Source: Kiritimatiellia bacterium (GTDB lineage Bacteria; Verrucomicrobiota; Kiritimatiellia; RFP12; UBA1067). From it: a DNA stretch of 64,000 bases. The first letter of the stretch is position 1, and every line of letters begins with the position of its first letter. Positions 1 through 64,000 of this stretch are shown in pieces. The stretch lies in contig JAQIBS010000107.1 of the NCBI GenBank assembly GCA_027858965.1, positions 35,617 to 99,616 of the forward strand. The letters run 5' to 3'. Under the pieces are notes generated by a model. That model saw only the letters and a program-made list of their open reading frames with translations, had not been told where the DNA came from and made no database searches. The position numbers and the translations under genes are program-made.

Positions 1-155
1 AGCTGGAGGAGAGTTCTATTACAGACTCCTCTGTGGTTCATCAAAAACCGGTCTCAGTTTTCTATCTCTTTTTACTGCCAGCGTTGCTTCTAATGCTGGT
101 CGATATGATTTTAGGTGCCACCCTTCTTCGTGTTAACCAGGAGGTAGCCGCATGA
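1..155 (+). CDS. 3' end of an upstream membrane-protein gene (partial); its stop overlaps the start of the next gene
   Basis: The frame is open from position 3 to the TGA at 153-155, with no internal stops. The C-terminal sequence is hydrophobic (LFLLPALLLMLVDMILGATLL). The stop overlaps the ATG at 152, which indicates operon coupling. Confidence 0.35.
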   Translation, partial: LEESSITDSSVVHQKPVSVFYLFLLPALLLMLVDMILGATLLRVNQEVAA

Positions 156-2125
156 TATTTAAAGCTCCATGGTTATTTGTTCTGCTGCTTTTCCTTCCTT
201 TGATCTATAGGCTGTTGGTTTATGCCGAGGAGAGAGCACGGGATGCTGTGCGCACTCTGCGTGGTAGCAGCGACTTGGATCAGGTTCAACCGGGGAAAAT
301 ACGTATCGCGCTCAAACTGGGAGCGATTTTGATGATGATTGTTGCGCTGGCTCAGCCCGCCTGGAATCCCCATTCCATCCCGGCTGGAGTTAAGGGCCGT
401 GATCTTGTGATCGCAGTGGATATATCCCGTTCCATGCTGGCTGAGGATGTTTATCCCAATCGTTTGGAGGCCACCCGCTTTGTCCTGCTTGAGGCTCTTG
501 GATCTATGCGTGGTCAGCGCATAGGAGTGATTACCTTTGCCGGTTCATCATCAGTCCGGGTCCCTTTGACCCACGACCATAACTTTGTGCGATATATTCT
601 GGAGCGTATTTCCAGCGCTGATGCGGATGTAGGCAGTACATCGCTACAGGCCGCCATTGAAAAAGCTCTGGATATTGTGCTGGATGAATCGGAACGCGGT
701 AAACAGGATCTGATTATTTTTACCGATGGCGAGGATCATATCAGTAATGTGGACAAGGTAGTTGAAGAACTCCGCAATTGGGGTGCGCGCGTTTTGATTA
801 TTGGTCTCGGTGATCCGGTGGAGGGTGCTAAAGTTCCTGCAATCAGCGGAGACGATAAATGGATGAGCTACAAGGGACAGGATGTTGTCTCTCGACTGGA
901 TGAGCAGACTTTGAATAGACTGGCGGCAGAGTCGCCTGGAATTACCTACTACCCTGCACGGACAAAACCATTTGACCTGATGACGCTCTATCGAAATATG
1001 CTGATCGAGACAGAGGAACTTGAGATTGGCGATGCATCGCAGATGGTTTATGATGAGGGCTATATGTACTTTGTCGCTCTGGCTCTGCTCTTTTTTTTGA
1101 TCTCTTTCAAACGCAGGCTTCACGTTTCTTTGGCTCTTTTGATTCTGATGTGTGGGTGCTCGCAGAGGATGGATAACTCCGATGCTGAATATCAGAGCCG
1201 TTTTGATCAGGGACGCTCATCCTGGGCTGAGGCACAGAGTGTGATTGAGGCAAATCCTCTCCTGGGTCTGGAGATCCTCTCTGCGGCACGTGAGAGCTTT
1301 TTGCTGGCTGCTATTCTTAGATCGGGTGATATGCCGGTTGCTGAACAGATTGCGGGAGTCTCCGCTCAAATACATGCGATTGAGAAGAGGGTGCAAGAGG
1401 AGCAGAGGGAGGATGAGGAGCTGCAGCAACGCCTTGAAAAGGCGGTTGAGCTTTTAAGGGAATTGACAGAAAAAGAGGGGCAGCTTACCAGCCAGGGACA
1501 GAAGTTGATGCGTCGCAGACCACCTGCGCCGGAGAGCGAGAAAAAGGAATCGGCCATTGCCGTCAGTAGTCAACAAGTTGATGTTACGGAGGGCACGCAG
1601 GCTGTGCTGGCAGCTGTTAAATCCATGCAGACCAAGGTTCGGCAGATGTTGGCTGCCGCCTTTAACGATCAGGATAAACCTGTGACCACCGAGTTTGACG
1701 AAGTGGCTGATCTTTTGAGCTCTGCCGGAGTATCTCAGAGTGATGTCAAAGGACAGCTTGTTTCTGAAAAAATGAACTGGGTCAAAGCTAACTCATCTCT
1801 CCTGACTGCTACACGAAAAATGCAGGAGGCTTTGCAGCTACTGACCGACCAAAGCAATGATGAGTCAGATAGTGAGGATTCGGATGAGGGGGATATGGAG
1901 GACTGGGATTATGAGGATGATATGGAGTGGAGCGAATCCAATGAAGCGACCTCTCTCTCTATGCCTATCCGTTCCCAGAATTTTAACAGCGCCTTGAACA
2001 GCAGGAATATGCCGATACCGAACTACTCTGCAGAAGAGATTATGGCTGAGGAAGAAGCCAACCAAATGAAACGTGAACAACAGAATTCCTCCCGCGCCGG
2101 AGCTAAAGTGGAGAAGAATTGGTAG
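152..2125 (+). CDS. BatA-like aerotolerance-family protein: N-terminal BatA-type TM segment, von Willebrand factor A domain, and a long coiled-coil/acidic C-terminal extension
   Basis: The N-terminus MIFKAPWLFVLLLFLPLIY matches the BatA N-terminal domain. DLVIAVDISRSM...TFAGSS is a VWA MIDAS-type motif. The C-terminus is rich in E/D and Q. Confidence 0.7.
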   Translation: MIFKAPWLFVLLLFLPLIYRLLVYAEERARDAVRTLRGSSDLDQVQPGKIRIALKLGAILMMIVALAQPAWNPHSIPAGVKGRDLVIAVDISRSMLAEDVYPNRLEATRFVLLEALGSMRGQRIGVITFAGSSSVRVPLTHDHNFVRYILERISSADADVGSTSLQAAIEKALDIVLDESERGKQDLIIFTDGEDHISNVDKVVEELRNWGARVLIIGLGDPVEGAKVPAISGDDKWMSYKGQDVVSRLDEQTLNRLAAESPGITYYPARTKPFDLMTLYRNMLIETEELEIGDASQMVYDEGYMYFVALALLFFLISFKRRLHVSLALLILMCGCSQRMDNSDAEYQSRFDQGRSSWAEAQSVIEANPLLGLEILSAARESFLLAAILRSGDMPVAEQIAGVSAQIHAIEKRVQEEQREDEELQQRLEKAVELLRELTEKEGQLTSQGQKLMRRRPPAPESEKKESAIAVSSQQVDVTEGTQAVLAAVKSMQTKVRQMLAAAFNDQDKPVTTEFDEVADLLSSAGVSQSDVKGQLVSEKMNWVKANSSLLTATRKMQEALQLLTDQSNDESDSEDSDEGDMEDWDYEDDMEWSESNEATSLSMPIRSQNFNSALNSRNMPIPNYSAEEIMAEEEANQMKREQQNSSRAGAKVEKNW

Positions 2126-2240
2126 GTGGCAGGAGTCAGGAGTCAGGTATCAGGAGTCAGGAGGGAAGGCTTTGGACTTTAGGTTGTTAGGCTTTGGGCT
2201 TTGGGTTGTTGGGCTTTAGACTTTAGTGTCTCTCTGCTCA
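2126..2240. repeat. Stop-codon-rich tandem short repeats (AGTCAGG units, then GGCTTTRGG units) starting at the stop codon of the VWA gene; an inverted GGCTTTRGG-family copy lies at 2625-2662
   Basis: Read directly from the sequence. The two blocks bracket the four-helix-bundle fragment. Confidence 0.7.
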
Positions 2241-2441
2241 CATCTGATTATGTTTGCGAAGTATTTTTTAGACAGGATGACAGGATTAACAGGATGTTTG
2301 ACTTTTAATATTGTTTTCTATGCAACGCGAAGCGTTGTTTGCTAATGCGGTAATGACTATCACACAACCTGCCATAGAATGTGATAAAATTTCGCGCATA
2401 ACATGAAAAAGTTAGGTTGCGGCGCTGCCGCGTTAGAGTGA

Positions 2442-2624
2442 ATGGAGAGTTTTATGAGAGATCATAATAAATTAGTTGCGTTTCAGTTAGCGGACAGTTT
2501 CGTGATTCAGGTTTACCGTGTAACAAAGGCATTCCCTAAAGAAGAGATGTTTGGATTAACATCACAAATGCGAAGAGCGGCTGTGTCAATTGTATCAAAT
2601 ATTGTTGAGGGGTGTGCGCAATAA
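2442..2624 (+). pseudogene. Truncated four-helix-bundle protein (23S rRNA intervening-sequence protein family), about half length
   Basis: [43 protein letters not shown] is the family signature. The ORF is 60 aa, whereas typical members are about 115 aa. It is embedded in repeat-rich DNA. Confidence 0.45.
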
Positions 2625-2663
2625 AACCCCTAAAGCCTAACAGCCCAAAGCCTAAAGCCTGAA

Positions 2664-5222
2664 ATGTACGATAAAGCAACATATATAAAAAAAGCCGCAA
2701 TCACTGTAATATTGTTCTTTGCCGGATGCAGCCTCTTTGCTGTAGAGCCTATCATCACCGTCAAGGCGATGAGCGAGAGCCGTTTTGTGTATGAGCCCTT
2801 CTATTTGCAGGTTGATGTGACTTCGGATGAGGAGTTGGATCGTCCGGTTATCGAGGAAGGCGATGGTTATACTGTGGCATCTATCTCGCATGGTTATCGC
2901 TCACCGTATAATAAAAAGAGTATCATGAGCTTCCGGGTTGAGATTGTGGCCTCTGAAAAAGGAACTCTCACTATTGCACCGGCAGTTATCACAATTGGAG
3001 AAAAGTCTTTGTCGACCTCTCCCTTGCGGCTGGTTGTGGATGAGCCGCATCGCGCCGAGGAATGTTACATTGAAATTGCTTTCAGTTCCACAAACCTTTA
3101 TGTTGATCAGGCAGTTGAGATGAACGTCAAATGGTATAGTAAAACTCCTCTCATTCAATATCGCGAGCTGATGCTGGACATTCCTGTGTTGCGCAACGAT
3201 GGATTTGTGGCCTATCCTGTTGATCCTGATTTTCCTGAAAAACAGCGCATTGGAGTGCCGGTTAATGCGCAGCGGATTATCGCCCGAAAGATGAATGATG
3301 CGCAGGGCGAGAGTCTTGCTTTTAAATATATGCTGGTGGCTAAAAAGGCCGGTCGTTACAGCTTTGATGAGCTGCGGATTGCCAGTGCTTTCATGCTTGA
3401 AAAAGAGAGCAGTAATCAGTATCCAAGTTATTTCAATAATAATTTCTTTGCTCATCCGGATGCTGGCAACCGTTTTGAAAGAGTCTATCAGACGGTCGCT
3501 ATCCCGGCTTTGGAAGTCTCTGCTTTACCTGAAAAAGGACGCACTTCGCTTTACTGCGGTGTGGCTGGTGGATTGAGTGCTGCCGCAAGCATCAATCCTG
3601 TAGAGGCTGTGGTGGGACAGCCTATGATGTATGAGGTGACACTGACGAATATGGCCTTTGGCCGACAGCTGGCAGCCCTCCCGGATGCGGTGCTGGAAAA
3701 CATTGGGCCCTCATTTAAATTGACGCTCGAACCCATTCATGAATCCGTCTCTGTTAACAGTCATCATTTTGTTTATGCGGTACGCCCATTGCGTTGTGAT
3801 ATTGACTATGTGCCGGGATTGGCTATTCAAATTTTTGATGTTGAGAGGGGAGCGTATCGCATGGTACGTACAGCCCCGCTTCCTATATCGGTTCTTCCGG
3901 ATGGTGATAAAAAAGTCTACACCCCGGATCGAGGCGGAGCAAAGAGTGGTCAAAAGGTTTTGTCAGGAATACGAGCTAACAGAAAACAAAGCGTGGTGCT
4001 TATGAATGGATATGAAATGATTGAGTTTATAGGCCGGAGAGCCTTTCTGATATGGTTGCTTGCTCCGGTTGCATGGTTGTTGATCCGCAAGCGGGTGAGG
4101 CATCTGGAACGCTGCCGCACGGATGCGGATTATGCCCGGGCTTCAAAGGCGCTGAGCCGTTTCAGAAGACTGCTCGCTGAAGATGAGGACTTTGCTTTGC
4201 GTGAGTATATTGCTGATCGATTTGGACTTTGCGCCGAGGCTATGACTCAGGAGAGCTGTGCGAGTGAACTGGAGGCGCATGGACTTTGCTCTGAGGTGGT
4301 GCAGATGGCCCGGGATTATTTTGAATCACTTGATGTGAAAAAATACTCGCCCGTCGGAGATAAAGCTGAGAGCCGTATAGGCGTTAAGAAACTGGTGAAG
4401 GCTATTGATCGGGCTACAAAAGCTTTGGTGCTGCTTTTGTTCTTAATGCCGTTGTTAACACTTGCGGACAATGCCTCTCATAAAAAGGTCACTACATTAT
4501 CAGGTAAATGTAGTGGCGGCTCTCAGAGCCGCATTGATTTAGAAACAGCTACTCATAAATTTACCGCGGCTATGGCGTTACAGGCTGCGCGACCTGATGA
4601 AGCATGTCCGTTGTTTGTAGAATCGGCTTTGGCTTTTGAGAGTGCCGGGTTTCATTTCAATGCAGGTAACAGCTGGTTTTTTGCGGGTGAGAGTGGTCGG
4701 GCATTAGCTGCTTATCTGGCTGCTGAAAGTCGGGCTCCGTTCAATCGTGAAATTAGTGAGGGAATTGCGTTTATCCGTGCTCAGCGACCGGACGATTTTC
4801 CAGCTTCCGGTGGCTTAAGCTCGGTGATTGTTACTATGTGGCAGCAGCTCTGTCGCTGGAACATCTATCTGCGTTTGGGATTTCTGTCCGTGTTATATAT
4901 GTCGCTCTGGTGTGTTTATATTCTCTCGCGGATATGGGGCTTTAAATTAGATCGGCGTTTCTGGACTGGCTGTGGTGTCGTGCTGGGGTTTATCCTGATC
5001 ACAATCTTGTACTCCCTCCTGCAACCGGAACGCGGAGTTGTGATTCAGAGTGTCGGGGCGCGGTTGGGGCCGGGCTATGCCTATGCTCCTGCGTATGAGG
5101 GTGTGCTGCATCCCGCAGTCGAGTTTGAGTGGCTGGCTGAAGAGGGCGGCTGGGTATCAGCCCGGCTGCCGGATGACAACACGGTCTGGCTGCATGAAAG
5201 CACCTGCGTCAAGGTGCGTTGA
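2664..5222 (+). CDS. Large membrane-anchored protein, BatD-like (oxygen tolerance family) with a TPR-like C-terminal region
   Basis: It has a signal peptide, a mid-protein TM segment (FLIWLLAPVAWLLIRKR), TPR-like helices and C-terminal TM helices. It lies immediately downstream of the BatA-like VWA gene, matching the bat operon arrangement. Confidence 0.4.
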   Translation: MYDKATYIKKAAITVILFFAGCSLFAVEPIITVKAMSESRFVYEPFYLQVDVTSDEELDRPVIEEGDGYTVASISHGYRSPYNKKSIMSFRVEIVASEKGTLTIAPAVITIGEKSLSTSPLRLVVDEPHRAEECYIEIAFSSTNLYVDQAVEMNVKWYSKTPLIQYRELMLDIPVLRNDGFVAYPVDPDFPEKQRIGVPVNAQRIIARKMNDAQGESLAFKYMLVAKKAGRYSFDELRIASAFMLEKESSNQYPSYFNNNFFAHPDAGNRFERVYQTVAIPALEVSALPEKGRTSLYCGVAGGLSAAASINPVEAVVGQPMMYEVTLTNMAFGRQLAALPDAVLENIGPSFKLTLEPIHESVSVNSHHFVYAVRPLRCDIDYVPGLAIQIFDVERGAYRMVRTAPLPISVLPDGDKKVYTPDRGGAKSGQKVLSGIRANRKQSVVLMNGYEMIEFIGRRAFLIWLLAPVAWLLIRKRVRHLERCRTDADYARASKALSRFRRLLAEDEDFALREYIADRFGLCAEAMTQESCASELEAHGLCSEVVQMARDYFESLDVKKYSPVGDKAESRIGVKKLVKAIDRATKALVLLLFLMPLLTLADNASHKKVTTLSGKCSGGSQSRIDLETATHKFTAAMALQAARPDEACPLFVESALAFESAGFHFNAGNSWFFAGESGRALAAYLAAESRAPFNREISEGIAFIRAQRPDDFPASGGLSSVIVTMWQQLCRWNIYLRLGFLSVLYMSLWCVYILSRIWGFKLDRRFWTGCGVVLGFILITILYSLLQPERGVVIQSVGARLGPGYAYAPAYEGVLHPAVEFEWLAEEGGWVSARLPDDNTVWLHESTCVKVR

Positions 5223-5387
5223 GTTTACTGGGTGAAATTTTATTATCCACGAAAGATCACAAGGAACACAAAGAAATACTTTGAGTTCTATGTGCTACAA
5301 ACAGTAATATTCTTGATTTTTTTGCAGGTTTTTTTCAACCACGGAGCCCATAGCGCAGCATAGCCGCAACCAAATTCTTTGACAGAA

Positions 5388-5504
5388 TTAACAGGATATT
5401 ACTGCTCCAAGGATTATTTCTCACAGAGTCACAGAGAACACGGAGAGAAAACCACTAAAGATATTACTCTGTGAACTCTGTGCCTCTGTGAGAGATAAAA
5501 AACG
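5388..5504 (+). repeat. Left arm of a ~117-bp inverted repeat (CACAGAG-rich) flanking the two SGNH hydrolase genes
   Basis: About 95% identical to the reverse complement of 8174-8292. Confidence 0.8.
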
Positions 5505-5601
5505 TACAGAAAAAACACGAAAATGAATGATAGTAGTACGAAGGACACGAAGAAAAGAATGATTTACTCATTCAACTTTGTGATCTTCGTGGTGAGGATA
5601 T

Positions 5602-6444
5602 TTAGTTGCGGGCCGCCAGCTGCTTCAGAATATTCTCCGCAATGAATGCTCCCATATACTCATAACCCTCGCCCTTGAAGTGGCAGTTTTTGGGAAGCTG
5701 ATACTCGCCAATTTTGGGTTGAATATATGCATGCAGGTCAATCACCGGTACTTTGTGACTTTTCATCAATGGAGTGGCAACTCCATTCAGACGATCGATG
5801 GAGCCTTCGACATACTCATTGGCACCTTCAGGAACCGGAGTGGATGTATACCACATGATCTTCTTTGTGCGAGGTTTAATGCGCGCAAGCAGCTTTTCCA
5901 GATTGGCGGTGTACTCTTCGGTTTTAGTACGGCGGTCGTGAATTCCGAAATTGAATACTACCAGGTCCCAGCTGTCATCGCCCAGCCAGACATCAAGCTT
6001 TTGCAATCCATAGTGGGTTGGTCCGCAGTTGGCAGGTGCCCGGTGCACATTGACTTTGCCTTTGAGTGCATTACGTACCGGCACAGTACATCCACGTGAG
6101 ATTGAGTCGCCGATAATCAGAATACGTGGTAGCGCGGGATCGTCCTTAACATAGTCCCATGCTGTAATGCTCCCCCTGGCCTTTGATTTAATGTAGAGCG
6201 GATAGTAGAAGCCACCGAGGTTTTCTGCCAGGATCTTTTCCCAGCCACGTTGTTCTGCTGAAAACTCCGGATTGGTCGTGCGGTCGGTAACAGTAGTCTG
6301 GGCTTTTTCGTTGATGGCCTTGCCGCTGCTGGGCTCTTTTGCAAATTTGGCGGCAGGATCAACTTTTTTATCCTCTGCGTTGCAGGGGGATACAGTTAGT
6401 GCATAAATGCAGAGCGTCATGAGAGAGAGCATAAAGTTTTTCAT
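5602..6444 (-). CDS. Secreted SGNH/GDSL-type hydrolase (acetylesterase/lipase-like)
   Basis: Signal peptide MKNFMLSLMTLCIYALTVSPCNA and the LIIGDSISRG block with a catalytic Ser. The start was moved to the ATG at 6444, which has an upstream purine-rich site. Confidence 0.65.
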   Translation of the reverse strand: MKNFMLSLMTLCIYALTVSPCNAEDKKVDPAAKFAKEPSSGKAINEKAQTTVTDRTTNPEFSAEQRGWEKILAENLGGFYYPLYIKSKARGSITAWDYVKDDPALPRILIIGDSISRGCTVPVRNALKGKVNVHRAPANCGPTHYGLQKLDVWLGDDSWDLVVFNFGIHDRRTKTEEYTANLEKLLARIKPRTKKIMWYTSTPVPEGANEYVEGSIDRLNGVATPLMKSHKVPVIDLHAYIQPKIGEYQLPKNCHFKGEGYEYMGAFIAENILKQLAARN

Positions 6445-6688
6445 AGATGGATCTTGTTTTGTTCGTTTTGATCGTCTGGCAATCCTTGCCATTATCATAA
6501 TCTGATGTTGTCCCGCTACGCGGAGCAACATATGTGTAGCAACGTAGGTCGGGCGCTACGAGCCCGATCCACAGCAGCAACAACTTTTCTGGTCGAGCTC
6601 GTAGCGCTCGACCTACCTCCGACAACATGTTTTTAAGGATCAATCCGGCTGAGCGGGACCTTGCCCTTCGATGAAGGGCTTAATAAAT

Positions 6689-8047
6689 TTATTTAACCGG
6701 TTTGATTTCAAAGTGATGCACTACGGGTTTACGCAGGACATTGATCTGCTTTTCGAAATCAGCAATCTGCTTGTCCAGCTCAGCCAGTTTGGCGGCATCA
6801 CCACCCTTGAGCTGCACATTGCGCCAGCGGTTAAAGTAAACTTCGTTCTTTTTGAACACAAGAGTCAGGATTTTATCGGCCTGTGCACTGGCAGGAGTTG
6901 CAACCTTCGCCAGGTTGGTGCAGGCCTTGCCCTCTGTGGATGTGATTTTAACGACGCTTTTTCCGTCAATTAAAATGTCATACTCGCCATCAGCCAGCCC
7001 TTTGACGCAAATCGGATAGCGGTTCAGGTCGCAGGTGATTTTTTCCAGTTTGAGAGCATTGAGGGCGCGCTTGTCAATAGGCATTGGTAACGCATTGTCC
7101 AGACGGTCGAATGAGAGAATGCCATCTTTATATGAAAAGTTGGAGACCGTGCAGTTTTTCGTAACAACCTTTTTTGTAAGGAATTCGTACCACTTTACGG
7201 ATGTGTCAATAACGGCAGCTGAGACCATAGCTGGTGCCTGAAGCTCTTTGAGTATAGCCCAGGCCATAACTGTGTGACCGCATGGACCGGGATGAACGGC
7301 ATCGCCTTCACCGATTGTTTTGCTCTGTCCCTCAGTACGTTTGCAGATCATCTCCATAAAGGGAGTAAATTGATCAGCAAATTCAGCACCCTCTGCAGCG
7401 GCGATCTCTTTGAGTCCGTCAGAGAATTTACATAGAGACTGATTGCGGGGATCTGTTTTTGGGTCTTTCTTCATGTCCTCAATCGGCTGGGGGGTCAGCA
7501 GGGCAACACGGGCGCCGTTCTTTTTGAGGGTGCGCACAATCTCTTCCTGACTGCGTTTATAGGCGCGGAAGATGTCAGGACGGAATGCCTGATAGCTGTG
7601 ATCGTTCATGCCGAAGTTAACTGTTACTGCTGTGGGCTTGAGTGGGAGAATATCGCGTTCGAGCCCTTTGTTAACGGCCTCGGTTACCATTTTTTCAAGC
7701 AATTCGCCAGTGGCGGAAAAAAGTTTGCCTTCATCTGTCTTCCAACGTTTGCGCAACCATGCCGTATCGCCGCCCCAGCCGGAGTTACGGAAAGTCAGGT
7801 TGTATTCGGGAAAACGGGTCAGGGTATAGGCTTCAATGTAAGTCGTGTAGAGTTTCTGTTGGGTGATGCTGTCTCCCAGAAATACAACGCTGTCGTTGTC
7901 TTTGATAAAAAATCCATTCGCAGTTGTATTTGCTTTAACACAGGATTTCGGACAGGCTTTTGCGTCGGAACATTTACAGCTCTGGCTGTAGGCTACACCC
8001 AGGGTTAATGTCATCGCCAGAAAGGCGGCGGTTTTAAGATGTTTCAT
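6689..8047 (-). CDS. Secreted SGNH/GDSL hydrolase family protein (452 aa)
   Basis: Signal peptide MKHLKTAAFLAMTLTLGVAYSQ and the VVFLGDSITQ block I motif. Confidence 0.65.
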   Translation of the reverse strand: MKHLKTAAFLAMTLTLGVAYSQSCKCSDAKACPKSCVKANTTANGFFIKDNDSVVFLGDSITQQKLYTTYIEAYTLTRFPEYNLTFRNSGWGGDTAWLRKRWKTDEGKLFSATGELLEKMVTEAVNKGLERDILPLKPTAVTVNFGMNDHSYQAFRPDIFRAYKRSQEEIVRTLKKNGARVALLTPQPIEDMKKDPKTDPRNQSLCKFSDGLKEIAAAEGAEFADQFTPFMEMICKRTEGQSKTIGEGDAVHPGPCGHTVMAWAILKELQAPAMVSAAVIDTSVKWYEFLTKKVVTKNCTVSNFSYKDGILSFDRLDNALPMPIDKRALNALKLEKITCDLNRYPICVKGLADGEYDILIDGKSVVKITSTEGKACTNLAKVATPASAQADKILTLVFKKNEVYFNRWRNVQLKGGDAAKLAELDKQIADFEKQINVLRKPVVHHFEIKPVK

Positions 8048-8173
8048 CGTAAGGTCCTCTTTGTATTGTTTATAATTGTGTAATAGTAAATACCTTTACG
8101 GGTTTAATGTCAAGTTTGTGATTTGCCCGTCCAACTTCATACGACTATCTTTCATATCTTTGTCCTGTTATGC

Positions 8174-8292
8174 ACGTTTTTTATCTCTCACAGAGGCACA
8201 GAGTTCACAGAGTAATATCTTTAGTGGTTTTCTCTCCGTGTTCTCTGTGACTCTGTGAGAAATAATTCTTGGAGCAGTAATATCCTGGAAAA
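8174..8292 (-). repeat. Right arm of the ~117-bp inverted repeat
   Basis: See the 5388-5504 entry. Confidence 0.8.
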
Positions 8293-8798
8293 ACGCAGTA
8301 AGGCCACCCTTGTGGTGGCAGTGACCGCAGGGAGCGGCAATCCTGTCAAGAAATTGGGTTGCGGCTGAAAGCAACTTTAGACTCAATACATTAATTCTGG
8401 TATGATTTCTCCTCTAGTTTTAAGGAAAAACAGGTTTTAATATGAATTATATGATGACAGTATTTGTTTTTTGATGGCCTTGATTGTCTGTGCTCGTGAA
8501 CATCGGTTCTTGTCTCTCATGGCAATGGTGCGGGTGAGTACAGTCTGAAGGATGGCAAAAGGGTGAAGGTTATTGCTGATACCTATAAAAACATTAGCTC
8601 TGCACGGCGTCTTCTGGATGGCGGTACAATGCTGGTCAGCCGCAACGGAGAGGTTTATATGTTAAATAAATCACGAAAACAGGTTCAGTCTTTTAAAATT
8701 AGGTATTCGCCTGGCTCGATTCAAAATGTGTTGCCAAACAGGTGGTATAAGATTTATCCTATAACATTGTTTTAAGTGATTTCAGACAAGGAGTTTTT

Positions 8799-9479
8799 AT
8801 GGCTTTGAATATTGTCAGTAAAATTGATAAGAGTGTATCAATTAGAAGTGTTTTGATGAGTGTTTCTGATAAAAGCGGGTTGGAGGAGTTTGTTCCAGGG
8901 CTGATTAAGAGCTGTCCTGATGTTAAGATCTACTCTACCGGTGGCACCTATGCCGCTGTCCAGAGAATTCTGGGAGAGGAGCTGGCGGCAAAGCATCTGG
9001 TCTCAGTATCGGATTATACCGGTCAGCCGGAGATGCAGGGCGGTCTGGTGAAAACTCTCGACTTTAAGATTTATCTGGGATTGTTGAGCGAAACATATAA
9101 TGAAGCTCATCAGCAGGATTTGAAACGTACGCAGGGTGTTGCCCTGGACATGGTTGTTGTGAACCTCTATCCTTTTGCTCAGACGATTGCCCGTGCGGGA
9201 GTGACGGCCGAGGAGGCCCGTACGAATATTGATATTGGCGGACCTTGTATGGTGCGTGCGTCAGCCAAGAACTATCTTAGGGTGACTTCTGTGACTGATC
9301 CCGCAGACTACAGTGCTCTGATAGATGAACTCTCCTCCGGTAATGGATGCGTTGGGCTGGATACCCGATTGAAGCTGATGAAAAAGGCTTTTGCGCATAC
9401 CGCGCAGTATGATACGGCGATTGCCGGATTCTTTGCAGGGATTGAGAGTGATACCCTGTTGTCATTATATGATTTATGA
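8799..9479 (+). CDS. Standalone IMP cyclohydrolase-like protein (PurH N-terminal MGS-like domain only)
   Basis: LMSVSDKSGLEEF...YSTGGT, VVVNLYPFAQT and DIGGPCMVRASAKNY match the PurH IMPCH domain. There is no AICAR transformylase half; the next gene starts 8 bp after the stop. Confidence 0.65.
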   Translation: MALNIVSKIDKSVSIRSVLMSVSDKSGLEEFVPGLIKSCPDVKIYSTGGTYAAVQRILGEELAAKHLVSVSDYTGQPEMQGGLVKTLDFKIYLGLLSETYNEAHQQDLKRTQGVALDMVVVNLYPFAQTIARAGVTAEEARTNIDIGGPCMVRASAKNYLRVTSVTDPADYSALIDELSSGNGCVGLDTRLKLMKKAFAHTAQYDTAIAGFFAGIESDTLLSLYDL

Positions 9480-9486
9480 AGGATAA

Positions 9487-10362
9487 ATGATGATAGATCT
9501 GCATATTCACTCTACATTCTCCGATGGATCTGATGCTCCGGCAGATATTGTTGCTGAGTGCAAGCGACTTGGCCTGAAGACAATCGCTCTGACTGATCAC
9601 GATAATATGGCGGGGGTGCCAGCTTTTATAGATGCCTGTCGGACTGAGGGTGTTAGCGGAATCTCAGGGGTAGAGATCAGTGCTGCTCTGGATGAGGAAT
9701 TTGCTGACCGCACATTGCATATTCTTGGATATGGTCTTGATCCGCTGAATGCTCAGGTTAAAGAGCTGCTGGGGCGTGTTCTGGATGGACGTGCTTGGCG
9801 TAATGAGCGGATCTTGGAAAAATTGGCTGATATCGGTGTTGCGCTTGAGTGGGATGCCGTTGAGGCTTGTGCTGGCGAAGATGTGATTGGCCGTCCGCAT
9901 ATTGCCCGAGCAATGATTGACCGTGAATATGTTTCCACGGTGCAGGAAGCTTTTGATCGTTATCTGGCAAAAGGGGCACCCGCTTATGTGGATCGCTATC
10001 GTCTTTATCCTGAAGAGGCTGTCAAAATGATTAAGGATGCGGGTGGTTTGACCTTTTGTGCTCATCCCTTTACCTGGATTGATGATACTCGTCTTGAACA
10101 GGAGTTGGCTCGTTTTAAAGAAATGGGCCTGGCTGGAGTTGAGGTTTATCACGCAGATCATGATAATGAACAGATTATTGCCCTCTTGAGGATTGCAAAA
10201 AAACTGGATCTGATGATCTCCGGCGGCTCGGACTTTCATGGAGCGAGCAAGCCGTTGATTAAGCTTGGACGAGGACGGGATAATCTGAATATTGATGATT
10301 CTTATGCAGATGCGCTGATGGCCGCTTTGGGCCCGGATAATCCATGGGTGTATAAAAACTAA
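9487..10362 (+). CDS. PHP-domain metal-dependent phosphoesterase (TrpH/YciV-like)
   Basis: MMIDLHIHSTFSDGS is a PHP motif I, with conserved His/Asp residues throughout. Confidence 0.8.
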   Translation: MMIDLHIHSTFSDGSDAPADIVAECKRLGLKTIALTDHDNMAGVPAFIDACRTEGVSGISGVEISAALDEEFADRTLHILGYGLDPLNAQVKELLGRVLDGRAWRNERILEKLADIGVALEWDAVEACAGEDVIGRPHIARAMIDREYVSTVQEAFDRYLAKGAPAYVDRYRLYPEEAVKMIKDAGGLTFCAHPFTWIDDTRLEQELARFKEMGLAGVEVYHADHDNEQIIALLRIAKKLDLMISGGSDFHGASKPLIKLGRGRDNLNIDDSYADALMAALGPDNPWVYKN

Positions 10363-10478
10363 AGCTGCTTTCAGCCGGAACCAAACTGAGCTCTTGTGAT
10401 GTGCATGCGCTATTACCTTTGTTTGTCTGCTTGTGTATTAAGCACCGCAGCTTTAGTCAACAACGCTACGCGTTGCAT
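10363..10478 (+). repeat. Conserved ~110-bp structured element (AAAGCTGCTTTC...CCGCAGCTTTAG stem plus a CAACGC-N3-GCGTTG hairpin); copies lie at 21283-21402 (plus strand) and 32650-32725 (minus strand, partial)
   Basis: Alignment of the regions downstream of the PHP and icd genes. The CAACGCGAAGCGTTG hairpin also occurs at 2322-2342 and 61447-61467. Confidence 0.7.
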
Positions 10479-10607
10479 AAAATATCAGAAAAAAAATATG
10501 CAAGGTATGATATTAAATGATTTATCCATATCTGACTCTGTGAACTCCGTGTCTCTGTGAGAGATAAGATGTGCATAATAAACAAGAAGTTGAGAGAATA
10601 GCAACTT

Positions 10608-11477
10608 ATGAAATTAACTGAAACTTTAACAGAGTTGATTCGCCGTACAACAAGCGATCTGCCAGCAGATATTAAACTTGCTTTGTCGTTGGCCGCTGAA
10701 AAGGAGAGTCCCGGCTCTCATGCCAAAATGATGCTTGATACTGTGATCCAGAATACGGAGTTGGCTCGGCAGGAGTCTACGCCTCTCTGTCAGGATACCG
10801 GAACACTGACTTTTTACTGGCGTGTTCCAGCGGGAACCGATACTGCGCCTCTGCAGCTGGCTGCCGAGGAGGCTGTGCGGCAGGCAACGGAGAATGGATG
10901 GCTACGCAAGAATACGATTGAGAGTGTTAGCGGAACTTCAATTGATATCAATGTTGCGCAGGGTACACCGGGTTGTTTTTTTAATCAGGAACAACGGAGT
11001 GATCTGGAGGTCCGCCTACTGCAAAAAGGCGGGGGCTGTGAGAACATGAGCTGTCAGTTTACGCTGCCCGACTCTGAGTTGGGTGCGGGACGCGACCTGA
11101 AAGGGGTACGCATCTGTTTGCTTAAAGCGGTTCATAATGCACAGGGATTTGGTTGCTCTCCCGGTGTGTTGGGGGTCTGCATTGGATCCGACAGAGCGGG
11201 CAGTTATAAGGTAGCCAAAGAACAGTTAATGCGCTCTTTGGATGACAGCTCATCAAAACCGGAGTTGGCCGCACTTGAGAATCAGGTCCTAGATGAGGCG
11301 AACCAACTGGGTATTGGGCCCATGGGTATGGGGGGTAAAACCACCTTGCTGGGGGTCAAAATTGGAGAGCGTGCACGCTTGCCTGCATCCTATTTTGTTA
11401 GTGTTGCCTATATGTGCTGGGCCTGCCGTCGCGGTGGAGTGCGAATCGCTATTGATCAGTCTGTGACTTGGCTGTAA
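10608..11477 (+). CDS. Class I fumarate hydratase / Fe-S hydro-lyase alpha subunit (tartrate/fumarate family)
   Basis: The CQDTGT motif, the length and the adjacent beta-subunit gene. Confidence 0.8.
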   Translation: MKLTETLTELIRRTTSDLPADIKLALSLAAEKESPGSHAKMMLDTVIQNTELARQESTPLCQDTGTLTFYWRVPAGTDTAPLQLAAEEAVRQATENGWLRKNTIESVSGTSIDINVAQGTPGCFFNQEQRSDLEVRLLQKGGGCENMSCQFTLPDSELGAGRDLKGVRICLLKAVHNAQGFGCSPGVLGVCIGSDRAGSYKVAKEQLMRSLDDSSSKPELAALENQVLDEANQLGIGPMGMGGKTTLLGVKIGERARLPASYFVSVAYMCWACRRGGVRIAIDQSVTWL

Positions 11478-11579
11478 CTGAAATCGTGAAACGACCACAG
11501 GTTCCCCTAGCTGCCTTGTATAGGGCTCATTTGGCCCATAAGGCTCATCGTTGCATGGTCCTCAGAGGAGAAAATTTGT

Positions 11580-12203
11580 ATGAAAACTTTGAAATATCCC
11601 TTTACGCTCCAATCAATTAAAGAACTGCATGCTGGCGATGGCGTCAGGCTCTCCGGAACGATTTATACCGGTCGCGATCGGTTGCATAAATTTATGGCGG
11701 AGGGCGGAGAGCTGCCTGTTGATCTGCACAATGCCGCATTGTTTCATTGCGGGCCGGTTGTGGTCAGGGAAGATCAGGGTTGGAGAGTGAAAGCCGCTGG
11801 GCCGACAACTTCGATCCGAGAGGAACCCTATATGGCAAAGGTGATTGCCAGTCATGGGGTCCGCGTGATCATCGGCAAAGGAGGCATGGGCCAGGCAACC
11901 CTTGATGCCTGTAAACGCTATGGCTGCATATATTTGCAGGCAACCGGCGGGGCTGCTGCTTTGCTGGCCCGTGGTATAAAAAAAGTGGATGATGTGTATT
12001 TTCTGGATGAGTTTGGCGCGACCGAGGCTATGTGGAAGTTGGAGGCGGACTCTCTTGACCTGGTGGTGGGTATGGATACGTATGGATGTAATCTGTATGC
12101 AGAGGTGCGCAGGTCCTCCTTTCAGAAGATGGAAGAAGTTCTAAAGTGCGAGAGTTATAAAAACAAGAAATTGAGAAATCAGCTAAATACGGGTAGCTGG
12201 TAG
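11580..12203 (+). CDS. Class I fumarate hydratase / Fe-S hydro-lyase beta subunit
   Basis: Similarity to the FumA C-terminal / TtdB domain (GTIYTGRDRLHKF...IGKGGMG). It pairs with the alpha-subunit gene. Confidence 0.8.
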   Translation: MKTLKYPFTLQSIKELHAGDGVRLSGTIYTGRDRLHKFMAEGGELPVDLHNAALFHCGPVVVREDQGWRVKAAGPTTSIREEPYMAKVIASHGVRVIIGKGGMGQATLDACKRYGCIYLQATGGAAALLARGIKKVDDVYFLDEFGATEAMWKLEADSLDLVVGMDTYGCNLYAEVRRSSFQKMEEVLKCESYKNKKLRNQLNTGSW

Positions 12204-12285
12204 TCTGTAGCTGGTAGCAAAAATGCAGAGCAAGCTACACGCTACAAGCCACAAGCTTCAAGCTGGGTTGCGGGCAGAGCCCGCT
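12204..12285. repeat. TAG-containing tandem repeat (GCTGGTAG/TCTGTAG units) overlapping the stop of the fumarase beta gene
   Basis: AGCTGGTAGTCTGTAGCTGGTAGC ... GCTACACGCTACAAGCCACAAGC. Confidence 0.6.
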
Positions 12286-12298
12286 TTAGGAGTTAGTT

Positions 12299-13279
12299 AT
12301 GAGAATAGTATTTATGGGGTCGCCCGATGCGGCGGCTGTCACATTGCGGGCGATTTTACGCACTCCTCCGCTCCAAGTAGTGGGGGTGGTTACGCAACCC
12401 GACAGACCTGCCGGTCGTAACCGGGTTTTAACCCCTTGTCCGTGCAAGGCTTATGCCGTGCAAAAGGGGTTGGCTCCGATTATCACGCCGGAAAAGGTCA
12501 ATGATCCCGCTGTGCTCTCTCAGATTGAGGCTCTGAAGCCGGATGTTATTGTTGTGGTGGCTTTTGGACAGCTCCTTTGTAAGCGGCTTCTGGATATGGC
12601 GCCGCATGGCTGTATTAACGGGCATTTCTCGCTTCTTCCCAAGTATCGGGGTGCGGCGCCGGTGCAATCCGCGATTACCTCCGGTGATGAGGTGTCGGGC
12701 GTGACCATTATGCAGTTGGATGAGGGCATGGACGATGGCGACATGCTTCTTAAGGCCATTGAACCTATCTGCTCCGATGATACCGGTGAGAGCTATATGG
12801 AGCGCCTGGCAATTCTCGGCGCGGTGACCATGGTTAAGGCGTTGCGGCTGATGATTAAGGGCAAACTTCCTGCAACGCCCCAAAATCATGAGGAAGCCAC
12901 ATTTTCACCCAAGATAAAAAAGAACGATGGTTTGATCAACTGGTACGATTCGGCGGCTGTTATTGAACGAAAAAGCAGGGCTTTTTATCCATGGCCTGGT
13001 ATGTATACATTTCTTCCCGAACATGTCATTAAACATCACTCCATCGGACGCTTGAAAGTGATCTCTGCCGAGGTTGAACCCAAGTGCGATCACTGCCCGC
13101 TCTCTCTGCGGCCTGGAGCCATTTGCACCGTTAAAACCAGTGGTGCCGTGGTTAAAACCGGAGATGGCTGCTTGAACCTGCTGATTGTTCAGCCTGATGG
13201 AAGCCGCCGTATGGATGGAGGAGCATTTTTGAATGGACATCAGCTCAAATCCGGTGATTGCCTGCGCTCTGAAATTTAG
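12299..13279 (+). CDS. fmt: Methionyl-tRNA formyltransferase
   Basis: MRIVFMGSPD N-terminus and the HGCINGHFSLLPKYRGAAPVQ formyltransferase core. Confidence 0.9.
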   Translation: MRIVFMGSPDAAAVTLRAILRTPPLQVVGVVTQPDRPAGRNRVLTPCPCKAYAVQKGLAPIITPEKVNDPAVLSQIEALKPDVIVVVAFGQLLCKRLLDMAPHGCINGHFSLLPKYRGAAPVQSAITSGDEVSGVTIMQLDEGMDDGDMLLKAIEPICSDDTGESYMERLAILGAVTMVKALRLMIKGKLPATPQNHEEATFSPKIKKNDGLINWYDSAAVIERKSRAFYPWPGMYTFLPEHVIKHHSIGRLKVISAEVEPKCDHCPLSLRPGAICTVKTSGAVVKTGDGCLNLLIVQPDGSRRMDGGAFLNGHQLKSGDCLRSEI

Positions 13280-13302
13280 TTAAAAATAATTATTTACGGC
13301 AC

Positions 13303-13331
13303 TTGACCTTTATCAGATTCAGTGGCACAAT
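13303..13331 (+). promoter_or_regulatory. Possible sigma70-type promoter for the pseudopilin gene (TTGACC, 17 bp, CACAAT)
   Basis: Hexamers read directly from the sequence; the -10 is weak. An AAGGAG Shine-Dalgarno lies 7 nt before the ATG at 13386. Confidence 0.25.
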
Positions 13332-13385
13332 ATAAACAATGAAAAAAGAAACCCTCTACAAGTGACGGGTAAGGAGATAATTAAT

Positions 13386-14144
13386 ATGACAGTTTCTGAA
13401 AAACAAGGTTTTACTCTGGTTGAATTGCTGGTTGTTATTGGTATTATTGGTATTCTTTCAGCAGCGCTATTCCCCGCGATTTCAAATGCGGTGATGCAGG
13501 CTAATATGACGGCCGTCGGCACACGCGGACGTGATATATATGTTGCAATTACAGGTGCTAACACAGAACGGGAACCTCTTGGACTGGGTAATGTATGGCC
13601 GCAGACCGCCCCCGACGCAGTCAATAGCGAAGGTGATTTGGATATTGGAGATACGCCATATGACAATAGTTGTGATTATTTTTATGATTTGAATGATGGT
13701 GAAAATCTGGGTACTGTTGACTGGAGTCCTTATATTGCCGGTTTTGATTTTTCTAAACTGGCGGGTGCTGGTGTTCCTGCTCACGCTGGCAAAGGACAGT
13801 TGTTGCCAGCTAATAATATGTGGACAATTGCCGGTAATGTGCGTGATGAGATGGAGGATATCATTCCAATTCTCGTCACACGTAATCTTCCAGGAGCTTC
13901 GCTTTATGCAGATATTGAGGATGTGCCAAGCAGTGAAAGAATAATACTCGGCGAGACTTATGCAGCACCTTTCTCCAATAAAGGTGCGGTTATTATTCGT
14001 AAGGGCGGCGGAATGTTTAAGATCCGTGCCAAATATGCAACACCTCTGATTATTTACAATCGTCAGTCTTTCATGACAACGATTGGTACAGATAACGATC
14101 CTTTGACTTATCTTAGCCCTGATGGAAAAGAAGAGGCTCAATAA
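13386..14144 (+). CDS. Prepilin-type N-terminal cleavage/methylation-domain protein (type II secretion pseudopilin-like)
   Basis: GFTLVELLVVIGIIGILSAALFPA is the class III signal/methylation motif. The start was set at the ATG at 13386, which has a strong Shine-Dalgarno. Confidence 0.8.
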   Translation: MTVSEKQGFTLVELLVVIGIIGILSAALFPAISNAVMQANMTAVGTRGRDIYVAITGANTEREPLGLGNVWPQTAPDAVNSEGDLDIGDTPYDNSCDYFYDLNDGENLGTVDWSPYIAGFDFSKLAGAGVPAHAGKGQLLPANNMWTIAGNVRDEMEDIIPILVTRNLPGASLYADIEDVPSSERIILGETYAAPFSNKGAVIIRKGGGMFKIRAKYATPLIIYNRQSFMTTIGTDNDPLTYLSPDGKEEAQ

Positions 14145-14173
14145 GTAGGTTTGATGGTTTTTATTTTGAAACA

Positions 14174-14207
14174 GGGGGGGCAGCTTGCTGCTCCCTTATT
14201 TTATTTC
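14174..14207 (+). terminator. Rho-independent terminator
   Basis: GGGGGCAGC-TTG-CTGCTCCC hairpin of 8 bp with one G-U pair, followed by TTATTTTATTTC. Confidence 0.6.
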
Positions 14208-14362
14208 AGGTTTCCCCTTTTTACGAACTCCGCGATCCGGTGTGAGGCAGGTCAGCCGGTTTCGCTGTAGCTTCGCCTTGTAGGACTAAGGAGGATGACC
14301 ACGCCTGGAGCGACATATCCTGCTGTAGTCTTGGCGTAGGAGGAAGCGGCTCTCCTTGGATA

Positions 14363-16654
14363 TTGGATATTTCTTGTTGGCTGTTGGGTGTTGAATTTTT
14401 CATGATTATACGTGTTGCCACAGAGGTTGTTCTTGATAAGCTGTATGACTATGCAGTGCCGGTAGCGCTTGTCCCTAAAATCAAACCGGGGCTGCGGGTC
14501 AGGGTCCCGTTAGGTAGTCGGGTTGTTGATGCTTATGTGGTCGAAGTTCTGGAGGGGGGCGGTTCGGATGAGAGCGAGCTCCCTCTCTTTTCAGGCAAGC
14601 CTGCGGAACAAAGCACGGGCAGACAGTATAAACTGCGTTACATCAATGCTATCTCAGATGAGATACCTTTTGTTTCAGAGAATCTGCTTAAGCTGGTTCA
14701 ATGGATGGCGGATTATTACTGCGCCCCATTCGAACAGAGTTTGCGCTGCATCCTGCCCGCCGCAGTGCGCTCTAAATCCATGCGCTCTAAAGAGCAGATC
14801 TATGTTGAGATACAACAAGGAGATTTCAAGCTTACCAAACGACAGAGCGAGCTATTTACAGAGATTAAGCGGGTAGGCGGAGGTTGGCTGAGTTTTCTGA
14901 CCCGTGAATTCTCATGCGCTCCCGGGACAATTCGTAATCTGGAAAAGAGCGGAGCTGTTAAGATCGAACTCCGTCAGGTTTGGCGCGACCCTTTGGCTAA
15001 CCGCAAGGTGCTTCCAACCCGGCCGATGGAACTCATGCCCGAACAAAGCGCGGCATTGAAAAGTATCTCTGCGTTAATCGATCAGTCGGCCAATGGGGAA
15101 AAGACCGCTCCGATTCTGTTGCATGGTGTGACCGGTTCAGGTAAGACAGAGGTCTACCTACAGGCCATTGCCAAAGTGCTTGAGCAGGGGCGCGGTGCGA
15201 TAGTGCTGGTTCCTGAAATTGCGCTGACCCCCCAGACAGTACAGCGTTTTGCCGCCCGTTTCGGTAAGAGGATTGCCGTTCTTCACAGCGCCCTCAGCGA
15301 AGGTGAGCGCTTTGATGAGTGGCACCGAATTCGCAGCGGCAAAGCTGATGTTGTGATTGGCCCGCGATCCGCTCTGTTTGCCCCTGTCAGGAATCCGGGT
15401 CTGATTGTGGTGGATGAGGAGCATGAACCAAGCTACAAACAGGATGAAACTCCTCGTTATCACGCCCGGGATGTGGCTGTTGTGCGTGGCGTCATGGAGG
15501 GATGTGTTGTCGTGCTCGGTACTGCAACACCCTCTATGGAGAGCTGGAATAATGTCCAGAGCGGCAAGTATAATCATGTGGCTTTGACTAAACGGGTCTC
15601 AGATCGGCCTATGCCGGATGTCTATATTGTGGATATGCGTATTGAGGCTGCCAGTGCGCGGCATGCCCAGATCTTTTCAGCCCCTTTGATGGAGGCCATT
15701 AAATTACGTCTGGAACGCGGGGAACAGACTATCCTCTTTTTGAACAGGCGAGGATTCTCCAACTCTTTGCAGTGTCCTGAGTGCGGTCATGTGGCTGAGT
15801 GCCAGGAGTGCAATGTGGCCTATACTTATCATCAATCTGATTCCTGTCTGCGCTGTCATATCTGCGGCGGTTGGAAACATGTTCCTGCCACCTGTTCTGA
15901 ATGCGGTGAGCCTGTTCTCAAATATGCAGGCTATGGTACTCAGCGAGTAGAGACCGCGCTCAGAAAATGTTTTTCTCAGGCCCGGGTTTTGCGAATGGAT
16001 GCCGATGTAACCACTCGTAAAAGCAGTCACGATGAACTGCTGACTATATTCAGAACCAAGCAGGCTGATATTTTAATTGGAACCCAGATGATAGCCAAGG
16101 GACTTGATTTTCCCAATGTGACCCTGGTCGGAGTCCTGAATGCGGATATCAGTTTGCATATGCCCGATATTCGTGCCAGTGAGCGGACCTGGCAGCTGCT
16201 GGCGCAGGTTTCTGGACGGGCCGGACGGGCCGATCTGCCGGGTGAAGTATTTATTCAGACTTACTCTCCTGAGCATCCCTCTATACGTGTGGCCGGTGGC
16301 TTCGAAAGTTTTGAGACTCTGGCTGAGAGAGAGTTGAAAGAGCGCCGTGAATGGTGTTATCCTCCCTTTACTCATTTGGTATGCCTGATATTTAGAGGTA
16401 AGTCGGAGCAGAAGACCGCTCTGGCTGCAAAGTGTTATGCTGATGCCTTGAAAAAGGGCTCTCCATCTGTGATTGTCTCTGATGCGGCTCCGGCTCCTCT
16501 GCCAAAAGCACGCGGTTTTTACCGTTATCAGATCTTGATGCGCTCTCCCTCAACTATGAAAATGGTTAAAATACTAAGGGCGCTTATGGCCTGTCAAAGC
16601 CCAGGGGAAGCTGTTAGAATGAGTATTGATGTGGATGCCGTGAATATGATGTGA
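14363..16654 (+). CDS. priA: Primosomal protein N' (replication restart helicase)
   Basis: Walker A GVTGSGKT, DEEH box, Cys-rich zinc-binding region (CPECGH...CQEC...CHICG) and helicase C motifs. The true start may be the internal ATG near 14402. Confidence 0.9.
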   Translation: MDISCWLLGVEFFMIIRVATEVVLDKLYDYAVPVALVPKIKPGLRVRVPLGSRVVDAYVVEVLEGGGSDESELPLFSGKPAEQSTGRQYKLRYINAISDEIPFVSENLLKLVQWMADYYCAPFEQSLRCILPAAVRSKSMRSKEQIYVEIQQGDFKLTKRQSELFTEIKRVGGGWLSFLTREFSCAPGTIRNLEKSGAVKIELRQVWRDPLANRKVLPTRPMELMPEQSAALKSISALIDQSANGEKTAPILLHGVTGSGKTEVYLQAIAKVLEQGRGAIVLVPEIALTPQTVQRFAARFGKRIAVLHSALSEGERFDEWHRIRSGKADVVIGPRSALFAPVRNPGLIVVDEEHEPSYKQDETPRYHARDVAVVRGVMEGCVVVLGTATPSMESWNNVQSGKYNHVALTKRVSDRPMPDVYIVDMRIEAASARHAQIFSAPLMEAIKLRLERGEQTILFLNRRGFSNSLQCPECGHVAECQECNVAYTYHQSDSCLRCHICGGWKHVPATCSECGEPVLKYAGYGTQRVETALRKCFSQARVLRMDADVTTRKSSHDELLTIFRTKQADILIGTQMIAKGLDFPNVTLVGVLNADISLHMPDIRASERTWQLLAQVSGRAGRADLPGEVFIQTYSPEHPSIRVAGGFESFETLAERELKERREWCYPPFTHLVCLIFRGKSEQKTALAAKCYADALKKGSPSVIVSDAAPAPLPKARGFYRYQILMRSPSTMKMVKILRALMACQSPGEAVRMSIDVDAVNMM

Positions 16655-16657
16655 AGA

Positions 16658-16728
16658 AGTGCGCGAGTGCGAGAGTTCTAAAGTGCGAGAGTTCTAAAGT
16701 GCGAGAGAGCTAAAGTGTAATTTTTAAA
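16658..16728 (+). repeat. Three tandem units of AGTGCGAGAGTTCTAA (the GTTCTAAAGTG family); related copies lie at 25562-25600 (minus strand), 21448-21480 and 61418-61450
   Basis: Shared core CGAGAGTTCTAAAGTG found at two loci, with degenerate copies at two more. Confidence 0.7.
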
Positions 16729-16807
16729 CATTGGGCCCATATGGCTCATACGGCCCACAGCGCAGCCTGTCGCCGCAGGCGACTCTCTTCATACGGCCCA
16801 TAATAAA

Positions 16808-17125
16808 ATGAGTACGATTTACGATAGAATGCAGAACCACCCGGAGATCACGCCTTTTCGTCAACGGGTGTTTGATGCTCTGCTGGAGGTGCCATGTGGT
16901 TATGTGACCACCTACGGTGCACTGGCCCGACGGATTAACTGCGGATCGGCTCGGGCGGTTGGCGGAGCTCTGCGCCATAATCCCCTGGCTCCTGAGGTGC
17001 CTTGCCATCGTGTGGTTGCCTCGGATCTGACCATTGGCTTCATGTTTTGCCTGACGCAACATATGCAAAGGGGTTCGCTTCGTAATGAACACTGTCAACT
17101 GTCAACTGTAGACTGTAGACTGTAG
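16808..17125 (+). CDS. Methylated-DNA-protein-cysteine methyltransferase family protein (DNA-binding/active-site domain only)
   Basis: The VPCHRVV active-site motif. The last ~9 codons and the stop are encoded by a CTGTAGA-type tandem repeat. Confidence 0.7.
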   Translation: MSTIYDRMQNHPEITPFRQRVFDALLEVPCGYVTTYGALARRINCGSARAVGGALRHNPLAPEVPCHRVVASDLTIGFMFCLTQHMQRGSLRNEHCQLSTVDCRL

Positions 17126-17135
17126 ACTGTAAATA
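17087..17135 (+). repeat. Tandem CTGTCAA/CTGTAGA heptamer repeats encoding the C-terminus and stop of the MGMT-family ORF
   Basis: CTGTCAACTGTCAACTGTAGACTGTAGACTGTAGACTGTAAATAGG. Confidence 0.8.
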
Positions 17136-17144
17136 GGAGATAAG

Positions 17145-19013
17145 ATGAAAATTAGAAGATATTTATTATGTGTTTGTTTCGCTGCTGTTGCGTTTGTAAT
17201 GCAAAGTATAGGTGCGGCCGATCTTGAAGTTTCCATTATGCCGGATGAGCTGTGCTCTCTTAAAGTTCCCTTGACTTTGGGTTTTCAACTGGGAATACCG
17301 GCGCGGGATAACTCTTCATTTTATGCAGAGTGTTTCTCAGCCAATGCCTTGCAGCACGAGATTCAGAAATTAAATGAGAGGATTGAAATCGGACTTCTGG
17401 TTAAACAGAAGATCGATCCTCAATCGGGAGAGATAACCGTTATTCTTAATAACACCTCAGCTGAGCAGAAGGGTTTGACGCTACGTAGCGGTCATCTTTT
17501 AAAAGGCAAAATTTATGTTGCCCGCGCTTTTGGAAGCAAAATCCGGGGGAAGCGGATTATTAATCTGCGTTTGCAGAGAGAAGGTAGTGCGCGTCCACCT
17601 ATGGTTGTTGAGGAGAAGCTTTCGCGTTGGAGTAAAGGCAGTGCACTCGAATGGGAGTTTATCCCGGAAGAGGATGGAGTTTATCTCTGTTCTTTTTTGA
17701 TACAACCAGATAGCGAAGTTTCGATTCGCGGGTTTTCGCTGCTGCCTGAGGACTCTCTTTCAATCTGGCGGGGCGCGAGCATTAATGTTCTGCAGAGCAC
17801 CGGTGCCGGTTTTTTCAGATGGCCGGTTGTGAGTGGTATGGATTTTTACAACTGGTATGATGGCGTCGGCGATCTCTCCAGACGTTTCGCTGTGCAACCG
17901 GAGAAAACCGGTCTGACGCATCACGATTTTGGTACAGCTGAGTATGTTGACTTCTGTCGTACAGTAGGGGTTGAACCCTTGATATGCGTGCCGCTCTATA
18001 CCTCCGGTTGCACGGATACACGCATTGCCGACTTGAATGCCGCTGCGCAACTGGCCGCTGACTGGGTGGCCTATTGCAATGCTGATGACCCGCACCCTCT
18101 GGCTTTATTGCGCAAGCGTAATGGCCTGGGCGATCCACTGCGAGTTAAGCACTGGGAATTGGTGGTTCCCGAAGCTGGAGCTCTTATATCTCCTCTTATA
18201 CTGGCGGATAACTGTCAGCGCACTATTCAGGTCATGAAGGAGGAGGATGCCGATATTCTGGTGGGAGCAACGCTTAAAGGTATCCAAATTAAAACATTGG
18301 ATACTCTGTTGCAACGCGCCGGTAAGCAGCTCGACTTTGTTACCTGCTATGCCCCCGGAGCGTATGAGCGCATAAAAATCTATAATCAGAAAAATGATAC
18401 TCATATTATGTTTGCCAATACTTTGCTGCAGGGCGATAAAAATCTAAGTGCAATGCGGATTGCCAAAGAGTTGGCTGCAGCGCGGGGGGTGCCTGTTGAA
18501 TATTATATTAACTGGTATCGTTCGCTGGGGATTGCCGGATCTGCATCCAGCCGCCTGGCTCTCTGTTATGATGGTCCGGTTTGTCTGCCCTATTATGCTG
18601 AGCAGGTGCTCGGTCTTAATCATGGTTTAACCCGACTCTCAACCGATATCGGATTGATAAGCGCTATGATCGGTCGCTTCCCCGCAGTTACCTCTCTGAA
18701 AGTTGATGCCGCTTCAGGAAAAGATGCGGATGCCTTATCAGTTACCGCGGCCTGGACTGAGGACGGATCTGTGCTGGTTGTGTTTGTCTATAATCCCACT
18801 CCGCAGGATCAGCTGCTCAAACTTAATCTAAGTCAGTTGAAAAAGCCGTTTGCCTTCTGGATTATGGATCAGCTGGGAGCTGAACTTACGGCTGCTCCTA
18901 AGAATACAACTCTTCCCGTTAGCCGTCGTCAGAAAGCCGGTTCAGCCTTAAAACAGGTGGTTGAATGCTGGATTGGACCTGCCTCTTTCACTCGCATCCT
19001 GGTCAAAGAGTAA
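17145..19013 (+). CDS. Secreted glycoside-hydrolase-like protein, family unassigned
   Basis: N-terminal signal peptide and its size. No diagnostic catalytic motif could be assigned by eye. Confidence 0.35.
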   Translation: MKIRRYLLCVCFAAVAFVMQSIGAADLEVSIMPDELCSLKVPLTLGFQLGIPARDNSSFYAECFSANALQHEIQKLNERIEIGLLVKQKIDPQSGEITVILNNTSAEQKGLTLRSGHLLKGKIYVARAFGSKIRGKRIINLRLQREGSARPPMVVEEKLSRWSKGSALEWEFIPEEDGVYLCSFLIQPDSEVSIRGFSLLPEDSLSIWRGASINVLQSTGAGFFRWPVVSGMDFYNWYDGVGDLSRRFAVQPEKTGLTHHDFGTAEYVDFCRTVGVEPLICVPLYTSGCTDTRIADLNAAAQLAADWVAYCNADDPHPLALLRKRNGLGDPLRVKHWELVVPEAGALISPLILADNCQRTIQVMKEEDADILVGATLKGIQIKTLDTLLQRAGKQLDFVTCYAPGAYERIKIYNQKNDTHIMFANTLLQGDKNLSAMRIAKELAAARGVPVEYYINWYRSLGIAGSASSRLALCYDGPVCLPYYAEQVLGLNHGLTRLSTDIGLISAMIGRFPAVTSLKVDAASGKDADALSVTAAWTEDGSVLVVFVYNPTPQDQLLKLNLSQLKKPFAFWIMDQLGAELTAAPKNTTLPVSRRQKAGSALKQVVECWIGPASFTRILVKE

Positions 19014-19075
19014 TTCGGCGCACCGAATTACGTAATTCCGCTTCCGGCTTCGAGCTTCGCTTTTACGCCGTGACA
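19011..19075 (+). repeat. Conserved 3' element beginning at the stop codon: TAATTCGGCGCACCGAATT hairpin followed by ATTCCGCTTC...; a second copy lies at 60887-60950 after purM
   Basis: Both elements start exactly at a TAA stop codon. Confidence 0.65.
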
Positions 19076-19343
19076 AGTCGCGGAATAGAGCAGTGAAGGG
19101 CCGATTTATAAGCAGGCTGCGCCTGAGTTGGTTGCGGGAGATAAAGGTGGATGATTACATCGGGCTTCGAGTTCAAAAGCTGAGTCCATCAGGTATTTGA
19201 ATATGCCTGCTTGTGTTTCTTTCGTTCAAAACACGCAGTGTTTTCTCCTGATTCAGCGATGTTGGATTCAGGTATGTTGTTGGAATAAAGAATTTGGAAA
19301 ATATCAAGGATCTTGATTTAGATGAAGGGAAAGCTGAATCAGT

Positions 19344-19826
19344 ATGAAAGCATTGATACAAAGAGTGAGTGAGGCTTCGGTTGAGGTTGATGGAAAGGTC
19401 GTTGCGCAGATAGAGCAGGGGCTCTTGATCCTGTTGGGGGTCACCCTCTCTGATGGATCGGCTGAGGTGGATCGGCTGGTTCGTAAAATCCCCGCACTGC
19501 GAATCTTTGAAGATGCCGGTGGCAATATGAACTGTTCGGTAGAGGATATCGGCGGCAGCGTGATTATTGTTTCGCAGTTTACTCTTTATGCGAGCACAAA
19601 GAAGGGCAACCGTCCGGGTTTTTCAAATGCCGCTCCACCGGAGCAGGCTGAGCCTCTCTACGAAGAGCTGGTGGCAAAGCTCCGCTCAGTGATGGGCGTA
19701 AATCGGGTTGGCACCGGCATCTTTGGAGCACACATGAAGGTGCGCCTCTTGAATGATGGCCCGGTGACGATTGAGTTGTTGTCTAAAGCTGTGGCGTTTA
19801 AGGATTCGAGTAAGTTGGTCGGTTAA
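19344..19826 (+). CDS. dtd: D-aminoacyl-tRNA deacylase
   Basis: MKALIQRVSEASVEV...GLLILLGV and the SQFTLYA motif. Confidence 0.9.
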   Translation: MKALIQRVSEASVEVDGKVVAQIEQGLLILLGVTLSDGSAEVDRLVRKIPALRIFEDAGGNMNCSVEDIGGSVIIVSQFTLYASTKKGNRPGFSNAAPPEQAEPLYEELVAKLRSVMGVNRVGTGIFGAHMKVRLLNDGPVTIELLSKAVAFKDSSKLVG

Positions 19827-20010
19827 GTGTATCCGATTCTCTCAACTCTTGTCGCGGAAAACAAGAAGCTTAGGCAGCCCTACACAAAATTGCTTCTGAG
19901 AAGCAATCCTACATTCCAAAACTTTTCTTCCATTGAATCACGTTGCAATTGCATTAAGTGGTCTTCTTTTCTATACTTTTATATCTTATAGATAACTAGG
20001 AGAATTTAAA

Positions 20011-21276
20011 ATGGCGTACGATAAAATCAAAGTCCCGGATTTTGGCAAAAAGATTACGATGAATGCCGGTGGAAAACTTAATGTGCCTGACCAACCGATT
20101 ATTCCATTTATCGAAGGTGATGGTATTGGTGCTGATATAACTAAAGCGGCCATGATTGTATGGGATGCCGCTGTCGAAGCCGCCTATGGCGACAGCCGTA
20201 AGATTGCCTGGATGGAGGTTTATGCGGGAGAGAAGGCCATTGATACATATGACGCTGAAACATGGCTGCCCAAAGAGACCCTGGAAGCTTGCCGCGAATA
20301 TCTGGTCTCAATCAAAGGACCTTTGACTACACCGGTTGGTGGAGGAATCCGCTCTCTGAATGTAGCTCTGCGCCAGGAACTGGACTTGTATGTATGTCTA
20401 CGCCCCGTTCGCTGGTTTGACGGAGTTCCCTCTCCGGTCAAGAAACCTGAGCTGACTAATATGGTTATCTTCCGTGAAAACACCGAGGATATCTACGCCG
20501 GTATTGAGTGGATGGCAAAGAGTGATGATGCCAAAAAGATTATCGCTTTTATGCAGGAGGAGCTGGGTGTAGATAAGATCCGTTTCCCTGAAAGTTCATC
20601 TATCGGTATCAAGCCGGTCTCTGAAGAGGGCACTAAGCGTTTGGTTCGTGCTGCTATTGATTACGTAATTGCTAACGATCGTAAGAGTATGACTCTGGTT
20701 CATAAAGGTAATATCATGAAGTTTACCGAAGGTGGCTTCCGTGACTGGGGTTATGAGGTGGCCAAAAAGGAGTATGGCGCTAAGTTGATGGGTGATGGCC
20801 CCTGGCGCTCTTTCAAGAACCCGAAGACCGGCCGTGAGATTGTTGTTAAGGATTGCATTGCCGATGCATTCCTTCAGCAGATTCTGACTCGTCCAGCTGA
20901 GTATGATGTGATTGCAACATTGAACCTGAATGGTGATTACATCTCTGATTCGTTGGCTGCCTGTGTTGGCGGTATTGGAATTGCTCCAGGCGGTAATATC
21001 AATTATGTAACCGGTGTTTCTATCTTTGAAGCAACTCACGGTACAGCACCGAAGTATGCCGGTCTGGATAAGGTTAACCCTGGCTCGCTGATTCTCTCCG
21101 GTGAGATGATGTTGCGTTACATGGGCTGGACAGAGGCTGCTGATAAAATCATCCTGGCGATGGATAAGGTCATCGGTGCTAAGACTGTGACCTACGACTT
21201 TGCACGCCTGATGGCGGGTGCTAAGCTGACATGCTGCAGCGATTTTGCTAAGGCGCTTGCTGCTGCAATGAAGTAG
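20011..21276 (+). CDS. icd: NADP-dependent isocitrate dehydrogenase
   Basis: Roughly 420 aa and the IDH signature [22 protein letters not shown]...NLNGDYISD. Confidence 0.9.
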
Positions 21277-21525
21277 AGCTAAAGCTGCTTTCCGCCGCAA
21301 CCAAACTGAGCTAGTGTGATGTACGAAATCAGCTTCTCTAAACGTCTCTTTTTGTGTTAAGCATCGCAGCTTTAGACAACAACGCTTCGCGTTGCATAAG
21401 AAAACATAGAAGAGAGATCAATTTTCAGAAGACAATTTTGAGGTTTAAGCACCAAAGTGAACGGCCCGCACTTTAGCACTCAAACCTCTGCGCCCTCAGC
21501 GCCCTCAGCGAGGAATAAACAGCGG

Positions 21526-22539
21526 TCAATTAACGATGCAGAGTGATGCATCTGTTGCATCCGAAAGGAAGAGAGCGGCCTGCTCTACCGCCGATGAGCC
21601 CATGCGGACATTGGCTTCAACGGTGTTTGATCCGCAGTGCGGAGTAAGCACAATATTATCAAGTGTTCGTAAATCTTTATCGGCGTTGGCCGGTTGATAG
21701 GGTTCGTTGACGAAAACATCGGTGGCCGCAGCGGCAAGATGACCTGATGTAAGAGCATCATATAGCGCTGCTTCATCTACAATGCCACCACGTCCAATGT
21801 TGAGCAGCACGCTGCCTGTTTTCATCTGCGCGAGTTGATCAACACCAATCAGATTCTTTGTCGTATCTGTGAGCGGCAGGTGGATGCTGACGATATCTGC
21901 CCGTGGCAACAGAGTCATTAGATCTTGTGAGTAGCCTTCAAATCCAAAGGTTTCGCGTAGGGCTTCATGCGAACAGCCCGTGTTTGAGAGCCATTCGCTC
22001 TCGGACCTGCTGTCGCAAACCAGTGTCCGCACTCCAAAACCCAGGTGCAGCATGCGCATAACTTTCATTCCAATCTTGCCGCCTCCGATGATCAATGCTG
22101 TTTGCCCGCAGAGCTCCCGTCCGCAGATGGGTGCGAACTCTCCGTTACGAATGGTTGCATCCAGGCGTGGAATACGGCGCATAAGGGAGCCGATATGAAA
22201 CAGGGCCAGCTCGGCAACGCTGGTCTGGATGTCCACTGGCGTATTGACCAGCGTGATCCCTTTGGCCTTGGCGAGCGGTTTGTTGATGCTGTCGGTTCCG
22301 AATCCAAAGCGGATGATCAAGGCACCTTTATCTCCTGCATTTTCGGCTAGTGCATCATAAAGTTCGCCCTTGTATGGGTCAACACCCAGTACGACGGCGC
22401 GGCAGCCTGTAGCGCGAATGGTTTCAGCGAGGGTGGCCTCATCAGAGGCTACAGGACGACACTCGAGCTCGGGAGAGTCGGTGAAGACCGCTACAGCTTT
22501 GTTGTATTCAGCCTGGGTTGCGAGTACGATATTTTTCAA
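21526..22539 (-). CDS. D-isomer-specific 2-hydroxyacid dehydrogenase (glyoxylate/hydroxypyruvate reductase-like)
   Basis: NAD-binding GGGKIGMKV motif and a catalytic His region (TPHCGSNT). Confidence 0.8.
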   Translation of the reverse strand: MKNIVLATQAEYNKAVAVFTDSPELECRPVASDEATLAETIRATGCRAVVLGVDPYKGELYDALAENAGDKGALIIRFGFGTDSINKPLAKAKGITLVNTPVDIQTSVAELALFHIGSLMRRIPRLDATIRNGEFAPICGRELCGQTALIIGGGKIGMKVMRMLHLGFGVRTLVCDSRSESEWLSNTGCSHEALRETFGFEGYSQDLMTLLPRADIVSIHLPLTDTTKNLIGVDQLAQMKTGSVLLNIGRGGIVDEAALYDALTSGHLAAAATDVFVNEPYQPANADKDLRTLDNIVLTPHCGSNTVEANVRMGSSAVEQAALFLSDATDASLCIVN

Positions 22540-22627
22540 AATGTCATTCCTTCAATTTCTTTGCCTTAAAACCCCGCAGTAAAGATATATGACAGAATCA
22601 TTAAGGACAGAATCATTTTGAGCAGCA

Positions 22628-23383
22628 TTACTTGACATTCTTTAGCAGTTGCCGGCAGCCGTTCATAATCAGGTGGGTGTCAAGGCTGCATCCGATGAAG
22701 CGGTATCCGTTATCAACGCGCTCCTGAATGCGTGCGGCTTCCGGCGGTACAACGTGGTAGCCGGGTGCAATATTCTGTCGGCGACAGGCTTCCAGAATTT
22801 TTTGTTCCGCAGCAAGTACATCCGGGTGATCGAGCTCCCCAGGTATGCCCATAGAGGCGGAGAGATCATAGGGACCGATAAAGGCCGCATCAATCCCCGG
22901 TCGCGCGAGAATTTCGTCGGCACGTTCTGCTGCCAGCACATGTTCCAGCATCACGGCAACAAAGACTTCGTCGTTATGTTGGCTGATGTAGCTGTCGAAG
23001 TTGCGTCCGTAGTCCAGCGCCCGTGAGAGAGAGGTGCCTCGGTTGCCCTGCGGTGGGTAACGCACAGCAGCGGTCATGATGTCGACATCTTCGGGTGACA
23101 TTATGCTGGGAACAATAACTCCTTTAGCTCCGGCATCCAGGACATGTTTGGCCAGCACTGGGTTCACCCCATCGAGTCGGACAAAAAGGTCGCAGCCGGA
23201 GGGGCGAATCGCCCGCTCGATCTGTTCAATCTGTGAGAGTTCAACCGCCGCATGTTCCATGTCGACCGCGATCCAGTCAAAGCCTTCGCCTGCCATGATT
23301 TCGGCAATGGAGGGGTGGGGGATTAGCATCCATCCACCGAAGGCGCATTCGCCATTACGGATCTTCTGTTTAGTATTAGCCAT
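22628..23383 (-). CDS. HpcH/HpaI-family 2-keto-3-deoxy-acid aldolase
   Basis: About 250 aa with aldolase motifs (GFDWIAVDMEH, VRLDG), placed in a catabolic operon context. Confidence 0.8.
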   Translation of the reverse strand: MANTKQKIRNGECAFGGWMLIPHPSIAEIMAGEGFDWIAVDMEHAAVELSQIEQIERAIRPSGCDLFVRLDGVNPVLAKHVLDAGAKGVIVPSIMSPEDVDIMTAAVRYPPQGNRGTSLSRALDYGRNFDSYISQHNDEVFVAVMLEHVLAAERADEILARPGIDAAFIGPYDLSASMGIPGELDHPDVLAAEQKILEACRRQNIAPGYHVVPPEAARIQERVDNGYRFIGCSLDTHLIMNGCRQLLKNVK

Positions 23384-23539
23384 ATGGCTCCTTTGCTTAT
23401 GAATTAATTAAAAATTGTATGCGTTGTCTTCTCAGTGTCCTCCGTGGTAAAATCTACACAGTATTCACATCATGTTAATCCTGTAATCCTGTCAAAAAAA
23501 ATTTGCGTCTGAAAATTGATTTAGTATCTGAGGCTGTTC

Positions 23540-24823
23540 TTATTTTAGCCTGCCAGCCGAAAGTTCCACGAGCCACAGAGAGAGATCAGGCACAAAAGTG
23601 ATTATCAGCATCAGCACAGTCAGCATTATATAGAATGGCCAAAGATTGCGTACAATGGATCGTACCGGGGTGCCACTTATGCCTGAGATGACAAATAGCA
23701 GCATGCCGACCGGAGGTGAGAGCAGTCCGACCATAATCCCCAACTGGAAAACCACTCCAAAGTGCACAATATCAATTTGATATGCCTTTAAAACCGGGAG
23801 GAGCAGGGGTGTCAGTATGATCATAATGCTTCCACCCTCCATTACCATACCCAACATCAGAATTAATCCCAGAATCAGGAGTAGAAATATATTCCGGTTT
23901 TGTGTAATAGATTGGAATAATCCAATGAACTGTACCGCATCAACCTCGCGTGTAATCAGAAAACCAAAACAGGAGGCGCAGGCAATGATAATCATAATTG
24001 ACGCGGTGCGACGAGCTGTAACCAGTAGGATGCCGGGGAGATCACGTAGACGTAGAGAGCGGTAGAAGCAGAAGCCGGCCAGTAGGCCATATCCCACTGC
24101 CAGCGCACCAGCTTCTGTGGGTGTTACCAGTCCGCCGAAAATACCTCCTAGAATGATGACCGGCATCATGAGGGCCGGCAGTGCGCTGCGTAGGCTGTCC
24201 CAGAGCTCTTTGCGGCTGTGTGGGTCTCCGCCGGGGTAGCCGTGTCGGTAGGCTGTCCAGGCGCAAACCGACAGTGTTCCCACTGCCAGCAAGGTCCCCG
24301 GGATGGCACCTGCCAGAAACAGCTTGCCAACCGAAGCTCCTGATACAGAGGCGTAAATGATAAAGCCGACGCTTGGTGGAATAATTGGTCCCATGGTTGC
24401 GGCAGCTGCATTTAGGGCTGCTGCATATCCGCGCGGATATCCCTTGCGCTCCATCATGGGAATCATGGTTGATCCAACGGCGGCTGCGCTGGCTATTGCC
24501 GCGCCGGAGACCATCGCCACCAGCATATTGACCACCACCACAACGTATGATAGCCCACCGCGTGGCGGACCGATTATGGCCAGTGCCAGACGTGTCAGGC
24601 GTTGGGTGATCCCGGATCTGTTCATGATTTCGCCGGCCAGCAGAAAGAAGGGTAGGGCCAGCAGCACCAGTGAATCAGCTCCCACGCAAACCCGCTGGGC
24701 AATGATCATGGGCGATAGCTCTGGTGTAGAAAGTATATAAATGAGCGAGCTCAGCCCGAGGGCATAGGCGATCGGCATCCCTAGTATCAGGAGCAGCAGC
24801 ATAAGACCAATCAGGAGTTGCAT
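23540..24823 (-). CDS. dctM: TRAP transporter large permease subunit
   Basis: 427 aa with many TM helices and DctM family similarity. It overlaps the dctQ stop. Confidence 0.85.
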   Translation of the reverse strand: MQLLIGLMLLLLILGMPIAYALGLSSLIYILSTPELSPMIIAQRVCVGADSLVLLALPFFLLAGEIMNRSGITQRLTRLALAIIGPPRGGLSYVVVVVNMLVAMVSGAAIASAAAVGSTMIPMMERKGYPRGYAAALNAAAATMGPIIPPSVGFIIYASVSGASVGKLFLAGAIPGTLLAVGTLSVCAWTAYRHGYPGGDPHSRKELWDSLRSALPALMMPVIILGGIFGGLVTPTEAGALAVGYGLLAGFCFYRSLRLRDLPGILLVTARRTASIMIIIACASCFGFLITREVDAVQFIGLFQSITQNRNIFLLLILGLILMLGMVMEGGSIMIILTPLLLPVLKAYQIDIVHFGVVFQLGIMVGLLSPPVGMLLFVISGISGTPVRSIVRNLWPFYIMLTVLMLIITFVPDLSLWLVELSAGRLK

Positions 24824-25374
24824 GTGTCACCTCCGTTATCCAGAGTTGGACAATCTTCACTGACGGATGCGGTTTCGGAGAATTCACCGCGGATCAGTCG
24901 ACGGATGGCATACCAGAGAGCTAATGCGGCTGAACATGGCAACGCGGCATAAAAGAAAAGGTTGAGCGGCCATTGCAGTGCTGATGTATACGAGCCGCGT
25001 GTGGACCACACCCAGCACCCCCCCAGAATCACCAAAGCGCCATGAAAGAGAGCAACTCCTATCAGCATTGCAAATTCCACTTGATGACGGTATCGGCTGG
25101 AAAATTTTTCGACAAAGTACTCGACGCGAATGTGTTCACGTTCACGCAGTGTGACCGCGGCTCCCAGCAGCGTGAACCAGACAAAGAGATAGCGGACCAA
25201 TTCGTCGCTCCAGGAGAGAGAGTGATTCAGGACGTAGCGAAAGAAGACAGCTGTCAGTACGATACAGACAATGCTCGCACTGAGGCTTGCCAGCAATGTG
25301 TCGGCCACACGATCTATAATCGACGCAAACGAACTGCTTTTTTTTGAAATGGTATTTTTTGTTGTGTCTATCAT
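24811..25374 (-). CDS. dctQ: TRAP transporter small permease subunit
   Basis: About 185 aa with 4 TM helices, immediately upstream of and overlapping dctM. Confidence 0.7.
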   Translation of the reverse strand: MIDTTKNTISKKSSSFASIIDRVADTLLASLSASIVCIVLTAVFFRYVLNHSLSWSDELVRYLFVWFTLLGAAVTLREREHIRVEYFVEKFSSRYRHQVEFAMLIGVALFHGALVILGGCWVWSTRGSYTSALQWPLNLFFYAALPCSAALALWYAIRRLIRGEFSETASVSEDCPTLDNGGDTCNS

Positions 25375-25451
25375 TGGGTATAAGCTTTCCAAAAACTTTG
25401 TCTATTTGACCTTAAAAGACCAAGTAAAATCTGATTTTAACGTAAATCCAT

Positions 25452-25532
25452 CTTTCGGGATCGCTATCGGCATCGGTATCGCTACTCGAACTGCATTTTC
25501 GATAGCGATGCCGATAGCGATCCCGATTCCGA
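25452..25532. repeat. Inverted hexamer-repeat hairpin (GGTATC/GGCATC arrays with ~28-bp arms) in the dctQ leader, downstream of gntR
   Basis: ATCGCTATCGGCATCGGTATCGCTACTCG ... CGATAGCGATGCCGATAGCGATCCCGAT; the two arms are reverse complements. Confidence 0.7.
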
Positions 25533-25628
25533 ACTTCAACTTAAACGGCGCTACCTCTTCACTTTAGAACTCTCGAACTCTCGAACTTTAGAATTTCTCC
25601 ACTCCGCGACCAGCTCGTACCTAGCCGC

Positions 25629-26342
25629 TTAATTTTTGGTCTGCGGGGCACTCTCTTCGGAGAGATAGGCCTCCAGAGCGTTATGGTCAAACTGAGAGCC
25701 GAACTGTACATGCTTGCGCATGGCTTGCTCCGCTGTGTCGGGGTCGCCGGTCAGGAGTTGGCGTACAAGAAGCTGATGCCACTCTTTGGGAATATCCAGT
25801 ATCTTAATGGATTTAAGACTGTTGAACTTCATATACTGCTGGAACCAGACCTTCTTCAGCATTTTAACGAATATGCCGCATCCGCTTAAACGTCCGAGTT
25901 CTAGGTGAAATTCAAGATGCATCTGGTTTCCCAGGGTGGGGTCAGTCGTGTCGGCCCGGGTGAAACGATCCACCTGCTGAGCAAGTTTCATCAGTTTATC
26001 GCCGTCCCTTGGCTTTAAATTAAGCGCGCATAAACGTGCTACCTGGCACTCCAGTGCCTCCCGCAGCATCAGATCATCGTTGATATCTTCTATTGTTAAT
26101 GAGCGTACACGGCATCCGGCCAGCGGCCGGTTCTCCACATAGCCATCTATCTCCAGCATATAGAGAGCTTCAATTACCGGGAGGGTGCTGACGCCAAGCC
26201 GTGTTGCGATCTCTTTGCGCACCAGACGTTCACCGGGCTTAAGCAGTCCATCAATAATATTCTCGCGCAGTATACTGTATACTCGGCGTGAGAGGGTTTT
26301 CTCTCCCTCTTTTGGAACTTTCTTTGTCAGATAGTTGGCCAT
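25629..26342 (-). CDS. GntR-family transcriptional regulator (FadR/FCD C-terminal domain)
   Basis: N-terminal winged-HTH (LKPGERLVRKEIATRLGVSTLPVIEAL) and a ~150 aa helical effector domain. Confidence 0.85.
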   Translation of the reverse strand: MANYLTKKVPKEGEKTLSRRVYSILRENIIDGLLKPGERLVRKEIATRLGVSTLPVIEALYMLEIDGYVENRPLAGCRVRSLTIEDINDDLMLREALECQVARLCALNLKPRDGDKLMKLAQQVDRFTRADTTDPTLGNQMHLEFHLELGRLSGCGIFVKMLKKVWFQQYMKFNSLKSIKILDIPKEWHQLLVRQLLTGDPDTAEQAMRKHVQFGSQFDHNALEAYLSEESAPQTKN

Positions 26343-26615
26343 TGTTCTCCTTTGCGTTTTAATATATCAAAACCTCGGTTGTTATGTCAAATGCTTAAGT
26401 TCAAATTATTGTTAATGAGTATGCTTTGATTTAGATGGGTGATTTTGGATGTGTGCCGGATGTTTAAATTTGCACCCAATTTGCAATAAAACCCTTTATA
26501 TAAAGGGACTAAATGGTTATAAAACCCTCTGTTTGTGGTTTCGTTGGGGAGATAGTATTTATGTTCGATTTTTGATGCATCATCTGCTTTAGAGTAAGTA
26601 GGGTGATATTAGCCG

Positions 26616-26644
26616 TTGACAATTGCAATATGATATATCATAAT
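26616..26644 (+). promoter_or_regulatory. Sigma70-type promoter (TTGACA, 17 bp, CATAAT) with an embedded TGATATATCA palindrome, for LamG paralog 1
   Basis: Hexamers and spacing read from the sequence. A near-identical 31-bp block precedes LamG paralog 2. Confidence 0.6.
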
Positions 26645-26698
26645 GAAAAAACTTAATATAAAAGTAGATTGCTAATCTTTAAAGGCAAAGGAGATGTT

Positions 26699-28981
26699 AT
26701 GAAGTGTCATAAAATTGTATTCTCGATATGTGCGAGTGTCATATTGACCGCTATGTGTGTCAATGCCCAGGATTCTGGTCGATTGGTCGGTTGGTGGAAG
26801 ATGGATGAAGCCCCCGGAGCTACAACACTAGTGGATTCATCCGGTTATGGAAGAAATGCTACTCTTGGCACGGGAGCGTCTATTATTGATGGGCCGTTCG
26901 GTAAAGCTGTGCTTTTTGATGGCAGCGCCGATGCCTGGGCGGAGTTTGCCAATCCCTCGACTCTAACGAATTTCACCCTCTCCGCCTGGGTCAAGGTGAC
27001 TTCGTTTACAAACTCATATCCGAAGATGTTTCAGCTGGGTGGTTGCTACTATCAGTTCAACACAGCGAACCCAGGTAGATTCGGCCTTGGTATCGGTACT
27101 TCCCCCCGTGCGGACTGGATGTCTAATGGAACTGATCCATTTATTGCTGAAACAGGTAAGTGGTTGCATACTGCTGTTGTTATCAAGCGAAACTATACAA
27201 ATGCAACTGCCTGGATTGCCCAGCCTACCTTTTTTATCAACGGGGTGCGCTGTGGCACTCTGCAGACTCCGAAGAACTATTCGCCGGAGGCAGCGGGAGG
27301 TACCTATGGATATCTCGGCAATACCGGTCCCGGTGGAACCCGTGCGTTTGATGGAGCAATGGATGATGTCCGTATTTATGATCAGGTGCTCTCTGATCGT
27401 GAGATTCTTGATATCTATCAGAATTGCCCAGTTGCCGTTGATGCGGGAATAGACCGGATATGTCACCGCGCAACTGCCCAGCTGCAGGGCCGCTTGATCA
27501 GCACCAACCCCTACAGCGCCGCACGTCCGGCAACAAGTTTTTGGAGTGTTGTCTTATCGCCTGTAGGCAATCTGCCGATATTTGAAAATGACTCCCTGCC
27601 CTCGACATCGGTAACGCTGCCCGAGGATGGCGTTCATGTGTTCAGGCTGACCGCTGTCGGCGAACAGGGAATAACATCGAATGATGTTACCATTGTCCAC
27701 GATTCCGGTGAAGCTGCCGGCAATGCGGCACCGGTTGTCACCCTGCCTTGGTCGGCAACAACGGCCGTCTTCTCTCAGGGCATTGCTTTGTCAGGAGCTG
27801 TAACAGATGACAGTATGCCCTCGGCCACACCCTCCGTATGCTGGAGTAAAGTGAGTGGACCGGGTGGTGTTTTCTTTGACAATACCTTCACTGACACCAC
27901 CACCGCCTATTTCTCTGCCAATGGCATCTATGTTCTTCAACTGGAGGCCGATGATGGTGCGGCAACGGGATCTGATCAGGTGACAGTCACTGTGAACCTG
28001 CCGGCAGGAGACCTGACGGACGGGCTGATCCACTGGTGGCAGATGGATGAAGATCCTAAATTGACAAGTTCCTATGACTCTGCCGGTGCGAAGACGCTGA
28101 GCCTGCGTAACAAGACCCTTCTGCAGCCAGGCAAGACCGGGAACGGGCTTCGATTCCCGGTGCCGGCTTCTTATGCGCAGACCACGATTTTCACCAATGC
28201 GGAGAGCTTTACTTTCTCCCTCTGGCTCTATTATGATGCTGCCTACACCAATAATATTGGCAAGCGGATCTTTGATTATGGAACGTCGCGGTTCTACCTG
28301 TATTTCAACGGGGACAAGGTCTATCTGGCAACAAAAAATTTAGCGGAAACGCGTGATTATGCCTGGACCCAGCAAAATTACTCTCTGGAAAACGATAAAA
28401 GTAAGTGGGTCCATCTCGCGGTCACATATGACCGTCGTCCCAACCCCTCTATCGGACAGACGCAGACCTTCTATGTCAACGGTGTCTCAACTGGCTCTTC
28501 AGCGTTGACCGTTGCATACGATGGGTCAAAGGCCTTCACCCCCGGTGGTGAATTGAGAATTGGCGGCAATGGTTCAGTGCGCAATTTTGACGGGGTTTTC
28601 GACGACATGCGCGTCTATGACCGCCTGCTCTCTGAGGAGGAGGTCAAATTGCTGGCGGTGGATCCGGATAACAACCATGCGCCTGTTATTGAGGCCTCTG
28701 CCGCATTAACCACTCAGGTCGGGAAGCCGGTTGGTTCACTGGCCACGGTTTATGATGACGGGCAGCCCCGGGATCAGAGCCTTGCGACATCCTGGTCGGT
28801 GGTCTCAGGAGATGCCGGCAAAGTGATATTTGCGGATGATACAGACCCGGCCACCACCATCACAATTACCAAAACCGGTGAATATGTGTTGATGCTCTCC
28901 GCGACTGACGGTGAGTTGTCAAATGCCGTTAATATTCATATCACAGCCGCATCCTCCGGTACATTGCTGATGGTGCAATAA
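26699..28981 (+). CDS. Secreted concanavalin-A-like/LamG-domain protein with two LamG domains and Ig/PKD-like repeats
   Basis: Signal peptide, the LVGWWKMDEAPGATTLVDSSGYGRNATLG LamG N-terminal motif and the C-terminal DPDNNHAPVIEA Ig-like repeats. The start was set at the ATG at 26699, which has a GGAG Shine-Dalgarno. Confidence 0.7.
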   Translation: MKCHKIVFSICASVILTAMCVNAQDSGRLVGWWKMDEAPGATTLVDSSGYGRNATLGTGASIIDGPFGKAVLFDGSADAWAEFANPSTLTNFTLSAWVKVTSFTNSYPKMFQLGGCYYQFNTANPGRFGLGIGTSPRADWMSNGTDPFIAETGKWLHTAVVIKRNYTNATAWIAQPTFFINGVRCGTLQTPKNYSPEAAGGTYGYLGNTGPGGTRAFDGAMDDVRIYDQVLSDREILDIYQNCPVAVDAGIDRICHRATAQLQGRLISTNPYSAARPATSFWSVVLSPVGNLPIFENDSLPSTSVTLPEDGVHVFRLTAVGEQGITSNDVTIVHDSGEAAGNAAPVVTLPWSATTAVFSQGIALSGAVTDDSMPSATPSVCWSKVSGPGGVFFDNTFTDTTTAYFSANGIYVLQLEADDGAATGSDQVTVTVNLPAGDLTDGLIHWWQMDEDPKLTSSYDSAGAKTLSLRNKTLLQPGKTGNGLRFPVPASYAQTTIFTNAESFTFSLWLYYDAAYTNNIGKRIFDYGTSRFYLYFNGDKVYLATKNLAETRDYAWTQQNYSLENDKSKWVHLAVTYDRRPNPSIGQTQTFYVNGVSTGSSALTVAYDGSKAFTPGGELRIGGNGSVRNFDGVFDDMRVYDRLLSEEEVKLLAVDPDNNHAPVIEASAALTTQVGKPVGSLATVYDDGQPRDQSLATSWSVVSGDAGKVIFADDTDPATTITITKTGEYVLMLSATDGELSNAVNIHITAASSGTLLMVQ

Positions 28982-29000
28982 GTCGTCCAGATACCGGTCG

Positions 29001-29183
29001 AATTGGAGGGGCGCTGGCCCAGCGCCCGTGAGCAGGTGTCGAGCGTACGGATAGCGGACCGTGAGGCCACGGTCCCTCCAGAATCGCGGCGATGCCGCGA
29101 TCGGATTGACTTGCAGTTGCTGGCCTGACCCGCCGCGTGTGGCTTGAAATGGAGGGGCGCTGGCCCAGCGCCCGTGAGCAGGT
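29001..29183. repeat. Two direct copies (~38 bp, 145 bp apart) of a palindromic element GGAGGGGCGCTGGCCCAGCGCCCGTGAGCAGGT, with further hairpins between them
   Basis: Copies lie at 29001-29037 and 29146-29183. Each contains a perfect GGGCGCTGG/CCAGCGCCC palindrome. Confidence 0.75.
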
Positions 29184-29271
29184 ACTGAGCGTAGGGCATA
29201 AATAGCGTGGAAGAGCCAAAAGTTAACCCAGAGTTTAATACATACAGTTTTTACAGGAGAATATTTACCAA

Positions 29272-32200
29272 ATGCCGTCCTATAAAGTTTTACCTCTCTT
29301 GCAAGTTTCTGTCATGGCTGCCGTCTGCCTCATCCTTGTCCAACACGCCAACGCGAAAGAGTGGCGCGTGTTTCTGATGGGGGGACAGTCAAATATGGAA
29401 GGGGTGGGTATCGCGGCTGAGGCTCCTCAGAATTTGGTTTCACAGCCGGATATACAGTTGTACCACTCTCCCTCCGTACGGTCGGGATTACCGGCAAATC
29501 AATGGAATTCGTTGGCCTCCGCTGGTGTCAGTCCCAGTAACTTCGGTTCTGAGCTCAGCTTTGCCTATCGCATGGCAGAGGCGCTCCCCGGAGAGAATAT
29601 TGCCTTGATCAAGCACGCTAAAGGTGGCACCAAGCTGACCACATTGGCGCTTCACTATGAGGTCACCAGCTGGCATCCGGGAACGAGCGTTGCCGACTCC
29701 GCCTCCTTCGGTGTTGAGTTTGCCACCTTTGTACACACGGTCACCAATGCGCTGGCTGCCATTCAGGCGCAGGGCGATACACCGATTATATCCGGTATGC
29801 TCTGGGTGCAGGGTGAGGCCGACGCAACCAGCGTTGATGCGGGTGCAGCCTATGAACAGAATATTACCCGTTTTATTGCACGTGTCCGAGAGCAGTTTGC
29901 CGTACCGGATATTCCTTTTGTCTGCGCCCGCATTCTGCCGTATCAAACACGGCCTGCATCCGTTGTCGTCCGTCAAACACTGGATGATATCGACCAGGAC
30001 TCCGGTTCTCCTGCCGCGATACCCCATGTATTCACCATTCACACCGAAGGTCTGGGGATACATACCGACAATGCTCACTTCAACACCCCCGGACAGCTTG
30101 GACTGGGTGTACTCCTGGCGCAAAGCATGAGCCAGCGTGCTCTCAATATTGCTCCGCAAGCCACTCCACCAACTACCGCGTATTGGCAGTTTGATGAAAG
30201 TTTCGGCACGAGCTATCTTCTGGATGCGGTCGGCACCTATCATCTCGATCTGCAGGTCTCAGCCACCAATGCTCCTGTACTGATTGAGCGTGCATCGCAA
30301 TCTGTGAAGCCGAAGTTTATTGATGGAACTTTGCCGCAGGCTAATGCCGGCAGTCTGACACAGGGCTGGGGGATGCGTCGTCAGTATGATGAGTCTCTCG
30401 ATATGCGCAGCCAACCCTGGACCTTTGAGGCCTTCTTTCAAAATAATGCGGTAGGAACGCAAGGCAATTATGAGGTGATTGGCGGCACCCGCTCTGCCAT
30501 GTCGCAGTACTATGGCTGGCGTGTAATCATGAGCTACGGCAAAATCCGTTTCTTTGCCACTGCGAATAATGGAGAGACCGCGCATGTTCTTACGAACCTG
30601 CGTTATGACGACGGGCGGGTCCACCATCTGGCAGCTATATGGAATCCTGATGAGGGGGCAACCGGCACCATGCGTTTGTATATTGATGGCGCGCCGGTGG
30701 GTGCGAGTGCTGGGAAGGGAGATCTGGGCGATGATACCGATTTCGCAAAACTATTTGCGCTGGGAGGGAATATCACCGGAACAAAAGAGGCTCCTCTCAT
30801 CAGTACGTACCAGTGGAATGGCTCTCTGGATGAGATTCGTATTACAGCTGGCGCTCTTCACCCGACACAATTTTTAAATGCCTTCCCCAAGGGAACTTTG
30901 CTAAAGCTCTCTAATGTTGACCCACTGGACCGTCTCTATCCTGACCGCACTCCTTATGCTTCCAGGTGTGTGGCTCATGTGCCCCGCGGGGGCAGGGCTA
31001 TTTTCCAGTTTGCTGTGCAGACATCTGCCGATGCCGGCAGCGTCACGCTATCAGCAGGTTCCCCCGTAAAAAAAAATGGCATAACTCTGAAAAATGCTCC
31101 CTGTGTGCAGGTTCTTCGGAGTGTTCAGGTTGAGGCAAACTATTGCGGCTGTGCCAGAACCCAGGTGGGAAAAGTGCCCTCAAGTTCAGTTCGCGCAGCG
31201 GTTGTGCGACAGGCTCCTTTTGATGTGTATGAGGTGCTGACCGATGATGCTGAGATCGATCTTGACGGCCGATACACCTATGCGGCAGCGGTTCACGTCG
31301 ATATTCCGCGGGAGGCGGAGCCAGGATTATATCACGGAGAGCTAACTGCAACGCTGGAAGGGCAGGGCGTGGTCAAATCCCCCTTTGACATACAGGTTTA
31401 CCGGACATCCCTTCCGGAGCAGAGTCCGCTGGATGTCATTCACTGGCTTTGGCCGGAACCGCAGAATCTGACAGATTGCCCCCCGCCTGCATGGTGGAGT
31501 GAGGAGCATTGGAAGCTGCTTGAAGCATCCGGACGAACCCTGCATGAATACGGCGATACCGTTATGTTTACACCGCTGTTTGCAACGGAAAATCCGTTGA
31601 TCAGGGTTGTCATTAATTCTGGGTCGGAAAATAGCTGGTCCTTTGATTTTGATCAGTTTGATCGCTGGGTCACAATGTTTAAGAAACAGGGATTCACCCG
31701 TTTTTTCGGCAAGCATATCAGCGGTTATCACTCGTTGTTCACTTTTGATCAGAAAACCGGTGCGCAGAAACCTCTAAAGTTTACATTTGAGGAATATCAT
31801 CAAGCCTTTCTTCCCGCTTTTTACAGCGCCTTTTATAAACACCTTTGCGAACATGGATGGCAGAAATGCTACATTCAATCGCTAACTGATGAACCTCGGA
31901 TCAAGGCATTGCAACGCTATGAGCAGATGGCCCGGAGCTTTCGCAAGCATATGCCGGGAATTGGTATTACGGAAGCTCTCAATCATGAATTTGATCAGTT
32001 CTCGGATTTTGTGGATGTTCCTGCCTGGTGGTACGGTTACGTGTATTCAAAGGATTGGCCTGATCTTATTCAGCAGAGGATAGCGGCAGGAAAAGAGAAT
32101 TGGATCTATTATGCCTGCACACCCTCGCCTCCACATCCCAACAGTCATTTAGATGTGCCGCTATGGCGTTGCCGCGTTTTGCCGTGGGTTGCCGATTATT

Positions 32201-32598
32201 GCAAAGCAGGGGGCATTCTGCATTGGGCTGCTAATGGCTACCGCGGGGCTGACCCCTATGCCGGCAGCATTGGTCCATTGCCCAACGGCTCTACAACACC
32301 CGGACACCCACCAGGGGATAACTGGCTTTTCTACCCAACCGAACATGGTCTTACGGGGTCAATGCGCATGGCTGCCTTTCAGCAGGGAGTTGAGGATTAC
32401 GCACTTTTGAAGATTCTGCGCGCAAAGGATAATGCCGCCGCTGCCCCCATTGCTGATAGTATAGTTCATTCGATGGTTCTGGATTATCGTAACAAAGATA
32501 TCCGTTCCGATTATGCCAATAATGCTGCGAGCTACAGTGTTGCCCGGCAGCAGCTTCTGGAGAAACTGGATTCTTGCAGTGCCGCACCGGCACCGTAA
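29272..32598 (+). CDS. Multidomain secreted enzyme: sialate-O-acetylesterase-like SGNH domain (GQSNMEG), LamG domain, and a DUF4091-like glycoside-hydrolase-associated C-terminal domain
   Basis: The RVFLMGGQSNMEG motif, a central LamG-like region and a C-terminal region paralogous to the C-terminus of the 46058..48475 protein. Confidence 0.7.
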   Translation: MPSYKVLPLLQVSVMAAVCLILVQHANAKEWRVFLMGGQSNMEGVGIAAEAPQNLVSQPDIQLYHSPSVRSGLPANQWNSLASAGVSPSNFGSELSFAYRMAEALPGENIALIKHAKGGTKLTTLALHYEVTSWHPGTSVADSASFGVEFATFVHTVTNALAAIQAQGDTPIISGMLWVQGEADATSVDAGAAYEQNITRFIARVREQFAVPDIPFVCARILPYQTRPASVVVRQTLDDIDQDSGSPAAIPHVFTIHTEGLGIHTDNAHFNTPGQLGLGVLLAQSMSQRALNIAPQATPPTTAYWQFDESFGTSYLLDAVGTYHLDLQVSATNAPVLIERASQSVKPKFIDGTLPQANAGSLTQGWGMRRQYDESLDMRSQPWTFEAFFQNNAVGTQGNYEVIGGTRSAMSQYYGWRVIMSYGKIRFFATANNGETAHVLTNLRYDDGRVHHLAAIWNPDEGATGTMRLYIDGAPVGASAGKGDLGDDTDFAKLFALGGNITGTKEAPLISTYQWNGSLDEIRITAGALHPTQFLNAFPKGTLLKLSNVDPLDRLYPDRTPYASRCVAHVPRGGRAIFQFAVQTSADAGSVTLSAGSPVKKNGITLKNAPCVQVLRSVQVEANYCGCARTQVGKVPSSSVRAAVVRQAPFDVYEVLTDDAEIDLDGRYTYAAAVHVDIPREAEPGLYHGELTATLEGQGVVKSPFDIQVYRTSLPEQSPLDVIHWLWPEPQNLTDCPPPAWWSEEHWKLLEASGRTLHEYGDTVMFTPLFATENPLIRVVINSGSENSWSFDFDQFDRWVTMFKKQGFTRFFGKHISGYHSLFTFDQKTGAQKPLKFTFEEYHQAFLPAFYSAFYKHLCEHGWQKCYIQSLTDEPRIKALQRYEQMARSFRKHMPGIGITEALNHEFDQFSDFVDVPAWWYGYVYSKDWPDLIQQRIAAGKENWIYYACTPSPPHPNSHLDVPLWRCRVLPWVADYCKAGGILHWAANGYRGADPYAGSIGPLPNGSTTPGHPPGDNWLFYPTEHGLTGSMRMAAFQQGVEDYALLKILRAKDNAAAAPIADSIVHSMVLDYRNKDIRSDYANNAASYSVARQQLLEKLDSCSAAPAP

Positions 32599-32722
32599 TC
32601 AGGGTATTCGAATAACAACCCGATAATTAGAGAAAATAGTTGGGTATATCACAAGAGCTCAGTTCCTCCTCCGTCAAGACTCCGGCGTGACATGTTAGTT
32701 GCGGCGGAAAGTAGCTTTAGTT

Positions 32723-32732
32723 TGATATATCA
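32723..32732. promoter_or_regulatory. Additional TGATATATCA palindrome (candidate operator)
   Basis: Perfect 10-bp palindrome. It shares the 13-bp ATATATCAAAACC with the gntR upstream region at 26362-26374. Confidence 0.4.
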
Positions 32733-32987
32733 AAACCAGCGAATGCTTTTTACAGAGCCCGTATTTGAATTTTGTATTTGAGGTGGCGGCAGTTGATGGT
32801 CAAAAATCAGGGGGTTCTGTCGAAAGATCAATGAAGATTACGGGTGTTGTGTGTGTTTATCCCTTTTAATATTGGGTTTTACGAAATATATGGGTTTTGT
32901 AGATTATAATATAATTTTGATTAAGTTACCGCTCTGGAGAGATCTCTCGTTGCCTTGAATACGATAAATAATATATTGGCTTATCGG

Positions 32988-33016
32988 TTGACAATTTCAA
33001 TATGATATATCATAAT
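32988..33016 (+). promoter_or_regulatory. Sigma70-type promoter (TTGACA, 17 bp, CATAAT) with an embedded TGATATATCA palindrome, for LamG paralog 2
   Basis: 30 of 31 bp identical to the 26616-26644 block. Confidence 0.6.
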
Positions 33017-33064
33017 GTTACGCATTAACTGTAAGAGTTTGTTATCCTTCAGGTAGGAGATGTT

Positions 33065-35353
33065 ATGAAATCCAATATGAAACTATTTACTATGCTTCTG
33101 TGTATCGTATTCACTGGTTTTTTGGCTCAGGCGCAGCTCTCTGACCGTCTGATCGGCTGGTGGAGAATCGATGATGCCACTAATGCCACGACTCTGGTGG
33201 ATTCCTCGGGCAATGGACGAAATGCAACCATTGGCTCCGGTGTCGAAATTGTGGAGGACGGCCGTTTTGGCCGTGCAGCCCATTTTAACGGCACCAGTGA
33301 TGCCTGGGCCAGATTCTCCAATCCAACACTCTCAAATATGACTTTCGCTGCCTGGGTGTTTATGGAGAATACTAACAATATCATGCCGCGTATTATGCAG
33401 GTGTCTAGCGACACCTATTACCACATGCCCTCTAGTTCTCCGGGCCAGTTCACCCTCGGTGTGCGTAACAACAACTGGAGTACAAGTGTTCCCGACCCAT
33501 TTAAGTTTGAGACCAACACTTGGTTTCATGCCGCAGTTGTCTATCAACAACAGTATACCAATGCTACCGACCGCATCGTCTGGCCGACCTTCTATATCAA
33601 CGGCGTGCGCTGCGGTGACCCTCTGCCGCCCAAAGCCTTCCTTAATGCCCTCGCAGCTGGGCCGTCCTTCTATTTCGGGAATAATAGCAGCACTGGAATC
33701 CGTCCGCTTGAAGGCTTGATGGACGATGTTCGCCTCTATGACGCCCCGCTCTCTGACAAAGATATACTCTCCATCTATCAAAACAGCCCCCTCTCTGTCG
33801 ATGCGGGTGCAGATCAAACCGTCTACCGTGACACAACTGCATTGCAGGGGCGTTTGATCAATACCAACCCTTTTATGCGTGATTTGACCTCTGGAATAAA
33901 CTGGAGCACGGTTTCCGCACCGACGGGGGATGCGCCCGTTATTGAAACACCCTGGCTGCCTGCCTCAACCGTTACCCTGCCGGAAGCCGGCGATTACACC
34001 TTCCTATTAACTGCCGTCACCGAGCTCGGCACCGTTTCTAATGATGTCACCGTCACTCGTAACATCAGCGCCCCACCGGCTGGGAATATCGCTCCTGTTG
34101 TCACGCCGCTGGAGGCATCAATCAACAGCGTTCTTGGATCCGGTGTACCCCTCGAAGCAACCGTTACTGACGATGATATCCCCGGAGCCACGCATCTGTG
34201 CTGGAGTAAAATCAGTGGACCTGGCGCAGTCTTTTTTGACAATGCCTTTACCAGCAACACCGCCGCCTTTTTCTCCACCAATGGCACCTATGTTGTCCGA
34301 CTTGCAGCCGATGACGGCGACTTGCAAGGTAGCGCCGACATAACCGTTACTGTTGCTCTACCCTCGGGTGACATCTTCAATGGGCTTGAACACTGGTGGC
34401 AGATGAATGATGACCCGGTCCTGAAGAAAGCCTTTGACAGCGCCGCTGACAATACGCTCTCCCTCAATAACCTCGCTTTCCTCCAGCCCGGCAAAACGGG
34501 TAACGGCTATCGCGGCCCTAAACTTGATGCTGTGGGCGTGGCCGCCAGTCTCCCCACCAATGCCGAAACGATGACCTTTTCCTCCTGGTTCTTTTTTGAT
34601 GATGCTTATGTGCAGGGGGCCAGTGGCAATAAGTACCAGCGTCTCTTCAACTGCGGCCCAAACTTTTATATTCTCTATAATACAACCAATAATCACCTGG
34701 ACTTGTCCACACGGGGGATCGGCACTGGTGATACCCAGCACACGTGGTCATGGAGCACCGAATTCACCCCGAATACATGGTTCCACGTTTCGATCCTCTT
34801 CGACCGCCGCGCCGCCGCGAGCGGTTCGCGACAGGTGATGTATGTTAACGGGGAAAAGGTCTTTTCAGGTAACTTAAGCACTGCCTTTCCCGGTGCGGCC
34901 GCTTTCACATCCTCGTTCATCATCTCCAATACCGGCGCCAATAATGGCACTCGTAATTTCGATGGTGTGCTGGATGAAATGCGGGTCTACTCCCGTTTCA
35001 TTACAGATGAAGAGGCCCTCCTGCTGGCGGCCGATCCGGACAACAACCACGCTCCGGTAATTGAAGTCCCTGTTGTTCGGCTGGTCAAGGTCGGTCAGCT
35101 GGTTGCTCTCGAAGGGATGGTTACTGATGACGGTCAACCCTTCGGCAGCACTCTAATAAAAGGCTGGAGTGTCATCTCCGGTGATCAGAATGATGTGATT
35201 TTTGCCGATGCTTCCGACCCTGCCACTGACGCAAACTTCACGCGTACTGGAGAGTATGAAATCATGCTTTCCGCCACAGATGGCGAGCAGCAGGCGGCAA
35301 CGATTGTGCAGATTAACGCAGTTGATTCCGGCACGATTATATTGTTGCAATAA
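33065..35353 (+). CDS. Secreted LamG-domain protein, paralog of 26699..28981
   Basis: Same architecture and motifs (LIGWWRIDDATNATTLVDSSGNGRNATIG ... DPDNNHAPVIEV). Confidence 0.7.
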   Translation: MKSNMKLFTMLLCIVFTGFLAQAQLSDRLIGWWRIDDATNATTLVDSSGNGRNATIGSGVEIVEDGRFGRAAHFNGTSDAWARFSNPTLSNMTFAAWVFMENTNNIMPRIMQVSSDTYYHMPSSSPGQFTLGVRNNNWSTSVPDPFKFETNTWFHAAVVYQQQYTNATDRIVWPTFYINGVRCGDPLPPKAFLNALAAGPSFYFGNNSSTGIRPLEGLMDDVRLYDAPLSDKDILSIYQNSPLSVDAGADQTVYRDTTALQGRLINTNPFMRDLTSGINWSTVSAPTGDAPVIETPWLPASTVTLPEAGDYTFLLTAVTELGTVSNDVTVTRNISAPPAGNIAPVVTPLEASINSVLGSGVPLEATVTDDDIPGATHLCWSKISGPGAVFFDNAFTSNTAAFFSTNGTYVVRLAADDGDLQGSADITVTVALPSGDIFNGLEHWWQMNDDPVLKKAFDSAADNTLSLNNLAFLQPGKTGNGYRGPKLDAVGVAASLPTNAETMTFSSWFFFDDAYVQGASGNKYQRLFNCGPNFYILYNTTNNHLDLSTRGIGTGDTQHTWSWSTEFTPNTWFHVSILFDRRAAASGSRQVMYVNGEKVFSGNLSTAFPGAAAFTSSFIISNTGANNGTRNFDGVLDEMRVYSRFITDEEALLLAADPDNNHAPVIEVPVVRLVKVGQLVALEGMVTDDGQPFGSTLIKGWSVISGDQNDVIFADASDPATDANFTRTGEYEIMLSATDGEQQAATIVQINAVDSGTIILLQ

Positions 35354-35450
35354 CAGGAGCAGGAACGCTTCTGTTTCTGGATCATTACACTGCATAAATA
35401 CGGAGCAGGGACTCTTTCGTTCCTGTCTCTTTTTAATAAAGGCACTTTTT

Positions 35451-37316
35451 ATGAATAATCATTTTTCTCTCAATCATGCGCTCTCTCTATTGATTTGCAC
35501 CTGCACCTTCCATGCAGCTGCCGTTACCCCTGCGGCCACTTCTTCAACGATCCCCGACATGCGGCACATAGCAACCGGATGGGAGATCCCCAGCAAGCAC
35601 TATGCCGATCAGCCCTACATCGTAAAAACCGATGACGGGGCCTGGCTCTGCTGTATCACCACTGGTAGTGGTCATGAAGGTACACCCGGTCAGCATGTGA
35701 TCTCAATGCGCAGTACCGATCAGGGTAAAACATGGTCTGCCCCCGTGGCTCTTGAACCCGCCGGTGGACCGGAAGCCTCTTATGCTGTCATGCTTAAAAC
35801 GCCTTATGGTCGCATTTACTGCTTCTATAATCATAATACCGACCGCGTTAAAGAGGTGAAGCGTGAGGACAAAGGTGTCTATAAACGTGTCGATTCCCTG
35901 GGTCACTATGTTTTCAAGTATACGGACGACCACGGTCGTTCATGGTCAAAGCAACGCTATGATATTCCCATGCGTACCTTCGATTGTGACAGCGAGAATG
36001 TTTACGGAGGAAAATTAAAATTCTTCTGGAACGTCGGGCGTCCGCTGATTTACAAAAATGCCGCCATCTGCGTGATCCATAAAGTCGGCGCTATGGGTGC
36101 GGGATTCTTTGCCCGCTCAGAGGGTGCCTTCCTGAAAAGTGAAAATATCCTGACAGAACGCGATCCTTCAAAGGTTAGCTTTAAAACACTCCCTGAGGGT
36201 ACCATCGGCCTGCGCACACCTCCGGGAGGCGGACGTGTTTCCGAAGAACAGAGTATCGTCGCGCTTAGCGACGGCTCCATCTTCTGCGTCTACCGCACCA
36301 TTGACGGCTGGCCCACCACCGCCTACAGCCGCGACGGTGCCCGGACCTGGAGCACTCCCGCCTACATGACCTACACGCCCGGTGGTAAACGCGTCAAACA
36401 TCCCCGTGCCGCAAACTTTGTGTGGAAATGCTCCAATGGTAAATTCCTCTATTGGTTCCATAATCATGGCGGACGTTTTATCGGTGAACTTGGTGCTAAC
36501 GGTAAAAACGGGCAGAGTCCATATGATGATCGTAATCCTGCATGGCTCATGGCCGGCCGTGAGATTGACACACCAAAGGGTCGCATGCTTGAATGGTCAC
36601 AGCCGGAGATACTGCTCTATGATGATGATCCCGCCGTCCGCATGAGTTACCCTGATCTGGTGGAGGAGAATGGAAAGTTCTATGTTACGGAGACCCAGAA
36701 AGTTATTGGGCATACCCATCTGATTGACTCTGCCTTGGTGAACGGTTTATTCAACCAGTGGGAGAATAAATCTGTTGCTGAAAAGGGGCTGATTCTGAAT
36801 CTTTCAAACAAAAAACCTATGCCCTCTCAAGCTAAGATGCCAGGATTGCCGGCAATCACCAAGAAAGATAAAGATCTGCGGAAAGGCTGTAGCATTGACC
36901 TGTGGCTGAAAGCTGATGAGCTTACACCTGGACAACCTCTTCTCGACAGCCGTGATAATGATGGCAGGGGACTTCTCGTTTCGATTGCAGAGAAGGGCGC
37001 ACTCCGCATTCTCTTTAGTGATGGACGAACCGAGGCCTCCTGGTCCAGTGACAACGGACTCCTGAAAGCCGGCACTGCGCATCATGCCGTGATTACCGTG
37101 GATGGTGGTCCCAAAATTATCACCTTTGTTGTTGATGGAACGCTTTGCGATGGAGGCGACCAGCGCCAGTTTGGATGGGGTCGCTTCAGTCGCGACCTGC
37201 GTACATTCAACGGTGCGTCTATGCTGAAAATCGACCCCGCAGTTCAATCACTGCGCATTTATAACCGTGCCATCCGTACCAGTGAGGCAGTTGGAAATTT
37301 CAAGGCTGGATTGTAA
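35451..37316 (+). CDS. BNR-repeat exo-alpha-sialidase-like glycosidase with a C-terminal LamG-like domain
   Basis: Signal peptide and BNR motifs STDQGKTWSAP, TDDHGRSWSKQ and SRDGARTWSTP. The start was set at the ATG at 35451. Confidence 0.7.
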   Translation: MNNHFSLNHALSLLICTCTFHAAAVTPAATSSTIPDMRHIATGWEIPSKHYADQPYIVKTDDGAWLCCITTGSGHEGTPGQHVISMRSTDQGKTWSAPVALEPAGGPEASYAVMLKTPYGRIYCFYNHNTDRVKEVKREDKGVYKRVDSLGHYVFKYTDDHGRSWSKQRYDIPMRTFDCDSENVYGGKLKFFWNVGRPLIYKNAAICVIHKVGAMGAGFFARSEGAFLKSENILTERDPSKVSFKTLPEGTIGLRTPPGGGRVSEEQSIVALSDGSIFCVYRTIDGWPTTAYSRDGARTWSTPAYMTYTPGGKRVKHPRAANFVWKCSNGKFLYWFHNHGGRFIGELGANGKNGQSPYDDRNPAWLMAGREIDTPKGRMLEWSQPEILLYDDDPAVRMSYPDLVEENGKFYVTETQKVIGHTHLIDSALVNGLFNQWENKSVAEKGLILNLSNKKPMPSQAKMPGLPAITKKDKDLRKGCSIDLWLKADELTPGQPLLDSRDNDGRGLLVSIAEKGALRILFSDGRTEASWSSDNGLLKAGTAHHAVITVDGGPKIITFVVDGTLCDGGDQRQFGWGRFSRDLRTFNGASMLKIDPAVQSLRIYNRAIRTSEAVGNFKAGL

Positions 37317-37318
37317 TC

Positions 37319-38422
37319 ATGGGTAATGGCTGGCAGAAAAGTATGCATGACCGCGTGGAGCTGTTTCAACAGTTTCATTGTCGGGAGAATGCACGTCCGC
37401 TGTTTGGCTTTTTTAAAGGCAGCGAATACCCTTTGACGCGCTATCCTTTCAGCCAGATTCTCCCCGAAGGCCGTGAGCTGCAGCCTGATGATTTTGATGT
37501 CGCCGCTTTTGTCGATAATGCCGAACAGCTCTTTCTTGAGCATGAAGCCTGTGGCGGAGATTTTATTTACAGCGCCAGCGCCTTCTGGGGTATTCCCTGG
37601 TTAGAGGCCTCTCTGGGCTGCCCGCTTTTTGCCAATCAGACCACCGGTTCAATTTACTGTGAGCCGCCATCGAATTTTTCTGTCGATTCAGTGCCGTCTT
37701 TTAACCGCAACAATCCCTGGATACGCCTGATGGTGGATATGCTCTCTGCGTTGGCGCAGAGAAGCGCCGGTCGCTTTCCTTTGGCAACCACCCGCATGCG
37801 TGGTGTGGCCGATCTGCTCTCTGCATTGTATGGCGGCGATGCTTTTGTTTTTGCATTGTTTGATAAACCAGATGAAGTTATGCAGGTTTGCCGTTGTGTT
37901 ACCGATCATTTTATTCAGTGCGCTGCGCTGCAGTTGGAGCATATACCGGATTTCTACGGTGGGATAGGTTCGTTTTACTATTACATGTGGGCTGCAAAGG
38001 GGACGGTGTGGCATCAGGAGGATGCCGCGGCTTTGCTATCCCCCGATCTATATACACAGTTTGTCGAACCATTTGATCGTCAGATTGTCGCATCTTTCCC
38101 GCATGTAGTCATGCATCAGCACTCAACCGGATTTGTTCCAACCGAGAAATATCTTGAAATGGGTATGAGTGTGCTGGAATTGCATATCGACAGCGGGGGA
38201 CCATCCGCCCGTGACTTATACGAACGTCATCTGGCAATTCTTGAGAAGTGCCCTCTTCTTATCTGGGGTGATATTCCGAAAGAAGACCTCGACTGGATTT
38301 TCTGCAAGCTTCCCGTACAAGGGCTTGCTATAATAACAGTGGTCAAAGATGCCGATGAGGCACAACAACTATGGGAGCGCTATGTCAAGCATCCGATAGA
38401 ATGCAGGTGTTTAGGTGTTTAG
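37319..38422 (+). CDS. Conserved hypothetical protein, possibly URO-D/MtaA-like (beta/alpha)8 fold
   Basis: Only weak resemblance to uroporphyrinogen-decarboxylase-family proteins. It starts 3 bp after the sialidase stop, and its last codons lie in a TAG-rich repeat. Confidence 0.4.
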   Translation: MGNGWQKSMHDRVELFQQFHCRENARPLFGFFKGSEYPLTRYPFSQILPEGRELQPDDFDVAAFVDNAEQLFLEHEACGGDFIYSASAFWGIPWLEASLGCPLFANQTTGSIYCEPPSNFSVDSVPSFNRNNPWIRLMVDMLSALAQRSAGRFPLATTRMRGVADLLSALYGGDAFVFALFDKPDEVMQVCRCVTDHFIQCAALQLEHIPDFYGGIGSFYYYMWAAKGTVWHQEDAAALLSPDLYTQFVEPFDRQIVASFPHVVMHQHSTGFVPTEKYLEMGMSVLELHIDSGGPSARDLYERHLAILEKCPLLIWGDIPKEDLDWIFCKLPVQGLAIITVVKDADEAQQLWERYVKHPIECRCLGV

Positions 38423-38590
38423 ACTGTTAGGTGTTTTGGTATTGGATAAACCATCTTTTCAAAACAGTACATCTGCATTTCACCTAACAGCCTAAACCAG
38501 CGAAGCCGGAATCAAATAGGCAGTAAGTAACAGGAGAATATTTTCTGACAGTCTAACAGTCTAATAGCCGAACAGCCTAAAAACCTAAGC
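38405..38590. repeat. TAG-rich intergenic repeat region with inverted repeats (GTTTAGACTGTTAGGTG / CACCTAACAGCCTAAAC)
   Basis: Direct and inverted short repeats read from the sequence. Confidence 0.6.
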
Positions 38591-38634
38591 GTCTTTTGGG
38601 ACGCGGATGAATTATAAACCAGGAGAGACATACC

Positions 38635-40026
38635 ATGAGTATCAATAAATATAAAACACATTCGCGCGGGGTCGCTCTTGCGACCTGTCTGTTATCCATT
38701 ATTTTTTCGGGCACTGCGCTTGCCGCACCCAAATCAAATATCATTGAATCACCCGCCGACCTTAAGGAGCGGATTCCCTCTCAGATAAAAATTACGAAAC
38801 CCGATTTTGTTGTTTTTGTTCCGGAGGTCACCGAGTCAGGTGTCAATGATACCGGTAACGAGCATTTCCTTGTCTTTGATGGACCGGATGGTTCGCTGAT
38901 GGCAGTCTGGACTCAGAGTTCCGCTGAGTCGCAGCCCGATCAGCATCAGGCATTTGCCCGCAGTGATGATGAAGGAAAAACCTGGACCAAACCGCGCATT
39001 ATTGCAGGACCCAAAAAACCCGGTGACGGACATATGGCCAGCTGGGGTTATCCGCTTGTCAGCAAATCCGGGCGTATCTACATTCTCTATAGTCAGCACA
39101 TCGGACGGGTTGATAATTTTCCGCACCACACCGGCTGGCTGCACGGCATCTACAGCGATGACAATGGCGCCACCTGGTCCAAACCCCAGAATGTCCCGCT
39201 TCGTCGCAGCATCCGTGACAACCCCGATACCACCATGCCACCCAATGTTCTCTGCTGGCAGAAACCGAACCGCCTCGGCAAAGATGGAAAATACTTTGCT
39301 GGTATAACCCGCTGGACCAGCTTCGCTGTTACAAAGCAACCCACTAAATCGTGGATGTCCGCCGATGCGCGGGTTGAGTTCATGCGCTTTGAAAACATCG
39401 ATGCCAATCCCGAACCGAAGGACATCAAAATCTCCTGGTTTGCTTTTAACGAAAAAGCCCTTTCCGTACCTTATCCGGAAGCTCCCCAGGTCAGCGCCTG
39501 TCAGGAACCGTCGGTTGTTAAACTTCCTGATGGACGTCTCTTCTGTGTGATGCGCACCGCATCTGGCAGCCCTTACTGGAGTGTTAGTGCAGATATCGGA
39601 GAAACCTGGTCAAAGACAAAACCTCTGCTGCGTAAAGATGGTGGCGCACCTCTACTGCATCCTCTCTCTCCCTGTCCCATGTATGATGTGGGCGGGAACA
39701 CAGCCGGTAGTGGAAACTATGTGCTCTTTATTCATAATCATGACGGGCACTATAAAAACTTTGGTCCTCGTGATAGCAGCAACCATCGCCGCCCGATTAA
39801 TATCGTGCGTGGTCATTTCAAAGCGGGTGCCGATCAGCCGGTCTGGTTTGATGAACCGGAGTTGTTTTTTGATCACGATGGTGTCAGTCTTGGCAAACCC
39901 GGCACCAAAGGCCGCACGGATCTCTCTCTCTATTCAAGTTTTACCGTCCGTAATGGCGTTCCTGTACTCTGGTATCCTGAGCGCAAGTTCTTCCTGCTCG
40001 GTAAAATAATCAAAGCGGCGAAATAA
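38635..40026 (+). CDS. BNR-repeat sialidase-like secreted protein
   Basis: Signal peptide and BNR motifs SDDEGKTWTKP, SDDNGATWSKP and SADIGETWSKT. Confidence 0.7.
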   Translation: MSINKYKTHSRGVALATCLLSIIFSGTALAAPKSNIIESPADLKERIPSQIKITKPDFVVFVPEVTESGVNDTGNEHFLVFDGPDGSLMAVWTQSSAESQPDQHQAFARSDDEGKTWTKPRIIAGPKKPGDGHMASWGYPLVSKSGRIYILYSQHIGRVDNFPHHTGWLHGIYSDDNGATWSKPQNVPLRRSIRDNPDTTMPPNVLCWQKPNRLGKDGKYFAGITRWTSFAVTKQPTKSWMSADARVEFMRFENIDANPEPKDIKISWFAFNEKALSVPYPEAPQVSACQEPSVVKLPDGRLFCVMRTASGSPYWSVSADIGETWSKTKPLLRKDGGAPLLHPLSPCPMYDVGGNTAGSGNYVLFIHNHDGHYKNFGPRDSSNHRRPINIVRGHFKAGADQPVWFDEPELFFDHDGVSLGKPGTKGRTDLSLYSSFTVRNGVPVLWYPERKFFLLGKIIKAAK

Positions 40027-40315
40027 TGTGGAGTAGCGAGTGGTGAATTATTTGACTCGAACTTTGTCTCGCACTTAGTCTGGTTTGACAAGGTGTGAGA
40101 CAAGGAAGTCGTTCGCTATGCGGGCGACTGCGGGTGGTACGCGAATGATCAGGTTACGCAAAATGGTCAGCCGCGTAGCGACTGCCCTCCTTAATCAGCA
40201 CTTTATCAAAGACAAATGATGATAAATATTAAATAGACAACTTTTCGGAAACAACCATTAAGTGTATTTTCTAGCCACAGACGGGCTTGAAATTTGAACC
40301 ACGGATGAACCACTG

Positions 40316-42820
40316 ATGAACACATATGTACACAGACATAGCTTAAGCGCCGTTTTTTGCGCGCAGCGACGCAAAGACGCAGAGGCAAGAAAGCCTTCTT
40401 TCAGCGGAGCTGATTTGAGATGGACATCCCTGCTACCCCGCCTTCCTTTTAGTGTATTTCGTAGTTCAAAACTTTTTATTCTGTCGTTATTCATTTTTGG
40501 CTGTACCGCATCTCTTGCAGACACATCTCGCAACTGGCAGCACTACTCTGTGTATCAGCCGCGCATTGAACGCTCATTTGTTGTTGATGCCGCCGCACAA
40601 CCTTTGCGTTATAATCACGACAGCACCATTGCCTGGTTTAAAGACCGTTGGTTCTGCCTCTGGAATGCCAATACCGTTCCCCGGGAAGGGGCGTCGGGTC
40701 AGCTCAACTATGTAAGCACCAGTCGCGACGGAATAGAGTGGTCGGCACCACTCCCCGTGTTTTCCGCTCCTGAACAGAGCCTTAATCCCGTGCTTTGTTC
40801 CAAAGGGACGCAGTGGCAGCCAAACCTGCTCGTGGTCGGGAACCGTCTCTGGTGTCTCTGGAGCCAGCACTCAAAAGACACTCACAAGGGCTGTTATTTT
40901 TCCGTATTGGATAACCCTGACGGCAAGTGGTCCAATCGACAGCTGAGTTGGAACGGGGAGACCAATCCCGTCATTGACGGTACTCCATTCCGACTCTTTC
41001 CCACACAGAATCCGGTTCGTCTCAGCACGGGCCGCGTGCTCGCTCCGGTCACCATGATGGGCCCTCTTTCAAAAATGGCCCCGCCTGGAAAAAAAGGCTG
41101 GGCCTGGCTTGAAAAACGCAATAGCGTGATCTACAGCGATGATAACGGCGTAACGTGGCAAGTCTCGCCCGGTACCGTCCTGCCGGGACTGGATTGGCGG
41201 CAGTGGGAGCCGACCGTTTTTGAACAGCCGGATGGATCGGTACTGATGTTCGCCCGCAATAATATCATCCCCGGCACGGAGGATAGTTCTGCCAGCACGA
41301 CCGAGACCCTCACCTGGTCTATCTCGCATGACCACGGAGTTACCTGGTCACCGCATGCCTATGTCCCGTTGCAGACGGTCATCTCGCGCATGCATGTGCT
41401 GAACCAGAATACAACGTCATCCCCGGCAATGACCGACCGCTTTATCATGATTCACAACGATTGGCTCTCAGGAACCTTTGGTGCCGACCGCCGCAACCTG
41501 GCCCTCTTCTTCAACCGTGGTAGCGGCATCGATTTTGTTGCGGGAACTGGTCTCACCGGACAGGAGTACCAGGTGGCTTATCCTCAGATGTTCCTGCACG
41601 ATGGTAAGCTGCTGGCCTCCTATAGTCAGGGTCCCTGCGCAATGCGCAACATCAAGGTGGTGAGTGTTACGCCGCTGCCCGACCCGAAAAAATTCTATAT
41701 CTATCCGCGGAACAACCTGCCGCCATCGCCACGTTGCGCCATCAAAGACGATGCATTGATCCTCAACGGAGGTCTTGCATTGAAGGGCCGTGTCGCCCCG
41801 GTTATTGCTCAGGAGGGGCTCAGCTGTGCGGCCTGGATCAAGGCGGATGATGGCGGTGTGTTTTTTGATAACAGGGGAGCCCGCAGCGGTTTCGTCTGGG
41901 GGCTCTCAGGCTTCTGCTTTGTTCATCTGGGCCAGCCCGCCATCAACATCATCTCTAAGATAGCGGTAGCGCGTGATCGCTGGAACTACGTTGGCGTGAC
42001 AATCAATTATCAAAAGGGAGAAGTTCATTTTTTTGTGAATGACGAACACGATTACGTTTCCTTTAAACCTGCCTCCCGAAGTATGCAGGGAAACAGCTTT
42101 ACGGTTGGTGGCCCCAATTTGGCAGCCAGCTCTCTTTCCGCATTTGAAGGTTCCTTCCGCTCATTCGCGCTTTATGGTGATAAACGCCTGTCGGTATCCG
42201 AACACCGGCAGCTTTTCGAAAACCGGAGCGCCACACTTCCACCGATGCAACCGGCTTTGCGGTTTGATCCATCAGACGTAACTGCGCTCAATCGGGATTT
42301 TATTTTCCCTGCGGTAAATGCATCGGTATCGGAATCGGTGCAGACCGCTGAACTGGACGGACGCCCTGTTTTGCGTTTTGAGGGAGGCGCATCCGCCGGC
42401 ATTGAACTGGCTGCCAATGAGCGTTCAACCGGCGATGCAGTTGAACTGAACTTCAGTTTTAAAGTTGAGGGAGAAGGGGAACAGACCCTCTGCACTGTGG
42501 GAGATGCCAATCAGCCGGCGCGCATTGTTCTGCGGGAGAATAATATCATGCTTGTTGCTGGTGAGCAGACCCGCTCCTGTGGCAAAGTGCAATCGGGAGT
42601 ATGGCAGCGTTTATCGCTTTCATCATGCGGAGATTCTACAAAGGCTGTTCTTGACGATCAACCGCCTGTTGAAATCCGACACACCCCTGAGGCCACCTGG
42701 CTCTACCTAGGAGAAGGCTACCGCTCCGGCACTCCGCCAATTGTCGACACCGTTTTCGTGATCGACATCGCCTCCGTGCGGAGCCGCATCCTCCACCCCC
42801 GTGAAAAGAGCCACCCATGA
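40316..42820 (+). CDS. BNR-repeat sialidase-like lipoprotein with a C-terminal LamG-like domain
   Basis: Lipobox LFIFGCTAS and BNR motifs SRDGIEWSAP, SDDNGVTWQVS and SHDHGVTWSPH. The true start is probably an internal TTG near 40403. Confidence 0.65.
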   Translation: MNTYVHRHSLSAVFCAQRRKDAEARKPSFSGADLRWTSLLPRLPFSVFRSSKLFILSLFIFGCTASLADTSRNWQHYSVYQPRIERSFVVDAAAQPLRYNHDSTIAWFKDRWFCLWNANTVPREGASGQLNYVSTSRDGIEWSAPLPVFSAPEQSLNPVLCSKGTQWQPNLLVVGNRLWCLWSQHSKDTHKGCYFSVLDNPDGKWSNRQLSWNGETNPVIDGTPFRLFPTQNPVRLSTGRVLAPVTMMGPLSKMAPPGKKGWAWLEKRNSVIYSDDNGVTWQVSPGTVLPGLDWRQWEPTVFEQPDGSVLMFARNNIIPGTEDSSASTTETLTWSISHDHGVTWSPHAYVPLQTVISRMHVLNQNTTSSPAMTDRFIMIHNDWLSGTFGADRRNLALFFNRGSGIDFVAGTGLTGQEYQVAYPQMFLHDGKLLASYSQGPCAMRNIKVVSVTPLPDPKKFYIYPRNNLPPSPRCAIKDDALILNGGLALKGRVAPVIAQEGLSCAAWIKADDGGVFFDNRGARSGFVWGLSGFCFVHLGQPAINIISKIAVARDRWNYVGVTINYQKGEVHFFVNDEHDYVSFKPASRSMQGNSFTVGGPNLAASSLSAFEGSFRSFALYGDKRLSVSEHRQLFENRSATLPPMQPALRFDPSDVTALNRDFIFPAVNASVSESVQTAELDGRPVLRFEGGASAGIELAANERSTGDAVELNFSFKVEGEGEQTLCTVGDANQPARIVLRENNIMLVAGEQTRSCGKVQSGVWQRLSLSSCGDSTKAVLDDQPPVEIRHTPEATWLYLGEGYRSGTPPIVDTVFVIDIASVRSRILHPREKSHP

Positions 42821-43495
42821 AAATACCGCGTTACCCTTGTTCAATACTTCTTGCCTGCGTATTTCTCCTGCTGGCCTTTACGGCGGCGGCGGAACGGCCC
42901 AACGTCTTGCTTATTCTCTCGGATGACCAGGGCTATGGGGACCTCTCGCTTCATGACAATCCACACCTGCGTACACCGAACCTCGACAAGCTGGGACGGA
43001 ACAGCGTGCGCTTCGATCGCTTCTATGTGAGTTCAGTTTGCGCCCCGACCCGTGCCTCGCTTCTGACAGGCCGCTGGCCGTTGCGCACAGGCTGTCATGG
43101 TGTCACCCATAACCGCGAGACCATGCTGGACAGTGAAGTGACAATCGCAGAGGCACTTTCCGGAGCTGGGTACCGCAACGGCTGTTTCGGCAAGTGGCAC
43201 AATGGTAGCCATTACCCATTTACACCGCAGGGGCAGGGTTTCGAGACGTTCTTCGGCTACCTTGCCCACGCTGCGCCACACGCCCCCTTACAGGCCCCGC
43301 AACCGCTGATCGAGAAATACAAGGCACGCTTGAAAGGGCAAGTCGATGAGCCGGTGGCTGTCATCTACGCAATGATCGAACAAATGGACATAGGCTTATG
43401 ACGCGTGGTTCGACGAGGTGTTAGCCGAATGGACACAAGCTTGGTCGGCCATCCGCGCGCATGATGCGGCCTACTGGCGCAATCGCCCGCAATAG
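42817..43495 (+). pseudogene. Arylsulfatase-family gene with an internal deletion/frameshift (194-aa N-terminal part plus an out-of-frame C-terminal remnant)
   Basis: N-terminal LLILSDDQGYGD...CAPTRASLLTGRWP...GKWH sulfatase motifs, ending at 43401. A sulfatase-like C-terminal tail (WFDEVLAEWTQAW...) lies at 43403-43495 in another frame. An ATGA start/stop overlap couples it to the upstream gene. Confidence 0.55.
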
Positions 43496-43526
43496 AGATC
43501 TTCATAATGCACGAAGTTTGTAGCGA

Positions 43527-43632
43527 GGCATAGTCGCAACCAATTTTTTGACAGGATTGACGCTCTCCCGCTAAGCGGGATCACTGCCACTACAAGGGTG
43601 GCCTTACTAAACTACGTTTTGTTTTCCAGGAT
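43527..43632 (+). repeat. Copy of a structured intergenic repeat (element X: GCATAGYCGCAACC...TTGACAGGATT...GGCCACCCTTGTGGTGG hairpin)
   Basis: Other copies lie at 5340-5400 (short form), 8292-8372 (inverted) and 45790-45850 (partial). Confidence 0.65.
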
Positions 43633-43641
43633 TAACATGAT

Positions 43642-44682
43642 ATGAAAAAAATTAATGATTATGTAACGAAGGTATGTGCCACCAACTCTCTATTGTGCGG
43701 GACTCTGCCCCGCTTGATTATGGGGGCTCTTCTTTTGACCATCTTCGGCGGTTGCGGTTCCAAAGCGGAAAAGCCGAAGATTGTGCGGGTTGCCTACGCC
43801 CCGGGTCCCTCTGAACTTCTGCATCGTGCGGCGCAACAGTTTGCCGAGAAGGTCAAAGCTGACTCTGGAGGAAAGCTGGTTGTACGGCTCTACCCAAGTG
43901 GACAGCTGGGCAATGAGCGTGAACTGATAGAGGGGTTAAAACTGGGCAGTGTTGATATGACTGTGACCGGCCTGGCGATTATCGGATGGTATGCCCCGGA
44001 GTATGGAGCATTTGAGGTTCCCTTTCTTTGGCGTGATTACGATCATGTTAATCTGGTGTGGAACGGGCCCATCGGCATGGAAGTTCGTAAGGTAATGCAG
44101 AAGCGTGCCGGTGCGCGCCTGATGCAGCCGTGGTTCCGTGGACCGCGCTACCTGACTACCAGCTCCCGCAAGGTGCTCAGCCCTGATGACCTCAAAGGAC
44201 TCAAATTGCGTGTTCCTGAGCTGGAGGTATACATTAAAGCATGGAAGGCATTCGGAGCCAATGTAACACCGATCCCTTTCACCGATATTTTTATGGCACT
44301 TAAATTAGGTGTGGTGGAGGGACAGGAAAATCCTTTAGCTACGATCTACGCCAATCATCTGCAGGAGGTCCAGAAATACATCATGGAGACGCGTCATCTG
44401 ATCAGCTTTTACGTGCCGGCATTCGGTCCCAGCCTGGACAAACGTTTTACTGAAGAGGAACGTAATTTATTAATAGAGGCTCTGGACTCATCAACTGCCT
44501 GGCATAACCTGGAGGTGGAACGTGCTGAGTCTGAGTATCGTCAGAAACTGGAAGCTGATGGAGCTGAATTTGTGGCACTAGATGCTGAGCCTTTCCGCAA
44601 ACTGGCCTGTGAGCGCATACCGCCTCAATTCGAGAAAGTCTGGAAACCCGGCCTCTACCAGCGTATTAGTGAGAGTCGCTGA
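43642..44682 (+). CDS. dctP: TRAP transporter substrate-binding lipoprotein (DctP/SiaP family)
   Basis: Lipobox IFGGCGS and DctP family similarity throughout. It is encoded away from the dctQM genes at 23.5-25.4 kb. Confidence 0.8.
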   Translation: MKKINDYVTKVCATNSLLCGTLPRLIMGALLLTIFGGCGSKAEKPKIVRVAYAPGPSELLHRAAQQFAEKVKADSGGKLVVRLYPSGQLGNERELIEGLKLGSVDMTVTGLAIIGWYAPEYGAFEVPFLWRDYDHVNLVWNGPIGMEVRKVMQKRAGARLMQPWFRGPRYLTTSSRKVLSPDDLKGLKLRVPELEVYIKAWKAFGANVTPIPFTDIFMALKLGVVEGQENPLATIYANHLQEVQKYIMETRHLISFYVPAFGPSLDKRFTEEERNLLIEALDSSTAWHNLEVERAESEYRQKLEADGAEFVALDAEPFRKLACERIPPQFEKVWKPGLYQRISESR

Positions 44683-44840
44683 ACTGTGTTTCTAAAATAA
44701 TGTCCACAAAAGATCACAAAGATCGCAAAGACGTTATCTGATCCGTCTTGGTGACGACAAAGAAGGGATCATACGCAATGACATCTTCGCGATCCGCAAA
44801 TATTCGGCCCGTAAAGAGTATTTAAAAAAGGGAGGTTGAT

Positions 44841-45344
44841 ATGGAGCTACAAAAAATACCAGAGTTTTATACAGGATCTCCGGTTGATACCGATGATCTT
44901 AAATATATGGATGAGTTTATTGTGCATAATCAAAAGTCACATATTGGAGTGTATCGCTCCGGCTTGACCTCTCCGGAACACCAGGAACACATTACGGTTG
45001 GAAGAAGGTGTATGGTTGAAGATGCGCTTGAGAATATACTCGGCTCAACAAAGCGTCAGTCAAAACACCATTTTCTGTTAGGGCTCTGTGAAATACTGGC
45101 GGATGTCCTTCCAACTGAGAGTATCTGGGGTGAGCTGCATGAGCGGCTTGAGACAGAGGAGGATGATGTTGCAATAATCGATACTATTGTGCCGCATCTG
45201 CGAAAGAGAAATCGTGAGGATATACTGAAAGATTTTGATTCTTTGAGACCGCGTCTGCTAGCTCTTTACCGGATGACAGGAGGTAGTCCGCGATTGACAG
45301 TGATGCTATCCGCGAAGGATTTTTTGATCTCTGGCTTTACATGA
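44841..45344 (+). CDS. Hypothetical protein (167 aa), no recognisable domain
   Basis: ORF in an AT-richer, repeat-bounded segment. The ATGA overlap with the next ORF suggests translational coupling. Confidence 0.35.
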   Translation: MELQKIPEFYTGSPVDTDDLKYMDEFIVHNQKSHIGVYRSGLTSPEHQEHITVGRRCMVEDALENILGSTKRQSKHHFLLGLCEILADVLPTESIWGELHERLETEEDDVAIIDTIVPHLRKRNREDILKDFDSLRPRLLALYRMTGGSPRLTVMLSAKDFLISGFT

Positions 45345-45610
45345 ACATCTCAAGGAGGGCGAAAAAGCGGCTGCCATTTCTCTTGGATTTCTTTAACTGC
45401 TTCTACACATGTTTTGAAGAGAGGGAGCAGCGCAGGGAGGAGATTGTTAATAAGTTCACAGAGTTTGCGAAGAAATGTGATGTGAACCCAGAGATGTTGT
45501 CACTGGACAAGGTGTTGAAGGAACCATCCCCCGAAAGATCAGGTAGTCGTAAAACGCCACTAAGTAACTGTTTTCAGGTTTTGTCATTGTGCTTGATAAT
45601 ATCTTCCTGA
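45341..45610 (+). CDS. Hypothetical small protein (89 aa) with a hydrophobic C-terminus
   Basis: Its start overlaps the stop of the upstream ORF. Confidence 0.25.
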   Translation: MNISRRAKKRLPFLLDFFNCFYTCFEEREQRREEIVNKFTEFAKKCDVNPEMLSLDKVLKEPSPERSGSRKTPLSNCFQVLSLCLIISS

Positions 45611-46057
45611 CGGACATTTTAAACAATAATCAAATAAAGAAATAATTATTTGACAAATAGCCAATAAAACTACTAACCTAAGACAGGTTAGAGATTGGTT
45701 ACGTACAGAATCAATTAGGATGATAATTTTGTAGTTGAGAGATAAAAGAATTTCAGACGGAATTACAGGATTTACAGGATAAAAGATAATTATGTTAATC
45801 CTGGGAAATGAAGTAAGGCCCCCCTTGTGGTGCGAATGGCAAGAAAAACTGACCGAAAGTACAGAAAGGAGGTCGCCTTATAATAAGGCAAAGATAAAAA
45901 GCTGATTGACAAAGCAAAGTGCAAAAGAGCACAAAGAAAATGAGAGATGCTTGCGAATTGTAAGTTAAATCGGACATTTTTTTATGAGGCTTTGAGGTAG
46001 ACTTCATTAGCATCTTCTCCTTTCGGAATCTCAAACCCACATTGAAGTCAGTTTCCA

Positions 46058-48475
46058 TCAGGGTGCCTGCTCCAAAGCATCCATGAGCTGAATACGCAGG
46101 GCATCCATAAGTGAGCGGTCCTTGGCAATCTGCCACTCCAAACTTTTTGCCGTAACGCTTTGCAGCACTTTATCCACACCGGCACCAAGCAGTTTCTCTG
46201 TCCGCATCACCCAGGGTGCATTACTCTCACTCTTCTGAATATTTGTAACTTTGTTGCGTAACATGCATAAGAGTTCATAGTCCTGTACCCCTTCGCGGAT
46301 GGCCTCGCTGTGTTTGCCTTCCATTACAGAGTTCGGCCCCACAAAATAGGGGGAGTATTCAGCATATCTTTGCGTATAGGCCTGCCAGGAGTTGCCAATG
46401 CCGCCCCCGCATCCAAATGCCCAGAAGAATGTTCCCTCAGCTCCTGTTTTAAAGGCCTGCCATGCCTGCGCCCGATGATATGTAATTGGGTCCAGTCGTT
46501 TGGCCGGGCCGCTGCATGAGTAGAGCCAGAGTGTTTTGCCTGCTGTGCGCTGTTCCAGATAAAAATCCCGGAAGGGCTTGCCTTGCGCCAGCAGCATCGG
46601 TGTGTTGGGGCAGAGTATGTCATTTGCCGCAAACATGGCAGGGTCACCCTTATGTGGCTCCCTGTAAGTTGGATCGACAAAAAGGAGAACTCCCGGATTA
46701 GCCGCCTTAATCGCCGCTGCCCAGGTGATAATTTTTTTATCCTGCTCAAGTGCATGCGGTTCATCCACAAGCAGAATCACCAGCTGATTTGCTTTAAGCC
46801 CTTGCGTATCCATATGTTTTACCCAGGCCGTCAGCCAGCTACCAACCATGGTGTTAAAACGTGTTGTTCCCATTTTCTCGCTTTGAAATGAGCTTCCCAC
46901 ACTGAAAAAGACGCAGTAATTCCGTGCGCCATGCCAGCGTGCCACCCACTCGTCCCAAACCGCGAAATCTAAATCAGTCTCATTTGTAAGGTTCCCCGCC
47001 TTGTCAAAGGTGCCCCCTTTTGGAAATACAGCGGAGGTTGCCCAAGGGGAATCCACATACATATCGCGCATCAGTGCTAAATTGGAATCCAGGTTGTTCG
47101 GTGCTTTATAATAACTGGCATTGCCTTGCACATAGTCCCAGCCTCCCACATGTAAAGCTGGGTGTTGAGGAAGGTCTATATTCCGTAGCCGGATACTTAG
47201 CGGAATGGCCTTTTTGAAAGACCCATCTGTTGATGTAATATTTATCACTCCCTTGGTGGTTTGCGCGGCACCCTGTGGACGATGGCAGGATATCCAGAGT
47301 TGGCGTGTACAGCCTCCGGGAATGGTGATACTAAACGCTCCTGTATTGTCAGGCTTCAATGCTTTCAGTGCTGCTGCCACAGGTTTACGGCTTCGGGTAT
47401 CGGTGAAAAGCACCTCGCGTATCTCAATATTAAGGTTTTTGGGAAATCCCTTCAGGGTGATGACAACTTTCAGTGGACTCTTTTGCGGCTGGCTGATATT
47501 GAATGTCTCACCGCGTACTTCATTGCGAATCATATCAAGAGTCAGTTCTTTGATATCCGAGCCAGCGGGGGGTATGTCTGTTAGCTCAAGAGGATCCCAG
47601 CGGTTGTTCTGCCAGATCAGGGGAGCTTTGATGCCTGCTCCTTGCAATACTTTTGCATGCAATGACAGAATTGATCTATGCAAGCCGTCATAGGGAAGGA
47701 TGGTTTGGCGGTCATCAGTAAATGCATTGGCAAAGGCGGGTATCTGCTCTCTCAACAAGGCTGCTTTGGATTTGGTTTTTGTGAGTGCCGAGGCATTCAG
47801 TAGAGTCTCTGCCTGCGAGAGGATGGTATCCAGGTCAGCTCGAAGTCGTGCAGATACTCCAGAACGGACACAGTGTTGCGCGTAAAAAAGTTTTGGGTCT
47901 GTTGTTGTCGCGCCTGGAATAGGTTCTTTCAGCCACGCATCATTACCGCGTTGGATTTCAATCTCATCGACAAAACAGAAGTTTTCTGCGGCGGCAACTA
48001 CGCACACATAGCGTCCGTAGCCCTTCAGTTCCTCTGTTAAATATCGAAATTGTGCATATCCTTCCCGCGGAGGATGAGGAGCTCCCGCAGCTGTTACACA
48101 AAGATCACCCAAAGAGCTCCATGTTTTGCGGTCATTGCTGACCAATACATAAAGGCATTCCGGCCATGTGACTCCGGCAACACCCGCTGCGCAGCTCCAG
48201 GAAATTCCGCGAATTGGTTCCACTTTGCCAAGGTCAATGGTTACTATAGCCGGGGCTGACCTGCTCCAGCCGACGGTACTTTTCTGAGTCCAAAAATAAC
48301 CTTCGGAATAGATGCCGTCTGTCAGTTGCTTGATATCATCGGCATCTGTGCAGTGCGGATAGTTGGGTGCCGGGGAGAGCGTATAGGATTTATGCAGTGC
48401 AATGTTCTCAGCAGGGGCACACCTGCCAGCTTCAGCCAAGGCACATAACAATGTGATTAAAATATACATCCTCAT
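46058..48475 (-). CDS. Secreted F5/8-type-C (discoidin)-like plus DUF4091-like glycoside-hydrolase-associated protein
   Basis: Signal peptide, a discoidin-like N-terminal region and a C-terminal region paralogous to the C-terminus of the 29272..32598 protein (shared VDEP/TDEP and W-rich blocks). Confidence 0.6.
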   Translation of the reverse strand: MRMYILITLLCALAEAGRCAPAENIALHKSYTLSPAPNYPHCTDADDIKQLTDGIYSEGYFWTQKSTVGWSRSAPAIVTIDLGKVEPIRGISWSCAAGVAGVTWPECLYVLVSNDRKTWSSLGDLCVTAAGAPHPPREGYAQFRYLTEELKGYGRYVCVVAAAENFCFVDEIEIQRGNDAWLKEPIPGATTTDPKLFYAQHCVRSGVSARLRADLDTILSQAETLLNASALTKTKSKAALLREQIPAFANAFTDDRQTILPYDGLHRSILSLHAKVLQGAGIKAPLIWQNNRWDPLELTDIPPAGSDIKELTLDMIRNEVRGETFNISQPQKSPLKVVITLKGFPKNLNIEIREVLFTDTRSRKPVAAALKALKPDNTGAFSITIPGGCTRQLWISCHRPQGAAQTTKGVINITSTDGSFKKAIPLSIRLRNIDLPQHPALHVGGWDYVQGNASYYKAPNNLDSNLALMRDMYVDSPWATSAVFPKGGTFDKAGNLTNETDLDFAVWDEWVARWHGARNYCVFFSVGSSFQSEKMGTTRFNTMVGSWLTAWVKHMDTQGLKANQLVILLVDEPHALEQDKKIITWAAAIKAANPGVLLFVDPTYREPHKGDPAMFAANDILCPNTPMLLAQGKPFRDFYLEQRTAGKTLWLYSCSGPAKRLDPITYHRAQAWQAFKTGAEGTFFWAFGCGGGIGNSWQAYTQRYAEYSPYFVGPNSVMEGKHSEAIREGVQDYELLCMLRNKVTNIQKSESNAPWVMRTEKLLGAGVDKVLQSVTAKSLEWQIAKDRSLMDALRIQLMDALEQAP

Positions 48476-48495
48476 ATCGTTTTTCCTTGTTGTTG

Positions 48496-48628
48496 GCGTT
48501 ATGGGCCAGATGGGCCGAAGGGGCCTAATGTGAGTCGCCTTTGGCGACGAGGTGCGTAGCCGCTTATCTTCGCCGACGGCGAAGAGGGAAACACATAGGG
48601 CTCATGTGGCTCATCTGGCCCATAACGC
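48496..48628 (+). mobile_element. MITE-like element (133 bp) with ~21-bp terminal inverted repeats GCGTTATGGGCCAGATGGGCC / GGCTCATCTGGCCCATAACGC and internal hairpins
   Basis: The TIRs are reverse complements of each other. The whole element is about 93% identical to the reverse complement of 52001-52124. Confidence 0.7.
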
Positions 48629-48632
48629 TATC

Positions 48633-51281
48633 TTAATCCAGTATTTCCCGTACCTTAACGGCAAGATCCTGGATTGTAAAAGGCTTCTGAATGAAGTGCA
48701 CGCCCTTCTCGATAAGGCCCTGTTTGATGATGATGTCGGCCGTGTAGCCGGACATGAACATATGCTTGATTTCCGGGTGCAACAGGGTGAGATGGGTGGC
48801 TAGGTCCAGGCCGTTCATTTGGGGCATGACCACGTCGGTCAGCAGCAGACTGATCTCTTCGGTGTACTTTTCCGCCACCGCGATGGCCTCGTTCGGGAGG
48901 CCAGCCTTCAGAACACGGTAGCCCAGACCTTCCAGCATTTGCTTGCCCAGTTTCAGGATCGACGCTTCGTCCTCCACGAGCAGTATGGTTTCGTGGCCGC
49001 GGAGGGCCGCTTTCGCCGAGTCGGAGGTCGGTAGTTGCACGGCTTCGCCAAAGTGCCGGGGCAGGCAGAGTCTGAAGGTTGTCCCTTTTTCCGGTATGCT
49101 GGTGAGGTTGATGCAACCTTTGTTCTGCATGACGATGCCGTACACAGTGGCCAGGCCCAGCCCCGTGCCCTCGCCGACTTCCTTGGTGGTGTAGAATGGC
49201 TCGAAGATGTGTTTGATCGTCTCCGGATCCATGCCGCAGCCGGTGTCGCTGACAGAGATCGTCACGTATTCGCCGGGGACGAGATCCGTGTTCTTGGCGC
49301 AGAAGTTAGCGTCGGCGGTCAGGGTGCTGGTCTCGACCTTGAGCTTGCCCACCCCCGCGATGGCGTCGCGGGCGTTGACGCACAGGTTGGCCAGGATCTG
49401 GTCGATCTGCGCGGGATCCATCTTGACGGTTGTGTCTGCTGCCGTCGGCTGCCAGGTGAGGTCTATATTCTCGCCGATCAGCCGCCGCAGCATCATGAGC
49501 ATCCCGGACACGGTTTCGTTCAGGTCGAGCACTTTGGGCGTCATGGTCTGCTTGCGGGCGAACGCCAAGAGTTGGCGGGTCAGGTCGGCTGCACGGTTTG
49601 CGGCCTTCCGGCTCTCGGTCAGATCGTTGTGCAGCGCTGTCTCGGGATCGATCTCGTTCAGGGCCATATTCGTATAGCCGAGGATGACCTGGAGCATGTT
49701 GTTGAAATCGTGCGCCACGCCGCCGGCCAGTCGTCCGATGGATTCCATTTTTAGTGCCTGTTGCAACTGGGCTTCTGTTTTGCGCTGTTCGGTGATGTCT
49801 ATATACGCGCCAAGGATGCCGATGATTTGCCCTTGCGAGTTGCGCAGGGGAACTTTGCTCGTGAGAAGGATAATGGTTTCCCCTTCGGGTGTTGTCTGGG
49901 GTTCTTCTCTATCTAGAATCGTTTCGCCCTCGATGACCCGGAGGTCATCCGCGTTGTACATCTCCGCCAGATCTTTCCACTCCATATGGATATCATTTTT
50001 CCCAACGATTTCTTGCGGATTGGAAAAGCCCGCATCGAGCGCGAACGCTTTGTTGCATCCCAGATAAAGGAGATTGATGTCTTTCCAGAATACCCGGACG
50101 GGGATTGTGTTAAGGATGTCTTTGATGAGTTTCTGCGATTCGCGCAGCGCATCTTCGGCCTGTTTTTGTTCGGTGATGTCGCGCTTGACGGCCACGTAAT
50201 TGACGGTTTTGTCTGCGTCGTCGAGCACTGGAGAAATCGTTGCTTCTTCAGTATAGAAACTTCCGTCCTTGCGTTTGTTGACAAAGCGTCCTTTCCAGGT
50301 TTTGCCGTCGGTGAGGGTCTGCCACATATCGCGATAGAACGCCTCGTCCTGCTGACCGCTCTTCAAGATGCGTGGGTTTTTTCCTATTGCCTCTGTGCAC
50401 GAATAGCCCGACGTCTGTTTAAAGGCCGGGTTGGCGTACTGGATGGCTCCTTCCTCATCGGTGATGAATATGGTCTCGGCGGCCTGTTCGATGGCCTGCA
50501 TCAAACGCTCGTGTTTGGCCTCGGACTGCTTGTCATTAGTAATGTCGCGTAAGACATGCACCGCGCCGGTATATTTTCCGTCTGCATCCAGAATGGGATC
50601 TATAGTCACCATATACCAGAAATCACCAATCTGAAGTTCCTTGGTTTCGCGTTGCAAACTTTCTTTTGCTCGCACAAAGGGACAATCAGCGATCGGCCCG
50701 GTTATGCCATGCACGACTTCCCAGCACCGGGTTTCCCCCTCGCGAGCGGAGGATGGGAACAGCCGGTCCGCCTGCCTGTTCGAGCGCACGATCCGATGCT
50801 CCTCATCGAGTAGCCAGATTCCGTCGTTGGAGGCGTTAAATGTGCTGTGCCATTCCTTCGCTATCCGGGCCAGCGTCTCCTCGGACTGCTTGCGCTCGCG
50901 TCGCTCGACGGTTTCGTGCAGCCCGCGTTTGATCGCCGGGCCTAACCGTGTGAGATTGTCCTTCATGATGTAGTCGCTCGCGCCGGCTCGCATGGCGGTT
51001 ACCGCGACATCCTCGCCGATGGTGCCGGAGATGAGGATGATCGACAGGTCCAGCTCGCGCTCCTTTAGCAATTTTATCGCCTTTATCCCATCGAATTGCG
51101 GCAGGTTGTAGTCTACCAGAATGATATCCCAGCCTTGGTTGAGTTGGGCTAGATAATCGGCTTCCGTCTGCACTACCAAAATTTCGGGAGCAAAGCCTTC
51201 CGCCACCAATGTCTCGCGGATCATCTCGACATCCGCCGGATCATCTTCCAGATACAGGATACGCAACGGTTTTTTTTTCAT
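48633..51281 (-). CDS. Hybrid sensor histidine kinase: REC, PAS x3, HisKA, HATPase_c, REC
   Basis: N-terminal receiver (ILYLEDDPADVEM...DYNLPQFDG), H-box AGGVAHDFNNML, G-box SDTGCGMD and a C-terminal receiver (ILLVEDE...DVVMPQMNG). Confidence 0.85.
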   Translation of the reverse strand: MKKKPLRILYLEDDPADVEMIRETLVAEGFAPEILVVQTEADYLAQLNQGWDIILVDYNLPQFDGIKAIKLLKERELDLSIILISGTIGEDVAVTAMRAGASDYIMKDNLTRLGPAIKRGLHETVERRERKQSEETLARIAKEWHSTFNASNDGIWLLDEEHRIVRSNRQADRLFPSSAREGETRCWEVVHGITGPIADCPFVRAKESLQRETKELQIGDFWYMVTIDPILDADGKYTGAVHVLRDITNDKQSEAKHERLMQAIEQAAETIFITDEEGAIQYANPAFKQTSGYSCTEAIGKNPRILKSGQQDEAFYRDMWQTLTDGKTWKGRFVNKRKDGSFYTEEATISPVLDDADKTVNYVAVKRDITEQKQAEDALRESQKLIKDILNTIPVRVFWKDINLLYLGCNKAFALDAGFSNPQEIVGKNDIHMEWKDLAEMYNADDLRVIEGETILDREEPQTTPEGETIILLTSKVPLRNSQGQIIGILGAYIDITEQRKTEAQLQQALKMESIGRLAGGVAHDFNNMLQVILGYTNMALNEIDPETALHNDLTESRKAANRAADLTRQLLAFARKQTMTPKVLDLNETVSGMLMMLRRLIGENIDLTWQPTAADTTVKMDPAQIDQILANLCVNARDAIAGVGKLKVETSTLTADANFCAKNTDLVPGEYVTISVSDTGCGMDPETIKHIFEPFYTTKEVGEGTGLGLATVYGIVMQNKGCINLTSIPEKGTTFRLCLPRHFGEAVQLPTSDSAKAALRGHETILLVEDEASILKLGKQMLEGLGYRVLKAGLPNEAIAVAEKYTEEISLLLTDVVMPQMNGLDLATHLTLLHPEIKHMFMSGYTADIIIKQGLIEKGVHFIQKPFTIQDLAVKVREILD

Positions 51282-51295
51282 ACAGACTCTTCTTT

Positions 51296-51760
51296 CTAGT
51301 GCGTCAACGACGGGCTATTCGAATTGGTGAGCGGCGATTCATTCAATGCCACCCAGAAGATACCCAGCGACTTGACCGCATCGATAAACTGGTGAAAATC
51401 AACTGGCTTAACCACATAGGCGTTGACCCCGAGTTTGTAGCTGGTAATCAAATCTCGTTCCTCCCGGGACGACGTAAGCATGACAACGGGCAGCAGCTTC
51501 ATCTTCTCGTCGGCCTTGATTTGGCGTAACACATCGAGGCCGTTGACTTTGGGTAGTTTGAGATCTAGAATCACCACGGCAGGGTTGCAGTCGTTCCGCG
51601 TCTGGAAGTTTCCTCGGCGATACAGATAATCTAAGGCCTCTTCACCGTCACGGGCGACGTCGATCCCGTTAGATAACTGGTATTCTTTAAGGGCGGTAAG
51701 GGTCAGTTCGACATCCTTGGGATCGTCTTCAACTAGGAGAATCCGTTTTATTTTGTTCAT
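51296..51760 (-). CDS. Single-domain response regulator (CheY-like receiver)
   Basis: ILLVEDDPKDVEL...ILDLKLPKVNG...VVMLTSS...KP receiver motifs. Confidence 0.85.
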   Translation of the reverse strand: MNKIKRILLVEDDPKDVELTLTALKEYQLSNGIDVARDGEEALDYLYRRGNFQTRNDCNPAVVILDLKLPKVNGLDVLRQIKADEKMKLLPVVMLTSSREERDLITSYKLGVNAYVVKPVDFHQFIDAVKSLGIFWVALNESPLTNSNSPSLTH

Positions 51761-51940
51761 AATCGTCCTTCTTTCTGTGCGAGCTAAGGGCCAACGCGAA
51801 AACTTATAAATTTATTTCCTCGCAGACCCTAAGATGCAGAACCCCAGGTACGGGATATGGCTTTGTCCAGTGAAACACCCGAGAACGGATCATGCATATC
51901 AATTTGAAATGAATAATAATTTATGTATATAGAATTATGC
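51761..51940 (-). promoter_or_regulatory. Leader/promoter region of the RR/hybrid-HK unit; about 85% identical to the leader of the sensor gene at 59001-59175
   Basis: Duplicated block GATATGC(A/G)(T/C)GATCCGTTCTCGGGT...GGACAA(C/A)GCCATATCC...GCATCTTAGGGTCTGCG(C/A)GGAAATAAAT...CACAGAAAGAAGGACGA, placed directly before each start codon. Confidence 0.55.
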
Positions 51941-52000
51941 CTTTTGGCACAAAAAGAGTCAAGCCTATTTTTCCTGTTCAATAGACGCGCGTTGCTGATA

Positions 52001-52124
52001 GCGCTATGGGCCGTATGAGCCCTATGTGTTTCCCTCTTCGCCTTTGACGAAGACAAGCGACTACGCACCTCGTCGCCAAAGGCGACTTACATTAGGCCCC
52101 TTCGGCCCATCTGGCCCATAACGC
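52001..52124 (-). mobile_element. Second copy of the MITE-like element, inverted relative to 48496-48628
   Basis: The reverse complement aligns with the left copy. The TIR GCGCTATGGGCCGTATGAGCC ... GGCCCATCTGGCCCATAACGC is present. Confidence 0.7.
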
Positions 52125-52190
52125 TATCAGCAGAGAGCACCACAACTTACAATTTACAGAGCGCAGCGACTCCACTCGGATACCCTTTTT

Positions 52191-54164
52191 TCATAGAGAT
52201 TCGCCCGAGTCGTCTTTTGCAACCGAATCATGCGCTGTTATTCCCGCGTCTTCAAGCTGCGTGCACAAGTTCTTGATAATCAGCTTCAGCTCAGCCATGC
52301 GGTTTTCACGGCCCGCCATGACATTGACTACTTGTCGAAGTTCCTTCGTGCGCTCTAAAACTTCGCTCTCAAGAGTTGCTTGATGGCGCGCAAGAGCCTT
52401 TTCGGCCTGCTTACGGGCAGTGATGTCGCGCCCGATGCCTAATATGCCGAGCAGACTGCCGTCATGTCCGTAAATTGGCGTTTTAATGGTTTCGATCTGC
52501 TCAACATGGCCATCACTCAAAAAGGTTAGCTCTTCTTCGTTCATCGAGGGGCCGCCTTTTTTTATGGCGCGACGGTCATTTTCAAGGAAAAAATCCGCTG
52601 TATCTTTCGGCATGAAGTCATAGTCCGTGCGTCCGACGATGCTTTCTTTTTCAGCCCCAAAAAACTGTTCGAACCGCTGGTTACAAAGAAGATAGACCCC
52701 CTTGTCATCCTTCAACCACATCAGATCGGGACTGGTATCCACGACATCGCGTAGCATTTTACGGCTCTTATCGAGTTCCATTTCCGCTTGTTTTTGTTCC
52801 GTAATATCCTGATTGGTGCCGACCATACGTTCGGGATGACCGCCTTTATTGTAGAGAACATTCGCGTGAGCTCGGATCTGCCGGATCTCCCCATCAGGAC
52901 GAATGATGCGGAGGGAGGTGTCGTATTCATTTTTGCCTTTCACCGCCGCGCTGATTTCGGCATCCGCACTCTCCAGGTCGTCCGGGTGAACGCAATGCTT
53001 CCAGGCCTCATACGCGCCGCCGAATGCGTTCCTGGAGACCCCGTAGATTTCATACATTCGGTCGTCCCAGACCAATTGATTGGTGATCAAATTTAAATCC
53101 CACACCCCGATGCCGCCCGCCTGTGTTGCAATATTAAAGCGTTGGTTGGCGGTATGCAGCGCGACGGTATGTTTGCGGACCTCTCTTTTCAGGAAAATGA
53201 TCCAAATGAACACTCCTGCTGTAACCAACAGAAAAATGCAAATGGTAAATATGAAATAATTTCGTATTCGTGACCAGTCTGTGGAGTTGTCAAGCGGGCT
53301 GAGCCATTGGGTATGGATTCGGCGGTATTCACCGGAGGCATGGAGTTCCGCCAAACCGGTGTTGATCAGGTTTAAGAGTTCCGTCCGTCCGTGGGGCACG
53401 GCCAAGCAGTATTCGAACGAAACAAGACGCGGTTCGGCGACGTGCAGGTGGGTCCATTGGTTTTTCCTGATCCAGTAATTTCCCTGAATCATGGAACAGA
53501 TCGTGTAATCAACCTCTCCATTTTGAAGTAGAGCCAGCGCCTGTTGCGGATCAGTAACGGGAACCAGACGGGATGAAAGATTCTGTTTCAAGGCAAAGTC
53601 GTGTGTTATGTCGCCTTCAACAACAGCCACCCGGCGGTTTTTCATCGCATCGCGCGAGTCATACCGAGGGGAATCATTCCGGGCGAAAACGGCCTGGTGG
53701 TTCAAAAGGAGCGGTGAGGCAAAATCCAGCAGCTGTGCGCGGTTTTTTGAATAATACATGGTTGCGATGTCTAAGTGGCCTGAATTGACCTTTTGTCGCA
53801 CCTGATTCCAGGGCGTCAGCTCCAAAACAATATTTATCCCGGTCTGGCGCGATAGCGCTCGAATCAGATCGATATTAAATCCGGCTGGCCGGCCTTTTTT
53901 ATCGATAAACTCAAAGGGATAGAAGTCATGGTCACCCGCATAGACAAGAATGTTGGATCTTTCATTTTCATATCCAATGGTTTCCATCCACTTTTTGTGT
54001 ATTTGGTGGGCTGTTCCGTCGGGGTTAACAAGGGAGAAGGGCGGATAACACGGTTCCGCGGCGGAATGCAACGGCTTACCCTGCAAGGGAACGGTACAGA
54101 ATAAAAGCGAGAGCAGTATCACAGAATAAACCAGAACGGAGGGTTTTGGACTCTTTCTATTCAT
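52191..54164 (-). CDS. Kinase-less sensor: periplasmic family-3 solute-binding domain, TM, two PAS domains, and a C-terminal signalling-helix tail
   Basis: Signal peptide, an SBP_bac_3-like region, the TM helix FIFTICIFLLVTAGVFIWIIFL, PAS motifs, and termination after ERTKELRQVVNVMAGRENRMAELK with no HisKA or HATPase domain. Confidence 0.7.
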   Translation of the reverse strand: MNRKSPKPSVLVYSVILLSLLFCTVPLQGKPLHSAAEPCYPPFSLVNPDGTAHQIHKKWMETIGYENERSNILVYAGDHDFYPFEFIDKKGRPAGFNIDLIRALSRQTGINIVLELTPWNQVRQKVNSGHLDIATMYYSKNRAQLLDFASPLLLNHQAVFARNDSPRYDSRDAMKNRRVAVVEGDITHDFALKQNLSSRLVPVTDPQQALALLQNGEVDYTICSMIQGNYWIRKNQWTHLHVAEPRLVSFEYCLAVPHGRTELLNLINTGLAELHASGEYRRIHTQWLSPLDNSTDWSRIRNYFIFTICIFLLVTAGVFIWIIFLKREVRKHTVALHTANQRFNIATQAGGIGVWDLNLITNQLVWDDRMYEIYGVSRNAFGGAYEAWKHCVHPDDLESADAEISAAVKGKNEYDTSLRIIRPDGEIRQIRAHANVLYNKGGHPERMVGTNQDITEQKQAEMELDKSRKMLRDVVDTSPDLMWLKDDKGVYLLCNQRFEQFFGAEKESIVGRTDYDFMPKDTADFFLENDRRAIKKGGPSMNEEELTFLSDGHVEQIETIKTPIYGHDGSLLGILGIGRDITARKQAEKALARHQATLESEVLERTKELRQVVNVMAGRENRMAELKLIIKNLCTQLEDAGITAHDSVAKDDSGESL

Positions 54165-54177
54165 GATTAGACTCCTT

Positions 54178-56133
54178 CTAAATCGTTATTTTTTCCATGT
54201 TATTGGTTAGTTTTGGGAGTGAGAAATAGAAGGTGGACCCTTCGTTCAGCACACTCTCGGCCCAAGTGCGGCCGCCGTGACGTTGGATGATGCGCTGCAC
54301 ATTGGCCAGCCCGATGCCGGTGCCTTCAAATTGTTCCATGCTATGTAGACGCTGAAAAACCCCGAAAAGTTTTTCGACATACTTCATATCGAACCCGACG
54401 CCGTTATCACGGATGAAGAAGATGGTTTCGTGCTCATTCTGCGTATATCCCATTTGAATTTTCGCCTCGTCGCGCGGCCTGGTAAACTTTAGCGCGTTGG
54501 AGAACAGATTCGTCAGCACTGCATGCAGCAGAACCCGGTCAGCGTTGGCATGCGGCAGGGGAGCGAGGTCCCAAAGGATTCGCCGGCCCTGTATATCGGG
54601 GGTCAAGCCGTTGATAACCTTCTTCACCAGCGCATCGAGATTCACCGGCTTCCTGTGCAGCGCTTTGCGTCCCGTCCGCGAAAAGTCCAGTAGACCGTCA
54701 ATCAATCGGCCCATCTGCACGGCGGATTCGGAAATAAAGGTAAGATGCCGCCGGGCCTTTTCATCGAGATTCACTTGATCGTTATTTTGTAGCAACTCGG
54801 AAAATCCCGTGAGATGGCGGAGTGGCGCACGCAAATCGTGCGAGACCGAGTAAGCGAAAGCTTCCATCTCCTTGTTTGCGTCCTTAAGGGCTTGTGTGGT
54901 TCGCTCCAGACGGACTTGTGCAGACTGCAGATCTTCCAGCAGGTTGATCATCGCGCTGTTGAGTTGCTCCGCCTCGTTTGTTCGCGTGGTCAGTTCCGCG
55001 GTCCGCTCCTCAACGCGCTTCTCGAGCCGGGCATGCGCGGTCTCCAATTCTGCCTGCGTCCGTTTAAGCTCAGTGATGTCCACCCACTGGCATATAACGT
55101 TCGTCAGTTGTCCTTTGTCGTCCAGTATGGGGAACATTGAGACATCGATGGATAGATTGGGTGCGCCGTCGATGTCCCCGTCGTCGACATCTGCGGCCCG
55201 CCAGATCATACTGAAGCGACTGGACCTGTGTTTTTCGAAGACGGCCAGTACCTGGGGCGTGACCCCCTGGGCCTTCAAATTCATGTCTTTGAGAACATTG
55301 TATTTCCCCACGAGCTTCTCGTCGGTTAGGTTCAGTGTTTTCCGCAAAGAACTATTCGTCCTTATGATCGTTCCCTCCCTATCTGAGATCCACATGGAAA
55401 AGGGGCTCATGTTGATGACTGTATCGAGAAATGTGTTAGTGGTGTGGGCCTCTCTCTCCTGCTGTTTGCGTTGCTCAATTTCGTGCTCCAGGGTACGCGA
55501 GTGCGACTCCAGCTTCTCTATAAGGGGGGGCCCAAGTCGGGATAACAGCGCCACGCCGACCAGAATAACAAGCATGGCAAAGCCGAGTGCCGCCATTCCT
55601 GACCTAATGAATGGCGTGCGAATCTCCGCGATGTCGATCTTTGCCACAATCCCGAGGCCCAGTATGGCGACCGGCTCGTAGGCGGCCACTACCGTTTCGC
55701 CCCTATAATCGAGGCCTATGAGGGTTCCTGACATTCCCTTGAGTGCCCGACGCATGGGTTCGGCCAGGCTCGAAGCGAAATCCAATGGGGGAGGATGCCC
55801 GACACCGCCGTGTCGATGCCGGAGGATGAAATTGATGGATTCGCCATCGCGTCGTGCCAGTGTGAATTCGCCGGTCTCTCCGATGCCTGCAAAGCGTCGA
55901 TGCGCATCGACAATCTGACTTAATGTCGTCGACTGGGGGTTGTGGTCGGTAGCAATACTTCCATCTTCCCGCTTCGCATTGGAGTCATGTCGTGCGATCG
56001 CCTCAATCAAACATGCCTGGCTCTGCGCTGTGGCTATCAGCATCTGTCGATGGCTATTGAGATTATGGCGATAGAGAATGGTGGACATCACTATCAGAGA
56101 CATGGCGCAGGCTCCTACCATAGTGGCTGCCAT
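54178..56133 (-). CDS. Sensor histidine kinase (periplasmic sensor, TM, PAS, HisKA, HATPase_c)
   Basis: ERTAEL linker, H-box AYSVSHDLRAPLRHL, N/G boxes (IRDNGVGFD, GTGIGLANV). The start was set at the internal ATG at 56133 to avoid overlap with the upstream gene. Confidence 0.8.
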   Translation of the reverse strand: MAATMVGACAMSLIVMSTILYRHNLNSHRQMLIATAQSQACLIEAIARHDSNAKREDGSIATDHNPQSTTLSQIVDAHRRFAGIGETGEFTLARRDGESINFILRHRHGGVGHPPPLDFASSLAEPMRRALKGMSGTLIGLDYRGETVVAAYEPVAILGLGIVAKIDIAEIRTPFIRSGMAALGFAMLVILVGVALLSRLGPPLIEKLESHSRTLEHEIEQRKQQEREAHTTNTFLDTVINMSPFSMWISDREGTIIRTNSSLRKTLNLTDEKLVGKYNVLKDMNLKAQGVTPQVLAVFEKHRSSRFSMIWRAADVDDGDIDGAPNLSIDVSMFPILDDKGQLTNVICQWVDITELKRTQAELETAHARLEKRVEERTAELTTRTNEAEQLNSAMINLLEDLQSAQVRLERTTQALKDANKEMEAFAYSVSHDLRAPLRHLTGFSELLQNNDQVNLDEKARRHLTFISESAVQMGRLIDGLLDFSRTGRKALHRKPVNLDALVKKVINGLTPDIQGRRILWDLAPLPHANADRVLLHAVLTNLFSNALKFTRPRDEAKIQMGYTQNEHETIFFIRDNGVGFDMKYVEKLFGVFQRLHSMEQFEGTGIGLANVQRIIQRHGGRTWAESVLNEGSTFYFSLPKLTNNMEKITI

Positions 56134-56290
56134 AGCCACCAACCTGTCCCGCGCCCCCCTGTTCTTTGCAAAGGATTTCTTAGACAGGATTACAGGATTA
56201 ACCCGTCTCCGCCCGCAAGCGGGGCTACGCCGTGGCACAGCAGGATTATTATGCTTCGTTGTATTGCATTTATCTTTATAAATTTTTTTG

Positions 56291-58999
56291 CTATTCAAAA
56301 TCGCCCTCCGCACTCTCGACGGGCGCATGGCCGAGGTCGATGACCTGACTACGCAGACTCTCGTTTACCTTCTTCAGCTCTACCATACGATTTTCCCGCC
56401 CCGCCATGGCGCTAACAATCTTCTTCAGCTCGGCGGTCCGCCGAGCTGCCTTCTCTTCCGCCAGTTTCTTTTCGGTGATATCCATGCAGAAGACGATCAC
56501 CCCCGCGATGTTACCGGCTGCGTCGCGATGCGGAATCTTGTCGGTAATATACCAGTGCGTATCACCAGCAGCGGTGTGCAGGGGTTCAATAATCCCGAGC
56601 TTGGGCTGTCCTGATTGGATAACCTCGAGATCGTCTATGCGGAACCGTTCTGCCTCGTCGGGAAAGATCTCGGAGTCTGTCTTGCCTTCAATGTCGGCCA
56701 CGGTCATCCCGACAGATTCGGAGGCAGTCCGATTGACACGGAGGATTCGGCCTTCGGTATCTTTGAACCATATCATCGCACGCACCGAATCAAGGATGAC
56801 CTGTTGTTCAGAGCTTATCTTGGTAATCTCAGCGGTTCGTGCTGTCACCAGTTCCTCCAGATGGTCGCGGTACTTGATCAGTTCCGCTTCTGCCCGCTGG
56901 AGTTCAGAAAGCATTCTAGACTGTTGGATTGCACTGAAACTCAACGTTGAAATAATTGCAGAAAGTTTAGAGTAAAAGCGCATGCCGGCCTCCGCTTCTT
57001 GCCGACTGAATCTAGGGACTTTTTCGAATGCCGCAAGGTATTCCGTCTCATCGAATCCGTATTTCCGGGCCTGCTTCCGGAACAACTCGACATCGGGTGT
57101 TTCGTCAGTGTAAAAGAACTGACCGGTAAATACATTACCGACATGCTGGTCCCCTATCATAAGGGGTGTGACCATATCCCACATGTGGTTCTTGCAGTGG
57201 TATGCCTTAAAGGTTCCGAATGCTACCCCTTTGGTGAGGCAGGTGTCACTTTCAAGGCAGTTCTTGCATGATTCGGGATGAGCCCTGTGGAATTTCGTGC
57301 AGATATCCTGCCAGCCGACGGCCACTAAAATATTTCCGGAAAGGTCGAGTACAGCGCCCAACATGCCGGTCATCTGATAAAACTCTTCCATAATCGACTG
57401 CAGAACGTTGGTGTCAATAATGTCGGCAAGTTCAAGCGTACCGATATCGCCATCGGGTTCGATAATCGCTTTGAGCTTATTCCGGATGGTGGTTTCACTT
57501 TGGCGCAAGGCCTCCTCCGTCTGCTTGCGCTCGGTGATGTCGGAGTGCGTGCCTACCATGCGTAGCGGTTGGCCGGCGGCATCGCGGCTGACCACCATGC
57601 CGCGAGAGAGAATCCACTTGTAGCTGCCGTCTTTGCAGCGCATCCGAAATTCATTGACATAGATGGGAGTACGGTCGGCCAGATAGTTCTGAAAATTCGC
57701 CAGTGCACCCGCTAGATCGTCCGGATGGACAATTTTTTCCCACTCCTTAAACAGGTTCGCGATTTCGCTTTCGGCATACCCAAGTATTTCTTTCCAGCGT
57801 TTGGAAAAACGCACCGTTTTGGTTGGAATTTCCATATCCCATACACCATCACCGGCACCTTCGAGCGCAAACTTCCAGCGTTCCTCACTGGTCCGCAGGC
57901 GCGTTTCCTCCTTTTTCTGCCTGGCCAATTCACGCCGGGAAAACTTCAGCATTTGTTTTCGCCACAGCAGGCCGACGCTCAGCATGGCCGTTAGCAACAG
58001 AAGAGCGATGATGGCTGCGGTGGCCCAAGTCTCTTTGCGAAGCGGGCCGTAAATTTCCTTCTGATCAACCTTAGTCACCAAGAACCATGGTGTGCCCGGA
58101 ATCTTTCGCAACGCCGCTAAAACCGGGATGCCTCGGCAGTCTACCCCTTCCACTACGCCTTCCTTCCCCTGGACGGCCTTTGCTGCGGGCCGGTTCGGAT
58201 CGTTGATTGGAATCCGCAATGCCAGCGCAGCGTTGGTGCGATGGCGAAGATCATTTAGAAAAACCACCTCGTTGTCCTCGCGCCGGACGAGCAACGTTTT
58301 CGCCGTGGAGCTGGGTGTCGGCCAGCTCTGGATGAGGGGGTAGAGAAATCGCTGCGGATCTACAACCAGAAGCAACACGCCGTCCGCCGGTTGGTCTGCC
58401 TGCGAGTTGATACCGAATGGAATTAAGAAGGATAAATGGGTCAACTGGTTGGAATGGCAGTGATGCAGATCCTCAAAAACGACTTCCCTTGCATGCAACG
58501 CGGCTCCAACATGCTCGTCGATATGGGAGTCTTGCAGGAGGGAAGCATCAGCCGGCACCGCCAGTCGGGCTGCGCCGTGTGCGTCAAACAAGATCACTTG
58601 GCTGTAGTCATAATCCTGCTGAAATGTGGTCATCCACTTGAGCAACTCATCGCGATTGGCCGCGTCATCCGGTTCTGTGAAAAATTGCTGAATTTCATCC
58701 CAAACCATGTGCGTCTTGAAAATGATATTGGCATTGTTGTGCCGGTTCTTTATCCATCCCGCAATCTGGTTGACCTTCAAGTCCGCGATGGCAGCCAGCG
58801 TCTCCGTAGCGGTGCGATGGGTTTCGGCTTGTTGGCGTTTGTAATACACCCAGCAGGAGGGACCAATGGTCGCTATGCATATCAATGCGAGGGCGAAAAA
58901 GACACAGCGAAACCGGCGATCGACTACAGCGTTTGGAGTTGAGGATGGAGAAAGTGGCGATGCGTCTTGTGTCTTGGCAGGCGATTTGGCTTTCTTCAC
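56291..58999 (-). CDS. Kinase-less sensor: TM, Cache-like periplasmic domain, TM, PAS, PocR-like Cys-rich domain, PAS, and a C-terminal signalling-helix tail
   Basis: It ends after RRTAELKKIVSAMAGRENRMVELKK with no kinase core. The start was reassigned to the GTG at 58999, which follows the GAAAGAAGGACGA ribosome-binding site conserved with the RR gene leader. Confidence 0.65.
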   Translation of the reverse strand: MKKAKSPAKTQDASPLSPSSTPNAVVDRRFRCVFFALALICIATIGPSCWVYYKRQQAETHRTATETLAAIADLKVNQIAGWIKNRHNNANIIFKTHMVWDEIQQFFTEPDDAANRDELLKWMTTFQQDYDYSQVILFDAHGAARLAVPADASLLQDSHIDEHVGAALHAREVVFEDLHHCHSNQLTHLSFLIPFGINSQADQPADGVLLLVVDPQRFLYPLIQSWPTPSSTAKTLLVRREDNEVVFLNDLRHRTNAALALRIPINDPNRPAAKAVQGKEGVVEGVDCRGIPVLAALRKIPGTPWFLVTKVDQKEIYGPLRKETWATAAIIALLLLTAMLSVGLLWRKQMLKFSRRELARQKKEETRLRTSEERWKFALEGAGDGVWDMEIPTKTVRFSKRWKEILGYAESEIANLFKEWEKIVHPDDLAGALANFQNYLADRTPIYVNEFRMRCKDGSYKWILSRGMVVSRDAAGQPLRMVGTHSDITERKQTEEALRQSETTIRNKLKAIIEPDGDIGTLELADIIDTNVLQSIMEEFYQMTGMLGAVLDLSGNILVAVGWQDICTKFHRAHPESCKNCLESDTCLTKGVAFGTFKAYHCKNHMWDMVTPLMIGDQHVGNVFTGQFFYTDETPDVELFRKQARKYGFDETEYLAAFEKVPRFSRQEAEAGMRFYSKLSAIISTLSFSAIQQSRMLSELQRAEAELIKYRDHLEELVTARTAEITKISSEQQVILDSVRAMIWFKDTEGRILRVNRTASESVGMTVADIEGKTDSEIFPDEAERFRIDDLEVIQSGQPKLGIIEPLHTAAGDTHWYITDKIPHRDAAGNIAGVIVFCMDITEKKLAEEKAARRTAELKKIVSAMAGRENRMVELKKVNESLRSQVIDLGHAPVESAEGDFE

Positions 59000-59000
59000 T

Positions 59001-59175
59001 TCGTCCTTCTTTCTGTGTGAATTTATTTCCGCGCAGACCCTAAGATGCGGTAACCCAAGTATAGGATATGGCGTTGTCCAGAGAAATACCCGAGAACGGA
59101 TCGCGCATATCAATCTGACGTAAGCACTGATTTATCTATAAAATAGTTTGCCTCTCGGCATAAAAATAGTCAAGT
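59001..59175 (-). promoter_or_regulatory. Leader/promoter of the first sensor gene; duplicate of 51761-51940
   Basis: See the 51761-51940 entry. Confidence 0.55.
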
Positions 59176-59484
59176 CATTTATTCTGAAAACGGCAGTTGA
59201 AATCGTTAAAGACGTTGTAAGTGGAGCCAAAAATGGCTCCCGCGCTAACTTTATAGAGGGTTGCCAGTGATAATGTAGCCCAAGCATCCTGCTTGGCTTA
59301 TTATTGAGGCAAGCCGGTCTTCGCCCTTTGGGCTACGCCCCGACACGGCAGGATGCTTGCATTACTGTCCCCCGTACTCGCACACGTACTCCTGCACTCA
59401 AATCTCTTTTCCCGCTATCCTCATCAGGTTTAACCGCAGCCTCAATTTCGGTTCTTCCGACTTTTTAATGGGTGAATCATCGCT

Positions 59485-59582
59485 ACTCGGTATCGGGATC
59501 GCTATCGCTATCGGACACAGCAACCATCGGATTAAATTCGATACCGATGCCGATACCGATTGCGATATCGACAACAAAGACC
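59485..59582. repeat. Inverted GGTATC/GATACC hexamer arrays (potential long hairpin) in the divergent region between the sensor gene and purM
   Basis: CGGTATCGGGATCGCTATCGCTATCGG ... CGATACCGATGCCGATACCGATTGCGATATCG. Confidence 0.65.
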
Positions 59583-59836
59583 AATATTCACGTATAAACG
59601 ACAGTTTTAGTAACTTTCACAGCCTTTCACATCCATTTCAGCAGTCAAGGCCCTTGAGTTGAAAAAAGGTTACCCACACAAAAGTCGGAATAACCTCAAC
59701 TTTTTGTTTTTATAGCATAAAGCAGGGGGCGGTATTCATTCAGGCTGCATTTTCTGATTTTTTTGCTGGATAGCAGCCATTATAAGTGTTAATTTGCATC
59801 AATTATTGGAGTTTGTTCCATATAAAAGGGTTTATT

Positions 59837-60889
59837 ATGAAGAAAAAAGCAGTTGTCAAAAAAAAGAAGTCAGCATACGCTAACGCCGGAGTGGATATCG
59901 ATTCAAAGATGAATGGTATTCAAAGTATTAAAAAGATGGTAGCAGCCACCCAGACCGAGGGTGTTATTGGTGGAATTGGCAGTTTTGGCGGCCTTTTTGA
60001 GTCACCCGGTCGCGATCATATGCTGGTTTCCAGCGCTGATGGCGTGGGAACAAAGCTCAAGGTTGCCTGCATGGCTAATAAACACGACACCATTGGACAG
60101 GATATTGTTAATCATTGCGTAAATGATATTCTGGTGCAGGGTGCGAAACCGCTCTTTTTCCTCGATTATATTGGTGCGGCCCGTTTTGATGCTGAGATTT
60201 TCAATAATGTGATTAAAGGGCTTTGCCAGGCCTGCAAGCAGAATAACTGTGCGCTTCTGGGTGGCGAAACCGCTGAGATGCCTGGGCTTTATCCATTAGG
60301 TGAGTATGATCTGGTCGGAACTATAATCGGTACCGTGAAAAAGAGCAAGGTTATCACCGGAGAGAAGATCAGGCCTGGCGATGTGGTTATCGGGCTGCCT
60401 TCCGGTGGATTGCAGACCAATGGCTATTCGCTGGCCCGTAAGGTTATTTTTGATAAGTGTGGTCATGGTCTTCAGGATATATTCCCCGGAACCAAATCAA
60501 CCGTCACCCAGATTCTGCTGGCGGTTCACAAGAGCTTTCTTAAGCCGGTCACCGCTCTGATGGATGCCAAAATCCCGATTCCTGGTATGGCACATATCAC
60601 AGGTGGTGGTTTTTATGACAATATTCCGCGTGTTCTGCCTGATAACTGTGATGCCGAGATTGATCGCTCCAGCTGGAGTGTTCCGCCGGTCTTTACCTTT
60701 ATTGAACGTGAGGGCAAGGTGGATCACGATGAGATGTACCGCGTCTTTAATATGGGCATCGGCTATACCATCATTGTGCGCCCTAAGGATGTGGATGCCA
60801 CAATGAAGATTCTGAAGAAGATGCGTCAGGCACCGCTTGTTATTGGTAAGATCACCAAGGGCAAAAAAGTTGTCACTTGCATCAACTAA
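59837..60889 (+). CDS. purM: Phosphoribosylformylglycinamidine cyclo-ligase (AIR synthetase)
   Basis: SAYANAGVDID N-terminal motif and PurM family similarity throughout. The start was set at the ATG at 59837. Confidence 0.85.
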   Translation: MKKKAVVKKKKSAYANAGVDIDSKMNGIQSIKKMVAATQTEGVIGGIGSFGGLFESPGRDHMLVSSADGVGTKLKVACMANKHDTIGQDIVNHCVNDILVQGAKPLFFLDYIGAARFDAEIFNNVIKGLCQACKQNNCALLGGETAEMPGLYPLGEYDLVGTIIGTVKKSKVITGEKIRPGDVVIGLPSGGLQTNGYSLARKVIFDKCGHGLQDIFPGTKSTVTQILLAVHKSFLKPVTALMDAKIPIPGMAHITGGGFYDNIPRVLPDNCDAEIDRSSWSVPPVFTFIEREGKVDHDEMYRVFNMGIGYTIIVRPKDVDATMKILKKMRQAPLVIGKITKGKKVVTCIN

Positions 60890-60967
60890 AATAATTCGGC
60901 GCACCGAATTATACGATTCCGCTTCGCGGAGGTCGGCTGCGCCTTCCAATTGTAAATTGTGGTAGCC

Positions 60968-61016
60968 CAATCGGTATCGGCATCGGTATCGGTATCGGTA
61001 TCGGTATCGGCATCGC
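60968..61016. repeat. Tandem hexamer array (GGTATC/GGCATC), about 7 units
   Basis: TCGGTATCGGCATCGGTATCGGTATCGGTATCGGTATCGGCATCG. Confidence 0.8.
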
Positions 61017-61067
61017 GAGATTCCGTTCAAAAAGGTTTCCAGCGTGAGTAAGATCGCTGGCTTTTCT

Positions 61068-61160
61068 GTAGCGTTGGCGAGGGAGCCAAAATCGGGCTGC
61101 GTTAATTGGCTCCCGTCGCCAACGCTACAACAAATTGGCTCCCGTCGCCAACGCTACAGT
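61068..61160. repeat. Inverted arm followed by two tandem 26-bp repeats (AATTGGCTCCCGTCGCCAACGCTACA)
   Basis: GTAGCGTTGGCGAGGGAGCCAA at 61068-61089 is the reverse complement of the tandem unit. Confidence 0.7.
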
Positions 61161-61566
61161 TTATACCAATATGTGCCCCGTGCGGGGAGCCTTTTCGATG
61201 CTGATACCAAGTTTCGACAGACAATCCGTTTAAGCTTGGTGGTTAAGTGTAGACACTCTTAAACGCCACTCTTACTCGGTTACTCTTAAACGAAAAACTT
61301 TCATCGGTTAAAAAGGTCAGTAGCTCCCGGTCCGGCCTCCAGACTTCGCTTTCAGCTACGTCCAGACACGGCTTCTGACCCCAGCGACAGTTGGCGACAC
61401 ATCCTACGATGCTAATTTCACTTTAGAACGCCCGCACTCTTTCCCCTTGTTTTATGCAACGCGAAGCGTTGTTGACTAATGCAGTGATGGCTTTCCCGTA
61501 ACCGTTCAAAGGGAGAGAAAAGATTCGCATATCACAAGGGTTCAGTCAGGTTGCAGATTCGCTGCA

Positions 61567-62577
61567 TTAGCTCTGCAGAGCGGTGATGACAATTGTTCCG
61601 AATATATCATCGGCGCTGCATCCGCGCGAGAGATCGTTGACCGGTTTGGCCAGTCCCTGGAGCACCGGGCCCAGCGCATCCGCACCAGCCAGGCGCTGTA
61701 CAAGCTTATAGCCGATGTTGGCTGCCTGCAGATCCGGGAATACCAGAACATTGGCATCGCCTTTGATATCGCCATTCTTGTTTTTTGAGGCTCCAACCGA
61801 GGGAACCAACGCGGCATCGGCCTGCATTTCGCCGTCCACAACGGCATCAATACCTATCTCTTCAAAACGGGTTTTGGCCATAGCGGCCGCAGAGCTGACT
61901 TTGTCGACCAGTTCGTGTTTGGCGCTGCCATTGGTAGAAAAGCTCAGGAAGGCAATGCGCGGGGTTTCGCCAATCAGATTGCGGTATGAGCCAGCAGTGG
62001 CCTGGGCAATATCAACCAGCTGTTCCGCCGTTGGATTGGGGTTAACTGCGCAATCAGAGAAAATCAGAGTGGAGTTGCCGGAGGCAGTCGGTTCTTTCAG
62101 ATCCATGATAAAGCATGATGAGGCGAGCTTAATGCCGGGGGCTGTGCCGACACAGTGAAATGCACTGCGCAGCATATCGCCGGTGGAGGAGATTGATCCC
62201 GCAACAAGGCCCTGAGCCATATCAAGTGCCACCATTATTCCGCCAAAGTAGAGTCGCTTTGTCTTAAGTGTGTTCAGCGCCTCTTCTTCTGTCAGGCCTT
62301 TGGCTTTACGCTTTTCATACAAAGCTTTGGCAAGTTCAGGCAGCAGGCTGGAGGTGGTGTAGTTAATAACCTGTACATCGGCGGAGGCCAGGGTGACACC
62401 TGCTTCTGCCTCGGCAGCTGCGATTTCGTCAGGAGTGCCGAGGACAATCGGACTGGCAACTCCGGCTTGAGCGGCTTTGACAGCCGCTGCAATAACGCGC
62501 GGATCCTGTCCTTCCGGCAGAACAATTATTTTGTTCTGCTCCTGCGCTTTTGGAATCATTACATCAAGAATCCCCAT
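61567..62577 (-). CDS. pta: Phosphate acetyltransferase
   Basis: Pta family similarity throughout (IVLPEGQDPRV..., SADDIFGTIVITALQ). It lies immediately downstream of ackA. Confidence 0.9.
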   Translation of the reverse strand: MGILDVMIPKAQEQNKIIVLPEGQDPRVIAAAVKAAQAGVASPIVLGTPDEIAAAEAEAGVTLASADVQVINYTTSSLLPELAKALYEKRKAKGLTEEEALNTLKTKRLYFGGIMVALDMAQGLVAGSISSTGDMLRSAFHCVGTAPGIKLASSCFIMDLKEPTASGNSTLIFSDCAVNPNPTAEQLVDIAQATAGSYRNLIGETPRIAFLSFSTNGSAKHELVDKVSSAAAMAKTRFEEIGIDAVVDGEMQADAALVPSVGASKNKNGDIKGDANVLVFPDLQAANIGYKLVQRLAGADALGPVLQGLAKPVNDLSRGCSADDIFGTIVITALQS

Positions 62578-62588
62578 TAGTACCTCTC

Positions 62589-63833
62589 TTATTTCTTTTT
62601 TGCCGGGATGGCTGTGTCTGTCAGCAGTTTGTATGTTTCGCGGGAGATCATCAGCTCTTCGTTGGTCGGGATAACGAGTACAGGGGTTTTGGAATCCTCT
62701 GTTGCGATAAGTTGCTGCACTCCAAAGCAGCTGGCGTTCTTCTTCTCATCCAGTGTGCAGCCGATGGCTTCAAGGCGTGAAGTAATGGCTTTACGTGCAG
62801 GGGCGCTGTTTTCACCAATTCCTCCGGTAAAGATAATTGCATCGGCTCCACCCAATAGGGTGTAGTATCCGCCGATGTAGAGTGCGGCCCGGTGGGCAAA
62901 CATATTGATTGCGTTAATGGCTGCGGCTTTGCCCATCTCAGCTGCGTGTACGGTGTCACGCATGTCGCCGTTTCCATCAAGGCCGTTGACCGCTTTCAGC
63001 CCGCTTTTCGTATTCAGGGCATCATCGATTTCATCAATGCTGAATCCCTTACGTGCCAGGAAAAAGATTAATGCAGGGTCAATATCTCCACTGCGGGTTC
63101 CCATAATCAATCCCGGTAGAGGGGTGAGTCCCATGGATGTGTCGAGAACTTTCCCCTTTTCAATGGCTGTAATTGATGCGCCATTGCCCATATGGCAGGT
63201 GATCAGATTGAGTTCCTCGAGAGGTTTCTTGAAATAGTTGGCAGCGGCTTGTGCCACAAACTTGTGTGATGTGCCGTGAAAACCGTATTTACGAACACCG
63301 TATTCAGTATAGTACTCCTGCGGAATGGCGTACATATAGGCGTGCTTGGGCATGCTCTGATGAAAGGCTGTATCAAAAACAGCTACATTAGGTACTCCTG
63401 GGAAAACGGTCTCGCAGGCAATTATTCCATCCAGATTGGCGGGGTTGTGCAGGGGAGCCAGATCGTTACACGCTTTAATACTGGTTTTGACATCCTCTGT
63501 AACAAGTACAGAGCTTTTAAATGATTCGCCTCCATGGACAACCCTGTGTCCGATGGCCTGAACATCTTTGAGACTTTTGAGAACGCCGCGCTCTTTATCA
63601 ATTAGCATCTTACAGACAACTACCAGGGCTTTTCCGTGATTTTCGGCTGTTACCAGCTGCTCTGTTTTTTTCTCTCCGTTGCGTGAATAAACCAGATTGG
63701 CTTCATCGCCGATACGCTCGACCATTCCTTTGGCCAGCATTGTCTCGTTAATCATGCTGAAAATCATGAATTTCAGTGATGAACTGCCGGAATTAATAAC
63801 CAGAACTTTGTCATATTTTTTATGTGGCATCAT
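62589..63833 (-). CDS. ackA: Acetate kinase
   Basis: VLVINSGSSSLKF N-terminal motif. The start was set at the ATG at 63833, which follows an AAGGAAAG Shine-Dalgarno. Confidence 0.9.
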   Translation of the reverse strand: MMPHKKYDKVLVINSGSSSLKFMIFSMINETMLAKGMVERIGDEANLVYSRNGEKKTEQLVTAENHGKALVVVCKMLIDKERGVLKSLKDVQAIGHRVVHGGESFKSSVLVTEDVKTSIKACNDLAPLHNPANLDGIIACETVFPGVPNVAVFDTAFHQSMPKHAYMYAIPQEYYTEYGVRKYGFHGTSHKFVAQAAANYFKKPLEELNLITCHMGNGASITAIEKGKVLDTSMGLTPLPGLIMGTRSGDIDPALIFFLARKGFSIDEIDDALNTKSGLKAVNGLDGNGDMRDTVHAAEMGKAAAINAINMFAHRAALYIGGYYTLLGGADAIIFTGGIGENSAPARKAITSRLEAIGCTLDEKKNASCFGVQQLIATEDSKTPVLVIPTNEELMISRETYKLLTDTAIPAKKK

Positions 63834-64000
63834 ATACTTTCCTTTTGCCTGACTGACTTTAATCAAATATTAAATAAATGCCTATTTGCAGTAATCAAAC
63901 AACATGTTAGAATAAATTAAAATTTTGATACAATTAGGTATCGGTGCATGTTTGAAAAAACGTTTATAATATGCTCCTGTTTGGCTTTGTAATCAAGACC

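Follow-up and report, generated by a model that had tools for sequence, protein, structure and literature searches.

A promoter-leader element carried in two copies by a multi-sensor two-component locus of a Kiritimatiellia bacterium

A promoter together with a long 5' leader occurs twice within one signalling locus in a 64,000-nucleotide stretch of Kiritimatiellia DNA (hereafter the window), heading a unit of sensor and kinase genes (unit B) with one copy and a unit of response regulator and hybrid kinase (unit A) with the other. We favour, with a probability of roughly 0.6, the reading that the two copies constitute a promoter-plus-leader cassette in which the leader acts as a primary-sequence signal co-regulating both units. 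The repeat pair is real: aligned by blastn, copy A matches copy B with E = 5e-36. Both copies read in the direction of the genes, along the minus strand, and each runs in the order A-rich tract, sigma-70-type promoter, 5' UTR of about 140-170 nt, CACAGAAAGAAGGAC and start codon (Table 1).

Table 1. Coordinates of the repeat copies, their promoters and leaders, the genes of the locus and the flanking palindromes.
Feature	Position	Strand	Description
Copy A	51973-51761	-	aligned to copy B
Copy B	59184-59000	-	aligned to copy A
Copy A promoter	51934..51975	-	A-rich tract; -35 TTGACT 51962-51957; 17-nt spacer; -10 CATAAT 51939-51934
Copy B promoter	59145..59186	-	A-rich tract 59186-59175; -35 TTGACT 59173-59168; 17-nt spacer; -10 CAAACT 59150-59145
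Copy A 5' UTR	51761..51933	-	variable part; 73-nt core 51906-51834; linker; CACAGAAAGAAGGAC 51779-51765
Copy B 5' UTR	59000..59144	-	variable 5' part; 73-nt core 59117-59045; linker 59044-59018; CACAGAAAGAAGGAC 59017-59003
Sensor without kinase domain	56291..58999	-	dCache-PAS-PocR-PAS, 902 aa; Pfam; first gene, unit B
Histidine kinase	54178..56328	-	PAS-HisKA-HATPase_c; Pfam; second gene, unit B
Sensor without kinase domain	52191..54164	-	SBP_bac_3-PAS-PAS; Pfam; last gene, unit B
Response regulator	51296..51760	-	single-domain, 154 aa; Pfam Response_reg; first gene, unit A
Hybrid histidine kinase	48633..51281	-	REC-PAS x3-HisKA-HATPase_c-REC, 882 aa; Pfam; second gene, unit A
127-nt palindromic repeat	52006..52132	.	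between unit B and promoter A
127-nt palindromic repeat, second copy	48488..48614	.	begins 19 nt past the hybrid-kinase stop codon

The repeat pair, its promoters and the genes it precedes

In a gapped alignment the whole elements are 80.5% identical (149 of 185 positions) with a single 27-nt gap, the length by which copy A exceeds copy B, while an ungapped stretch of 98 nt (51809-51906 against 59020-59117) reaches 86.7%. An earlier sequence-only reading of this DNA had put the identity of the duplicated leader at about 85%, which holds for this core but not for the whole element (about 80%). It had also bounded the copies at 51761-51940 and 59001-59175; a gapped alignment of these segments gives 82.1% (124/151) and places them slightly out of register, since copy A must reach about 51973 to match 59184. 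The ribosome-binding site that it had seen before each start codon is present in both copies, and the window contains CACAGAAAGAAGGAC at the two positions of Table 1 and nowhere else, against 0.19 occurrences expected by chance.

A repeat search of the 64-kb window found the block as a single two-copy family (51809-51973 and 59020-59184; 165 nt, 79% identical without gaps) and no third copy, and the core motifs, with two or three mismatches allowed, did not recur in the window beyond chance. Such numbers weigh against the idea of a dispersed or mobile repeat (MITE-like, or a recombination scar) that stands before the two genes by chance and plays no part in regulation. This idea draws on the presence of other dispersed repeats in the genome, including the 127-nt palindrome flanking unit A, and on the related strain L001, where identity to the window begins at 59189, a few bases at most from the upstream end of copy B. 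However, the block has no visible terminal inverted repeats or target-site duplications, no inverted repeat lies within it or bounds it, and plasmid and phage collections hold no match. All its homologues in other lineages keep the same orientation, each of them joined to the start codon and ribosome-binding site of either a sensor or a response-regulator (RR) gene, and the block folds no better than shuffled sequence while being conserved above neutral in the comparison with L011 described below. Within the core, neither short repeated operator-like motifs nor terminal inverted repeats are conserved across homologues. The pattern CCGTTCTCGG-N30-55-TTAGGGTCTGC had three matches each in genome (596 Gb) and metagenome collections, and alignment marked all six as chance; because these collections do not include the source of the window, the scans speak to the core not being widespread and not to its copy number in the source. 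Dispersal of the block, which the sequence-only reading had named as one outcome that would undo its proposal, was thus seen in none of the sequences examined, and we consider a mobile origin of this kind very improbable.

A conserved promoter pattern heads each block. The copy A promoter (TTGACT-17-CATAAT) fits 10 of 12 positions in a promoter scan, and that of copy B (TTGACT-17-CAAACT) fits 8 of 12 by inspection, its match to CTTGACT-N17-CAnAnT beginning at 59174. The generic scan passed over copy B because its weak -10 hexamer agrees with the consensus at only three of six positions. Homologues take the form TTGACT-17-CACAAT, and neither CTTGACT-N17-CAnAnT nor the A-rich upstream tract varies among the five copies, drawn from three lineages, that bear a promoter; similarity among homologues breaks off just upstream of the A-tract, with nothing alignable beyond. 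The hexamers, a spacing within 16-18 nt and the conservation of both in orthologous upstream regions are those of a sigma-70-type promoter, and a related sequence, TTGACA-N17-CATAAT, stands ahead of a second paralogous gene pair of the window. With the pattern conserved in five copies and the block confined to the starts of sensor or RR units, the suggestion of a shared promoter or 5'-UTR element stands. Judged from these motifs, the promoters would be active and transcription would start near 59138 (copy B) and 51927 (copy A); a literature search on transcription-start mapping for Kiritimatiellae returned nothing useful.

Several other candidates for control elements were set aside. By inspection, sigma-54, ECF and sigma-32-like promoters within the core have spacings that do not fit, as does a second sigma-70 promoter closer to the gene, for which L009 and the RR leader of L011 (L011R) also leave no room. 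The palindrome TGCC-N4-GGCA lies inside the 17-nt promoter spacer of both copy A and copy B, and as a conserved operator-like motif it was rejected because only three of five copies carry it.

Start-codon assignment places the leader directly against the coding sequence. The sequence-only reading had moved the start of the first sensor gene to the GTG at 58999 and taken the 38 N-terminal residues of the open reading frame as probably untranslated, and both proposals agree with what we found. The start codon is the GTG at 58999-58997: the NCBI protein P0121 (902 aa, beginning MKKAKS) and the JGI call in L001 (902 aa) have this start, the orthologues P0122 (MTKAKP) and P0123 (MKKAKS) begin at the same place, and the 38 extra codons, which extend to 59113, fall within the leader. 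For the histidine kinase that follows, the JGI call starts a little later than the frame in Table 1 and gives 686 aa. In unit A, the response regulator protein is 100% identical to an NCBI entry named 'MAG: response regulator [Kiritimatiellae bacterium]', and its pairing with the hybrid kinase is kept in all related loci examined.

A palindrome follows each of the two units. The two 127-nt sequences form an inverted-repeat pair with 91% complementarity and are the only full copies of this palindrome that nhmmer found in the window; as RNA, the one between unit B and promoter A folds at -76 kcal/mol (z = -7.6) and the one behind unit A at -66.7 kcal/mol (z = -7.4), the latter being missing from L001. 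The copy at 52006-52132 is possibly a terminator or insulator hairpin, and the presence of a strongly folding palindrome (z about -7.5) after each unit fits two separately terminated transcripts.

Occurrence in related lineages and age of the duplication

Three related metagenome lineages also carry the element, in each case at the head of a sensor or RR unit. Profile matches were found at L011:1975-2163, L011:9862-10003, L009:6279-6449 and L021:1-157, each directly upstream of the first sensor or RR gene; the 23 loci held no further matches, the more distant L012-L020, L022 and L023 being without the element. The leader sample thus comprises six sequences, of which one is degenerate and another truncated. 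L009 has one leader, at the head of an undivided operon of sensor, RR and hybrid kinase. Several relatives have an RR gene that overlaps the kinase gene upstream of it and lacks a leader, so that the second copy goes with an RR unit which has separated from the sensors.

From promoter to start codon, copy B is 74% identical to its L011 orthologue (L011s), compared with 52-53% where the adjacent genes have four-fold degenerate sites, which indicates that the leader is under constraint. Against L009 the leader is 77% identical, no higher than the four-fold sites (66-78%), and the argument for constraint therefore comes from the L011 comparison alone.

Sequence marks peculiar to each type of leader bear on the age of the pair. 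The copy A linker holds an RR-type-specific extra segment of 27 nt (about 51808-51782), and the copy A tail GGCCCTTAGCTCGCACAG is common to the RR leaders of L021 and L011. This qualifies the proposal that copy A had received an insertion of about 30 bp: the extra segment exists, at 27 nt, but it is a long-standing trait of the RR-type leader that L021 has as well and L011 has in part, and reading it as an insertion is not supported. The RR-type tail is thus found in copy A, L021 and L011R, and CTATA/TTAC is found in copy B and L011s. Because such type-specific marks are common to lineages, the duplication is old, with both copies kept, and the element was present at both sites before these lineages split.

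The likeness of copies A and B could otherwise reflect a recent duplication or gene conversion, unselected and too young to have diverged. An overall A-B identity of 77% in the cross-lineage comparison, equal to that between copy B and the L009 sensor-side leader (77%) and close to that between copy A and the same leader (76%), speaks against recency, as do the RR-type sequence that copy A has in common with L021 and L011R and the sensor-type positions that copy B has in common with L011s. It is over the 98-nt core that the two copies, at 87%, exceed the 74% overall identity of copy B to L011s, and the RR-side copy of L011 is much more degenerate than that of the window, so some homogenisation in the window lineage is possible. 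We regard recency as an improbable explanation of the likeness.

The leader as sequence or as folded RNA

A long conserved 5' UTR ahead of signalling genes also invites the reading, raised from the sequence alone, that the leader is a structured cis-regulatory RNA (riboswitch, thermometer or attenuator) controlling transcription or translation of both units. No matches were returned by Rfam for the whole window at gathering thresholds; permissive scans of both leaders (E <= 10) gave only chance-level matches to unrelated families (E >= 0.8), the best cis-regulatory family having E = 3.8. Folding z-scores are -0.93 and +0.46 for the full leaders and -0.95 to +0.31 for the cores of five homologues, so that the range over all of them is -0.95 to +0.46. 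A three-helix RNAalifold model does pair in 92% of cells in five sequences, compared with 25-50% when partners are slid, and two of its pairs change on both sides; copies A and B further differ by one compensatory change from A-U to G-C (ATGCA/TGCAT against ATGCG/CGCAT). However, in each sequence this model is 7-15 kcal/mol less stable than the minimum-free-energy fold, G-U accounts for many of its pairs, and shuffling the columns still leaves 89.7% paired. The consensus structure shifts on the addition of one sequence, with the covariation term going from -0.94 to +0.28, and this test of covariation and stability, which covers five sequences, has low power, so that a weak or alternative structure may have escaped it.

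The leaders likewise lack the parts by which such an RNA would act: no hairpin with a U-run and no anti-Shine-Dalgarno sequence is conserved, and L009 and L011R have lost the 50-nt stretch that separates the core from the ribosome-binding site. In four of the six leaders this site is predicted to be unpaired (P = 0.84-0.88), and there it is more open than in 97-100% of shuffled controls, and its pairing partners differ in the other two. An anti-Shine-Dalgarno candidate, UCCGUUCU pairing with AGAAGGA, was rejected since it appears only in the ensemble of copy A and the site is open in those four leaders. On these predictions the core seems to be conserved as primary sequence and not as a fold, and the suggestion of a structured leader is not supported; we judge control by such an RNA to be unlikely.

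Translation of the leader into a small regulatory peptide would be a further possibility, through an upstream open reading frame of 22 codons (MHDPFSGVSLDKAISRTWGSAS in copy A, MRDPFSGISLDNAISYTWVTAS in copy B) that lies in the same register in both copies and has an ATG and a shared TAG stop. This frame begins with AGG instead of ATG in L011s and has CAG in place of its stop in the L009 leader, and it has no Shine-Dalgarno sequence, unlike the real genes with their strong one. The 11 nucleotide differences between copies A and B are spread 3/3/5 over the codon positions and change six of 22 residues, which carries no coding signature. We consider a leader peptide extremely improbable; upstream open reading frames, considered in two frames, were rejected as not conserved. 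An sRNA target in the leader, the other option raised from the sequence alone, is possible, and GAUCCGUUCUCGGGU and CUGGACAAnGCCAUAUCC would be stretches to which a small RNA might be complementary.

Proposed role and comparison with known systems

Returning to the cassette, copy B would drive the unit of sensor, kinase and SBP-PAS sensor, and copy A that of response regulator and hybrid kinase. Given that the same promoter and the same 73-nt core stand on both units, whatever acts on either would act on both, and this shared control would keep sensors and relay proteins co-expressed despite separate transcripts. Since the core is conserved as sequence and not as a fold, its most likely role is to bind a trans-acting factor. 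This could be a protein or small RNA that acts on the mRNA, or the core could serve as a DNA operator downstream of where transcription starts. Among the genes of the locus none codes for a regulator that binds DNA or RNA, hence there is no local candidate for the proposed factor. Co-control of both ends of the locus, separate transcription of the two units and a trans-factor mechanism are what we infer from these arrangements, and the leader does not resemble a switch that senses a ligand or folds by itself. The element is probably a regulatory signal, genuine but of an ordinary kind. More tentatively, and as something possible rather than likely, the 73-nt core could be an undescribed lineage-specific cis signal, read as sequence by a dedicated RNA/DNA-binding factor or small RNA in feedback or feed-forward on the Kiritimatiellae multi-sensor phosphorelay, and may mark a small regulon at other sites of the genome.

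To our knowledge, for Kiritimatiellae and the PVC bacteria related to them, almost nothing is known about promoters or post-transcriptional control. For a sigma-70-type promoter (TTGACT-N17-CAnAAT with an A-tract) the locus offers a clear example with comparative support, and a long leader held in two copies over a long time gives a testable handle on the co-regulation of multi-sensor two-component systems. One gene start has been corrected and no new class of element is revealed; the importance of the element hinges on whether the core binds a specific factor.

Among known systems, the long conserved 5' UTR repeated ahead of linked units resembles regulon-type leaders such as the riboswitches and T-boxes of Rfam. 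Unlike those, the leader of the window has no Rfam match, conserved fold, covariation, terminator or anti-Shine-Dalgarno platform. REP/MITE-like palindromes do occur in the locus, after both units in the form of the 127-nt pair, whereas the promoter-leader block lacks palindromic symmetry, shows no dispersal across the window and, in every lineage, stands at gene starts. A general and well-known arrangement is that of operon-internal or duplicated promoters in two-component loci, and the likeness here is that a second promoter frees expression of the RR and kinase from the upstream sensor genes, both states being present among relatives as a single operon (L009) or a separate RR unit (L011 and the window). 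Unlike an ordinary internal promoter, that of the window is paralogous to the promoter of the operon itself, and the whole long leader and ribosome-binding site come with it, both copies being kept across lineages.

A duplicated, predicted promoter-plus-leader block

The minus strand carries both copies of the repeat, A and B, and every gene of the locus (table). A duplicated leader heading both the unit of the single-domain response regulator (RR) with its hybrid kinase and the sensor unit had been proposed in a sequence-only reading, and the repeat was confirmed by repeat search, global alignment and blastn. Aligned globally, the two copies agree at 80.5% of 185 aligned bases, with a single gap of 27 nt, and at 86.7% over an ungapped 98-nt stretch; blastn returned E = 5e-36 and the repeat search of the window gave a single two-copy family of 165 nt with 79% ungapped identity. 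The coordinates first proposed yield 82% identity and are slightly out of register, since copy A reaches about 51973 and not 51940. No third copy was found in the window, either by 2-3-mismatch motif searches with three conserved blocks (two copies or chance-level matches) or by an nhmmer profile search.

Features of the signalling locus in the window, and copies of the element in fetched loci encoding close RR or sensor homologues (domains from Pfam)
Feature	Contig	Position	Strand	Remark
Leader B	window	59184-59000	minus	first in minus-strand order
Sensor dCache-PAS-PocR-PAS	window	56291-58999	minus	without kinase domain
Kinase PAS-HisKA-HATPase	window	54178-56328	minus	
Sensor SBP_bac_3-PAS-PAS	window	52191-54164	minus	without kinase or other output domain
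127-nt palindromic repeat, first copy in gene order	window	52006-52132		between SBP_bac_3 sensor and leader A
Leader A	window	51973-51761	minus	between palindrome and RR
RR	window	51296-51760	minus	single-domain response regulator
Hybrid kinase REC-PAS-HisKA-HATPase-REC	window	48633-51281	minus	
127-nt palindromic repeat, second copy	window	48488-48614		after hybrid kinase
Element	L011	1975-2163		upstream of orthologous sensor; locus syntenic, including divergent AIR-synthase-like gene
Element, shorter and degenerate	L011	9862-10003		upstream of RR
Element	L009 and L010	6279-6449		upstream of PocR-PAS-kinase, then directly RR and hybrid kinase
Element, cut by contig end	L021	1-157		upstream of RR

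Both copies have, from 5' to 3', an A-rich tract, promoter hexamers, a poorly conserved stretch of about 35 nt, a 73-nt core, a variable linker, the invariant ribosome-binding block CACAGAAAGAAGGAC and, 4-5 bases on, the start codon (ATG 51760, GTG 58999). The predicted promoter consists of CTTGACT, a 17-nt spacer and CATAAT in copy A (10/12 to the sigma-70 consensus), and of CTTGACT, a 17-nt spacer and CAAACT in copy B. The GTG at 58999 is, as had been suggested, the correct sensor start: the NCBI protein has 902 aa and begins MKKAKS, the JGI call is also 902 aa, and orthologous sensors begin MTKAKP and MKKAKS at the homologous GTG with the same ribosome-binding block upstream. The block is read as a predicted promoter-plus-leader cassette, kept in two copies, one at the head of each of the two transcription units in the signalling locus.

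A second duplicated promoter-like block, unrelated to the leader pair, was observed at 26609-26645 and 32981-33017 (GTTGACAATT(G/T)CAATATGATATATCATAATG, 92% identical, TTGACA-N17-CATAAT). It precedes two paralogous genes (each about 765 aa) by some 50 nt and belongs to a tandem duplication of about 6.4 kb (repeat families D2, D15 and D16). The hexamer pair therefore recurs as a promoter-like signal in the source organism.

NCBI proteins labelled 'MAG: Kiritimatiellae bacterium', from a 102.5-kb contig, match the RR and the sensor at 100% identity. The dCache-PAS-PocR-PAS sensor has no kinase or other output domain, and its L009 orthologue is a complete 1185-aa PocR-PAS-histidine kinase; because the conserved ...MAGRENRM.ELK... 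tail of the kinase-less form is common to L011, it looks like a genuine form and not a frameshift. The RR family is very large and tightly conserved (7999 of 8000 scored candidates at E <= 1e-20), and the matches listed show 71-87% identity, many coming from Verrucomicrobiota or Kiritimatiellae metagenomes. In the fetched loci varied sensor kinases stand before the RR, and the gene after it encodes a REC domain, in most cases as part of a REC-HisKA-HATPase-REC hybrid kinase, an arrangement resembling a conserved relay hub whose inputs can be exchanged.

Distribution and age of the element

Exact-core pattern scans of genome and metagenome collections gave chance matches only and did not return the window's own copies, so the source genome evidently lies outside the scanned collections. 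Loci encoding close RR and sensor homologues were then fetched and searched with a leader profile, which recovered the element in three further lineages, always in the same position (table). The L009/L010 arrangement is one operon with one leader. The same search found the element absent from more distant relatives (L012-L020, L022 and L023), in several of which the RR and the kinase gene before it overlap, and the RR lacks a separate leader. Therefore, the second leader copy accompanies an RR and hybrid-kinase unit that inserted genes have split off from the first sensor.

The contig of a closely related strain (L001, JGI 3300051640) carries the complete signalling locus at 97-99.96% identity; the match runs from 59189, where leader B has its upstream edge, to 48638, at the stop codon of the hybrid-kinase gene, and no further. 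Neither flank is related to the window, RecQ-NusA-IF2 taking the place of the palindrome and the GH123-like gene downstream; the upstream break falls 53 nt short of the end of the contig and could be an assembly artefact. Within the SBP-PAS gene, 124 nt of the window (53710-53833) stand against 10 in L001, a net 114-nt difference.

In a six-sequence alignment, similarity begins abruptly at the A-tract, is near-invariant across the promoter, falls at the 5' end of the presumed transcript (first ~35 nt) and climbs again in the core; the linker is broken by indels and the ribosome-binding block is invariant. Leaders of the window and L011 are 74% identical, compared with 52-53% at four-fold degenerate sites in the RR and sensor genes next to them, which argues for purifying selection on the leader; the comparison with the closer L009 (leader 77%, four-fold sites 66-78%) is uninformative on constraint. 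Overall identity between the two window copies (77%) is about that between lineages (copy B with the sensor-side leader of L009, 77%; copy A with the same leader, 76%; copy B with the sensor-side leader of L011, 74%). The 3' tail of copy A (GGCCCTTAGCTCGCACAG) is common to the RR leaders of L021 and L011, and the sensor-type positions CTATA and TTAC are common to copy B and the L011 sensor leader. Because these features cross lineages, both sites held the element before the lineages diverged. The extra segment of copy A, once taken for an insertion, is an old RR-type feature. The L009 sensor leader and the L011 RR leader lack everything between two CTTAG repeats, which shows the linker to be dispensable.

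Alternatives to a sequence-conserved leader

The proposal that the leader is a structured RNA found no support from Rfam (no match), folding energies, RNAalifold, ribosome-binding-site pairing or terminator hairpins. Full leaders had ordinary minimum free energies (z = -0.93 and +0.46), and so did the core in each of the five homologues (z between -0.95 and +0.31). RNAalifold with four sequences returned a three-helix fold of only -9.2 kcal/mol; with a fifth sequence the proposed fold changed, and the covariation term was then +0.28. An explicit count is consistent with the three-helix model, in which 92% of cells pair and sliding the partners lowers the figure to 25-50%; however, the model was derived from the same sequences, it contains many G-U pairs and only two double changes, shuffled columns already pair at 89.7%, and it is 7-15 kcal/mol less stable than the minimum-free-energy fold of every sequence. 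In four of the six leaders the ribosome-binding site is expected to be unpaired (0.84-0.88), a degree of openness exceeding 97-100% of controls in which the sequence upstream was shuffled; in the others its pairing partners differ. No terminator-like hairpin is conserved among the leaders. Because a covariation test on five or six sequences has little power, we grade structure as unsupported rather than excluded.

A 22-codon ORF in both window copies was rejected, as its ATG is lost in the L011 sensor leader, its stop is lost in the L009 sensor leader, and its substitutions do not follow a coding pattern. The block is unlikely to derive from a mobile or dispersed repeat, given strict positional specificity, the lack of terminal repeats, no match in plasmid and phage collections and the two copies counted within the window.

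A possible common input, and flanking palindromes

Because the promoter is shared and the core is conserved in sequence, not fold, the predicted cassette suggests a common trans-acting input to both units, with promoter activity and transcription starts likewise predicted. Such an input might act on the mRNA, as a protein or a small RNA, or at the DNA level through an operator; sensors and relay proteins would then be co-regulated. The locus itself encodes no candidate factor. The sequence-only interpretation is supported in part: promoter, leader and gene start hold, while structured RNA and recent insertion are unsupported.

Other window repeats were also observed. A 120-nt inverted repeat (5392-5511 and 8168-8287, 98% complementary) flanks a 2.66-kb segment that may be an insertion sequence or invertible segment. 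Runs of a 6-nt unit (GATACC, GATGCC or GATAGC) occur at 59475-59573, between leader B and the AIR-synthase-like gene, at 60971-61015, inverted, just past that gene, and at 25486-25532 (D10, I11-I13), giving weak miRNA-like Rfam noise.

The two full copies of the 127-nt palindrome are 91% complementary, in opposite orientation, and fold strongly (z = -7.6 and -7.4; -67 to -76 kcal/mol), with fragments at 11518-11557 and 16728-16767. They bracket exactly leader A, RR and hybrid kinase, each just past the last gene of a unit, which fits two separately terminated transcripts. The palindromes resemble REP or MITE-like elements and may serve as terminators; they are, however, species-specific insertions, missing from L011 and, in strain L001, from the 3' side. 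The cassette itself adds a new, lineage-restricted case to a familiar kind of arrangement.

Follow-up and report, generated by a model that had tools for sequence, protein, structure and literature searches.

Sensor domains can be joined to their outputs by the signalling helix (S-helix; PMC1592074), a heptad-periodic helix of about 40 residues which follows PAS, GAF or REC domains, lies between an upstream sensor or receiver domain and a downstream signalling domain, and bears an ERT signature at heptad positions c-d-e with the Arg on a d position. In multikinase networks of the RetS-GacS type (PMC8498467), a second sensor protein modulates a kinase through direct contact of helical signalling parts rather than by phosphotransfer, and several inputs converge on one kinase. 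Other separate polypeptides that feed information into a histidine kinase or inhibit it include LuxP-LuxQ, TorT-TorS, FixT, Sda and KipI. Short LOV/PAS proteins end in a dimeric C-terminal J-alpha helix without any enzymatic or DNA-binding output. Finally, bacteriophytochrome-type histidine kinases are associated with an Rcp1-like single REC partner.

We analysed a 64,000-nucleotide stretch ("the window") of a Kiritimatiellia bacterium (GCA_027858965.1, contig JAQIBS010000107.1, positions 35,617 to 99,616), in which two membrane sensors and a histidine kinase are encoded side by side. Both sensors end in an S-helix that is followed only by about 36 more residues and the stop codon. Their second conserved block, MAGRE-x-RM-x-ELK (a GRE triplet at c-d-e, two heptads after ERT), is not part of the S-helix description. 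RetS uses its own DHp domain, whereas the two sensors have none, so that the DHp-DHp interaction of a RetS-like heteromer does not apply; moreover RetS and GacS are not known to be a conserved operon pair with a dedicated short tail. The accessory proteins cited above act through periplasmic domains or on the DHp/ATPase core and are unrelated in sequence; none is known to have an S-helix-derived C-terminal tail or to form a family with interchangeable PAS, GAF and REC inputs. The helices of short LOV/PAS proteins are short and not known to be conserved as a motif, and their genes are not known to be systematically linked to one kinase class. The kinase of the window has a DHp domain closest to those of bacteriophytochrome kinases (PDB 9ys3 and 8uph, E-value = 7e-19), but its input is TM/PAS rather than a bilin photosensor.

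Two sensors without kinase domains

The relevant features of the window are the following.

56291..58999, minus strand: sensor A, 902 aa (GTG start), in the order TM, dCache_1, TM, PAS_3, PocR, PAS_4, tail
56294..56461, minus strand: tail of sensor A, AEEKAARRTAELKKIVSAMAGRENRMVELKKVNESLRSQVIDLGHAPVESAEGDFE, with the variant RRT in place of ERT
54178..56328, minus strand: histidine kinase, maximal ORF 716 aa, in the order TM, periplasmic region of about 160 aa, TM, PAS_9, long stalk, HisKA, HATPase_c
54856..55026, minus strand: kinase stalk, LEKRVEERTAELTTRTNEAEQLNSAMINLLEDLQSAQVRLERTTQALKDANKEMEAF, with an ERT signalling helix and a 35-residue insert containing LNSAMINLLEDL (54928-54963); the H-box SHDLRAP follows at 54823-54843
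52191..54164, minus strand: sensor B, 657 aa, in the order signal/TM, SBP_bac_3, TM, PAS_3, PAS_4, tail
52194..52379, minus strand: tail of sensor B, ATLESEVLERTKELRQVVNVMAGRENRMAELKLIIKNLCTQLEDAGITAHDSVAKDDSGESL
51296..51760, minus strand: single-domain response regulator (REC, 154 aa), first gene of the next transcription unit
48633..51281, minus strand: hybrid histidine kinase (REC, three PAS, HisKA, HATPase_c, REC; 882 aa)
59020..59184, minus strand: promoter/leader copy upstream of sensor A
51809..51973, minus strand: promoter/leader copy upstream of the REC gene

A preliminary description of the locus had noted that both sensors carry complete input modules, lack DHp and catalytic domains, and stop shortly after a conserved segment. 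This observation is confirmed. Pfam searches identified the input domains listed above and neither HisKA nor HATPase_c in either sensor, while both are present in the gene between them. RRTAEL (56426-56443) and MAGRENRM (56384-56407) are found in sensor A, and ERTKEL (52338-52355) and MAGRENRM (52296-52319) in sensor B; the proteins stop 31 and 34 residues after MAGRENRM, respectively. Sensor B is identical to MDA3924921.1 from a Kiritimatiellae MAG.

Two details of that description were inexact. The ERTAEL of the kinase had been said to lead directly into the H-box, but the Arg of ERT is 55 residues before the phospho-acceptor His. The whole tail had been considered as shared with the kinase, but a profile-profile comparison aligns the two over the first 18 columns only (REHLEELVAERTAELRRM with HARLEKRVEERTAELTTR, probability 88%). 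The shared element is thus the generic signalling-helix segment, and MAGRENRM has no counterpart in the kinase. We also considered the tail as a degenerate H-box (GREVR against SHDLR). This was rejected, because the register relative to ERT differs (the Arg of GRE is 14 residues after the Arg of ERT, the His 20 or 55 residues after it) and hhalign does not align the two.

The gene order is consistent with an operon. The stop codon TAG of the kinase is followed by AAGGAG, 7 nt, and the ATG of sensor B. The stop of sensor A lies within, or about 150 nt upstream of, the kinase start; the real kinase start is probably near 56133-56142, just before the first TM helix. For sensor A, the previously proposed GTG start (58999) is better than the start of the longest ORF (TTG 59113): the stretch 59020-59184 is a non-coding leader, paralogous to that upstream of the REC gene, and the alignment of the two runs through the ribosome-binding site to the start codon.

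A family of C-terminal tails

A profile of the tail detected 856 protein clusters at E-value ≤ 1e-3 among 1.84 billion proteins, of which 536 at E-value ≤ 1e-10. The 150 listed cluster representatives score from 1e-30 to 4e-15, far beyond chance; sensor B scores 1.3e-30 and a C-terminal fragment of sensor A 7.7e-24. In all 150 the match is C-terminal. In the 145 where the motif was located, its start lies 32-56 residues from the C-terminus (median 41) and no Pfam domain follows, so that, in contrast to the kinase itself, the tails do not occupy the usual S-helix position ahead of a downstream signalling domain. The family consensus is LE..V.ERT.ELR..VN.MAGRE[VN]RMAELK.VI..LR.QLE.AG.TPVADDPL. 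R, T, G, R, E, R, M, K, L, Q and G are invariant or nearly so in ungapped register (for ERT, R 100% and T 97% in 144 tails). Members are characterized by the Arg of ERT, 12 residues to A-G-R-E-x-R-M-x-x-L-K, a helix-ending Gly at +24 and the stop within about 30 further residues; both window tails fit in register.

Among 99 members, we identified PAS in 83, GAF in 24, REC in 21, HAMP in 6, SBP_bac_3 in 6 and dCache in 3. None of the 25 domain families listed is an output domain; HisKA occurs only once and HATPase_c is not among the 25. The tail is not specific to PAS co-sensors: it also terminates REC-PAS proteins and REC-only proteins of about 200 aa with no other domain, and therefore behaves as a general C-terminal output or adaptor module.

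Homologues continuing in frame as full-length kinases had been named beforehand as the observation that would point to recent truncation. The data contradict truncation, in agreement with the preliminary description. A decaying kinase gene would show sporadic occurrence, a variable end point and no conservation after the break, whereas the tail has a fixed end point, is under strong purifying selection in a large family spanning several phyla, and has a near-invariant sequence after the ERT part that no kinase has. The two window sensors are old paralogs, 33% identical over the last PAS plus tail, yet they keep MAGRENRM exactly. That the tail begins like the helix preceding a DHp, and that stop and start codons overlap by 4 nt in relatives, might suggest a remnant kinase or a fusion to the downstream kinase by frameshifting or readthrough. 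However, the downstream kinases start with their own TM and sensor regions, so that a fusion would be topologically odd. We rejected the frameshift fusion and regard this whole explanation as very unlikely.

The heptad register of the tail is continuous, with hydrophobic a/d positions from -19 to +23 in the ungapped family alignment; the Arg of ERT and the Arg of GRE both fall on d positions, 14 residues apart. In an AlphaFold2 model of sensor B, in which the cytoplasmic part has pLDDT above 90, residues 582-639 are predicted as one continuous helix (block-mean pLDDT falling from 96 to 84) followed by a disordered end. A plain homodimerising zipper capping the signalling helix would show such a pattern, and PAS proteins with only a C-terminal helix and no effector exist. 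In that case the sensors would act through PAS-PAS contacts with the kinase, or as ligand buffers, and the tail would carry no specific signal. This appears unlikely. The near-invariance across phyla of residues at b, c, e and g positions (A, G, E, R, K, Q), which are exposed in a dimeric coil, is not expected for a plain zipper and argues for a conserved partner surface. Nor are two buried Arg layers and a like-charged g/e' pair (R5/K10). The module is also equally conserved after GAF, REC and HAMP inputs.

To our knowledge the tail is undescribed. Searches of Pfam and NCBIfam, also at permissive thresholds, and a profile search of the PDB gave no significant match; weak similarities of the last 30 residues to the IF2 N-terminal domain and to Topoisomerase V helix-hairpin repeats (E-value about 0.07-0.1) were judged to be chance. 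A tblastn search of PLSDB plasmids found no match. Word-index protein searches with the short tail, with the kinase stalk, and with the internal module of one related protein (L013, below) returned only fragments or nothing. Literature searches for the motifs found nothing relevant, and searches by concept returned only general S-helix and RetS-GacS papers.

Linkage to one kinase class and inferred role of the tail

In loci from Kiritimatiellota, Krumholzibacteriota and many metagenomes, the kinase next to the tail gene exhibits the pattern ERTAEL-x9-LNxAMxNLLEDL-...-SHDL[RK]APLR, hereafter "stalk kinase". The Arg of ERT is 55 residues from the His in 19 of 19 stalk kinases, against 20 in a non-stalk SHDLKAPLR protein. 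The insert is therefore 35 residues, the length of the tail beyond ERT; in the tails, the Arg of ERT is 36 residues from the helix-ending Gly in 132 of 132. The insert is not matched convincingly by any solved structure, the best hits aligning it only from its Asn onward and poorly. The spacing from the PAS "DIT" motif to ERT, read from the sequences, is identical in sensor B and the window kinase.

The tail gene lies directly upstream of a stalk kinase on the same strand in the window (sensor A, then the kinase with LNSAMINLLEDL and SHDLRAPL) and in many of the tail-containing loci that we collected (numbered with the prefix L; L002, L004-L009, L095-L097, L099, L101, L102 and others). Start and stop overlap by 4 nt in four loci. 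Seven loci were picked for their long contigs before their neighbours were known. All 6 PAS/GAF-tail genes among them had such a kinase downstream, 5 directly and 1 after a PAS fragment that looks like the kinase's own split N-terminal part; the seventh, a REC-tail gene, had none. Of 34 tail genes with at least 4 kb of downstream sequence, 21 have the stalk motif within 5 kb on the same strand, while about a third have no stalk kinase nearby. Kinases directly after a tail gene are 13 stalk-type and 4 other, against 9 and 23 elsewhere in these loci (odds ratio 8.3, Fisher test p = 0.002). This test overstates independence, since all loci were chosen for containing a tail and many are phylogenetically related, and it compares kinases within these loci only, not with the background frequency of stalk kinases in genomes. 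Two-component proteins are the only recurrent neighbours. Tail genes often come in pairs (L010, L012, L024, L096, L097 and the window), and two tail genes plus one stalk kinase recur in L097 (L096 has two kinases). Sensor B is unusual in lying downstream of the kinase. One protein (L013) has MAGRENRM and a stalk-like AAVNLIEDL helix in the same chain, but a search for further such proteins found nothing. An apparent co-variation of the tail type (MAGRENRM or MAGREVRM) with the kinase motif (AMIN or AMAN) is confounded by phylogeny and was not used.

The preliminary description proposed that the sensors are trans-acting co-sensors which could heterodimerise with the signalling helix of the kinase, in a three-protein complex of a kind not previously described. 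This interpretation is supported in part. Functional coupling to the neighbouring kinase is strongly supported by conserved gene order and translational coupling in many unrelated lineages, whereas heterodimerisation remains a hypothesis. Sensors A and B are genuine kinase-less signalling proteins of a large, so far uncurated family, defined by a C-terminal module of about 55 residues. In this module, the signalling helix continues without a break into a second near-invariant heptad block (M-A-G-R-E-x-R-M-A-E-L-K) and ends in a helix cap and a short acidic peptide (AG-x-TP-x-ADDPL in most members, diverged in this clade). The tail would replace the DHp/ATPase, or any other, output and serve as output or adaptor of PAS, GAF, Cache, SBP and REC inputs. 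In this explanation, which as a whole we consider somewhat more likely than not, the three membrane proteins of the window would be co-transcribed and most likely work as one multi-input unit: each sensor dimer would read its own periplasmic or cytoplasmic cue and pass the result through its tail to the kinase, which belongs to a dedicated class with an extended stalk, an ERT helix plus a fixed five-heptad insert carrying LNRAMxNLLEDL before a bacteriophytochrome-type DHp. The kinase would then presumably signal to a small REC protein, the nearest of which starts the next transcription unit here. As to mechanism, we infer that the tail helices lie in register alongside the kinase stalk, forming a bundle of two stalk and two tail helices, which would bias the stalk's conformation and so the kinase/phosphatase balance. 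A hand tally of e/g charge pairs in a simple in-register parallel heterodimer is mixed, not clearly favourable. The analysis establishes the family and its strictly terminal position, the absence of outputs, the operon linkage and the kinase class; binding of the tail to the stalk, its geometry, any effect on autophosphorylation and the sign of regulation are inferred, from synteny and length matching that are only indirect evidence.

Alternatively, the tail may be an autonomous output module whose partner is another conserved two-component part (for example the small REC protein or the hybrid kinase of the same clusters) or an unlinked cellular target, the linkage to the stalk kinase then reflecting a shared pathway rather than direct contact. 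REC-tail proteins are rarely next to a stalk kinase (1 in 14 evaluable) and often lie beside hybrid or other kinases (L100, L083), so that the tail may have another or additional partner. A small REC gene follows the stalk kinase in many loci, and the acidic end peptide (TPVADDPL) looks like a docking peptide. On the other hand, no non-two-component neighbour recurs, the tightest and most conserved adjacency is that of tail gene then stalk kinase with overlapping stop and start, and the tail helix and the kinase insert have matching lengths. The end peptide is also poorly conserved in the window's own clade, while MAGRENRM is kept. We regard this alternative as possible but unlikely.

More speculatively, the MAGRE tail might be a dedicated plug, which separately encoded sensor dimers (PAS, GAF, Cache, SBP, and REC after phosphorylation) insert alongside a matching five-heptad socket, the LNRAMxNLLEDL insert, in the stalk of a special kinase class. 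This would build modular multi-sensor kinase complexes whose inputs can be swapped by adding or losing small genes, a split, combinatorial version of the multi-PAS kinase found across several phyla. The evidence does not rule this out, but we hold it only tentatively.

Many bacterial genomes encode PAS, GAF or REC proteins with no recognisable output, and how they signal is mostly unknown. The present finding provides hundreds of them with a defining C-terminal motif, a likely partner (one kinase class with a matching stalk insert) and a testable geometry. If the docking model is right, signal integration in two-component systems could occur by lateral assembly on the coiled-coil stalk, not only within one polypeptide or by phosphorelay, and the tail would supply a compact, portable module for wiring new inputs to a kinase. 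In practice, the tail deserves its own family model, so that these proteins are no longer annotated only as "PAS domain S-box protein".

Adjacent genes and promoter/leader copies

The hybrid kinase of the window (48633..51281) has a different H-box type (AHDFNN) and no stalk motif. The leader upstream of sensor A (59020-59184) is 79% identical to that upstream of the REC gene (51809-51973). An Rfam search and consensus folding of this repeated leader gave no support for a known or structured RNA. It is also conserved upstream of the sensor A ortholog in L095 (9810-10000), and the copy upstream of the REC gene contains a sigma-70-like site, TTGACT-17-CATAAT, at 51962-51934.

The five two-component genes of the minus strand

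Five two-component genes lie on the minus strand, with the following domain contents according to Pfam:

56291..58999 (minus strand), sensor A, 902 aa: dCache_1, PAS_3, PocR, PAS_4
54178..56328 (minus strand, maximal ORF), histidine kinase, 716 aa: PAS_9, HisKA, HATPase_c
52191..54164 (minus strand), sensor B, 657 aa: SBP_bac_3, PAS_3, PAS_4
51296..51760 (minus strand), response regulator, 154 aa: REC only
48633..51281 (minus strand), hybrid kinase, 882 aa: REC, three PAS, HisKA, HATPase_c, REC

Each of the first three proteins exhibits two hydrophobic segments flanking an extracytoplasmic domain, and all three are therefore membrane sensors with different outside domains. Sensor B is identical to MDA3924921.1 of a Kiritimatiellae MAG, publicly annotated as "transporter substrate-binding domain-containing protein" or "PAS domain S-box-containing protein". 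The stop of the kinase gene is followed by AAGGAG, 7 nt, then the ATG of sensor B, whereas a 431-nt spacer separates sensor B from the REC gene. The stop of sensor A lies inside the longest ORF of the kinase. However, the first 65 residues of this ORF (56133-56328) are basic and of low complexity, and overlap the end of sensor A. The real kinase start is probably near 56133-56142, just before the first TM helix, which leaves an AT-rich gap of about 150 nt after sensor A.

The GTG start proposed for sensor A at position 58999 in the preliminary description is right. The 165 nt upstream (59020-59184, minus strand) are 79% identical to 51809-51973 (minus strand), upstream of the REC gene, and the alignment runs through the ribosome-binding site to the start codon. 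This promoter/leader, repeated in front of the sensor A operon and of the REC/hybrid-kinase operon, is also conserved upstream of the sensor A ortholog in a related contig (locus L095, 9810-10000). It has a TTGACT-17-CATAAT site and a conserved leader of about 90 nt running into the ribosome-binding site. An Rfam search returned no match and a consensus fold received little covariation support. The repetition suggests common regulation of the two units. Short hexamer tandem repeats (ATCGCT, CGATAC, ATCGGT; 5-8 copies) at 59479-59571 and 60970-61015 flank the purM-like gene (59786..60889), next to the promoter region of the sensor operon.

A conserved C-terminal tail shared by a large family

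The observation that sensors A and B stop just after a conserved helical segment carrying MAGRENRM, without any kinase domain, is confirmed: both end in this tail, and neither has HisKA or HATPase_c. The two sensors are old paralogs, 32% identical over PAS_3 and 33% over the last PAS plus tail, which nevertheless keep MAGRENRM exactly. A profile built from the two tails plus three close fragments was run against 1.84 billion cluster representatives, and gave 856 hits at E ≤ 1e-3 and 536 at E ≤ 1e-10. In all 150 hits listed, the match ends near the C-terminus. The motif was located by pattern in 145 of them, with a median of 41 residues (range 32-56) from its start to the C-terminus. The alignment is ungapped, with the consensus LE..V.ERT.ELR..VN.MAGRE[VN]RMAELK.VI..LR.QLE.AG[LM]TPVADDPL followed by 5-15 variable residues. 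The R and T of ERT, and G, R, E, R, M, K, L, Q, G and P, are invariant or nearly so. The exact peptide MAGRENRM occurs as a terminal tail in genomes of several phyla, namely five Kiritimatiellota, a Krumholzibacteriota, an Anaerolineales, a Thermoanaerobaculales and a Nitrospiraceae MAG. A Chloroflexota MAG protein also carries a tail, and a metagenome scan found 240 more relatives. These data rule out recent truncation, so that the argument against it made in the preliminary description is proven.

Of 99 members scanned with Pfam, 83 have PAS, 24 GAF, 21 REC, 6 HAMP, 6 SBP_bac_3 and 3 dCache. None of the 25 families listed is an output domain, and HisKA occurs once. Proteins of about 200 aa consisting only of REC plus tail exist, so that the initial account, which dealt with two multi-PAS sensors, needs correction in that the tail also ends REC proteins. 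Inside multi-domain members, ERT helices that lead to another PAS continue with the usual linker (...ANxxLxxEIxERKRAEE...), and only the last ERT helix continues with MAGRE. The tail is therefore the sole candidate output. In several members (e.g. P0048, P0030, P0123, P0140 and P0141 of the family), two ERT signalling helices occur in tandem, about 39 residues apart, with no domain between them, the second one carrying the MAGRE tail. An odd 463-aa protein of a Thermoanaerobaculales MAG (locus L011, 309-1700) has a HisKA match (residues 269-325, SHDLKAPLR) followed by part of a PAS domain and then a normal tail; it may be a recombinant or an assembly chimera. Searches of Pfam, NCBIfam and PDB gave nothing for the tail, PLSDB plasmids hold no copy, and the motif strings do not occur in the searchable literature.

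The heptad register of the tail is continuous over six heptads. The Arg of ERT and the Arg of GRE both fall on d positions, 14 residues apart. The description of the signalling helix (S-helix; PMC1592074) places ERT at c-d-e with Arg at d, and the tail is thus an S-helix followed by a second ERT-like triplet (G-R-E). Invariant residues (A, G, E, R, K, Q) occupy b, c, e and g positions, which is more than a simple zipper would need. An AlphaFold2 model of sensor B, computed with the family alignment, gives a confident cytoplasmic part, in which one helix is predicted from residue 582 to 639, with block-mean pLDDT falling from 96 to 84, followed by a disordered end. The family is an exception to the published picture of the S-helix.

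The tail compared with the kinase stalk

The preliminary description held that the tail is shared with the kinase, in which the ERT helix would lead directly into the H-box. Both points need correction. Profile-profile comparison aligns tail and kinase stalk over the first 18 columns only (probability 88%), that is, over the generic ERT segment, and the MAGRE block has no counterpart in the kinase. The distance from the Arg of ERT to the His is 55 residues in this kinase and in 18 other such kinases, against 20 in a non-stalk SHDLKAPLR protein. The difference is a fixed 35-residue (five-heptad) insert with the conserved motif LNRAMxNLLEDL. In the region 55000-54880 (kinase residues 444-483), the kinase studied here has a second exact ERT triplet (LERTTQAL) 34 residues after the first and 21 residues before the His. 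The stalk therefore looks like a tandem duplication of the signalling helix, although other stalk kinases have only a degenerate version. The DHp of the kinase is closest to bacteriophytochrome kinases. No solved structure matches the insert convincingly, the best hits aligning it only from the Asn of the insert onward, and poorly.

Gene neighbourhood and inferred mechanism

In the Pontiellaceae and Kiritimatiellota loci (L004-L008) and the Krumholzibacteriota locus (L009), the tail gene is immediately followed by a kinase with this stalk and an SHDLRAPLR H-box, often with a 4-nt overlap at the junction. The same holds in many metagenomic loci. We further examined seven family members picked for long contigs before their neighbours were known. 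All six PAS/GAF-tail proteins had a stalk kinase downstream, five directly (loci L096, L097, L099, L101 and L102) and one (L095) after a 239-aa PAS fragment that looks like the split N-terminal part of the kinase itself. The seventh, a REC-tail protein (L100), followed a hybrid kinase instead. In L095, the closest relative, the stalk kinase is thus in two pieces, the 239-aa PAS piece and a 347-aa HisKA-HATPase piece (a frameshift or a true split), and a second kinase (MASE11) has the same ERT-to-His spacing but a degenerate stalk motif (LNKEMTNLVNNL); the two kinases lie at 12720-14631 and 16230-17717.

Among tail genes with at least 4 kb of downstream sequence, 21 of 34 have the stalk motif plus H-box within 5 kb on the same strand. 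Within the loci, kinases directly after a tail gene are 13 stalk-type and 4 other, while kinases elsewhere are 9 and 23 (odds ratio 8.3, p = 0.002), although these loci are not phylogenetically independent. No neighbour family other than two-component proteins recurs. Tail genes often come in twos or threes (loci L010, L012, L024, L096 and L097). L097 has two tail genes then one stalk kinase, the same cast as in the window, whereas L095 has the same leader and the sensor A ortholog but only one tail sensor. Coupling of the tail proteins to the kinase is thus well supported by comparative genomics.

The preliminary interpretation, that the sensors are trans-acting partners which could heterodimerise with the signalling helix of the kinase, is partly supported. 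The family, its C-terminal tail and the gene linkage are results of the sequence comparisons, whereas any physical interaction of tail and kinase, and its geometry, is inferred. The tail helix beyond ERT is 36 residues to the capping Gly (132/132), the same length as the 35-residue insert of the kinase. The spacing from the PAS "DIT" motif to ERT, read from the sequences, is the same in sensor B and the kinase, but 11 residues shorter in sensor A. If a sensor sits beside the kinase with PAS domains level, its tail would run along the insert and end where the ordinary DHp entry begins. We therefore favour lateral docking of the tail helices on the stalk, a variant of the initial idea. It should also be noted that REC-tail proteins are rarely beside stalk kinases, and that about a third of tail genes with enough flanking sequence have no such neighbour. 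S-helix proteins and accessory sensors of kinases are already known, but the tail module and its pairing with a stalk-insert kinase class appear undescribed. One 944-aa multi-PAS protein of a Bacteroidales MAG (locus L013, 4966-7800) carries MAGRENRM internally and, about 60 residues later in the same chain, AAVNLIEDL, which resembles the kinase-stalk motif, followed by more PAS domains. A search for its relatives gave nothing, and it is the only cis combination found, but it hints that the two helices belong together.
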